Part shown: positions 1-32,000 of the stretch, in pieces | How the letters are laid out: the number at the start of each line of letters is the position of its first letter | How positions within the stretch are numbered: the first letter of the stretch is position 1 | From: Chitinophagaceae bacterium | Lineage (GTDB): Bacteria; Bacteroidota; Bacteroidia; Chitinophagales; Chitinophagaceae | DNA: 32,000 nucleotides | Assembly: GCA_040007815.1 (NCBI GenBank) | Contig: JBDTUH010000006.1 | Coordinates: forward strand, 267,207 to 299,206 | Reading direction: 5' to 3' | Notes under the pieces: generated by a model | The model's database searches: none | The model's input: the letters and a program-made list of their open reading frames with translations, nothing else | What the model was told of the DNA's origin: nothing | Program-made: the position numbers and the translations under genes

Positions 1-2
1 AA

Positions 3-824
3 GAAACGGTGCCCATGATCGAAGCGGCAAGAAAGGAAGGAATTGAAGTCACCATTGATCAGTATCCTTATACCGCAAGCAGCACTTCCATCAGTACTCT
101 TATCCCCGATGAAATTTTAGCGGATGGACAGGATTCGATCAAAGCCCGTCTTGAAAGACCAGAAATAAAAAAATACGTGATCAGTGAAATGCTCCGTAAG
201 CTCAAGAAGAGAAAACTCAAACATTTCAGTTACGCAGTGGTAGCATATTATAAAATTGACACGACTTACAATGGTAAAAGCATTGAAGCGATCAACTTGC
301 TGAGAGGAAGAAAACACAAACCCAAAGCGGAAGCGGAAACCGTTATCGACATCATGATCAACGGAGGGGCCAGTGCGATATTTCATGGTATGAGTGAAGA
401 AGATGTAAAACGTATCATGCAATATCCTTTCAACATGTTTGCCAGCGATGCGAGTATCCGGATATTGAATGCAGGCATGCCGCATCCAAGAGGTTATGGT
501 ACCAATGCGAGAGTGTTGGGAAAATACGTAAGGGTAGAAAAAGTGATTTCCCTGGAAGAAGCTATTCGCAGAATGACTTCTTTACCGGCACAAAAATTTC
601 AGTTGCAGGACAGAGGCTTGTTAAGAACAGGCTATGCTGCGGACGTTGTGATCTTTGATGAAAAAGAAGTGACGGATATTTCTACATTTGAAAAACCTCA
701 TGCCTATTCTAAAGGCTTTCATTATGTCATAGTAAATGGGGTAGTAACCGTAGAAAATGAAAAGCACAATGGCAACCGGGCCGGTAAAGCATTATACGGC
801 CCCGGCTATCAGCAACACCAATAA
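3..824 (+). CDS. N-acyl-D-amino-acid deacylase (D-aminoacylase) family amidohydrolase, C-terminal part. The 5' end lies outside the window.
   Basis: The frame is open from the window edge. 'DQYPYTASSTS', 'FASDA...HPRGYGT', 'LEEAIRRMTSLPAQKF.L.DRG.L..G..ADVVIFD' and the C-terminal 'VIVNG' block match my memory of the D-aminoacylase C-terminal beta-sandwich/insert region. Confidence 0.8.
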   Translation, partial: ETVPMIEAARKEGIEVTIDQYPYTASSTSISTLIPDEILADGQDSIKARLERPEIKKYVISEMLRKLKKRKLKHFSYAVVAYYKIDTTYNGKSIEAINLLRGRKHKPKAEAETVIDIMINGGASAIFHGMSEEDVKRIMQYPFNMFASDASIRILNAGMPHPRGYGTNARVLGKYVRVEKVISLEEAIRRMTSLPAQKFQLQDRGLLRTGYAADVVIFDEKEVTDISTFEKPHAYSKGFHYVIVNGVVTVENEKHNGNRAGKALYGPGYQQHQ

Positions 825-859
825 GTCGGCATTATCCAATGTACAGATTCATGCAATTT

Positions 860-1318
860 CTAAAGATGAAAACTACTACTGCTTTTTGACTGTATCAGGA
901 ACTCTCTTAACAACATACTACCCTGCACATCTTTCTGCCAATTTTGCTTTTGCCATTGGCTGTATAATTGTTTTTGATGAAGAAGATTTGCTTTGAGAAA
1001 AGGCAACTGTTGAGAAGAAAAACTATTTATTAGTTCATCACCAGGCAAAGGAACAGATCTGAGAGAAGACAGGTCAATTACTGGTTGTTTTTCTTTTTTA
1101 AAATTAAACTGCAACGATTGCCAACCAGGATATTTCCGGTCTGTTTTATATAATACCGAATTCTTCGGCAATTGCTGTGCATTCCATCTTTGCTGTTCAG
1201 TTATCCGGTAACCTACAACCTGCCGCGGAGTCGGATTTTTTGGCAAACTCTGACTGTTGATAAAAGTGGTATTCAATAAACAAACACCACTACAGATAAA
1301 AAAAATAGTTCGTGGCAT
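860..1318 (-). CDS. Hypothetical secreted protein (152 aa), Gln/Lys-rich
   Basis: Has an ATG start and an N-terminal hydrophobic signal-like segment (FFICSGVCLLNTTFINSQS). It starts 18 bp downstream of the DoxX stop on the same strand. I recognised no family. Confidence 0.45.
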   Translation of the reverse strand: MPRTIFFICSGVCLLNTTFINSQSLPKNPTPRQVVGYRITEQQRWNAQQLPKNSVLYKTDRKYPGWQSLQFNFKKEKQPVIDLSSLRSVPLPGDELINSFSSQQLPFLKANLLHQKQLYSQWQKQNWQKDVQGSMLLREFLIQSKSSSSFHL

Positions 1319-1336
1319 AAAAAGGGTTTTAGTTTT

Positions 1337-1765
1337 CTATTTGTCGGACATCTTAACGGATAATGGCCCATTACCCGCGATCAAAAAATACATAAGCAAC
1401 AGCAATATCAATATGGAAAGAAGTAATTCCGAATACGGTCTTAGCATTTCTTTATTAGTGCTGACAAAGAAAATCGCTCCTATCAGTACAGGAATTTGTA
1501 TAAGGCAGGCGAAACGGGTCAACACGCCAAACGTCAGCAAGATGCCACCGAGTATATGAGCAAAGACTGTATAATGCCCGGCTAAGATATAAGTAAAAGA
1601 TCCGAAAGATGTTTGGGTCGACATCAGTGTAACGAGATCACTCATGTTGTTGAGAAAGTCAATTCCTTTGTAGATCAGGAATATTCCCAAAGCTATACGT
1701 ACAATATCCATCCATCTCGGGTGATGCCGGTCACCCCAATATTCAAGGCGATGCAGGAGGTCCAT
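1337..1765 (-). CDS. DoxX-family integral membrane protein
   Basis: 142 aa with about four hydrophobic helices. 'IVRIALGIFLIYKGIDF' and 'FAHILGGILLTFGVLTRFA..IQIPVL' resemble the DoxX/DoxD pattern. Confidence 0.7.
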   Translation of the reverse strand: MDLLHRLEYWGDRHHPRWMDIVRIALGIFLIYKGIDFLNNMSDLVTLMSTQTSFGSFTYILAGHYTVFAHILGGILLTFGVLTRFACLIQIPVLIGAIFFVSTNKEMLRPYSELLLSILILLLLMYFLIAGNGPLSVKMSDK

Positions 1766-1963
1766 ATTGTAAAATTTTAAGTAAGAAATAAAGAACTGTC
1801 TTAAAGTTACAGCTATTCTTTCAGTTTTTTTATCACAAAATTTATGGGGAGTGCCGCTTTGGCTTTTATTCCGGTCACAGGTGAACGAAGACAGACACCG
1901 CTATATATTCCTGTGTTTATCGCTGTTTATCAGCGTTTAAATTATTCTTAGCCGTGTGCTGAA

Positions 1964-3550
1964 TTACTCTTTTCTTTTTGGTATTCCTCTTATCCGGTAC
2001 TCCTGTATCAGCGGGGGATTTTCAGGTGATAATGTGAAATAGATACTGATATCTGCATTTTCTCCTTCGATGATAAAAGATCCCCTTAATTGATTCTCCG
2101 GTTTCATTTCTTTTACTGAAATGATCTTTCCGGCTTTTTCAAACAACTCTTTAGTCTGCTTCTTCAAACTATCGATGGGATAATCAGGAAAAAAATTCTC
2201 TGCGAAAATGTCGCTTTGCTCCGCATTGTTCCAGCCTGGTAACAAATTAACGAGTTCATTTTTTCTCTTTTCAAGAATGGCGGAAGGAGGAAGTTGCGCG
2301 GGTTGCAGACCCGCAATATTTATGATAGTTTCCAGCACCTGGAGATTTATGTCATTAAAGCCAGCATAAGTACGGTTGGCTAATGCCACCACCCCAATCC
2401 GATAATCAGGCATTATTCTCCATTGGCTCCCAAATCCCGGCAGCCCACCACTATGCATGATATAGACCCGATCGTTACAATCTCTTATCCATCTTAAGCC
2501 ATAGCAGTAAGCCGTTGCCACAGCACATGTTCTCCCGTCAGGATATTTGTTAGTAATATTCAATCCGTTAAATCGCCAGGGATGATGCATTTCCCTTATC
2601 GAACTTCTTTTTACAGGCCCTGTTTCTTTTGCATTATTGGGAGGCCATGCGGAAAGATGCAATGCCATGTAGTTGGCAAACTCTTCAATTGAACTAATCA
2701 TACTGCCCATCGCACCCCATGAACCATCCGGTGTATCGTGTAGCAATTGTTCTTCATTCCATTTTTCATTCAGCCAACGGTAGCCGTGGGCCAGTTTACC
2801 CGGTGCTACATTAGCGTATTCCCATTCAGAAGTTTTCATGCCAAGGGGTTTCCAGATATTATCCCGGATATAATCCTGGAAACGTTTACCTGACACTACA
2901 GTAATGATCTTGCCCAATAAGGCGAATCCAAGATTACTGTATTCATAAGCGAAACCCGTCGGATTGGAAAAGCTGACATGGTTTTTTAGAAATTCTATAA
3001 ATTCTTTGTCGTTATCCGCCAGTTGACGATCGCCCCATGGATTGTCTTCCGGGAAACCCGCACCATGCGTGAGTAAATGACGAATAGTGATTACAGGTGC
3101 GTCAGCGGTTGGGTATTGAAAGTTTTTTAATTCAGGTATATAACGATAGGCAGGGTCATCAAGGTTTAGTTTTCCCTCATCCCGTAATTTTAGAATTGCC
3201 ATGGCGGTAAAACTTTTGCTCATGGATGCTATCCTGAATAAGGATGAAGACGTAACGGGAATTTTCTTTTCGATGTCCGTATATCCATAGTTCCCGGTGT
3301 ACACCAGTTTACCATCTACGACTATTCCAAAAGCAAGTCCGGGAAAATGATTTTCTATCGCGGCTTTCTTATAAATACTGTCAATAACCGGAAAAGATTT
3401 TTTTATTTTATCCATTCTTTCAGGATCGGTAAACACAGCCGGTTTATACGATGGATCGTACAAAACTTTTTCCTGTGCCGACAAGGATTTATCAAAATAA
3501 AAAACGGAAAGAGTGAGGGATATAAATAAAAAGAAAGATTGTTTCTTCAT
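1964..3550 (-). CDS. Serine hydrolase of the beta-lactamase/transpeptidase-like fold (class C-related esterase/peptidase family) with an extra C-terminal domain
   Basis: Signal peptide MKKQSFFLFISLTLSVF. SxxK nucleophile motif 'SMSKSF' and YxN motif 'YEYSNLGF'. At 528 aa it carries about 150 aa beyond the catalytic domain. Confidence 0.85.
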   Translation of the reverse strand: MKKQSFFLFISLTLSVFYFDKSLSAQEKVLYDPSYKPAVFTDPERMDKIKKSFPVIDSIYKKAAIENHFPGLAFGIVVDGKLVYTGNYGYTDIEKKIPVTSSSLFRIASMSKSFTAMAILKLRDEGKLNLDDPAYRYIPELKNFQYPTADAPVITIRHLLTHGAGFPEDNPWGDRQLADNDKEFIEFLKNHVSFSNPTGFAYEYSNLGFALLGKIITVVSGKRFQDYIRDNIWKPLGMKTSEWEYANVAPGKLAHGYRWLNEKWNEEQLLHDTPDGSWGAMGSMISSIEEFANYMALHLSAWPPNNAKETGPVKRSSIREMHHPWRFNGLNITNKYPDGRTCAVATAYCYGLRWIRDCNDRVYIMHSGGLPGFGSQWRIMPDYRIGVVALANRTYAGFNDINLQVLETIINIAGLQPAQLPPSAILEKRKNELVNLLPGWNNAEQSDIFAENFFPDYPIDSLKKQTKELFEKAGKIISVKEMKPENQLRGSFIIEGENADISIYFTLSPENPPLIQEYRIRGIPKRKE

Positions 3551-3559
3551 GTGTCACTT

Positions 3560-4975
3560 TTAGACAACTAAAGTTGCCGTGCTTTTTTGTTTACGAAAAG
3601 GTTGTTTTCTCCAGTAGGTCAGGCTTCGCCAGCACCACTCCAGCGGACCAAAACGAAAATAGCGCAACCAAATATTACTCCAAATAATTTCAATGGACCA
3701 AACCACCAGCACTACATAATATATTTCATGCCGCTCCAACTTACCGAACATTCCAAACCCTACTCCGTAAAAATATAACCCGCAAAGCAATGATTGCCCG
3801 AGGTAATTAGTAAAAGCCATTTGGCCAACCGGACGCATCAGTGCGAACAACCATTTAAAAAAACCTGATTTATAGAGTAGCATGAGCAGTCCTAATATTC
3901 CGATTGATCTGAGAGTGCGTGATAATTCATAAAAGTCAAAAGAGCTTTTCTTCGTGTATTCAAACCAGTTGAACCGGGTATCGATCATCGGCTGAAGGCG
4001 TAAATAGGATAACGTTAAGCCTATACCCAATCCGACAATACACATCCACCAATAGGTTTTAACCGGCGCCTGCCCTGTTAATATTCCCATTTTGAAAAAT
4101 GCCATGCCCAGGAACATAAATAGCAGAACGTCCCAGACGCCAAAAAAAAGATATCGGACCAGCGTATTGACATAGACATCCGTTCTTTGCTGGTACAATT
4201 CTTCATAACTGCCCGTCGTTTTCCGGATCACTTTCTCCATGCGGTTTAGCTTGCTTTTATGAGTGCTTCTTTCTTTAAAATCAAGCATGGCTCCCAATTC
4301 GTCTTTTTGAGTATCGTTCAGTTTGGTCCTGGTTGTATCTATCGCAGCCGCTATCTCGCCTTTATAGATCATTACTTTATCCCGGTACAGATCCGCATTT
4401 TCCCTGGCCAAAGAAAAGAGGAAACAAAGACTGGCCCCGATCAGCAAACGTTTCGGTGATAAATTACGAAAAGCGAACATAACCATTCCGAGGCAGGCGT
4501 AGTCCAATAAGATATCGCCAAACCATAAAAGGATAAAGACATCAATCAATGAAAACACCATTAACCAAAGCTGTCGCCGGAAGAAATAGTCTGCCGGCAA
4601 CATGCCCCCTGTCCTTTTTTCCTTTCCATTGATGAAAAGAATAATGCCGGCGCCGAATAACATGGAAAAAATGGCCCGTTGGGTTCCTTCCGGGAACCAA
4701 TCTACAAAATGCCAGACTTTGAAATTGATTGTCCCGAATTCATTCAGTATGGAAGGATCGCCGGCACTGTTCGGCATGGCGAATCCTGGAATATTCATGA
4801 GTAATATGCCCAATATTGCAAACCCTCTGAGGCTATCAAGAATAATGATACGTTCCGACTGATCAACCGGCGCCGCCAGGGCTTGTCGCATTTCTGTGGG
4901 GGATGACATATTGGTTTTGTTTTGGCAGTGAGCAGGAAGGGCGGTTGCGTTCGCGGGGCTGGAGTTGTCAAACAA
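3560..4975 (-). CDS. DUF418/YeiB-like polytopic membrane protein
   Basis: 'LDSLRGFAILGILLMNI' at the N-terminus and 'PVGQMAFTNYLGQS....FGPLEWCWRSLTYW' at the C-terminus are the hallmark YeiB/DUF418 blocks. Its stop is 9 bp from the serine-hydrolase start, so the two are probably co-transcribed. A start at Met23 (nt 4909) is an alternative. Confidence 0.85.
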   Translation of the reverse strand: MFDNSSPANATALPAHCQNKTNMSSPTEMRQALAAPVDQSERIIILDSLRGFAILGILLMNIPGFAMPNSAGDPSILNEFGTINFKVWHFVDWFPEGTQRAIFSMLFGAGIILFINGKEKRTGGMLPADYFFRRQLWLMVFSLIDVFILLWFGDILLDYACLGMVMFAFRNLSPKRLLIGASLCFLFSLARENADLYRDKVMIYKGEIAAAIDTTRTKLNDTQKDELGAMLDFKERSTHKSKLNRMEKVIRKTTGSYEELYQQRTDVYVNTLVRYLFFGVWDVLLFMFLGMAFFKMGILTGQAPVKTYWWMCIVGLGIGLTLSYLRLQPMIDTRFNWFEYTKKSSFDFYELSRTLRSIGILGLLMLLYKSGFFKWLFALMRPVGQMAFTNYLGQSLLCGLYFYGVGFGMFGKLERHEIYYVVLVVWSIEIIWSNIWLRYFRFGPLEWCWRSLTYWRKQPFRKQKSTATLVV

Positions 4976-5232
4976 GATAATTCTTTCCGTTCATTATTAT
5001 CGAACCGGCCTTTATTTTTTTGCCCTGTAAAGAACACATTACCAATAACAACTCATTAATATATCTTCCTAAATAGATAATGCAATTTTTGTTAAATTGA
5101 TCTCTTCTATCTTTTTAGAATGTACTATATTTAGAAACAGTTCAATCAAACCTAACCTATACTGTTCCGCATTATTGAAATTTTTATCCGGCCCAGGTTG
5201 AAAAGCAAGTTTTTGTTAACTGCATAATCACC

Positions 5233-7551
5233 ATGAGAGATAGCCATTCTTTTAAATTGCAAAAGAGATTTGCCGGAATATGCTGTATTTACTGCAGTTT
5301 ATTTTTCTTGCTTTCGGTGTCCGTACAGGCCCAGAATAACCTTGAAACCGGGCTTCCTTTTATCACTAACTACCTCGCCAAAAATTACAAGGCCATCCCG
5401 CAAACCTGGTGCATTCAACAGGATGACCGGGGTATTATGTATTTCGGCACTCAAAATTATATACTGGAATTTGATGGCGTAAAATGGAGAAAAATAGCGC
5501 CGGTAAACATTACCCCCACTACCATTTTTCGCTCATTGGTAAGATATAAAGATGGGGTGATCTATTATGGCTCCTATGGAGATTTAGGATACCTCGACAA
5601 AGACAGTCTCGGACAAACAAGAACCCAATCTTTGCTGGAAATTATCCCTGCCGCTAATCGAAATTTTTTAGATGTCTGGACAACTTATGCAGCGGACAAG
5701 GATATCTATTTTCAATCCCGCGAATACATATTCCGTTTAGGCGAAAAAAAATCAGATGGCAAGAGGGACGTCAAGGTTTGGAAACCTGCAAGTAAGTTCA
5801 TGTATGCGTTCTACGTTGACGGCGATTATTATGTTCACCAACAGGGATTAGGTCTTTACAAAATGACCAACGATTCCCTTGTGTTAGTACCAGGAAGTGA
5901 ATTCCTGGGCAAAGAAAGAATGCAGATCCTGTTACCCTTTACGGCGGGGATTAATGGAGAGAAACAATGGCTGGTTGGAATGTTCTATAGCGGCCTCTAC
6001 ATCTACAACGGTAAAACATTTCGTCCATTTCCTACCGGGGCTGATGCTATTATCAAATCGGGCACACTCTTATATAAAGGCGTGAAATTGAAAAATGGGA
6101 ATTATGCATTATCTACGACAGGAAGGGGACTTGTAATAATAGATTCGGTTGGAAAACAGGTTCAAAAAATCAACCGGGATGTCGGATTACAAGATGAATC
6201 CATTTATTCAATATACGAGGATAATAAAGCCACTTTGTGGCTGGCACTTGACAATGGAATATCGAGGGTGGAAACGGCTTCGCCACTGACGCAATTTACT
6301 CTTCAATCGGGAATAAATACCGGTGTGCTTTCTATTCAAAGGTTCAATGGAACCATTTATTTAGGTACTTCTAATGGATTACTGGCGTATGATAACACCA
6401 CAAGTCGTTTTGAACCTGTGCCAGGCATTTCTCAAAACCAGATATTCGCAATCGTGCCGGATGGCGATGAATTACTGGTGTCCGCTGATGGACTCTTTGG
6501 CATAAAAAATAAAAAAGCTTTCACCATCCGGCCTTCGGTAAGTGGCGACCTATCCTTAACATCACTTTACATATCGAAGAAACATCCTGAGATATTGTTG
6601 GGAGGTGGTCAATTTGGCGTGGTGATCTTTACAAAAGAAAAAAGTACCGGCAAATGGCATTTTGAAGGAGATATTCCCGGCATTCCCGAACAGATATGGT
6701 CTTTAACAGAAAATAAAGATGGCTCAATATGGGCCGGATCGGCGAATGGAATAACCTATAGGCTCACCCTTGCCTTTAATGAAAACGGCAGTCTCGTGCC
6801 GGGAAAGACAATCGTAAAAGAGTTTGGACCGGCGCAGGGTTTTAAAGGAGCTGGATTCGCCTCGTCCATTAAAGAAACAAGTTATTTCGTAGCTGATTCC
6901 GCTCTTTACACATTTGATGAAAACAAAAATGAGTTTGTACCTGATACTACGTTCGGAAAGTTTGTTAAGGGAGGGGCTGCGGTCGAATTTTGGATGGCCG
7001 ATGACCCGCAGGGAAGGGTTTGGATGAGAATTGGAAAAGAAACGGTACTGCTGGTTCCCAAACCGGGCGGCGGATACGAGGCGCAAAATAACCGGTTAAA
7101 TTCATTAGCAGACTATAACGTAGGAACACTCTATCCTGAAAAAAATGGCATCCTTTGGATATGTACTACGGACGGATTAATCCGCTATGATGAAAATCTT
7201 GAAAAAAACGAAGACCCCTCTTTTAAAACAATTTTACGGCATATCAGTGCGGGAAAGACAATACTTACTACAGATTCAACGGATAGCAAAAAGACATTAT
7301 CCTACAATAACAACTCATTGCGTTTCGAATACGCCGCTCCTTTTTTCTACCAGGAAAATAAAACCCAATACCAGACATGGCTTGAGGGTTTTGATAAAAG
7401 CTGGTCTGAACTCGATAATAATTATTACAAGGAATACACCAACCTGCCCGTGGGCAAATACAGGTTTCATGTAAGAGCGGTGAATATTTATGGTAACCAG
7501 GGTGAGGAGGCGGTTTACAGTTTTGAAGTTTTACCGCCCTGGTATCTTACC
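5233..7551 (+). other. Extracytoplasmic sensor region of the kinase: signal peptide plus two-component-regulator beta-propeller repeats and a Y_Y_Y domain
   Basis: Signal-like 'ICCIYCSLFFLLSVSVQAQN'. Recurring propeller-repeat signatures 'IYSIYEDNKATLWLALDNGISRV', 'IWSLTENKDGSIWAGSANGI' and 'VGTLYPEKNGILWICTTDGLIRYD'. Y_Y_Y-type block 'YQTWLEGFDKSWSEL..NYYKEYTNLPVGKYRFHVRAVN..G'. This is the architecture known from Bacteroides HTCS sensors. Confidence 0.8.
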
Positions 7552-10500
7552 TGGTGGGCTTTTTTATTGTACGCGTTAGCAGTTGCTGCCATTATCTATT
7601 TCCTTGTGCGCTGGCGCACCCGGCAATTGCATGAAAAACATCGTGAACTGGAAAAAACCGTTGCGACCCGTACCTCGGAATTAAGTCACCGGGTAGAGGA
7701 GTTGGCCGTGATCAACAGCGTACAGGAAGGACTGGTAAAAGAAATGGGCATCCAGGATATTTATGACCTGGTAGGTGAAAAGATACGTACGATATTCAAT
7801 GCACAGGTGATTGACATTGTAACCTACGACCCGAAGACCAATTTGATGGAGGATCGCTATGCTTATGAAAAAGGTGACCGTACGTTATTAGGCGCACGAG
7901 CTCCACAGGGATTCAGGAAATATGTGATAGAAAGTAAACAGGTACAGGTTATCAATGAAGGCATTCAAAAAAGAATGCAGGAATTTGACAATAAGGTATT
8001 GCTGGGTGAGCAATCAAAATCGGTATTATTTGTACCACTCATCACCGGCGGTGAAGTGAGGGGAATTATCAGTTTACAGGACATTGATAAGGAACATGCT
8101 TTTTCGGATTCAGATGTTAGTTTGCTGACAACCCTAGCCAATAGTATGAGCGTGGCGTTGGAAAGTGCCCGTCGTTTTGATGAAACCAATCGGTTGCTGA
8201 AAGAAACGGAACAACGCAATGCGGAGCTGGCTGTTATTAATAGTGTACAGGACGGATTGGTCCGTGAAATGGATATTCAAGGCATTTATTATCTCGTAGG
8301 TGAAAAGATCCGGGAAATTTTTGATGCACAGGTCATTGATATTGTTACTTACGATCGGAAGACAAACCTCATCGACGACAAGTATGCTTATGAAAAAGGA
8401 GACCGGACACTACTTGATCCCAGGGAACCTAAAGGATTCAGGAAACATATTATCGAAACATGTGAGCAATTAGTTATTAATGAGAATGCAGAAGAAATAG
8501 GCAAGCAATACGATAACCAGGTGATGGTGGGTGAGCAGCCAAAATCATTGGTGATGGTTCCGATGATCACCGCTGGCCAGGTGACGGGGATTATAAGTTT
8601 GCAGAATGTAGATCACGACAACGCATTCTCCGATTCCAATGTAAGATTGATCAATACACTGGCCAACAGCATGAGTATAGCATTGGAAAGCGCCAGGCTG
8701 TTTGACGAGACCAAACGACTGTTAAAAGAAACCGAGCAACGCAATGCCGAACTGGCTGTTATTAATAGCGTACAGGACGGGTTGGTTAGAGAAATGAATA
8801 TACAGGGGATTTATGATCTCGTGGGTGAGAAGATCCGGGAAATTTTTGATGCGCAGGTGATTGATATTGTTACCTACGATCGCAAAACAAATATGATTGA
8901 AGACCGGTATTCGTATGAAAAAGGTGATAGAACATTATTAGGTAACCGGGAACCGAAAGGATTCAGAAAGGATGTAATTGATTCATTACAACCAATAGTT
9001 GTAAATGAAGGTCTCGAAAAACATTTCGATGTAAATAACCCGATAGTAGTTGGTGATTTCCCAAAATCAGTGGTGTTTGTACCCATGGTAGTAGCCGGGG
9101 AAATAAAAGGTGTTATCAGTCTTCAGAATATAGATCATGAACATGCTTTCACCGATTCGGATGTAAGCCTGCTTACTACTTTAGCCAACAGTATGAGTGT
9201 GGCCCTGGAAAGTGCCAGGCTCTTTGATGAAACCAATCGTTTACTAAAAGAAACAGAACAAAGAAATGCAGAGCTGGCGGTTATTAATAGTGTGCAGGAA
9301 AGCCTGGTAGCGCAAATGGATATGCAGGGTATTTATGAACTGGTAGGAGAGAAAATGAGAAATATCTTTAACGCCCAGGTTATTGATATCGTCATGTATG
9401 ATCGCAATACGAATCTTATTGAAGATAAATATTCGTATGAAAAAGGCGATAGAACTTTAGTAAAGCCAAGAGAACCTAAAGGATTCAGGAAACATGTTAT
9501 TGAAACAGGTGAAATGCTTTTGCACAATGAGAATGTGGAAGCCATTTCTAAACAATTCGATAATGAAGTGCTGATCGGTGAAATGGCCAAAGCACAAATT
9601 TTCTTCCCACTGATAGCGAGCGGAAAAGTAAATGGCATCATCAGCCTTCAAAATCTTGATCATGAAAATGCTTTCTCTGAATCTGATGTCAGCCTGATCA
9701 CCACCTTAGCCAATAGTATGAGCGTGGCATTGGAAAGCGCAAGGCTTTTTGACGAAACCAACCGTTTACTAAAAGAAACCGAACAACGCAATGCGGAGCT
9801 GGCTGTTATTAATAGTGTACAGGATGGATTGGTTCGTGAAATGGATATACAGGGTATCTATTACCTGGTAGGCGAAAAGATCCGTGAAATTTTTGATGCA
9901 CAAGTAATCGATATCGTTACTTATGACAGAAAAACAAACCGGATAGAAGACAAATATTCTTATGAAAAAGGCGACAGAACTTTAGTTGGCGCCAGGGAAC
10001 CCAGCGGATTCCGGAAACATATCATTGAAACGGGTGAACAATTAGTGATTAACGAGGATGCTGAAAAAGTAGGAGAAAAATATGGTAATAGAGTAATGGT
10101 AGGAGAAGTGCCAAAATCACTGGTATTGGTTCCAATGATTACTGCAGGACAGGTTTCAGGAATCATCAGTCTTCAGAACGTAGATCATGAACATGCTTTC
10201 ACTGATTCCAATGTAAGACTGATCAACACACTTGCGACCAGCATGAGTATCGCATTGGAAAGTGCAAGATTGTTTGATGAAACCAAACGCTTACTGAAGG
10301 AAACAGAGCAACGCAATGCAGAGTTAGGTGTTATCAATAGTGTGCAGGAAGGCTTGGTAAGAGAAATGGATATACAGGGCATTTATGAACTGGTAGGTGA
10401 AAAGATAAGAGAGATTTTCAATGCGCAGGTTATCGATATTGTTACGTACGATCGCACTACCAATCTTATTGAAGACAAATACGCTTTTGAAAAAGGTGAC

Positions 10501-13500
10501 CGGACTTTATTGGGACCGAGGGAACCAAAAGGATTCCGCAAACATGTTATTGAAACCGGTGAAATGCTTTTGAACAATGAAGGTGTAGAAGAAGCCTCCC
10601 GCCAATATGATAATGAAGTGCTCATCGGTGAAATGGCTTTGTCACAGATATTCTTCCCATTAGTAGCGAGTGGAAAAGTGAATGGCATTATCAGCCTGCA
10701 GAATCTCGATCATGAACATGCTTTCTCTGATTCTGATGTTAGCCTGATCACCACTCTTGCTAATAGCATGAGCGTGGCCCTTGAAAGTGCGAGACTGTTT
10801 GATGAAACAAATCGCTTACTAAAAGAAACCGAGCAGCGTAATGATGAGCTGGCTGTTATCAACAGTGTACAGGAAAATTTGGTAGCAAAAATGGATGAGC
10901 AGGGTATTTATGAATTAGTTGGTGAAAAGATTCGCGCAGTCTTCAACGCGCAGGTCATTGACATTGTTACCTACAACAAAACGGATAATCAAATTGAAGA
11001 CAAATATTCTTATGAAAAAGGAGACAGAACTCTATTAGGTCCAAGAATGCCTAAAGGGTTTAGAAAACATGTTATCAGTTCGGGTCGTTCATTGAAAATT
11101 GACAGGGATGTAGAAAAACAAAGATTGGTATATGACAACACGGTTATTTTCGGTGATGCTGCAAAGTCATTGGTCATGGTTCCGATGTTTGCGGATAATG
11201 AAGTAATAGGTGTTATCAGTCTTCAAAACCTCGATAAAGAGAATGCTTTTTCCGATTCTGATGTAAGCCTGCTTTCTACACTCGTCAACAGTATGAGTAT
11301 CGCATTAAAGAGTGCCCGCCTGTTTGATGAAACCAATCGCCTGTTGAAAGAAACAGAACAACGTAAAGCGGAACTGGCGGTAATCAACAATGTACAGGAA
11401 GGGCTGGTAAAAGAATTCAAGTCTAAAGCTATTTATGAATTGGTAGGCGAAAAGCTTTGTGAATTATTTGATACGCAAACCGTATTGATCAGAACATTCG
11501 AGCATGAAACGGGTCTTGAAACATGGCGATATGCAATAGAAAAAGGCCAGCGCCAATACAGTGAACCGAGACCGATGATCTGGGCGAACAAACAATTGAT
11601 ACAAACCCACAAGCCGATTATCATAAACGAAAACTACCTCGAAACAGCGAAAAAATATGGCGGCAGCGGTGTAAGTATTGGCCAACCTCCTAAATCCGCT
11701 GTATTCGTGCCGATGACGGTTGGTGATGTAGTAAGAGGTTCTGTTAGTTTACAAAATGTAGATAAAGAACATGCTTTCAGCGAATCAGAATTAAGTTTAT
11801 TAACTACGCTTACAAGCAGCATGGGAGTAGCGCTGGAGAATGCCCGCCTGTTCGATGAAACCGCGCGGCTCCTTGATGAAACAAAACAAAGAGCAACCGA
11901 GTTAAGCACCGTCAATAATATCAGCCAGACATTAGCCTCGCAGGTTAATCCTGAGGATCTGATAAAACTGGTGGGAGATCAATTGAGAGATCTTTTCAAA
12001 GCAAACGTTGTATACCTTGCCCTGCTTGATCCTGAAACCAAGATCATTTATTTCCCTTATCAGCATGGAGATGATCTTACTCCCATGAAATTGGGTGAGG
12101 GTTTAACCTCGCAGGTATTACTTACCGGAAAATCACTTTTAATTAATAAAGATGTAGATGAACAAACGATCCGTTTGGGTGTCCAGCGATTGGGTGTTCC
12201 TGCCGCCTCTTACCTGGGTGTGCCTATCCCTGTAGGCGATGAGATCATTGGCGTATTAAGCGTTCAAAGCACGGAAAGTGAAAATCGCTTTAATGAAAAC
12301 GACGAACGTCTTTTGTCTACTATCGCGGCTTCGGTGGGTGTAGCTCTGAGAAAAGCACAGCTATTTGAAGAAGTGATACAGGCAAAACAGCAGGCGGAAG
12401 AAGCGAGTAAAACAGCCGATAAAGCCAACCAGGCCAAAAGTGCTTTTCTTTCTACTGTCAGTCATGAGTTAAGAACACCGCTTACGTCTGTATTGGGATT
12501 CGCCAAGATCATTAAAAAAAGATTGGAAGAAAAAATATTTCCGGTAACCAATATAAGTGATCCTAAAATTGAAAAAACGGTTCACCAGATATCGGAAAAT
12601 CTTAACGTGGTTATCTCTGAAGGAGAACGATTAACCAACCTGATCAACGAAGTATTAGATCTTGCTAAGATAGAAGCGGGTAAGATGGAATGGAATATGG
12701 AAACTGTATCCATAAAGGAAGTAGCTGACAGAGCCTTCTCCGCCACTTCTTCGTTATTTGATCAGAAAAATTTAGCGCTCAAAACCAACGTGCCGGAAAA
12801 CCTGCCGATGGTGGTAGGTGATCGTGATAAGTTGATACAAGTGATGGTCAACCTGATCTCCAATGCCGTCAAGTTTACGCCGGCAGGCACTATTACCTGC
12901 ACCATCACACGCAAAAGAAACGAGATCATTACCGGCATTACGGATACAGGTATTGGTATAGCGCCTGCCGATCATGAAGCTGTTTTTGAGCAGTTCAAAC
13001 AAGTAGTGGGGGATACATTGACTGACAAACCCAAAGGCACCGGATTAGGTCTTCCTATTTGTAAAGAAATTGTTGAACATCATAATGGCCGCATCTGGTT
13101 GGAAAGTGAATTAGGAAAAGGAAGTACTTTCTTTTTCGCTCTTCCTGTACAAAAAACGGGTGCGGCTTCGGGAGTATCCAAGCCCATTCACCTGAATGAC
13201 CTGGTAAAACAATTGAAAGAACAAATGGCGCAGTCCAGCCTGAACATGAAAGGAAAGAACGCTACTATATTGATTGTGGATGATGATGACTCTATCCGTT
13301 CTCTGCTTGACCAGGAGTTGGGTGATGCCGGCTATATCATCGAACAAGCAACCAATGGAAAAGAAGCCCTGGCAAGTGTCCGTAATCATAAGCCGGATCT
13401 TATCATTCTTGATGTGATGATGCCGGAGATGAATGGGTTTGATGTAGCGGCCATCTTGAAGAACGATCCTCAAACCATGGACATACCCATCATTGTATTA

Positions 13501-13860
13501 TCCATTGTACAGGATAAAGCCAGGGGATTCCGTATTGGCGTTGATCGATATCTCACCAAACCTATTGATACCGCGCAATTATTTACGGAAGTAGGCAGCT
13601 TATTGGAGCAAGGCAAGTCCAAGAAAAAAGTAATGGTGGTGGATGAAGATAAAACCGCAGTCGGCACATTAACTGACATACTGCAGGCAAAGGGTTACCA
13701 GGTGGTTGAATCGGATGGAAAGGAAATGGTTGAAAAAGCTATACTAAACCAACCGGATATCATTATCCTGAGCTCTGTGTTGTCAGAGCAGCATGAAATG
13801 GTTCAGTCATTGCGTTTTGAAAAAGGACTGGAAAATGTGTTGTTCCTGATTTATCAATAG
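5233..13860 (+). CDS. Giant hybrid sensor histidine kinase (2875 aa): signal peptide, periplasmic propeller + Y_Y_Y, TM, 9x GAF, HisKA-HATPase_c, REC, truncated pseudo-REC
   Basis: A single uninterrupted 8628-nt ORF. The domain motifs are listed in the sub-features below. Confidence 0.92.
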   Translation: MRDSHSFKLQKRFAGICCIYCSLFFLLSVSVQAQNNLETGLPFITNYLAKNYKAIPQTWCIQQDDRGIMYFGTQNYILEFDGVKWRKIAPVNITPTTIFRSLVRYKDGVIYYGSYGDLGYLDKDSLGQTRTQSLLEIIPAANRNFLDVWTTYAADKDIYFQSREYIFRLGEKKSDGKRDVKVWKPASKFMYAFYVDGDYYVHQQGLGLYKMTNDSLVLVPGSEFLGKERMQILLPFTAGINGEKQWLVGMFYSGLYIYNGKTFRPFPTGADAIIKSGTLLYKGVKLKNGNYALSTTGRGLVIIDSVGKQVQKINRDVGLQDESIYSIYEDNKATLWLALDNGISRVETASPLTQFTLQSGINTGVLSIQRFNGTIYLGTSNGLLAYDNTTSRFEPVPGISQNQIFAIVPDGDELLVSADGLFGIKNKKAFTIRPSVSGDLSLTSLYISKKHPEILLGGGQFGVVIFTKEKSTGKWHFEGDIPGIPEQIWSLTENKDGSIWAGSANGITYRLTLAFNENGSLVPGKTIVKEFGPAQGFKGAGFASSIKETSYFVADSALYTFDENKNEFVPDTTFGKFVKGGAAVEFWMADDPQGRVWMRIGKETVLLVPKPGGGYEAQNNRLNSLADYNVGTLYPEKNGILWICTTDGLIRYDENLEKNEDPSFKTILRHISAGKTILTTDSTDSKKTLSYNNNSLRFEYAAPFFYQENKTQYQTWLEGFDKSWSELDNNYYKEYTNLPVGKYRFHVRAVNIYGNQGEEAVYSFEVLPPWYLTWWAFLLYALAVAAIIYFLVRWRTRQLHEKHRELEKTVATRTSELSHRVEELAVINSVQEGLVKEMGIQDIYDLVGEKIRTIFNAQVIDIVTYDPKTNLMEDRYAYEKGDRTLLGARAPQGFRKYVIESKQVQVINEGIQKRMQEFDNKVLLGEQSKSVLFVPLITGGEVRGIISLQDIDKEHAFSDSDVSLLTTLANSMSVALESARRFDETNRLLKETEQRNAELAVINSVQDGLVREMDIQGIYYLVGEKIREIFDAQVIDIVTYDRKTNLIDDKYAYEKGDRTLLDPREPKGFRKHIIETCEQLVINENAEEIGKQYDNQVMVGEQPKSLVMVPMITAGQVTGIISLQNVDHDNAFSDSNVRLINTLANSMSIALESARLFDETKRLLKETEQRNAELAVINSVQDGLVREMNIQGIYDLVGEKIREIFDAQVIDIVTYDRKTNMIEDRYSYEKGDRTLLGNREPKGFRKDVIDSLQPIVVNEGLEKHFDVNNPIVVGDFPKSVVFVPMVVAGEIKGVISLQNIDHEHAFTDSDVSLLTTLANSMSVALESARLFDETNRLLKETEQRNAELAVINSVQESLVAQMDMQGIYELVGEKMRNIFNAQVIDIVMYDRNTNLIEDKYSYEKGDRTLVKPREPKGFRKHVIETGEMLLHNENVEAISKQFDNEVLIGEMAKAQIFFPLIASGKVNGIISLQNLDHENAFSESDVSLITTLANSMSVALESARLFDETNRLLKETEQRNAELAVINSVQDGLVREMDIQGIYYLVGEKIREIFDAQVIDIVTYDRKTNRIEDKYSYEKGDRTLVGAREPSGFRKHIIETGEQLVINEDAEKVGEKYGNRVMVGEVPKSLVLVPMITAGQVSGIISLQNVDHEHAFTDSNVRLINTLATSMSIALESARLFDETKRLLKETEQRNAELGVINSVQEGLVREMDIQGIYELVGEKIREIFNAQVIDIVTYDRTTNLIEDKYAFEKGDRTLLGPREPKGFRKHVIETGEMLLNNEGVEEASRQYDNEVLIGEMALSQIFFPLVASGKVNGIISLQNLDHEHAFSDSDVSLITTLANSMSVALESARLFDETNRLLKETEQRNDELAVINSVQENLVAKMDEQGIYELVGEKIRAVFNAQVIDIVTYNKTDNQIEDKYSYEKGDRTLLGPRMPKGFRKHVISSGRSLKIDRDVEKQRLVYDNTVIFGDAAKSLVMVPMFADNEVIGVISLQNLDKENAFSDSDVSLLSTLVNSMSIALKSARLFDETNRLLKETEQRKAELAVINNVQEGLVKEFKSKAIYELVGEKLCELFDTQTVLIRTFEHETGLETWRYAIEKGQRQYSEPRPMIWANKQLIQTHKPIIINENYLETAKKYGGSGVSIGQPPKSAVFVPMTVGDVVRGSVSLQNVDKEHAFSESELSLLTTLTSSMGVALENARLFDETARLLDETKQRATELSTVNNISQTLASQVNPEDLIKLVGDQLRDLFKANVVYLALLDPETKIIYFPYQHGDDLTPMKLGEGLTSQVLLTGKSLLINKDVDEQTIRLGVQRLGVPAASYLGVPIPVGDEIIGVLSVQSTESENRFNENDERLLSTIAASVGVALRKAQLFEEVIQAKQQAEEASKTADKANQAKSAFLSTVSHELRTPLTSVLGFAKIIKKRLEEKIFPVTNISDPKIEKTVHQISENLNVVISEGERLTNLINEVLDLAKIEAGKMEWNMETVSIKEVADRAFSATSSLFDQKNLALKTNVPENLPMVVGDRDKLIQVMVNLISNAVKFTPAGTITCTITRKRNEIITGITDTGIGIAPADHEAVFEQFKQVVGDTLTDKPKGTGLGLPICKEIVEHHNGRIWLESELGKGSTFFFALPVQKTGAASGVSKPIHLNDLVKQLKEQMAQSSLNMKGKNATILIVDDDDSIRSLLDQELGDAGYIIEQATNGKEALASVRNHKPDLIILDVMMPEMNGFDVAAILKNDPQTMDIPIIVLSIVQDKARGFRIGVDRYLTKPIDTAQLFTEVGSLLEQGKSKKKVMVVDEDKTAVGTLTDILQAKGYQVVESDGKEMVEKAILNQPDIIILSSVLSEQHEMVQSLRFEKGLENVLFLIYQ
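7552..7608 (+). other. Single transmembrane helix of the kinase
   Basis: 'WWAFLLYALAVAAIIYFLV' is followed by a basic stretch, 'RWRTRQLHEKHR'. Confidence 0.8.
7696..12408 (+). repeat. In-frame tandem array of nine GAF-domain coding units (174-176 codons each)
   Basis: Unit starts, anchored on the (A/E/D/T)EL(A/G/S)V(I/V)N codons, are 7696, 8221, 8746, 9268, 9793, 10318, 10843, 11368 and 11896, with the array ending at 12408. Each unit reads '..ELAVINSVQ.GLV.EM..QGIY.LVGEKIR.IF.AQVIDIVTYD..TN.IED.Y.YEKGDRTL...R.P.GFRK.VI....(variable ~30 aa)..PKS....P........G.ISLQN.D.E.AF.DSDV.L..TLANSMS.ALESARLFDETNRLLKETEQRN'. Units 8 and 9 are progressively more divergent. Confidence 0.9.
12409..13152 (+). 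other. HisKA dimerisation/phosphoacceptor plus HATPase_c catalytic core
   Basis: H-box 'FLSTVSHELRTPL' (His codon 12463-12465). N-box 'LISNAVKFTP'. G1 'DTGIGIAPADHEAVFEQF'. G2 'GTGLGLPICKEIVEHHNGRIWLESELGKGSTFFFALP'. Confidence 0.9.
13261..13608 (+). other. Receiver domain 1 (apparently intact)
   Basis: 'ILIVDDDD' acidic pocket, 'LIILDVMMPEMNG' (acceptor Asp codon 13411-13413), 'IIVLS' and 'YLTKP' (conserved Lys). Confidence 0.85.
13621..13857 (+). other. Receiver domain 2: degenerate and truncated pseudo-receiver
   Basis: 'VMVVDEDK' and 'PDIIILSSVL' align with REC1, but Ser replaces the acceptor Asp. The ORF stops right after the beta4-equivalent 'VLFLIYQ', so the Thr/Ser, the conserved Lys and alpha4-beta5-alpha5 are absent. 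Confidence 0.7.
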
Positions 13861-13940
13861 TATTTCCGAATGACGAATTATCAATTAATACAATCAAATG
13901 AAATTTAACAAAATAAACAGCAAAAAACAGTTTTTAAGAA

Positions 13941-13958
13941 TGTCACCCCTTCGGGGTT
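13941..13958 (+). repeat. REP-type hairpin TGTCACCCCTTCGGGGTT
   Basis: The 5-bp stem ACCCC/GGGGT has a TTC loop. An exact 18-nt inverted copy lies at 14067-14084. Confidence 0.85.
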
Positions 13959-13995
13959 TATAGCAATATTATGATAGCTTTTCTATATTAATATC

Positions 13996-14120
13996 ATCCC
14001 TTCGGGATTATGAACAAGCCTGAAAGGCTGACATTACTATAGCTTAAGTGTCAATTAGCGCATCGAAACCCCGAAGGGGTGACAAAATACTCCTTATGAA
14101 ACAACACAGCCGTATGGCTG
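13996..14120. repeat. Three further short hairpins between and after the REP pair
   Basis: ATCCC-TTC-GGGAT (13996-14008), AGCCT-GAA-AGGCT (14017-14029) and CAGCC-GTAT-GGCTG (14107-14120). All were read directly from the sequence. Confidence 0.6.
14067..14084 (-). repeat. REP-type hairpin, an inverted exact copy of 13941-13958
   Basis: The plus strand reads AACCCCGAAGGGGTGACA, whose reverse complement is TGTCACCCCTTCGGGGTT. Confidence 0.85.
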
Positions 14121-14223
14121 CAATTAAAACAGAATGCAAAAATTAAATGATTAAAACTCCTGCATGCAATGAGAAAACCGGTTAAACGCCTAAGAGATGA
14201 TATGTTAAAAAATTAAACAAATT

Positions 14224-14682
14224 ATGCCAGGCACGTTTTCTCAAATATATATTCAAATCGTTTTTGCTGTAAAAGGCAGGCAAAACTTCCTTTTGCCCTC
14301 TTTTGAACAGGATGTTTATAAATATATGTTTGGTATTATTAAGGAGAAAAAAAAACCTCTTGCAGTAAATGGTATGCCAGATCATATTCACGTTTTAGTC
14401 GGGTTAAAACCCGCTATGTGCATTTCGGATCTGGTTCGAGACATAAAAAACAATTCAACAAATTTTATAAATAGAAAAAATTGGCTGAAACAAGATTTCT
14501 CCTGGCAGGAAGACTATGGCGCATTTTCTTATTCACAATCAAACTTTGGGCACGTGATTGATTATATCAAAAACCAAAAGAAACATCACCAAAAGTTTTC
14601 TTTCAAAAAAGAATATTTTTCCCTTTTAAAGAAATTTGAAATCACTTTTGAAGAAAAATATTTGTTTGAATTTTATGACTAG
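14224..14682 (+). CDS. IS200/IS605-family Y1 (HUH) transposase, RAYT-like (152 aa)
   Basis: HUH motif in 'PDHIHVLVGL'. C-terminal 'FSWQEDYGAFSYSQS....VIDYIKNQKKHH' is the catalytic-Tyr block typical of COG1943/REP-associated tyrosine transposases. The N-terminus 'YIQIVFAVKGRQ' is also typical. Confidence 0.88.
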   Translation: MPGTFSQIYIQIVFAVKGRQNFLLPSFEQDVYKYMFGIIKEKKKPLAVNGMPDHIHVLVGLKPAMCISDLVRDIKNNSTNFINRKNWLKQDFSWQEDYGAFSYSQSNFGHVIDYIKNQKKHHQKFSFKKEYFSLLKKFEITFEEKYLFEFYD

Positions 14683-14739
14683 CGTGATGGCATCCCTTCA
14701 GGGTTTTAATTGAAAATTAATGGATACAAAAATTATAAA

Positions 14740-15117
14740 ATGGAACAAAAGATTTTAATTGTAGATGATGAAGCGCATATCCGTATGCTGATAGAACAAA
14801 CCCTGGAAGAGCTGGAAGACGAAGGAGTGGAATTTTTAACGGCGGAGAATGGAGAAATAGCTTTGGCGATCATCCAGGAAGAGCAGCCACAGCTCGTGTT
14901 TTTGGATGTGATGATGCCGAAGATGAACGGTATGGATGTTTGCAAACGGGTAAAAAAAGAATTAGGACTTACCAATGTTTATATCGCATTACTCACAGCA
15001 AAGGGGCAGGAACTTGACCGGCAAAAAGGACAGGAAGTGGGTGCGGATATTTATATGACCAAGCCGTTTGATCCCGAAGTGATACTACGGAAAGCAAGAG
15101 AGGTACTGGGGCTCTGA
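14740..15117 (+). CDS. Single-domain CheY-like response regulator
   Basis: 'ILIVDDE', 'LVFLDVMMPKMNG', 'ALLTAKG' and 'IYMTKPF' give all the canonical receiver residues. I prefer ATG 14740 over the TTG at 14710 listed in the track. Confidence 0.88.
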   Translation: MEQKILIVDDEAHIRMLIEQTLEELEDEGVEFLTAENGEIALAIIQEEQPQLVFLDVMMPKMNGMDVCKRVKKELGLTNVYIALLTAKGQELDRQKGQEVGADIYMTKPFDPEVILRKAREVLGL

Positions 15118-15136
15118 CAGATCAGTATAAAATCAC

Positions 15137-16816
15137 ATGGCAAAACTAAGTCTTAAGAATATCATTGGTAAAAAAAATGGCAACACTTCGTTGCTGCTTT
15201 CATTGATTGCTCAATTGAAAGCTGACTTGTTTATTGAAGATGAACAGGAAAAATTTTTAGCCGGAAATAGTAATGCGCAGATCACTTACAGCTATCCCGT
15301 TTTGCTGGATGAAGAAATATTGGGTTGGGTTAAAGGTGATGGAAACGCAGAATGTATTGCATCATTACTTTCTTTGCTGGCTCAAAAAGACATGGAGAAA
15401 AAAAAATTGGGCAGTGAAGTATTGGCATTATACCAGGAAGTAAACATGGTCTTCAATTTTTCCGATAAGCTGGCGCAGGCTATTGAACCCACCGCTATTG
15501 CCGGGATCACACTGGATGAAGCCATGCACCTGATTAAGTCAAACAGCGGGCTGGTCGTCTTGTGGGATGAAAGCAGCAAGCAATTGCAAGTTCCCGCATC
15601 TTCAGGTGAGGAATTATTTAATAAAGAAAAAATAAGTACAAATGCCGGCCTAATGCTCAAAATCGGTTTAAGCGGGCAATCGGATATTATGAGCGACCTC
15701 GCTACATTAAGGGACGCCGGAATTATTGGCCCGTTTGTTCAATCGCTGATGTATGCGGCATTGAAAGTAAAGCATCGGGTAATGGGAGCCATCATTATGG
15801 CAAGCCATGAACCTATGCGATACGCGGCATCCGATCTGAAGTTTCTGACAACACTGGCTTTACAATCTTCTTCCGCTATCGAAAGTGCTTTGCTTTATGA
15901 AAAAAATATCCGCGAAGCAAGGGAAAAAGAAGAAGCCATGCGTCGTATTTATGAAATAACGGCCAAGTTTGTTCCTTATGAATTTATTGGTTCGCTGGGT
16001 CATGACGTTATCACCGATGTGAGGTTGGGCGACCAGGTTGAAAAAGTAGTAACTGTTTTATTTACGGATATCCGCGATTATACCTCTTTATCAGAAAGAA
16101 TGACGCCGGAAGAAAACTTCCAGTTTGTTTGCGCCTACAATGAAACACTCGGCCCCATCATACGTAACCATAACGGTTTTATCAATCAATACCTTGGTGA
16201 TGCGATCATGGCGCTTTTTCCCGGCAGTGCGGCAGATGCCTTAGCAGCAGCTGTTGAAATGAGAAAAAATATACATGAACTTAATATTAAAAGAAGTTTG
16301 AAAAACCTGTCCCCTATACAAATCGGCATAGGTATGCATACCGGTTCTTTGATCATGGGCATTACGGGAGATAAAGACAGGCTGGATGCCACTACTATTT
16401 CTGATACGGTAAATACCGCATCCCGTATTGAAAGCCTTACCAAATATTATAAAGCCGGCATTTTATTGAGCGACGCCACCTTGCAACAAATAGAAGATCA
16501 TCAACAATTTAATTTGCGATACCTTGGAAAAGTGCAGGTAAAAGGCAAACAGGAGCCGGTTGGCTTACATGAATGTTTCAGTGGAAGCAATGAAGAAGAG
16601 ATATTGATAAAAGAAAAAACACTCCCCCTTTTCAATGAAGGAATGAATCATTATTTGAACAGGTCTTTTTCTTCAGCCATAAAATCATTTCAATCTATAA
16701 CAGCAACATATCCGGCAGACCTTACTGCTGAATTCTTTTTAACCAATGCTACCCGTTACTTGCAAAAAGGAGTTCCCGAAGATTGGACAGGTGTGGTGGA
16801 AATGACCAATAAATAG
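15137..16816 (+). CDS. GAF-domain-containing class III adenylate/guanylate cyclase with a TPR-like C-terminal tail
   Basis: It starts 19 bp after the response-regulator stop. The central GAF-like region ends 'FLTTLALQSSSAIESALLYE'. Cyclase core: 'VTVLFTDIRDYTSLSE' (metal Asp), 'INQYLGDAIMALF' (metal Asp) and 'TISDTVNTASRIES' (Asn/Arg). Confidence 0.88.
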   Translation: MAKLSLKNIIGKKNGNTSLLLSLIAQLKADLFIEDEQEKFLAGNSNAQITYSYPVLLDEEILGWVKGDGNAECIASLLSLLAQKDMEKKKLGSEVLALYQEVNMVFNFSDKLAQAIEPTAIAGITLDEAMHLIKSNSGLVVLWDESSKQLQVPASSGEELFNKEKISTNAGLMLKIGLSGQSDIMSDLATLRDAGIIGPFVQSLMYAALKVKHRVMGAIIMASHEPMRYAASDLKFLTTLALQSSSAIESALLYEKNIREAREKEEAMRRIYEITAKFVPYEFIGSLGHDVITDVRLGDQVEKVVTVLFTDIRDYTSLSERMTPEENFQFVCAYNETLGPIIRNHNGFINQYLGDAIMALFPGSAADALAAAVEMRKNIHELNIKRSLKNLSPIQIGIGMHTGSLIMGITGDKDRLDATTISDTVNTASRIESLTKYYKAGILLSDATLQQIEDHQQFNLRYLGKVQVKGKQEPVGLHECFSGSNEEEILIKEKTLPLFNEGMNHYLNRSFSSAIKSFQSITATYPADLTAEFFLTNATRYLQKGVPEDWTGVVEMTNK

Positions 16817-16836
16817 TTATCAGTAATACTCCGCAT

Positions 16837-17592
16837 TTATGGCAATACTGTTTTCATCAATGGGCCTAATTTTTCAGCCCATTTTTTATACTCCAGTCCG
16901 GAAGGATGCAAACCATCAGAACAAAGAAGCGCAGGGTTATTTTTAGCTTCTCTTGTAGATGGCGTGATATCGAGATATTGCACCTGGAAGGAAAGTGAAA
17001 CCTGTTTATTTATCTCATTGAATTCATCAATTTGGGTTTTTATTTTATTAACATCAAAGTACATGGCAAAAGGAGTTACGCTGTAATCAGGAATAGATAA
17101 AACAAAAACATGGGACGGTAAATTATTCGCCAGTGAAATGGATCGCTGTAATAATTCTGTAAACCTGTTTCTGTACTTCGTCGTATCCATCTCGCGGTAC
17201 TGATCATTTACTCCAATTAATAAACTTACCATGTCATAAGGACCGGTTGGGTTTTGGTTCACAATGGCTGTTTGCAAATTAGTGGTTGTCCAGCCACTGG
17301 TTGCAATGATCTGGGGATCGGCGAGGCCTGTTATTCCATGGTCAACAAGCCAATTTTTGGTTTGTATAGGATATCGTTCAGCAGCCGGCACGCCCTGCCC
17401 GGCGGTATATGAATCTCCCAATGCGAGATACTTTTTTTGCGAAGCAGACGACGGGGCCGGGGTTCCGGGAGCTACCGGTGGCGTAGAAGGAGATTGTCCA
17501 CCTACGGCGTTGTCTTTTACACAGCTATATTGAATAGCTATCAGCAGCAGAAAGAATGGTATGATAAGACAAGGCCGGAGCATGATATACAA
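16837..17592 (-). CDS. SGNH/GDSL-family hydrolase, probable lipoprotein
   Basis: Lipobox-like 'IAIQYSC', a Pro/Thr/Ser linker, block I 'ALGDSYTAGQG', block III 'GVND' and block V 'DGLHPS'. Confidence 0.85.
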   Translation of the reverse strand: MYIMLRPCLIIPFFLLLIAIQYSCVKDNAVGGQSPSTPPVAPGTPAPSSASQKKYLALGDSYTAGQGVPAAERYPIQTKNWLVDHGITGLADPQIIATSGWTTTNLQTAIVNQNPTGPYDMVSLLIGVNDQYREMDTTKYRNRFTELLQRSISLANNLPSHVFVLSIPDYSVTPFAMYFDVNKIKTQIDEFNEINKQVSLSFQVQYLDITPSTREAKNNPALLCSDGLHPSGLEYKKWAEKLGPLMKTVLP

Positions 17593-17761
17593 TTACGCTT
17601 AAACCGGCAGAAAAGTTTTAGGATAAGTCAAATAGTTATTGCCCTATTTGAAGTTAAAAATCGAACTGGTAGCTGATTACGGGTATTAGCTACGTATGAA
17701 TAGCATCTAACGAATAAATCAAACAAGTAAGTCGGGGTTTTTAATTATTAATTTATATTTT

Positions 17762-19780
17762 TTAATAGCTCAGTATTTTCTGAATTGTTTCATCCAACCT
17801 TTTTTTCGCCAGGAAATTATTTTCCAGTTCAATACTAAATGGAATAGGTGTGTCTAATGATGCGCAGCGCATCACCGGCGCATCCAATAAACTAAAACAA
17901 TTTTCAGCTATCCAGGCCGCTATTTCTCCTCCAATGCCACCTGTCAATGTATCCTCATGCAGTATCAGTACTCTTCCTGTTCGTTCGACGGATTCCCGTA
18001 TAGCGAGATAATCAAGTGGTAATAAGGTTCGCAGATCAAGAATATCAATGGACTTTTCAGGATGTTCAGCTGCAAATTCTTCGGCCCAATGAACACCACT
18101 TCCATAGGTGATGATACTTATTTCATCACCTTCCAGTACATGACGGGCTTTACCTATCTCAATTTCATAATAGTCTTGCGGCACTGCGCCGCTTACGCTA
18201 CGGTATAACGCTTTGTGCTCAAAGAATAATACAGGGTTAGGATCATTAATAGCGGCAATTAATAATCCCTTCGCATCAACAGGTGTAGAAGGATATACAA
18301 TTTTTAATCCGGGGGTATGCACGAACCATGCTTCATTACTTTGACTATGAAACGGACCAGCGCCAACACCGCCGCCTGTAGGCATCCGTATCACCACATC
18401 CGCATTTTGTCCCCAGCGGTAATGTATCTTGGCAAGATTGTTTATGATTTGATTAAACCCTACCGTTACAAAATCAGCGAACTGCATTTCCATCATACTT
18501 TTATATCCTTCGAGGCTTAATCCCAATGCCGCGCCTACGATAACACTTTCACAGATGGGTGTGTTTCTTACCCTTGCTTTGCCAAACTCTGCAGCAAAAC
18601 CATCTGTAATCTTAAATGCTCCGCCATATTCTGCAATGTCCTGTCCCATCAGGATTAAATTCGCATGAACTTCCATACTTTGATGGAGACCTTCTTTGAT
18701 TGCGTCAATCAACCGGAGATCGTGAGTCGTGAATCGTGAGTCAAGTGAATTCTTCGAGTTATCGACAATTCTGGCTTCTGACTTCTGACTTCCGGCTTCC
18801 CTCTCGGCATACACATCATTCAATTCTTCTTCTGTGTCAGCTATAACCGGTGCTGTATTCATACCGGTTGCCAGCTCCTGTTCTATTTTTTCTTTTAATT
18901 CCTCTTTTATATTCGCTATATCATCCGATGATAAGATATGCTGCCCTGCTAAATATTCTTCATAATTTTTTACCGGGTCTTTTTTCTCCCATAGTTCAAA
19001 AATGTTTTGCGGAACATATTTGGTGCCGCTGGCTTCCTCATGTCCCCGCATCCGAAAAGTCATTGCTTCTACCAGGTAGGGTTTCTGGTGTTTGATGCAA
19101 TATTCCCTTATTCCTTTTATCGTATCATACACCTGCAACAAATTATTGCCATCTATTTGCACTCCATCCATACCATAGCCTTTGGCTCTATCCACCAAAC
19201 TGATACAACGATATTGTTCATTGGTTGGCGTACTTAAACCATAACCGTTATTCTCTATTAAAAAAATAACCGGCAGATCCCATACCGCGGCTACATTTAG
19301 TGCTTCGTGAAAATCACCTTCGCTGGTACCACCTTCTCCCGTAAAGCCTAAGGATACTTTATCTTCCTTTCTGAGTTTATGCGCCAATGCTATGCCATCA
19401 GCAATGGCTAATTGCGGTCCAAGATGAGAGATCATTCCGCAGATATGATGTTCCCGGCTGCCAAAATGAAAACTTCTTTCTCTTCCTTTACTATACCCTT
19501 CCTGTGCACCCTGCCATTGCATGAAGAGTTTGCTCAATGGCATATTGCGTGTTGTAAAAACACCGAGATTACGATGCAATGGCATGATCCATTCATCATC
19601 ATCCAAGGCTAATGTGGCGCCTACAGCAATGGCCTCCTGCCCGATACCGCTAAACCACTTAGAAATTTTCCCCTGCCGCAACAGGATCAGCATTTTTTCT
19701 TCTATCATCCTGGGATATAGAATGCTGCGGTAAAACTGAACCAGCTGGTCATTAGATAAATCTTTTCTGTCGAAGCCCAT
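17762..19780 (-). CDS. Fused alpha/beta E1 component of a 2-oxoacid (branched-chain/pyruvate-type) dehydrogenase, TPP-dependent
   Basis: The N-terminal half has the TPP motif 'GEGGTSEGDFHEALNVAAVWDLPVIFLIENNGYG'. The C-terminal half is E1-beta-like ('MGQDIAEYGGAFK.T.GF...FG..RV.NTPI.E', 'FADF'). The ORF is a single 672 aa. Confidence 0.88.
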   Translation of the reverse strand: MGFDRKDLSNDQLVQFYRSILYPRMIEEKMLILLRQGKISKWFSGIGQEAIAVGATLALDDDEWIMPLHRNLGVFTTRNMPLSKLFMQWQGAQEGYSKGRERSFHFGSREHHICGMISHLGPQLAIADGIALAHKLRKEDKVSLGFTGEGGTSEGDFHEALNVAAVWDLPVIFLIENNGYGLSTPTNEQYRCISLVDRAKGYGMDGVQIDGNNLLQVYDTIKGIREYCIKHQKPYLVEAMTFRMRGHEEASGTKYVPQNIFELWEKKDPVKNYEEYLAGQHILSSDDIANIKEELKEKIEQELATGMNTAPVIADTEEELNDVYAEREAGSQKSEARIVDNSKNSLDSRFTTHDLRLIDAIKEGLHQSMEVHANLILMGQDIAEYGGAFKITDGFAAEFGKARVRNTPICESVIVGAALGLSLEGYKSMMEMQFADFVTVGFNQIINNLAKIHYRWGQNADVVIRMPTGGGVGAGPFHSQSNEAWFVHTPGLKIVYPSTPVDAKGLLIAAINDPNPVLFFEHKALYRSVSGAVPQDYYEIEIGKARHVLEGDEISIITYGSGVHWAEEFAAEHPEKSIDILDLRTLLPLDYLAIRESVERTGRVLILHEDTLTGGIGGEIAAWIAENCFSLLDAPVMRCASLDTPIPFSIELENNFLAKKRLDETIQKILSY

Positions 19781-19869
19781 ACTGCGAATTTCAATGATTC
19801 AGTTATAATTACCAACCATCTTTTTTCGTTATCATTGTTTCCGGCATCATTTTTAAGTTACTTTAGATT

Positions 19870-20931
19870 ATGTATTCCATGACCCAATACCCCTTGTTTA
19901 AACTGGTGAATAGATTTTCTTTCCTGTCTATCTTAATAATTGTTCAGTATTTCCCGGTGAAAGCCCAAAGCCGGGTTGATAATGATCCTTATTATATAGC
20001 TTTTGAGGAACAAATCACAGCCCGACTTTATCTCGCTAAAAAATATACATCGCTCATTATGAAAGCACCGGAGGGTATTCAATCCCTGCGATACCGCCCT
20101 AATAGTTTGGTAACGATGGGCGTCAATGGCAGCTACAAAAATTTGTCATTAAGTTTTGGCTCCGGGTTTGGATTTCTAAATCCCAATAAAAAAGAAAAAG
20201 GCAAGACCCGTTCCTTCGATTTTCAAACACATCTTTATTCCGTTGATTGGGTAACCGATATATATCTCCAGTTTTATAAAGGGTATTACCTGTCAGTGGG
20301 TGGACCGGCGGGAACCGCTGATAAAAATTATTACAAACGACCTGATATAAAAGTAAACCTGCTGGGTGGTTCCGTATACAGGCTGCTCAATGGCGAACGA
20401 TTTTCTTACCGGGCTGGCTTTTTACAAAATGAATGGCAAAAAAAATCGGCGGGTTCCGTTTTGTTAGGCGCCGAAATATATTATGGAACAACTAAGGGTG
20501 ACAGTGCGTTGGTCCCTTCCCATCTTAATGCTTTTTATCCGCAAAAAGGTATTGATCGTGTACGGCTTTTAGAATTGGGTCCAGGCGCCGGCTATGCTTA
20601 TACCGCAGTATGGGAAGAAAATTTTTTTCTTACCGGCAGCGCCACTATCAACGCCGATATCAGTATGGTTAAAGAAAAAACCGTAACCGGTTCCGCTAAT
20701 CGTACCAGCATTAGTCCTAATGCTACACTGCGTGCTATAGCGGGATATAATAGTGAAGAATGGGCGGCTACCATCTCATGGCTGCATAATGCTACTAATT
20801 CCAAAGGAAAATCTTCCAATTATGAGTATGGAATAAAAACCGGTGAGTTCCGTATAACAATAGCAAAACGTTTTACCCCGGGTAATAAATTGAAAAGTAA
20901 ACTCGATCCTATAATTAAAAAGATGCCCTGA
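19870..20931 (+). CDS. Hypothetical outer-membrane beta-barrel-like protein (possibly DUF4421 family)
   Basis: Has a signal peptide ending 'VKAQS', alternating aromatic/Gly-rich strand-like segments, and a last strand 'EFRITIAKRF'. The family name is from memory only. Confidence 0.55.
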   Translation: MYSMTQYPLFKLVNRFSFLSILIIVQYFPVKAQSRVDNDPYYIAFEEQITARLYLAKKYTSLIMKAPEGIQSLRYRPNSLVTMGVNGSYKNLSLSFGSGFGFLNPNKKEKGKTRSFDFQTHLYSVDWVTDIYLQFYKGYYLSVGGPAGTADKNYYKRPDIKVNLLGGSVYRLLNGERFSYRAGFLQNEWQKKSAGSVLLGAEIYYGTTKGDSALVPSHLNAFYPQKGIDRVRLLELGPGAGYAYTAVWEENFFLTGSATINADISMVKEKTVTGSANRTSISPNATLRAIAGYNSEEWAATISWLHNATNSKGKSSNYEYGIKTGEFRITIAKRFTPGNKLKSKLDPIIKKMP

Positions 20932-21051
20932 TAGGTAGAGAAACGTAAATGTGGGAACATAATAAATATCCAAAATAATAAACGCTCTTCGATGTTGCAC
21001 CGGGCTTTACACGGTTGCTTTTCCTCAAATCAAAATTTCAACAAAGAAAGT

Positions 21052-21070
21052 TGCCGGGTCAAGCCCGGCA
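21052..21070. terminator. GC-rich hairpin TGCCGGG-TCAAG-CCCGGCA between convergent genes. Candidate bidirectional terminator or REP-like element.
   Basis: A perfect 7-bp stem read directly from the sequence. It lies between the stop at 20931 (+) and the stop at 21122 (-). There is no clear U-tract on either side. Confidence 0.4.
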
Positions 21071-21121
21071 TGACGTCGTACAATGATAAACATTGAATAC
21101 TTGGTACCTTAATAAACTTCA

Positions 21122-22423
21122 TTACACTACCACCAGTTCATAAAAATCTTCAGGAATTAAATACTTATTCGCAAGCTCCTGAATTTCCTTGGCGGAAATA
21201 TTTTTAATAGTATCAACAGAGTGATTAAAATAATTTTCATCCAGGTTGTTAAGGATAATATTTTTCCATCTGCCAATAATATGAAAAGGTCCATCCAGAT
21301 CGCCCAGCACCGTTCCAATTAAAAAATTTTTAACCAGCAATAATTCTTCATCATCTACTAATTCTTCCCGGAGTATTTGCATTTCCTTGTACACTTCCGT
21401 AATGGTGGCTTCGCTGACATCTTTGCCGGCTTCCGTGCTGATCATCCAGGCAACATCATGCATATGATTTTGAAAATAACTGTGTATGCCATAGGTATAT
21501 CCTTTGTCTTCCCGGATATTGTCCATTAGTCTTGAGCCAAAAAAACCGCCAAAAATAGTATTCAATACCTGTGCTTTCACATAGTCAGGGTGATGACGAC
21601 TGATAAAAGGTTTCGCCATACGAATAGAGCCCTGCACGCCGTCCGGGTCATTGGTCACGCGGTATTTTTTTTCCGTCGCGGGATTAATGATAAATTTATT
21701 TTCCGGCACCGATTTGTTGGAAAGATCACCAAATTGGTCGTTTAATAATTCTTCGAGGTTTCCAGGTAAACGACCGGCGACAAACAAAACCATTTTCCCC
21801 TGCTGATAATAATTTTTATAAAAGTTCAGCAACTGCTCTCTTGTTATCGCATCAAAATCTTCCTCGCGGCTGAAACGGCCATAGGGATGCTGCTCTCCAT
21901 ATAAATAAACATCTATTAATCGCCCGGCGACAAAATCACTTTTCTTCAGGCTTACTTTCAATCGCTGCTTCATATTCTGTTTGGCAATGGCCAATTCTTC
22001 TTCCGGAAAAACAGAATCCACCAGAAATTCTCTTACCACGGGCAGCAATTCTTTTATATGTTTGGTCAGGCAATGCAGCGTCACTGTAGCCGTTTCACTA
22101 TGGCAACTGCGGTTGAGGTATGATCCGTAATATTCAAAATGTTCGTTGACCTGGAAAGCCGTCTTTTTGGATGTTCCATTTTTCAACATCAGGTTAGTCA
22201 CAGCCGCTACCAGGTTGTTGTCCTCATACCAGTTACCCGCATAAAAAACCCATTCAATGGACATCACTTCTTCCGCACCTGCTTCAATAGTATATACCTC
22301 TATTCCGTTTTTTAGTGTCAGTTTCTTATAGGGCTTTAATTGCAGGTTGAAATTAACTGCATCAACTATGGGCGGCGCCTTTTTCCTTTCCAGCATTTTA
22401 TTCCTTTCGTTTTTGATACTCAT
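21122..22423 (-). CDS. M16 (pitrilysin/insulinase) family protein, non-catalytic subunit type
   Basis: The size and the 'GSRLMDNIREDKGYTYG' block are typical of M16. No HxxEH motif is present. It lies 42 bp downstream of the catalytic-type partner. Confidence 0.8.
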   Translation of the reverse strand: MSIKNERNKMLERKKAPPIVDAVNFNLQLKPYKKLTLKNGIEVYTIEAGAEEVMSIEWVFYAGNWYEDNNLVAAVTNLMLKNGTSKKTAFQVNEHFEYYGSYLNRSCHSETATVTLHCLTKHIKELLPVVREFLVDSVFPEEELAIAKQNMKQRLKVSLKKSDFVAGRLIDVYLYGEQHPYGRFSREEDFDAITREQLLNFYKNYYQQGKMVLFVAGRLPGNLEELLNDQFGDLSNKSVPENKFIINPATEKKYRVTNDPDGVQGSIRMAKPFISRHHPDYVKAQVLNTIFGGFFGSRLMDNIREDKGYTYGIHSYFQNHMHDVAWMISTEAGKDVSEATITEVYKEMQILREELVDDEELLLVKNFLIGTVLGDLDGPFHIIGRWKNIILNNLDENYFNHSVDTIKNISAKEIQELANKYLIPEDFYELVVV

Positions 22424-22465
22424 GATAAAGGTTTCGATTATCAGCAGGAGATTTCCGCTACTTCA

Positions 22466-23704
22466 TTAATTATTCGCTAAATACCAGATTGTATTGCTGT
22501 TCTCTTTCCTGAAAATATTACGGCTCTCTTTTAAAACATCCTCCGTTGTAACAGCGGCATATTTTTCCAACTCCGTATTCATCAATTCCGCATCGCCCAG
22601 CATTTCATAATACGCCAGGCTGTTGGCCCTATTCATCACACTCATATCTTCAAAAGCGATCATGCTTTCTGTTTTGTTTTTTACTTTTTGTAGTTCTATG
22701 TCCATTACCGGCTCATCTTTTAAACCCTGCAACACTTCTTCCACCGCTTTCTCAGCATCTTCTATTTTTACTCCTTTCACTAATTTTCCCTCAATAGCCA
22801 GCAGACCCGCGTCCGTGCTGCCAAAATGATGACATTCGATATTACTGAACATTTGTTTTTCTTTTACCAGCGCCTGGTACAATCTTGATGAGCCACCACC
22901 ACTCAATATCTCAGAGATCAAGTCGGCTATATAGTATCCTTTATTTACCCGGTCAGCGATATGCCAGCACTTATAAAATGCGTCCAATGGAACGTTGCCC
23001 TTTATAGTCATTCTTCGTTCTTCATTTTGCGGAAGCTCCTGTGGTAGTTTACGATCGTACTTGTCACCCGCAGGTATATCAGCAAACCATTTTTCGGTTA
23101 GTGACTTTGCTTTATCAACTGTTATGTTTCCCGCTAATACCATAATGGCATTTGCGGGCCGGTAAAATCTAAAAAAGAAATTTTTTACATCTTCCAGCTG
23201 CGCAGTTTCAATATGCGACAATTCCTTGCCGATCGTCATCCATCGGTAAGGATGCGTTTTATAGGCCAGCTCTCTCATTTTATGCCAGGCATCTCCGTAA
23301 GGTTTGGTCAGATAATGCTCTTTAAATTCCTCAACCACTACTTTACGCTGTACTTCGAGGCTTTTTTCGCCAAAAGCGAGTGATAACATACGATCACTTT
23401 CTAACCAGAATGCGGTTTCAAGATTTTCAGCGGGAACCTGCAGGTAGTAATTGGTCAGGTCATTGGTGGTATAAGCATTATTTTCTCCGCCCGCCATTTG
23501 CAGTGGTTCATCATAATTAGGTATATTGACAGAGCCGCCAAACATGAGGTGTTCAAACAAATGGGCAAAACCGGTACGATCGGGATCCTCATCTCTGGCG
23601 CCTACATCGTACATGATGTTCATCACGGCCATAGGCGTAGAATTGTCCTCGTGAACAATAACTCTCAGCCCATTGGCCAATGTAAATTTTTCAAATTGTA
23701 TCAT
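22466..23704 (-). CDS. M16 family zinc metallopeptidase (catalytic type)
   Basis: Inverted zinc motif HxxEH in 'GFAHLFEHLMFGGS', with 'NAYTTNDLTNYY' downstream. Confidence 0.88.
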   Translation of the reverse strand: MIQFEKFTLANGLRVIVHEDNSTPMAVMNIMYDVGARDEDPDRTGFAHLFEHLMFGGSVNIPNYDEPLQMAGGENNAYTTNDLTNYYLQVPAENLETAFWLESDRMLSLAFGEKSLEVQRKVVVEEFKEHYLTKPYGDAWHKMRELAYKTHPYRWMTIGKELSHIETAQLEDVKNFFFRFYRPANAIMVLAGNITVDKAKSLTEKWFADIPAGDKYDRKLPQELPQNEERRMTIKGNVPLDAFYKCWHIADRVNKGYYIADLISEILSGGGSSRLYQALVKEKQMFSNIECHHFGSTDAGLLAIEGKLVKGVKIEDAEKAVEEVLQGLKDEPVMDIELQKVKNKTESMIAFEDMSVMNRANSLAYYEMLGDAELMNTELEKYAAVTTEDVLKESRNIFRKENSNTIWYLANN

Positions 23705-23887
23705 AGATTATTAACAGCGGTTAAATGAGAATGTTCAGACAGTCTTCTTAAACAGAGGCGCAAAAATAAGCTAAGAGAATTAAAGAGAGAAAGAGGAAAA
23801 GAGTAGCTTCTTTTCTTTTCGATGTTTATTTTACAGCCAAATTGAAACGTTTGGGGGTTACTCTTTTAGCGTCTTTATTCTTGTTGG

Positions 23888-25081
23888 TTACAAAATACTT
23901 TTCATCTTCATTTCCACTTGTACCAATTCTCCTTCACGCCGCAGTACAAGCCTGATTTTTGTGTTAGAAGATAAAATAGCCGTTTTATATTTATTAAAGT
24001 TTTGAGTAAAATCATTATTAACGGCGATAACCACATCACCCTGTTTTATCCCCGCTTTATCTGCCGGTGATCCTTCCGCCACACTTCCTATTTCTATTTT
24101 CCCATCCACAAAGTATAGTTCCATCCCAGAATAAGAATAATCAAACGGATCCCTGAAATGCGAATTAGGCACCAAATGAATATCTCTCTTTTGATAATTG
24201 AATATAACATTGAAGCGTCGTAATATATCATTCCCAATCAATCCCCCGAGATAAGGGTAGGAGGTAACATTATAAGTATCCTCGAAAATATAAGCAGGCA
24301 CATTCCGGAAACGATAAGGACCCATCTTTAGTTCCTTGACAATGGTCAGGTTCATGCTGATCTTACCACCGATACCTTCTCCTTCTTTCGGCCATAGCCT
24401 CCGTTTCTTTTGCAGAAGCGAACTATCCTCTACAAAATCTTTTGACAACATGAGGCACACACCTGCTCCTATATCATGGAGAAAACGGACATTAAAACTG
24501 CCCTCATCTCTTATGCGGGCGAATTGAACCGGTAATGTGCTGATAATAGGCTTAAGCAAATAGCCTCCCCTGGGATAGCGGAGAGTGCCCTTGCTACAGA
24601 TATCTATATAGAGGCTGTCATAGTTTATTTTAATAATATACCGGCTCAGTAAGGAATAACCAATGATGCCGTCTATTTGCTCGCCATATACACTGGTTAA
24701 GACTGAATAATCGTTAACATGAAAATTAAGGCTGTCAACCGTTAACCCTGGGAATTTCAACTTGCGGTTATACAAAAAACCAACTTTTTTAATCCCGGCT
24801 ATGCCCCTGATGGTTCTGTCTGATGGTTCAGGATGCAGGTTAAGATAAGCTACAGTAGCGGAGTCAAGTGAAATACCGCTGCTGCCTGTATCCAGTATAA
24901 AATTCAATGTATCGGGAAAATCATCCAGTTTGGCACTTAAAATTACAACTCCCCCGGTAAGCTGGGTAATGGGAAAACGGCTCAGTAAGCGGGAAGCCGG
25001 CTCAATAAATTCCTCTTGGGACCAGCCAGTCAAACCAGCCAGCAGCATGAGCGCAAGCAATCTTATTTTTTTTCTTCCCAT
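23888..25081 (-). CDS. Bilobal retropepsin-like aspartyl protease with a C-terminal PDZ domain, secreted
   Basis: 'FILDTGSSGISL' (DTG) and a second lobe 'FLHDIGAGVCL' (DIG). PDZ-like 'GSPADKAGIKQGDVVIAVNN'. The signal peptide 'KKIRLLALMLLAGLTGWSQ' favours a start at Met22 (25081). The track ORF extends to 25144. Confidence 0.78.
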   Translation of the reverse strand: MGRKKIRLLALMLLAGLTGWSQEEFIEPASRLLSRFPITQLTGGVVILSAKLDDFPDTLNFILDTGSSGISLDSATVAYLNLHPEPSDRTIRGIAGIKKVGFLYNRKLKFPGLTVDSLNFHVNDYSVLTSVYGEQIDGIIGYSLLSRYIIKINYDSLYIDICSKGTLRYPRGGYLLKPIISTLPVQFARIRDEGSFNVRFLHDIGAGVCLMLSKDFVEDSSLLQKKRRLWPKEGEGIGGKISMNLTIVKELKMGPYRFRNVPAYIFEDTYNVTSYPYLGGLIGNDILRRFNVIFNYQKRDIHLVPNSHFRDPFDYSYSGMELYFVDGKIEIGSVAEGSPADKAGIKQGDVVIAVNNDFTQNFNKYKTAILSSNTKIRLVLRREGELVQVEMKMKSIL

Positions 25082-25254
25082 AGGTAGCATCCCGTTGGTA
25101 AATAAAGACAAAAGAAACGTCCTGATTGACGCAGCCTCTTCCATATTCTAATAAATTTAGGCCAATACGCCACATAAACAAAACCGTACAACCCTTTTCT
25201 TGTTGTAGCATTGTATTTTTGCACCCCAATCTCCGGAAAGTAAAAAACACCACT

Positions 25255-26379
25255 ATGTCAATACCCGATTTATTAGAAAGAGCCGTGCAATTTGAATTTT
25301 TATCTGTAGAAGAAGGTGTTTATCTCTACCATCAAGCACCGCTTACCGACCTGATGTTTATTGCGGATGAATTGCGCAGAAAACAAGTACCCCACGGAAA
25401 AGTAACCTGGCAGATAGATCGCAATGTTAATACAACGAATGTGTGCATTGCCAACTGTAAGTTCTGCAATTTCTTTCGGGTACCGGGTCATCCCGAAGCA
25501 TATATCACGGAAATGCCCGTGTACCGGCGGAAAATTGAAGAGACGCTAAAGTATGGTGGTGATCAATTACTGTTACAGGGTGGCCATCATCCGGAACTAG
25601 GCTTGCAATTTTATGTTGATACTTTTCGCCGGATAAAAGCGGAATATCCTTCCATTAAATTACACACGCTTGGGCCACCCGAAGTAGCGCATATCACCAA
25701 GCTGGAAAAAAGCAATCACCGTGACGTACTGGTGGCATTAAAAGAAGCAGGGATGGATTCATTACCCGGTGCCGGCGCGGAAATATTAATAGACCGTGTA
25801 CGCCGATTGATCTCTAAAGGAAAATGCGGTGCGCAGGAATGGCTCGACATCATGCATGAAGCGCATAAATTGCGTATCACCACTTCCGCCACCATGATGT
25901 TTGGTCATGTAGAAACGATTGAAGAACGTTTTGAACATTTGGTAAAGATCCGTGAAGTACAAAGCCGCAAACCGGATGATGCAAAGGGTTTCCTCGCTTT
26001 TATTCCCTGGACTTTCCAGGACGTAGATACCCTGCTGGCAAAAATCCGGGGCGTACATAATCTGACAACCGCTGATGAATATATACGCATGATCGCCCTA
26101 AGCCGCATCATGCTGCCCAATATAAAAAACATTCAGGCCAGCTGGCTGACCGTAGGTAAACAAACCGCGCAAATTTGTCTGCATAGCGGCGCCAATGATT
26201 TTGGCTCTATCATGATAGAAGAAAATGTAGTGAGTGCCGCCGGCGCCCCGCATCGCTTTACTTACAAAACCATCCAGGATGCCATTCGTGAAGCAGGATT
26301 TGAGCCGCAACTTCGCAACCAGCAATATGAATGGAGAGAGATCCCGGAAATGATAGAAGAGCAGGTGATAAATTATTAA
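25255..26379 (+). CDS. Radical SAM enzyme of the MqnC/MqnE/CofH family (futalosine-type menaquinone biosynthesis-like)
   Basis: CxxxCxxC cluster in 'NVCIANCKFCNF'. 'LLLQGGHHPEL', 'SLPGAGAEIL', 'TSATMMFGHVET.EER.EHL' and 'FIPWTFQ' are typical of this subfamily. I prefer ATG 25255 (MSIPDLL) because the upstream extension in the track overlaps the divergent protease gene. Confidence 0.8.
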   Translation: MSIPDLLERAVQFEFLSVEEGVYLYHQAPLTDLMFIADELRRKQVPHGKVTWQIDRNVNTTNVCIANCKFCNFFRVPGHPEAYITEMPVYRRKIEETLKYGGDQLLLQGGHHPELGLQFYVDTFRRIKAEYPSIKLHTLGPPEVAHITKLEKSNHRDVLVALKEAGMDSLPGAGAEILIDRVRRLISKGKCGAQEWLDIMHEAHKLRITTSATMMFGHVETIEERFEHLVKIREVQSRKPDDAKGFLAFIPWTFQDVDTLLAKIRGVHNLTTADEYIRMIALSRIMLPNIKNIQASWLTVGKQTAQICLHSGANDFGSIMIEENVVSAAGAPHRFTYKTIQDAIREAGFEPQLRNQQYEWREIPEMIEEQVINY

Positions 26380-26417
26380 CCCCAAATCCCTAAAGGGGCT
26401 TTAGACTCCGAAATTAG

Positions 26418-26442
26418 TGTCACCCTGAGCTTGCCGAAGGGT
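26418..26442 (+). repeat. REP-type element TGTCACCC-TGAGCTTGCCGAA-GGGT(T), a long-loop relative of the REPs at 13941/14067
   Basis: It shares the 8-nt head TGTCACCC and the tail GGGTT with the 13941 element. The stem is ACCCT/AGGGT. It is preceded by a CCC-TAAA-GGG hairpin at 26388-26397 and lies in the 89-bp spacer after the radical SAM gene. Confidence 0.7.
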
Positions 26443-26468
26443 TAATTATAAAAAAGGTATACGAGAAC

Positions 26469-26771
26469 ATGAAAAAGACATTTAGCTGGTTTAGAAAAAT
26501 CGCTTTCGCTGAAGGAGTGTCCTTTCTTGTTTTATTACTTATTGCGATGCCCTTAAAATATTTAGCGCACAAACCAATAGCGGTTACTATTGTTGGTGGC
26601 TTACATGGTCTTTTATTTGTTGGGTTTATAGTAATGGCATGGGAAGTGAAAAATGAATATAAAAAAGACTGGGGCTGGGTAGCTAAATCCTTTATCGCTT
26701 CTATACTTCCGTTTGGTACGTTTGTAATGGATAAGCAGTGGAGGAAAGAGGAAGCCGTCGGGCAATCCTGA
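26469..26771 (+). CDS. DUF3817-family small integral membrane protein
   Basis: 'FRKIAFAEGVSFLVLLLIAMPLKY', 'GGLHGLLFV' and 'ILPFGTF' match the DUF3817 pattern as I remember it. Confidence 0.75.
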   Translation: MKKTFSWFRKIAFAEGVSFLVLLLIAMPLKYLAHKPIAVTIVGGLHGLLFVGFIVMAWEVKNEYKKDWGWVAKSFIASILPFGTFVMDKQWRKEEAVGQS

Positions 26772-26814
26772 TTTCAATGTACAGCATGCGACAAGTATAA
26801 TAAATTTTCAACGC

Positions 26815-27390
26815 ATGAAATCACTTACCGGTTTCTTTGATGCCATTTCTCCATTGAAAGAAAAAACATGGGAAGAGTTATTGCCACTGTTTAAAGAAAC
26901 CGCGCTTTCAGCTAACGAATATTTTGTAAGAGAAAATGAAGTAGCGCGAAAAATAGCTTTTTTAGAATCCGGTGTGGTCAGAGCTTTCTTCATCAACCAG
27001 GAAGGCCAGGAATACAACAAACAATTTTTTGTAGGGCCTTCCAGCATTGGTGGCTATACCTCCTTACTTACCGGTAAGGCTAATCTTATTCCCCAGCAGG
27101 CCTTAACCGATTGCAAAATATGCAGCTGCGATTTCAGGTCGTTAACGGATCGATATGATCAATATCCTGATCTTGAACGGCTGGCAAGGAAAATGGCCGA
27201 ATACTATTTTTTGGAAAAAGAAAAAAAGGAATTGGAAATTGTTTTGTTAGACGCCTCTCAGCGATACAGGATATTTCAAAAAGAATTTCCAACGCTTGAA
27301 CAGCTCATTCCTCAATACCATATCGCCTCCTATCTTGGTATCTCCGCTACGCAGTTGAGCCGGATACGTCATCAATTTGCCAATAAATAG
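26815..27390 (+). CDS. Crp/Fnr-family transcriptional regulator (cNMP-binding domain plus C-terminal HTH)
   Basis: At 191 aa, it has an N-terminal beta-roll-like region ('FVRENEVARKIAFLESGVVRAF') and the C-terminal HTH 'IASYLGISATQLSRIR'. Confidence 0.82.
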   Translation: MKSLTGFFDAISPLKEKTWEELLPLFKETALSANEYFVRENEVARKIAFLESGVVRAFFINQEGQEYNKQFFVGPSSIGGYTSLLTGKANLIPQQALTDCKICSCDFRSLTDRYDQYPDLERLARKMAEYYFLEKEKKELEIVLLDASQRYRIFQKEFPTLEQLIPQYHIASYLGISATQLSRIRHQFANK

Positions 27391-27405
27391 ATAGCGGCTC
27401 CTTTC

Positions 27406-27419
27406 TTTACATATGTAAA
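27406..27419. promoter_or_regulatory. Perfect 14-bp palindrome TTTAC-ATAT-GTAAA, a candidate operator
   Basis: The sequence is self-complementary. It lies 16 bp after the Crp/Fnr-family gene stop and 56 bp before the ATG of the next gene. The 5-N4-5 geometry matches FNR-type boxes. Confidence 0.4.
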
Positions 27420-27474
27420 TGCTTTTCCTTTTGTGGTGCTGTTGCTTTGTACCATCAAATCAACTTAAAAACAA

Positions 27475-28599
27475 ATGAAAAAGCTAAAAAAAATCTTCCT
27501 GCTTATTTTAGCAGCTGTGTTGCTTTCCGCCGTTCTTATTTTCCTCAACTCCTGTGGTATTCATCCCGTTGCATGGAATCCATCCGCCAACACTGAACTT
27601 AGGAATGCTTCTGTACTGAATGAAAAACTCACCCATTCACAAAAAATTTCCCTGAATGGCTGGTATGGTCCTGAAGACATTGTATTTGACAGTGCCGGTA
27701 AAATGTACACCGGGGTACATAGTAAAGAAACTGATTTCAGTGGTGGAAGAATTCTGAAGATCGACACAGCAGGAAAGGTAGAAGTTTTCTTTAATGCTGG
27801 TTCATGGGTAGCAGGACTGCATTTTGATAATAGTGGAAATCTTATAGCCTTAAGTCATAAACAGGGGTTGATCAGTATTGACCCGCAGAAAAGGGTAACC
27901 GTTCTCGCTGACCGGGATGCAACCGGAAAACCATTTTTTATTCCCAACGGGTTAGATATTGCTTCCGATGGAAGGATCTTTTTTTCCAACACATCACATA
28001 AATCCGCTTATACTATTGATTATGGAAGAAAAATGATCTTAGAGACAAAACCCCTGGGCGGTTTATACCTTTATGATCCTTCATTGAAGAAAGTAGAAAC
28101 ATTAATTGATGGAACCTATTTTGGAAATGGCGTTGTGCTTTCTAAAGATGAAAGCTATGTACTGATGGTAGAAACGACCAGGTACAGAATACAACGGTAT
28201 TGGCTCAAGGGCGACAAGGCGGGACAAACAGATACATTCGTCGATAATTTGCCGGGGTTTCCAAATGGTATATCAATCCGCGAAGACGGCAGTTATTGGC
28301 TGGGTTTTTCTACCAAACGAACGGATGCACTTGACAACATTCATGCAAAGCCCGGAATGAAAAAAATTGTTTATGGTTTACCGAGCTGGCTTCAACCCAA
28401 GCCGGAGAAATTTGGAATGGTCATGAATATTTCTCCTGATGGAAAAATAGTAGAATCCCTTTTTGATACCAAGGGTATAGTAATGCCTGAAGCCGGTGCT
28501 GTTAGGGAGTATAAAGGTTACTTGTATCTGGGTGGCGATGTAGTTTCGCATATCGGCAAATACAACCTTCATGGAGAACAGTATAGTGCAAAAAAATAA
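27475..28599 (+). CDS. Strictosidine synthase-like / SMP-30-gluconolactonase-LRE family six-bladed propeller, N-terminally anchored
   Basis: Signal/anchor 'IFLLILAAVLLSAVLIFLNSC'. 'GPEDIVFDSAGKMYTG', 'NGLDIASDGRIFFS' and 'FPNGISIREDGSYWLG' are blade motifs of this family. Confidence 0.72.
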   Translation: MKKLKKIFLLILAAVLLSAVLIFLNSCGIHPVAWNPSANTELRNASVLNEKLTHSQKISLNGWYGPEDIVFDSAGKMYTGVHSKETDFSGGRILKIDTAGKVEVFFNAGSWVAGLHFDNSGNLIALSHKQGLISIDPQKRVTVLADRDATGKPFFIPNGLDIASDGRIFFSNTSHKSAYTIDYGRKMILETKPLGGLYLYDPSLKKVETLIDGTYFGNGVVLSKDESYVLMVETTRYRIQRYWLKGDKAGQTDTFVDNLPGFPNGISIREDGSYWLGFSTKRTDALDNIHAKPGMKKIVYGLPSWLQPKPEKFGMVMNISPDGKIVESLFDTKGIVMPEAGAVREYKGYLYLGGDVVSHIGKYNLHGEQYSAKK

Positions 28600-28631
28600 A
28601 CAAGCAAGCATTTACTATACAAAATAACATT

Positions 28632-29171
28632 ATGATAAAGCAGGGGAACAGCATAACAAATGCAAGGACAGGCCAGCGAATGATCTTTTTACAAACATGG
28701 GCGGAAACAAACGGCACTCAACTGCAGATCGAATGCTTTAGCCCGGTGACAACTCTAAAAGAGCCGGAGCATATTCACCCCTTCCAGGAAAACAGGTTTA
28801 AGTTATTAAATGGAGAGCTTTGTTTTTGTATTAACGGAAAGGAACAGATTGTTTATGCCGGTGATTCCATATCAATTCCTAAAAATGTTCCCCATCATTT
28901 CCGGAACTCCGGAAATACCGAAGCACACTATATCCAGGAGTTTTATCCCGCTTTACGAATTGACCGGCTTTTCGAAACGTTTTTTGCTCTCGCCCGTGAT
29001 GGAAAGTTGAACCGGAAGGGTGCTCCCAATATCTTTCGTACATCCGTAATTATGCTGGCGCATGAAAAGGAGATCAGGTTGGCGAAACCGGCATGGGTTC
29101 TACAAAAAACTCTTTTTACTTTATTGGCGCCGGTTGGTAAATTGTTGGGTTACAAAGATGAATACAATTAA
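28632..29171 (+). CDS. Cupin-domain protein
   Basis: 'EHIHPFQENRF....G' followed by 'GDSISIPKNVPHHFRN' gives cupin motifs 1 and 2 with His/Glu metal ligands. Confidence 0.72.
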   Translation: MIKQGNSITNARTGQRMIFLQTWAETNGTQLQIECFSPVTTLKEPEHIHPFQENRFKLLNGELCFCINGKEQIVYAGDSISIPKNVPHHFRNSGNTEAHYIQEFYPALRIDRLFETFFALARDGKLNRKGAPNIFRTSVIMLAHEKEIRLAKPAWVLQKTLFTLLAPVGKLLGYKDEYN

Positions 29172-29262
29172 GGGCAATGTATTTATTGAAAAATAATTAC
29201 CGGGTTAATTATCTGAAAGTAATTTTTATCTTTCCTGTTCCAAGGCCTTAACTAAAATCAGC

Positions 29263-30117
29263 ATGAAGAAGAAGTTTATGAAAATATCACTAGGAGGCTT
29301 CATTATTATACTGTTATGGTTAATTGTGGCGCAGAGTTGTATGAAATTTAAAATAAGCGATAGTGAAGCCAAAAAAGATTTTGAAAAGGAGGGTGTCGCA
29401 CTAACCACTAAAACAGTAAAGGTGGGCAAGCGCCATATGCACTACGCCCAGTCAGGAAACGATACACTGCCTACTATCGTTTTTGTACATGGTTCTCCCG
29501 GTAGCTGGAATGCGTTTACCCAATACATGAAGGATAAAGATCTGTTGAGTAAGTACAGGATGATATCAATTGACCGGCCGGGATTTGGAAACAGTGATTT
29601 TGGAAGGGCCGAGCCCTTGAAAGGGCAATCTGAATTAATCAGTCCACTGTTTAATGAATGGAAAAACGGTAAACCCGTTTATCTCGTTGGGCATTCATTA
29701 GGAGGCCCAATGATCATTCAATTGTATGCCGATAACCCGGGAATAGTGAGTGGTCTTGTATTATTAGCTGCATCAGTAGATCCGGCTGAAGAAAAAAAAG
29801 AGTCCTGGAGATACATCATGGATGGAGCATTGATGCAGTATTTTATGCCCGGTGCATTCCGGCCCAGCAACAGGGAGTTGGTTTACTTTAAGAAAGATGT
29901 AAATACGCTGCAGGATAAGTTCGCCGCTGTTAAAGGCAAAGTATATATCGTCCACGGCACGAAAGATACTTTTGTGCCTCCGGGGAATGCAGGCTATGCC
30001 ATCAAAAAATTAGTGAATGCCGCTTCGGTAGAAACAATAATGATAGAGGGAGCCAATCATTTTATACCCTGGCAACATTATGATACCATAAAGAAAGTGC
30101 TGATGAAGTTGTACTAG
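29263..30117 (+). CDS. Alpha/beta-fold hydrolase, probable lipoprotein
   Basis: Lipobox-like 'LIVAQSC', oxyanion 'VFVHGSPGSW', nucleophile elbow 'GHSLGG' and a C-terminal 'GANHFIPW' His. Confidence 0.85.
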   Translation: MKKKFMKISLGGFIIILLWLIVAQSCMKFKISDSEAKKDFEKEGVALTTKTVKVGKRHMHYAQSGNDTLPTIVFVHGSPGSWNAFTQYMKDKDLLSKYRMISIDRPGFGNSDFGRAEPLKGQSELISPLFNEWKNGKPVYLVGHSLGGPMIIQLYADNPGIVSGLVLLAASVDPAEEKKESWRYIMDGALMQYFMPGAFRPSNRELVYFKKDVNTLQDKFAAVKGKVYIVHGTKDTFVPPGNAGYAIKKLVNAASVETIMIEGANHFIPWQHYDTIKKVLMKLY

Positions 30118-30191
30118 CTTCTATAAAATCGGAAACCGAAAAGCCGGGTTGTATTGTATTTTTACCGGCGATATATCAAACGTAAACTAAA

Positions 30192-31298
30192 ATGTTCAGC
30201 CTTTCCGCCGAATACAAAATAAAATGGAACAAGGTTCTGACGATTATTATTGTATGGATGATCATTGCAGTGGTAATATCTATTTATGACCATATTGCAT
30301 TGCATTCAAAACTTTCCCGCGGTACACCGGCTGATTACAGCTTTTTTACCAATTTAGTATTTAATATAATCTCCGCTTTTATAGGTGGCATCCTGGGTGG
30401 AGGTTTTTTAGTTTTTTTTGTTAATGAAAAACTGAGGAGTAAGCCTTATTGGATGACGGTTCTGTTTGTCGCCATTTCTTTTATTCTGATTGTTGCTTTT
30501 ATCGCCGCCCTGCTTTCATTGATAATAGCGCCAACTATTACGGGTAAGCCGCTGATTGACCCGGAAACCCGGAAGGCGTTTTCTAACTCTTTGTTTAATT
30601 CCGTGCATCTCAAAAATATTGTTATCTGGTCAATTGTTGTGGCCCTCACACAACTGACACTACAGATTAACGACAAGTTTGGCCAGGGTATTTTATGGAA
30701 TTTTATAAAAGGCCGGTATAATATACCCCGCGAGGAAACAAGAATCTTCATGTTTGTAGATCTTATTTCGTCAACCACTATAGCAGAAAAATTAGGCAAC
30801 GAAAAATATCATCTTTTTTTGCGGGATTTTTACGCTGATATCACCAATGCCATCATTTACAACAAAGGAGAAATTTACCAGTATGTGGGCGATGAGATCG
30901 TTATTTCATGGAAACTGGATGCAGGTATTGCCAATAATCAATGCCTGAAATGTTATTTTGATATGCGTAAAACCATCATGGGGTTAAAGGAAAAGTATGA
31001 ATCCAAATATGAAATGTCGCCTGATTTCAAAGCAGGTCTGCACTATGGGAAAGTGATAGCGGGTGAAATTGGCATCATCAAAAGAGATATCACTTTTTCA
31101 GGTGATGTGCTGAATACAGCCTCCCGTATTCAAAGCAAATGCAATGAGTACAAGGTGAAGATCCTCAGCTCGGATGAATTGTTGCAAAAACTTCCTTACG
31201 AAAACCAGTATAAGCGAATTCAAATTGGTGATATTGAACTGAAGGGAAAAGAAACCAAAGTGCCGCTGAGTACACTGGAAATAATTGAACATGTTTGA
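30192..31298 (+). CDS. Membrane-anchored class III adenylate/guanylate cyclase
   Basis: About 4-5 N-terminal hydrophobic helices, then the cyclase core 'IFMFVDLISSTTIAE', 'IYQYVGDEIVISW' and 'ITFSGDVLNTASRIQ'. Confidence 0.85.
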   Translation: MFSLSAEYKIKWNKVLTIIIVWMIIAVVISIYDHIALHSKLSRGTPADYSFFTNLVFNIISAFIGGILGGGFLVFFVNEKLRSKPYWMTVLFVAISFILIVAFIAALLSLIIAPTITGKPLIDPETRKAFSNSLFNSVHLKNIVIWSIVVALTQLTLQINDKFGQGILWNFIKGRYNIPREETRIFMFVDLISSTTIAEKLGNEKYHLFLRDFYADITNAIIYNKGEIYQYVGDEIVISWKLDAGIANNQCLKCYFDMRKTIMGLKEKYESKYEMSPDFKAGLHYGKVIAGEIGIIKRDITFSGDVLNTASRIQSKCNEYKVKILSSDELLQKLPYENQYKRIQIGDIELKGKETKVPLSTLEIIEHV

Positions 31299-31331
31299 GA
31301 TTGATCACTATTCAAACGGTGGTACAAATAT

Positions 31332-32000
31332 TTAGCTTATCAACTGCACTACATCATTTCTTTCATTCAACAACACCATTTTGGCTTTAAAGCCTTTCTC
31401 TATTTTTCCCAATTCTTTTTCCAACCCCATTACCCTGGCCGGGTATAAACTGCACATCCGTAATGCTTCCCCCAAGTCAACACCCGTGTGCTCCACTAAA
31501 TTTTGAATCGCTTTATTCATGGTCAATGCGGAACCACTAAGAATACCATTGGAAACATATTTACTTCCTTCCAAGTGATGAGGATAATAGCCTTCCGTAG
31601 TTTCGGTTACGGCATCGGTAATGATAAATAATCTTTCTTTCATCACCTCTTTGGCAATGCGAATAGCGGCAAAATCCACATGGTGACCATCGGGAATAAT
31701 ACTTGCCATGACTTTTTTACTATCCATAGCCGCACCAACTAATCCCGGCGCCCGGTGTTGTAAAGGACTCATAGCATTGTACAGATGTGTAACTGCCGTT
31801 ATTCCTTTGGTAAAACTATTTGTCGCTTCGGTATACGTAGCATTACTATGCCCTGCAGAAATAATGATCCCATACGAAAGAATTAGATCAATTACCTCCT
31901 GGCTGCAAACCTCCGGCGCCAGCGTAATGATCTTAATAACACCTTTGCCATATTCAAGCAAGGTCTGCGCCTGCTCCACCGATGGGGAATGTATATATGA
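31332..32000 (-). CDS. nagA: N-acetylglucosamine-6-phosphate deacetylase, C-terminal ~222 aa. The 5' end lies outside the window.
   Basis: 'ITLAPE', 'SAGHSNATY.EA', 'THLYNAMS...HR.PGLVGA' and 'IIPDGHHV' are NagA blocks. The frame stays open upstream of the GTG at 31979 to the window edge. Confidence 0.85.
   Translation of the reverse strand, partial: SYIHSPSVEQAQTLLEYGKGVIKIITLAPEVCSQEVIDLILSYGIIISAGHSNATYTEATNSFTKGITAVTHLYNAMSPLQHRAPGLVGAAMDSKKVMASIIPDGHHVDFAAIRIAKEVMKERLFIITDAVTETTEGYYPHHLEGSKYVSNGILSGSALTMNKAIQNLVEHTGVDLGEALRMCSLYPARVMGLEKELGKIEKGFKAKMVLLNERNDVVQLIS

Follow-up and report, generated by a model that had tools for sequence, protein, structure and literature searches.

In a 32,000-nucleotide stretch of a Chitinophagaceae bacterium genome (hereafter the window), three consecutive ORFs on the + strand encode, in order, a 2875-aa hybrid histidine kinase, a 125-aa stand-alone receiver, and a 559-aa protein combining a GAF domain with a class III nucleotidyl cyclase (Table 1). 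Our best explanation, with a probability of about 0.6, is that the trio forms a conserved signalling cassette in which the kinase would phosphorylate the free receiver, which would then act through an N-terminal domain-GAF (N-GAF) head on the cyclase; phosphotransfer, docking, and activation are suggested by context. An earlier note on this DNA had proposed such a functional link. The ORF list bore out its three-gene arrangement, including strand and coordinates, and the link itself is supported by the comparisons below, from which we infer phosphotransfer and receiver-cyclase contact.

Table 1. Coordinates of the features of the kinase-receiver-cyclase region (numbered from the first nucleotide of the window).
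Feature	Position	Strand	Basis
Hybrid sensor histidine kinase, whole gene, 2875 aa	5233..13860	+	ORF; Pfam domains; same part order in orthologues
Signal/anchor, extracytoplasmic Reg_prop beta-propeller and Y_Y_Y sensor, aa 1-770	5233..7542	+	Pfam
TM helix, aa 770-792	7540-7608	+	read from sequence
Nine tandem GAF units, 174-176 aa each, aa 824-2395	7702..12417	+	Pfam and script-defined units
HisKA (H-box His2411) and HATPase_c catalytic core	12433..13152	+	Pfam, residues
Kinase-attached receiver REC1 (D2683/D2684, acceptor D2727, S2757, K2776)	13267..13590	+	Pfam, residues
Truncated pseudo-receiver, ~78 aa, Ser2847 at acceptor, ends after beta4	13621..13857	+	Response_reg profile match
Strain-specific insertion between kinase and receiver: REP-like palindromes and RAYT gene	13861..14739	.	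comparison with orthologues
REP-like GC palindromes	about 13941-13958, 13996-14008, 14067-14084, 14692-14705		
RAYT / IS200-like Y1 transposase, 152 aa	14224..14682	+	Pfam Y1_Tnp, E 4.6e-21
Stand-alone CheY-like receiver, 125 aa (D9/D10, acceptor D56, T86, K108)	14740..15117	+	Pfam Response_reg, residues
Cyclase N-domain, aa 1-113, no Pfam family	15137..15475	+	Pfam blank; AF2
Cyclase GAF domain, aa 118-249	15488..15883	+	Pfam GAF_3/GAF_2; AF2 model; structure matches to GAF domains
Class III cyclase catalytic domain, aa 303-473	16043..16555	+	Pfam Guanylate_cyc; alignment to PDB 2w01, 3r5g
Cyclase C-terminal helical tail, aa 481-559, no Pfam family	16577..16813	+	conserved in orthologues and Lewinellaceae fusions

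Loci were collected in two ways, anchored either on the cyclase or on the kinase core. The earlier note had named gene-neighbourhood conservation as a check on the link, and in about 110 loci from Chitinophagaceae, Saprospiraceae, Cyclobacteriaceae, and Acidobacteriota, thus from two phyla, the kinase, the stand-alone receiver, and an 'N-domain-GAF-output' protein were encoded adjacently and in the same direction. A receiver of the same clade lay 6-121 bp upstream of the N-GAF protein in every locus with flanking sequence (105 of 105; 109 loci in total). The order kinase, receiver, N-GAF protein held in nearly all 77 kinase-anchored loci, including more than 25 from Acidobacteriota; two of the 77 (L111 and L120) had several kb of downstream sequence with no receiver or cyclase. 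In Acidobacteriota the genes overlap or lie a few bp apart, as at L139, where the receiver begins at 11923, before the kinase end at 11926, and only 8 bp separate the receiver from the third gene. Because synteny spans two phyla, chance adjacency of the trio was ruled out. Its retention in both makes it very probable that the trio works as a single pathway from phosphorylation to second messenger, in which the output enzyme was exchanged over evolution, and the cassette appears to move between lineages, including between Bacteroidota and Acidobacteriota.

The receiver and the unassigned N-GAF head were retained while the catalytic output changed: the head preceded a cyclase at 82 loci, a SpoIIE/PP2C phosphatase at 21, and an HK-REC-cyclase at three (L054, L130, and L162, each with a stand-alone REC and an N-GAF-HK-REC-cyclase protein). 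In the wider library, outputs behind the N-domain head comprised cyclase, SpoIIE, HK, HK-REC-AraC, GGDEF, HD-GYP, and DUF6909; a locus search with the DUF6909-output relative (P0240) returned one locus, which matched the DUF6909 part only. Kinase, receiver, and cyclase, spread over three ORFs in the window, share one polypeptide at L055, L065, L054, and L162. Lewinellaceae encode Reg_prop-YYY-TM-HK-REC-cyclase proteins whose cyclase domain belongs to the same clade, is 55% identical to that of the window, and keeps Gln at the specificity position discussed below, and cyanobacteria carry a dCache-HAMP-HK-REC-cyclase fusion. Receivers fused to cyclases grouped in a clade separate from the stand-alone receiver, so these proteins are analogues rather than fused orthologues of it, and a strict Rosetta-stone argument was dropped.

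The stand-alone receiver has the acidic pair, acceptor Asp, Thr, and Lys of a CheY-like single-domain regulator and no output domain, and its ATG at 14740 is the start used by its orthologues. Its signature residues were invariant wherever aligned (111-115 of 116 loci), with identities of 79-92% in Chitinophagaceae and mostly 69-74% in Acidobacteriota. Among the three proteins it shows the highest conservation, a sign that it may have more than one interaction surface. The trees of the kinase-REC1 clade and the stand-alone-receiver clade had parallel topologies.

Pfam found neither an Hpt nor an HTH domain in the kinase, in agreement with the earlier note; the further statement that the protein ends in receiver domains held for one complete receiver (REC1), the second being a truncated pseudo-receiver with Ser at the acceptor position. 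REC1 signature residues were unchanged at every aligned position (115-117 of 117 orthologues). The pseudo-receiver covers positions 1-52 of the Response_reg profile, its first half only, and its acceptor position in 116 orthologues is Asn (105), Ser (10), or Arg (1) and never Asp. Since these 116 orthologues share the C-terminus and the non-Asp acceptor and have no insertion, truncation by the RAYT element was ruled out and the short tail must predate it.

The glycan-type periplasmic input that had been suggested for the kinase was unsupported, because the sensor is missing from many relatives and the window offers no polysaccharide utilisation context. The Reg_prop/Y_Y_Y region was just 27-63% identical among orthologues, and many orthologous kinases had lost it while keeping the GAF array. 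No SusC/SusD locus was present beside the kinase among the window neighbours inspected, which included a beta-lactamase-family protein, DUF418, a GDSL lipase, and an E1 dehydrogenase. GAF copy number ranged from 1 to 14 in 71 complete orthologues. In the window kinase, identity is 65-87% for units 1-7 and drops to about 49% for unit 8 and about 28% for unit 9, and each unit closes with a near-invariant helical linker (…ARLFDETNRLLKETEQRNAELAVINSVQ…). Tandem Repeats Finder, which is limited to periods of 500 nt, missed the 525-nt unit and reported no repeats in the kinase; a script was used to define the units.

The cyclase ORF (15137-16816) begins 19 bp after the receiver ORF, the tight coupling noted before, and its first ~115 aa, already described as unassigned, had no Pfam match ahead of the GAF domain. 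AF2 predicted the N-domain (pLDDT 89.7) as a helix, a four-stranded sheet, and a long helix continuing into the GAF domain, which was modelled as a complete GAF fold. The N-domain alone could not be assigned to a fold, as its best Foldseek match in the PDB had an E of 0.07; with the N-GAF model, GAF structures dominated the matches. The N-domain was represented by 812 cluster representatives in a 1.84-billion library and began at residue 1 nearly always among the 150 matches listed. A word-based search for homologues of the N-domain returned only near-identical 559-aa cyclases, with no new architectures or receiver fusions, among the 120 matches listed. The host genome encodes a single N-domain protein, and such proteins, one to a genome, were present in 14 of the 120 genera sampled from the host family; those in fetched loci sit inside the kinase-receiver cassette.

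The catalytic domain (Guanylate_cyc, 70.2 bits against a cut-off of 21.9) has the fold of a class III nucleotidyl cyclase, and its alignment to the structures in Table 1 identified both metal-binding residues (Asp311 and Asp355) and the transition-state residues Asn426 and Arg430 as intact. The specificity positions are Gln351 ('INQYLGD') and Thr419. Gln351, four residues before the second metal Asp, replaces the canonical adenine-specifying Lys and differs from the Glu of guanylate cyclases; it is conserved across all aligned Bacteroidota clade members, and cyanobacterial and Leptospira relatives have Lys. Thr419 is class IIIb-like. The product is probably cAMP, though the Gln351/Thr419 pair leaves the base open. 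At least 23 proteins of the host genome have a cNMP-binding domain and could read the product.

Catalytic and phospho-signature residues were intact in all three proteins, and we propose the following mechanism. The kinase would integrate input, probably via its cytoplasmic GAF array and optionally via the extracytoplasmic Reg_prop/YYY sensor, and autophosphorylate on His2411. With no Hpt step, the phosphoryl group would pass directly to two competing receivers, REC1 (on D2727) and the stand-alone receiver (on D56), with REC1 serving, like the receiver of RsbK, as a brake or sink within the molecule. The phosphorylated stand-alone receiver would dock on the N-terminal head (small alpha/beta domain, long helix, GAF), and docking would change the helical linker that leads into the dimer of the class III cyclase, switching cNMP synthesis. 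The cyclase GAF could also answer a small ligand independently of the receiver. A broader proposal, which we hold only tentatively, is that the N-domain, long helix, and GAF make up an undescribed reader for a phosphorylated free receiver; the cassette would then consist of a kinase, a CheY-like shuttle, and a reader head with interchangeable outputs, would have moved between Bacteroidota and Acidobacteriota, and would use the expandable array of 1-14 GAF units, not the periplasmic domain, as its main sensor.

Several known systems resemble parts of this arrangement. CyaC of Spirulina and Anabaena (REC-GAF-GAF-HK-REC-class IIIb adenylate cyclase) is activated when its intrinsic kinase phosphorylates its proximal receiver (PMC3009899). 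Like the cassette, in which the transfer is inferred, it places a class III cyclase under two-component control without an Hpt domain and with upstream GAFs, and the L054/L130/L162 variant resembles a split CyaC. Unlike CyaC, the window trio is three separate proteins, its kinase is a giant multi-GAF membrane protein, and its cyclase has no receiver of its own but a novel N-domain and GAF head, with Gln in place of the specificity Lys. In Bacillus cereus, the hybrid kinase RsbK carries an inhibitory receiver at its C-terminus and works with a separate cognate regulator, RsbY, of REC-PP2C architecture (PMC4574943). By analogy, the window kinase may likewise be an Hpt-less hybrid whose own receiver is regulatory and whose cognate receiver is separate, and in Acidobacteriota the cassette, like RsbK-RsbY, has a PP2C/SpoIIE phosphatase as its last component; however, RsbY fuses receiver to phosphatase, whereas the cassette keeps its receiver free, places the N-GAF head on the enzyme, and has no RsbM-type methyltransferase.

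In the Pil-Chp system of Pseudomonas aeruginosa, a stand-alone CheY-like regulator (PilG) below a complex kinase sets the cAMP output of a class III cyclase (CyaB), as may be the case here; a pilG deletion resembles a cyaB deletion in its cAMP levels (PMC3019171, PMC10519157). Pil-Chp differs in being chemosensory, with a CheA-type kinase that contains Hpt domains and with two intermediaries, FimL and FimV; it is not organized as a three-gene cassette and lacks an N-GAF head. The window kinase resembles Bacteroides HTCS proteins in combining a Reg_prop/Y_Y_Y sensor, a single TM helix, HisKA-HATPase, and a receiver within one chain, and in its proposed transfer without an Hpt. Unlike them, it has no AraC HTH (no HTH_18/HTH_AraC match), ends in a pseudo-receiver, carries a nine-unit GAF array between TM helix and kinase core, has no PUL neighbours, and delegates output to separate proteins. 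Finally, cyanobacterial CyaB1 and CyaB2 control a C-terminal class III cyclase from N-terminal GAFs via a helical linker (PMC4411481). The window cyclase has the same GAF-before-cyclase layout, but the GAFs of CyaB1/CyaB2 bind cAMP for autoactivation, whereas here a single GAF follows a novel domain and a receiver gene is always paired with it.

Two-component phosphotransfer is already known to govern class III cyclases in fused proteins, CyaC being one example. Far less is understood about the way in which free CheY-like receivers reach targets other than DNA. The cassette offers a testable case, with one highly conserved free receiver and one conserved unannotated head on at least seven outputs. 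Should the head prove to be the docking site, it would represent a new input domain family of about 800 cluster representatives, make it possible to predict pathways that lead to cAMP/cGMP, PP2C partner-switching, and c-di-GMP outputs in the Bacteroidota and Acidobacteriota of soil, and provide a portable part for synthetic signalling. The natural series of kinases (1-14 GAF units, with or without the sensor) provides a way to study signal passage through long tandem GAF rods.

We considered whether the stand-alone receiver does no more than act as a phosphate sink or kinase feedback modulator, with the cyclase run by a GAF ligand and the genes linked only by co-regulation. Published examples exist of single-domain regulators that serve as sinks, hubs, or kinase inhibitors (PMC3868531, PMC5964349, PMC9430884), the third protein has a predicted complete GAF fold able to bind a ligand, and no natural fusion of the stand-alone-receiver clade to the N-GAF head was found among 150 listed N-domain matches. 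A pure sink, however, would have no need to remain a neighbour of the N-GAF protein while outputs were exchanged in two phyla. The occurrence of the N-domain once per genome, inside the cassette in the fetched loci, and the high conservation of the receiver also speak against this explanation, which we regard as unlikely. A classical His-Asp-His-Asp phosphorelay from REC1 through an Hpt elsewhere to the stand-alone receiver seems very improbable. The kinase is a hybrid with apparently intact REC1 residues, and the 7.49-Mb genome does hold one Hpt domain, but this is a marginal match (24.3 bits) located at the C-terminal end of a different hybrid kinase (contig C8). Pfam detected no Hpt in the kinase, its cassette partners, the rest of the window (as the earlier note had stated), or the scanned relatives, a search in which a divergent Hpt could be missed; moreover, the fused relatives run HK-REC-cyclase with no Hpt, and RsbK/RsbY exemplifies Hpt-less hybrid kinases with separate cognate regulators (PMC4574943).

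The RAYT/REP insertion, recognized previously and confirmed here by a Y1_Tnp gene and REP-like palindromes in the gap, is very recent and now leaves the kinase 879 bp from the receiver-cyclase pair, compared with about 40-130 bp in the orthologues read. It is missing from L172 (94-98% nucleotide identity) and L173. The insert may affect co-transcription of the three genes and uncouple their expression in this strain. In the extreme, the module would be broken up, with read-through stopped at the RAYT/REP element and the receiver and cyclase either silent or under a new promoter and a different kinase. An insert with hairpins and its own gene, absent from relatives 90-98% identical, fits such a scenario, but each of the three ORFs is intact and retains every key residue, and REP/RAYT elements need not terminate transcription. 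Nor did the promoter and terminator consensus scan of 13700-15300, which is uninformative for a Bacteroidota genome, show a clear + strand terminator between the kinase stop and the RAYT gene. We consider a broken module improbable; it concerns expression only and is compatible with the proposed ancestral function of the cassette. The transposase itself has an HUH motif ('HIHVLV', as read in its translation), and the REP palindromes that flank it recur beside a RAYT paralogue on contig C30, features that identify it as a RAYT. The host genome carries six diverged RAYT paralogues, with at most 59% amino acid identity.

Each part of the three proteins served as a tblastn query against loci anchored on the cyclase and on the kinase core. 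The hybrid kinase, the stand-alone receiver and the cyclase occurred in that order on one strand in every Chitinophagaceae locus with sufficient flanking sequence. The kinase stop and the receiver start were about 40-130 bp apart in the orthologues that were read, and a receiver of the same clade was found 6-121 bp upstream of the N-domain-GAF protein in 105 of 105 loci with flank (109 loci in total); the N-domain is the N-terminal stretch of the cyclase, aa 1-113. The receiver-cyclase pair was missing from two kinase orthologues (L111 and L120) despite several kilobases of downstream sequence. The trio was also present in Saprospiraceae, Cyclobacteriaceae and over 25 loci of Acidobacteriota (Granulicella, Terracidiphilus, Bryobacter, Solibacteraceae and Vicinamibacteria), where identity to the window proteins was 56-67% for the kinase core and mostly 69-74% for the receiver. 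The kinase ORF of Granulicella overlaps that of the receiver by 4 nt, with the third gene beginning 8 nt past the receiver. Cultured carriers of the cassette include Terrimonas pollutisoli, Flavihumibacter petaseus NBRC 106054 and Ginsengibacter hankyongi, and Granulicella aggregans has the version with a PP2C output. By the neighbourhood-conservation check set out in the earlier note, this synteny across Bacteroidota and Acidobacteriota supports its proposal that the three genes form a signalling module. Within the family, 14 of 120 sampled genera carried the cassette, each time as a single copy, and only one N-domain protein is encoded in the genome of the window. The patchy family distribution together with the high identity across phyla suggests that the cassette may have spread horizontally between Bacteroidota and Acidobacteriota. 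In a limited literature search, we found no published description of this cassette. In a Saprospiraceae MAG, two tandem copies of the stand-alone receiver follow the kinase and precede the N-GAF-cyclase gene (L132:4781-5540).

Genes of the cassette, the insert and the second cNMP cluster in the window
Feature	Position	Strand	Basis
Hybrid kinase ORF, 8.6 kb	5233-13860	+	ORF calling
RAYT-type Y1 transposase	14224-14682	+	ORF calling, Pfam Y1_Tnp
Stand-alone receiver, 125 aa	14740-15117	+	ORF calling
Cyclase, 559 aa, 19 bp downstream of receiver	15137-16816	+	ORF calling
Crp-like cNMP-binding protein	26815-27390	+	second cNMP cluster
Membrane cyclase	30192-31298	+	second cNMP cluster

In the window itself, the kinase and receiver are 879 bp apart, whereas only 43 bp and 45 bp lie between kinase stop and receiver start in the close relatives L172 (94-98% DNA identity) and L173 (about 90%). 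These short gaps indicate that the RAYT/REP insertion, which had been said to part the kinase from the receiver-cyclase pair, does so and is very recent. The gap contains a Y1_Tnp gene and GC palindromes that recur beside a RAYT paralogue on contig C30 of the same genome and on contigs C34 and C40. This neighbourhood is a spot where small mobile insertions accumulate, in line with the RAYT insert of the window. The syntenic region of L173 carries several toxin-antitoxin-type genes (HicA/UPF0150, Zeta_toxin and ParE; 938-1398, 12771-13346 and 18744-19055) that are without counterpart in the window.

ORF calling and Pfam bore out the arrangement of three + strand genes and the absence of Hpt and HTH domains from the kinase, whose Pfam content is Reg_prop, Y_Y_Y, nine GAF stretches, HisKA, HATPase_c and one Response_reg. 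The nine GAF units, placed by a script, span aa 824-2395 and repeat every 174-176 aa; GAF identity was 65-87% for units 1-7, about 49% for unit 8 and about 28% for unit 9. His2411 is present, as are D2683, D2684, acceptor D2727, S2757 and K2776 of REC1, the kinase-attached receiver, and D9, D10, acceptor D56, T86 and K108 of the stand-alone receiver. The kinase had been described as ending in receiver domains, and one of these is complete, but the last 78 aa correspond to no more than the initial half of the receiver profile, with Ser at the acceptor position, so that the kinase ends in one receiver followed by a pseudo-receiver. The 7.49-Mb genome, placed in Chitinophagaceae by its nearest relatives, yielded as a whole a single marginal Hpt match, at the C-terminal end of a different hybrid kinase (contig C8). 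The cyclase consists of about 115 aa without a Pfam match, a GAF domain (118-249), a Guanylate_cyc domain (303-473) and an unassigned helical tail.

The signature residues of REC1 and of the free receiver were all kept wherever they were aligned (about 116 loci), and direct His-to-Asp transfer from the kinase to the free receiver would be the probable route, with REC1 perhaps acting as a brake or sink. A studied precedent is RsbK/RsbY of Bacillus cereus, in which an Hpt-less hybrid kinase with an inhibitory receiver of its own signals to a separate regulator (PMC4574943). Single-protein versions of the pathway also exist: a 1507-aa Lewinellaceae/Saprospiraceae protein with the order Reg_prop-YYY-TM-HisKA-HATPase-REC-cyclase (L055), and a cyanobacterial dCache-HAMP-HK-REC-cyclase (L065). 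The closest non-orthologous relative of the window cyclase domain is the Lewinellaceae fusion cyclase (55% identity). These fusions indicate that Hpt-less transfer from kinase to receiver drives this cyclase lineage. In the receiver tree, kinase REC1, the stand-alone receiver and the cyclase-fused receiver formed three clades; because the cyclase-fused receivers are a clade of their own, the stand-alone receiver itself is not the one that was fused in these proteins. The REC1 and stand-alone clades branched in parallel, as expected if the two were co-inherited partners.

Every third gene began with the N-domain and GAF in alignment, and the catalytic part that followed this N-GAF head varied between loci. 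A class III cyclase was found in 82 loci (Chitinophagaceae, other Bacteroidota and two Acidobacteriota loci, L149 Bryobacter and L143), a SpoIIE/PP2C phosphatase in 21 Acidobacteriota loci, and HisKA-HATPase-REC-cyclase in three (L054, L130 and L162). An N-domain profile matched 812 proteins among 1.84 billion representatives (E of 0.001 or better), and among the 150 matches listed the domain almost always began at residue 1. In a Pfam scan of 37 longer family members (463 aa or more), the outputs were class III cyclase (15 proteins), SpoIIE/PP2C (12), histidine kinase (six, one of them HK-REC-AraC), GGDEF (two), DUF6909 (two), HD-GYP (one) and AraC plus cyclase (one). Such a spread of outputs is the mark of a portable input module, a role that the N-GAF head would appear to fill. 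The free receiver was its constant partner in every locus inspected, and it is chiefly this persistence through output swaps that leads us to propose the head as the target on which the phosphorylated receiver acts, presumably by docking. AF2 models of the head were confident (pLDDT 86.9 and 89.7). In them, a helix (16-26) is followed by four strands (31-67) and a long helix (71-113), which continues into a canonical GAF. When the N-domain was compared with solved structures by itself, nothing matched significantly (best E 0.07).

A link between the split and fused designs is the third gene of the L054 type, N-GAF-HK-REC-cyclase. Taken together with the free receiver, this protein looks like a split version of CyaC, which has the order REC-GAF-GAF-HK-REC-cyclase and becomes active when its proximal receiver is phosphorylated (PMC3009899). 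The match of the window cyclase to L054 (8027-10879) falls into two parts that overlap, aa 1-293 and aa 268-559, and two-piece overlapping matches were also seen in L162 (12385-15240) and L130. The overlap indicates that a helical linker (window cyclase aa 268-293) seems to be duplicated, once after the GAF and once before the cyclase domain, which hints that the window-type cyclase may have arisen by deletion of HK-REC between two similar linkers, or that the reverse occurred by insertion.

The kinase orthologues all end at the same '…LIYQ', and the acceptor position of the pseudo-receiver is Asn in 105, Ser in 10 and Arg in one of 116. The pseudo-receiver is, judging from these tails, ancestral; an origin through the RAYT insertion is ruled out by the same tail and non-Asp acceptor in the 116 orthologues. 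GAF copy number ranged from 1 to 14 in 71 complete orthologous kinases, with a mode of 2 (one copy in 8 kinases, two in 30, three in 8, four in 6, five in 3, six in 1, seven in 10, eight in 1, nine in 1, ten in 2 and fourteen in 1). The extracytoplasmic domain has been lost in several lineages: the L173 and L103 kinases retain only the two membrane segments, and L173, whose cyclase is 90% identical, keeps nine GAF units as in the window but nothing of the Reg_prop/YYY domain. In ten soluble orthologues, which have neither sensor nor TM helix, the protein begins about 30 aa ahead of the first of its 6-12 GAF units. The variable array and repeated sensor loss leave GAF(n)-HK-REC-pseudoREC as the conserved core. 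The periplasmic 'glycan-type' input that had been put forward is thus optional, and gene context lends it no support.

The window cyclase has its catalytic residues (metal Asp 311 and 355, Asn426 and Arg430), with Gln351 in place of the adenine-specifying Lys and Thr419 at the second specificity position. This Gln was kept in all Bacteroidota members of the cyclase clade, Lewinellaceae fusions included; in cyanobacterial, Leptospira and other relatives, the residue is Lys. Mycobacterium tuberculosis Rv0386, which has Gln at the same specificity position, is an adenylate cyclase. Among the 12 class III cyclase domains of the genome (contigs C6, C7, C15, C18, C22 and others), six have Gln at the Lys position and one has Asn, so the nucleotide made by the window cyclase is not readable from sequence. 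In this lineage, cyclases of the Gln type appear to be a common and uncharacterised class, to which the membrane cyclase of the window also belongs ('YQYVGD'). The genome yielded 24 matches to cNMP-binding domains, 23 of them above the Pfam cut-off, with the Crp-like gene of the window among them. A second cNMP cluster is present on the + strand of the window at 26815-31298, in which the Crp-like protein and the membrane cyclase are accompanied by a strictosidine-synthase-like protein, a cupin and an alpha/beta hydrolase.

Follow-up and report, generated by a model that had tools for sequence, protein, structure and literature searches.

A 32,000-nt stretch of Chitinophagaceae DNA (the window) carries an intact gene for a hybrid sensor histidine kinase that, judging from its sequence, is functional and holds nine serial GAF domains between its second transmembrane helix (TM2) and its DHp domain. 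On balance we lean towards a model in which these domains would form a dimeric spine that relays envelope and pocket signals to the kinase, and from there to a response regulator and a nucleotidyl cyclase. Tandem-GAF signalling is known; the nine-GAF kinase is an uncharacterised form of it, from a family with 1-14 GAFs that is itself unstudied.

Domain layout and integrity of the array

The kinase is encoded by an 8.6-kb ORF without interruption (Table 1). Pfam and PDB sequence matches (best with the sensor domains 3ott/3va6, 4a2l and 3v9f) confirm that its periplasmic module is of the type used by Bacteroides hybrid two-component systems (HTCS), and that the usual AraC output is absent by Pfam, as a preliminary description of this DNA had proposed. 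All four kinase boxes (H, N, G1 and G2) are intact, as is the receiver Asp; no HPt domain was found. A half-receiver tail, with Ser in the place of the phospho-Asp (DIIILS), is kept to its last residue among homologues. Pfam detects neither HAMP nor any other domain in the juxtamembrane segment, and nothing but GAF from TM2 to HisKA.

The same profile search returned nine GAF_2/GAF stretches (E 9.6e-115 and 2.4e-87), bearing out the earlier reading of nine consecutive GAF units of 174-176 aa. They start at aa 823, 998, 1173, 1347, 1522, 1697, 1872, 2047 and 2223 and measure 175, 175, 174, 175, 175, 175, 175, 176 and 175 aa; the array spans nt 7699-12423, close to the 7696-12408 first given. 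U1-U7 are of one type (B), with the conserved motif YEKGDRT...GFRKH in common and 65-87% protein identity; identity to the others falls to about 50% in U8 and about 28% in U9. Cys is absent from seven of the units, and the other two have one each, at different unconserved positions. A near-identical linker had been described at every junction; this holds at seven of the eight inter-GAF junctions, where SARLFDETNRLLKETEQRNAELAVINSVQ recurs with 0-2 mismatches, but U8/U9 is more diverged (about 17 of 29 identical) and the TM2-U1 junction shares only the C-terminal part (ELAVINSVQ, with RVE before).

Could the nine-fold array be a mis-assembled repeat, or the gene a pseudogene? Exact direct repeats of up to 44 nt occur in the linker-coding DNA, the exact 2875-aa protein is absent from the public collection searched, and a frame break is present in L026, a related long-read locus. 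However, the array is not an assembly artefact, since the units are only 42-80% identical in nucleotide sequence and under strong purifying selection, with dS saturated and dN/dS of 0.02-0.33 between units (0.02-0.12 for pairs among U1-U6). Moreover, isolate genomes (Terrimonas, Flavisolibacter ginsengisoli DSM 18119) and contigs of 0.4-1.8 Mb hold arrays of 7-14 units, and seven other listed proteins have nine units, six of them at full length. That TRF reported no repeat across the array is explained by its 500-nt limit, which lies below the 525-nt period. Artefact or decay is thus scarcely credible against the uninterrupted reading frame.

Table 1. Features of the kinase gene and its downstream neighbours (nt positions in the window).
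Feature	Position	Strand	Basis
Hybrid sensor histidine kinase, 2875 aa, intact ORF	5233..13860	+	ORF call, Pfam
N-terminal hydrophobic segment, aa 11-34, signal peptide or TM1	5263..5334	+	Hydropathy scan
Periplasmic sensor, Reg_prop beta-propeller/Y_Y_Y type, ~aa 34-771	5332..7545	+	Pfam, PDB sequence matches
TM2, aa 770-795	7540..7617	+	Hydropathy scan
Juxtamembrane segment to GAF1 helix alpha1, probably helical	7618..7698	+	No Pro/Gly
GAF U1, type B, incl. C-terminal linker helix	7699..8223	+	Pfam, unit alignment, typing
GAF U2, type B, 87% aa identity with U5	8224..8748	+	Unit alignment, typing
GAF U3, type B, 174 aa	8749..9270	+	Unit alignment, typing
GAF U4, type B, 86% aa identity with U6	9271..9795	+	Unit alignment, typing
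GAF U5, type B	9796..10320	+	Unit alignment, typing
GAF U6, type B	10321..10845	+	Unit alignment, typing
GAF U7, type B	10846..11370	+	Unit alignment, typing
GAF U8, type A, the usual penultimate unit of the family	11371..11898	+	Unit alignment, typing
GAF U9, type C, last unit in 118/121 arrays	11899..12423	+	Typing, AF2
HisKA/DHp, aa 2401-2483, H-box SHELRTP, His2411 at nt 12463-12465	12433..12681	+	Pfam
HATPase_c, aa 2529-2640, N, G1 and G2 boxes	12817..13152	+	Pfam
Receiver, aa 2679-2786, DLIILD with Asp2727	13267..13590	+	Pfam Response_reg
C-terminal half-receiver tail	13597..13857	+	REC profile positions 1-52, sub-threshold
IS200/IS605-family Y1 transposase ORF	14224..14682	+	Insertion ~13.93-14.72 kb
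CheY-like response regulator, stand-alone, 125 aa	14740..15117	+	ORF, Pfam Response_reg E 5.7e-27
GAF + class III nucleotidyl cyclase, 559 aa	15137..16816	+	Pfam, PDB alignments

Helical register and copy number

AF2 monomer models predict a 53-residue helix bridging U2 and U3 (pLDDT 79.7) and, for U8-U9 plus DHp (pLDDT 74.5), a 52-residue helix from U8 to U9 and a single 84-residue helix from GAF9 alpha5 into DHp helix 1 through His2411. With Foldseek, the di-unit model aligned over its full length with the tandem GAF-A/GAF-B of PDE2A, PDE5A, PDE6 and CyaB2 (366-383 columns for PDE2A 3ibj, E 5e-16, PDE5A 3lfv and CyaB2 1ykd, the best whole-length fold matches), at 13-21% identity to the cNMP-binding GAF structures matched; these models agree with the tandem-GAF-like connecting helix that had been postulated. 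Spacing across the family is nearly constant. Of 504 junctions, 502 have a linker span of 25 aa, a regularity missed earlier; 528 of 561 show a unit period of 175-177 aa, and the distance from TM2 to GAF1 (PPW to the first EL.VIN) is 55 aa in 101 of 103 homologues. Among 117 proteins, 72 have 35 aa between the last A.LFEE-type motif found by regex and the H-box; in the remainder the regex most likely hit a unit before the last. Hydrophobic periodicity of the junction helix peaks at 3.3 and 4.0, with no clean 3.5, and core positions are polar. The predicted helices and these spacings suggest that the TM2-GAF1, GAF-GAF and GAF9-DHp connections would each be an unbroken helix of fixed length. By analogy with PDE2A and CyaB2, the kinase would most likely be a parallel homodimer, with a continuous spine built from its junction helices. 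To our knowledge, signalling through 9-14 domains, over tens of nanometres, has no experimental precedent.

The number of units varies widely. Chitinophagaceae orthologues have 2-14 GAFs among the listed proteins and 1-14 in genome loci, which include isolates and megabase contigs, and nine is one value of an orthologous series that the preliminary description had overlooked. Among nearest-neighbour pairs, copy number differs in 7 of 27 with C-termini at least 95% identical and in 15 of 17 with C-termini 85-90% identical. Positional orthology is nevertheless retained by the first unit in 104 of 121 arrays, the penultimate in 110 of 120 and the last in 118 of 121. The one-GAF Flavihumibacter form joins an A/B-type alpha1 to a C-type body, a chimera that looks from its sequence like a deletion product. 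Unequal recombination could gain, lose or shuffle whole units while leaving the helical register unbroken, and the series from 1 to 14 would arise because equal unit and linker lengths let whole units recombine in register.

Such lability suggests that single units are dispensable, as might be expected if they bound nothing and served as a rigid ruler, or as a scaffold for oligomerisation or partner docking, that held the kinase core far from the membrane, with copy number tuning reach rather than processing. The linker helix is indeed the most constrained part of the unit (omega 0.005) and the pocket-side segment 80-118 the least (0.063). However, the core, at 0.019, is under more constraint than a pure spacer needs, beta1-beta2-alpha3 has strongly conserved, type-specific polar motifs (YEKGDRT, GFRKH), and the first, penultimate and last units stay distinct. 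We therefore consider a passive role unlikely.

Pocket side of the units and the downstream cassette

The variable stretch after GFRK.VI is real: unit positions 80-118 have column entropies of 1.3-2.7 bits among B-type units, whereas the rest is mostly at 0.2-0.9 bits, a few short loops (45-48, 68-70) reaching about 2 bits. It covers the end of alpha3, beta3, alpha4, a loop and beta4, and in Lcd1 these positions lie on the pocket-closing side of the GAF (PMC11800159). The first interpretation had been that each unit may have a different pocket on a common scaffold; up to nine cytoplasmic cues would then be integrated, and the presence of at least six unit types (A-F) across the family fits such a scheme. 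In this protein, however, U1-U7 all belong to one type, and when core identity is matched, paralogues differ in this segment no more than units of different proteins do. Orthologues likewise differ more in the segment than in the core (82-87% identity versus 88-99%), and the segment's omega indicates that it is constrained, not diversifying. Nine different inputs are thus very improbable; what had been observed in the sequence is confirmed, and its interpretation is partly supported.

In the model that we favour, the array would be a transmission and integration module that preserves helical register. The spine would convey both the state of the propeller/Y_Y_Y sensor in the periplasm and how the cytoplasmic GAF pockets are occupied, and would thereby set kinase versus phosphatase activity at His2411; since seven pockets are of one type, they would probably share one ligand. 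Output would be non-transcriptional, the phosphoryl group passing to the neighbouring CheY-like regulator, whether directly or with the receiver of the kinase itself as a competitor, a route made ambiguous by that receiver and the lack of a detectable HPt. The regulator would control the adjacent GAF-cyclase, and the cassette would therefore turn an envelope signal into a cyclic-nucleotide signal.

This likely output had also gone unremarked. The regulator, best conserved of the three genes, keeps its position in 23 loci at 81-92% identity; synteny of the cyclase holds in every locus for which there is sufficient sequence, and the pair is syntenic in 23-24 loci independent of GAF number. The cyclase itself lacks a receiver domain and shows no Pfam match over its first 118 aa, and its proposed coupling to the regulator is drawn from gene adjacency. 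In this genome an IS200-like insertion, absent from all 38 related loci, lies between the kinase and the regulator-cyclase pair, whose expression it may uncouple from that of the kinase. The window also codes for a Crp-like cNMP-binding protein and a second cyclase.

One variant, compatible with the relay model, specifies the ligand: the array would chiefly be a multivalent receptor for the adjacent cyclase's cyclic-nucleotide product, which, bound to the seven like units, would feed back on kinase activity, with copy number setting gain or cooperativity. CyaB1, which is activated by cAMP via its GAF-B, would be a parallel. The syntenic cyclase has its own GAF, the one type-specific motif common to seven units suggests one ligand, the closest solved single GAF is that of cAMP-bound Lcd1 (5w10; sequence E 6.6e-6, fold TMt 0.76), and the closest tandem folds are the cNMP-binding GAFs of PDEs and CyaB2; the Crp-like protein and second cyclase would also fit. 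Yet cNMP binders dominate the GAF structures in the PDB, so a nearest match is weak evidence, the identity to them is low, and by inspection no NKFDE-type cNMP signature is obvious in the units, B units included. The cyclase substrate is itself uncertain because, at the purine-specifying positions (Gln/Thr in PDB alignments), Gln replaces the Lys or Glu specificity residue. We regard feedback as a possibility to be held tentatively.

Relation to known systems

The preliminary description did not recognise the architecture as a characterised one. Indeed, our literature search found no paper on a nine-GAF Reg_prop/Y_Y_Y kinase; poly-GAF kinases are, however, common in sequence databases, all unnamed, a point that the description had missed. 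Similar ones, in which up to 15 units match, were found in Actinomycetota, Chloroflexota and Balneola/Gracilimonas (for example WP_367731667.1 from Gracilimonas/Balneola, MGZ4401498.1 from Gaiellaceae and HLO13445.1 from Anaerolineales). In them, 5-15 copies of the same GAF-plus-linker unit (matched over profile positions 1-174) precede HisKA/HATPase_c, but most are soluble or have another N-terminal sensor, some add PAS domains, and their kinase cores are only 23-41% identical; none is characterised. Cyanobacteriochrome photoreceptors likewise have long serial GAF arrays in one signalling protein (up to about seven GAFs in published papers), some upstream of a histidine kinase. Their GAFs, however, bind bilin via a conserved Cys, where our units have either no Cys or a single unconserved one, and they are confined to cyanobacteria, whereas the host here is Chitinophagaceae-like.

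With the Bacteroides HTCS (BT4663; 4a2l) the kinase shares the Reg_prop/Y_Y_Y periplasmic sensor, the single-pass link, HisKA-HATPase_c and a fused receiver. It differs in lacking the C-terminal AraC HTH, in having nine GAFs between membrane and kinase core, and in its neighbours, which are a CheY-like regulator and a cyclase rather than SusC/SusD or a PUL. In logic the cassette would resemble the CyaC-type cyclases of Spirulina and Anabaena, single proteins that combine receiver, GAF-like, kinase and class III cyclase domains and in which two-component phosphotransfer controls the cyclase; here there are three genes, a membrane-bound kinase, an extracytoplasmic sensor and a poly-GAF array. 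The PDE2A/PDE5A/PDE6/PDE10A and CyaB1/CyaB2 modules, finally, also join adjacent GAFs by one long helix from alpha5 to the next alpha1, directly upstream of a helix-coupled catalytic output. They have two GAFs rather than nine, bind cAMP or cGMP in characterised pockets whose signature we do not recognise in the kinase units, share only 13-18% identity with them, and act through a phosphodiesterase or cyclase on the same polypeptide, where our protein has a histidine kinase.

Architecture and class of the kinase

The preliminary description had given the kinase nine GAF units of 174-176 aa each, with no other domain in the interval between its second membrane segment (TM2) and HisKA. This reading was borne out by the Pfam HMMs and by motif spacing: the units match GAF profiles (PF13185/PF01590/PF13492 clan), which places the kinase in the GAF superfamily, and the motif ELAVINSVQ occurs at kinase aa 823, 998, 1173, 1347, 1522, 1697, 1872, 2047 and 2223. 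Protein identity is 65-87% among the first seven units (U1-U7), while U8 and U9 are ~50% and ~28% identical to the other units, respectively. A near-identical linker had been claimed for every junction; of the eight junctions between units, seven bear this out, matching the proposed 29-aa sequence with 0-2 mismatches, but U8/U9 is more diverged. Given the two membrane segments found by hydropathy, the periplasmic part is taken to be the ~735 residues that follow the signal segment, with everything beyond aa 795 in the cytoplasm. The C-terminus is a half-receiver in which Ser replaces the phospho-accepting Asp (DIIILS), and homologues keep this tail to the last residue.

Several features are those of the Bacteroides hybrid two-component systems (HTCS), namely the periplasmic Reg_prop propeller and Y_Y_Y domain, recognised by Pfam and by PDB matches to HTCS sensor domains, and the presence of HisKA, HATPase_c and a receiver on one polypeptide. 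However, HTCS have a C-terminal AraC helix-turn-helix and are linked to polysaccharide utilisation loci (PULs), whereas the poly-GAF kinase has neither. Neither HTH_AraC nor HTH_18 was matched in the kinase at E<=0.01 (Pfam), its C-terminus being the half-receiver, and no SusC/SusD PUL neighbourhood was found, the neighbours being a beta-lactamase-fold protein, a DUF418 protein, the regulator, the cyclase, a GDSL lipase and an E1 dehydrogenase. An HTCS-type periplasmic module without AraC output, as first proposed, is thus what the domain searches found; membership of the HTCS in the strict sense was rejected for want of an AraC domain and a PUL. Cyanobacteriochrome GAF arrays require a bilin-binding Cys. 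U1, U3-U7 and U9 contain no Cys at all, and U2 and U8 have one Cys each at different alignment positions; bilin binding, and with it assignment of the kinase to the cyanobacteriochromes, was therefore rejected. NCBIfam had no model above cutoff for the kinase, the regulator or the cyclase.

Features of the kinase locus (nt, window positions; aa, kinase residues)
Feature	Position	Strand	Basis
Hybrid sensor kinase ORF, uninterrupted, 2875 aa	nt 5233-13860	+	ORF
Membrane segments (two)	aa 11-34 and 770-795		Hydropathy
Reg_prop + Y_Y_Y	first 770 residues		Pfam
Nine GAF_2/GAF stretches	nt 7699-12423		Pfam, GAF_2 E 9.6e-115, GAF E 2.4e-87
HisKA	aa 2401-2483		Pfam
HATPase_c	aa 2529-2640		Pfam
Response_reg	aa 2679-2786		Pfam
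Half-receiver tail	nt 13597-13857, aa 2789-2875	+	REC profile positions 1-52, sub-threshold
IS200/IS605-family Y1 transposase ORF	nt 14224-14682; insertion ~13930-14720	+	NCBIfam NF033573, 57 bits vs cutoff 55
CheY-like receiver (regulator), 125 aa	nt 14740-15117		
GAF + class III cyclase, 559 aa	nt 15137-16816	+	Guanylate_cyc Pfam E 2.2e-19
Crp-like cNMP-binding protein, 191 aa	nt 26815-27390	+	
Second class III cyclase, 368 aa	nt 30192-31298	+	

An array of labile length

The worry raised at the outset, that the repeat might be an assembly artefact, is refuted. Nucleotide identity between units is only 42-80%, the longest exact repeat within the array is 44 nt, inter-unit dS is saturated (dN/dS 0.02-0.12 for U1-U6 pairs and 0.33 for U7 vs U8, a unit of cluster type A), and arrays of 7-14 units are also present in genomes of isolates and on contigs 0.4-1.8 Mb long. 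The array is not an assembly artefact, its count of nine being that of the assembly, and on the same evidence an artefact or a pseudogene is barely credible as an explanation of the locus. The exact 2875-aa protein had no match in public assemblies. Tandem Repeats Finder accepts periods of up to 500 nt and so did not report the array, whose period is 525 nt; the repeat was established instead by motif positions, MAFFT and a repeat search.

A sequence search returned 174 homologous proteins, and the same sensor, C-type last GAF, kinase core, receiver and half-receiver tail were present in all 120 listed homologues, for which the domain set was checked. Their lengths step by ~175 aa; counting with a unit HMM gave 2-14 GAFs per protein (mode 4-5), with seven other listed proteins having nine. 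Scanning genomes with the periplasmic domain gave 38 loci, nearly all Chitinophagaceae-like (Ginsengibacter, Ferruginibacter, Terrimonas, Flavisolibacter and Flavihumibacter), across which the distance between N- and C-terminal matches corresponds to 1, 3, 4, 5, 7, 8, 10, 11 or 14 units and the C-terminus of the kinase is 72-86% identical. Among 682 extracted units, clustering distinguished types A-F, of which C is last in 118/121 arrays, A is usually penultimate and B is the type of U1-U7; the window array reads BBBBBBBAC, the longest run of B among the full-length proteins listed. The nearest neighbour of a unit lay in the same position for 104/121 first, 110/120 penultimate and 118/121 last units, and only 10/320 middle units had their nearest relative among the paralogues of their own protein. 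This positional orthology indicates that the array is old and has not been homogenised, and concerted evolution or recent amplification was therefore rejected. The likeness of U5 to U2 and of U6 to U4 (87/86%) points to a block duplication in the window lineage.

GAF copy number is labile. It differs in 7/27 nearest-neighbour pairs with C-terminal identity of at least 95%, in 10/16 at 90-95% and in 15/17 at 85-90%, and relatives whose orthologous units are 90-95% identical have 6, 7, 9 or 10 of them.

One-GAF orthologues are of two kinds. The unit in locus L028 (12300-13200) is pure C-type, and that in L033 (12200-13100, Flavihumibacter solisilvae) is a chimera in which an A/B-type alpha1 (ELAVINNVQDALVREMDLQA) is joined to a C-type body; in both, TM2 and the GAF are still 55 aa apart, and the chimera looks like a deletion product, formed by recombinational collapse of a longer array. 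Some homologous proteins with ~92-100% identical C-termini have different arrays (BBBAEBAAC in P0005 vs BBBABEAAC in P0006; 7 units in P0011 vs 6 in P0021; 10 in P0003 vs 3 in P0106), reflecting either very recent shuffling or, where short-read metagenomes were assembled, occasional mis-joins at conserved linker DNA. The closest 10-unit relative, locus L026 (CAWDXH010000005.1), has a frame break in unit 6 at kinase aa ~1846 (TTLS*QHECS instead of TTLANSMSVA), which shortens the called protein (P0059) and is either a sequencing indel in the MAG or a genuine pseudogene. The periplasmic sensor is far less conserved across loci L001-L036 (46-67% identity) than the kinase core and receiver (72-86%) or the CheY-like regulator (81-92%), and its identity does not follow that of the flanking genes (in L011, 59% for the sensor and 83-89% for its neighbours); these sequence comparisons suggest that the sensor domain evolves fast or is exchanged.

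Searching 1.84 billion cluster representatives with the nine-unit profile (E<=1e-30) matched 5,933 proteins, which makes poly-GAF kinases common in sequence space. Nearly all of the best 150 have 4-15 full-length unit matches, linker included, and only two of these 150 have the window's sensor; among the first 70 tabulated, most begin almost directly with GAFs or with another N-terminus of ~650-700 aa. The kinase cores of poly-GAF proteins elsewhere are only 23-41% identical. Those with a name, from Gaiellaceae, Anaerolineales and Gracilimonas/Balneola, are annotated only as 'GAF domain-containing protein'; by Pfam, one has 10 GAFs and a kinase and another 12 GAFs with PAS, kinase and receiver. 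Poly-GAF kinases of up to ~15 units are thus widespread across phyla under a generic label only. By the representative search (proteins P0121-P0268), the GAF-plus-linker unit is present in 4-15 copies in thousands of proteins that do not belong to the family, including many seemingly soluble kinases that start with the array. Literature searches on poly- or multi-GAF proteins, on Reg_prop with GAF and on Bacteroidetes tandem GAFs yielded only cyanobacteriochrome papers and general reviews, in keeping with the initial remark that the architecture was not recognised as a characterised one; the long GAF arrays described there were those of cyanobacteriochromes.

Predicted helical connections and the variable segment

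AlphaFold2 models were built as monomers from window-derived rows only, one for U2-U3 (mean pLDDT 79.7; the 8 rows were di-units taken from the window itself) and one for kinase aa 2179-2660 (32 rows; pLDDT 74.5). The predicted GAF order in U2, U3 and U9 is a1-a2-b1-b2-a3-b3-a4-b4-b5-a5. A continuous helix of 53 residues (kinase aa 1134-1186) is predicted to run from U2 alpha5 into U3 alpha1, one of 52 residues spans the U8-U9 junction, and one of 84 residues leads from GAF9 alpha5 through His2411 of the H-box into helix 1 of the HisKA domain (DHp), to be followed by DHp helix 2 and the ATPase domain. Foldseek aligned the di-unit model at full length (366-383 columns) to the tandem GAF-A/B of PDE2A (3ibj, E 5e-16), PDE5A (3lfv), PDE6 and CyaB2 (1ykd). 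These PDE/CyaB tandems have a continuous helix between consecutive GAFs, and the same is predicted in the kinase di-unit, which agrees with the connecting helices first proposed by analogy with them. The PDE/CyaB tandems pair through these helices as parallel homodimers, and the kinase array may do so too. The top single-domain fold match was the cAMP-bound GAF of Lcd1 (5w10, TMt 0.76), also the top PDB sequence match. The segment between TM2 and GAF1, which contains no Pro, no Gly and no HAMP domain, we infer to be helical. A heptad test on 502 junction helices yielded no clear periodicity of 3.5 residues, and a canonical coiled coil is therefore not proposed.

Of the family junctions, 502/504 have a linker span (ARLFDET...EL.VIN) of exactly 25 aa and 528/561 a unit period of 175-177 aa, and TM2 lies 55 aa from GAF1 in 101/103 proteins, the one-GAF form included. 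From the last A.LFEE-type motif found by regular expression to the H-box there are 35 aa in 72/117 proteins; in the remaining cases the expression most likely picked an earlier unit. When window units were compared with their closest orthologous units in L026, excluding the tail beyond the frame break, omega was 0.005 for the linker helix, 0.019 for the domain core and 0.063 for positions 80-118 (approximate values, with dS saturated), and column entropy ranked the three identically. Together these rankings indicate that nothing in the array is better protected than the geometry with which its helices connect, in line with coupling that depends on register. That the array acts as a passive spacer or scaffold seems to us rather improbable.

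The variable stretch reported within each unit is real and spans the end of alpha3, beta3, alpha4, the next loop and beta4. In Lcd1 this is the side that closes the GAF pocket, according to a related paper that gives general helix roles without a list of ligand contacts (PMC11800159). The stretch had been taken to mark different ligand pockets, and this part of the claim is not supported: seven units are of one type with the common motif YEKGDRT...GFRKH, the segment at equal core identity is as divergent within proteins as between them, it drifts between orthologues too, and it is under purifying selection (omega 0.063). Neither unit types nor divergence nor selection gave evidence of nine different specificities. 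An array reading nine different ligands is accordingly highly improbable, and the stretch behaves as a faster-evolving surface region.

Neighbouring genes, likely output and proposed mechanism

Wherever the sequence of a related locus extends far enough, the cyclase lies downstream of the kinase. The regulator sits between the two in 23 loci (81-92% identity), independently of GAF number, and both are found together downstream in 23-24 loci. These neighbours account for the absence of an AraC output, and synteny, on which this reading rests, makes a cyclic nucleotide produced via the stand-alone regulator the likely output. No HPt domain was found. The cyclase was also considered as the response regulator and rejected, as it has no receiver domain and its first 118 aa matched no Pfam family. 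Its metal-binding Asp motifs, FTDIRD and GDA, are present, the catalytic motifs lying near cyclase aa 350-440. Canonical pairs specifying the purine are Lys/Asp or Lys/Thr for ATP and Glu/Cys or Glu/Gly for GTP. The cyclase has no such pair: a Gln aligns with the Glu of the guanylyl cyclase Cya2 (2w01) and the Lys of its engineered adenylyl variant 6fht. Gln occupies this position in 20/20 orthologues in which the motif was found, with Thr (15), Ala (3) or Cys (1) at the second specificity position, and the substrate and product of the cyclase are therefore uncertain. That the array is a feedback receptor for that product, a reading compatible with the mechanism favoured below, is possible if unlikely. 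An NKFDE-type signature is a mark of the PDE/CyaB-type GAFs that bind cAMP or cGMP. On inspection of the phmmer alignment to Lcd1, the F-x3-DE-x-TG stretch was not seen in B units.

The spacer between kinase and regulator is ~80 nt in relatives. The IS200-like insertion lies in this spacer and is found only in the window, being absent from 38/38 loci; as a result of it, the regulator and cyclase may no longer be expressed together with the kinase. G+C-rich hairpin-like motifs (CACCCCTTCGGGGT and AACCCCGAAGGGGTGAC) lie upstream of the transposase ORF, and Rfam at its gathering threshold had no match in the window. The Crp-like protein and the second class III cyclase lie 10-15 kb downstream; genes for cyclic-nucleotide signalling are abundant in this part of the genome.

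We favour, at somewhat better than even confidence, a dimeric, helix-coupled module for transmission and integration with an output from regulator to cyclase. The DHp histidine would receive input from the HTCS-type sensor, according to its state, and from the GAF pockets, most of them identical, according to their occupancy; the neighbouring regulator would then act on the cyclase, and the uniform length of unit and linker would let the array grow, shrink or shuffle without loss of register. A bolder version, which we think improbable, makes the poly-GAF an allosteric 'wire' of evolvable length, a chain of bistable, identical GAF dimers joined by fixed-register helices, each reading the possibly non-canonical cNMP of the cyclase. 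If so, a periplasmic signal would reach the kinase core across tens of nanometres, a copy number of 1-14 would be a rapidly evolving gain control of a feedback loop, and culturable Chitinophagaceae would offer, in their series of orthologues, a system in which to measure how far and in what mode a signal travels.

How signals cross helix-linked GAF, PAS and HAMP domains is a long-standing question that has mostly been studied with one or two domains. The present family is a natural length series, with the same sensor, kinase core and partners and 1, 3, 4, 5, 7, 8, 9, 10, 11 or 14 GAFs, and has members in cultured strains (Terrimonas, Flavisolibacter ginsengisoli DSM 18119 and Flavihumibacter solisilvae). 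The linker, which is of invariant length and under extreme purifying selection, and these cultured members make register dependence, range and cooperativity directly testable. The family would also tie an HTCS-type envelope sensor to a cyclic-nucleotide output and not to AraC-type transcription. In its working, the poly-GAF kinase is most like the tandem GAFs of the PDEs and CyaB, extended to nine units.
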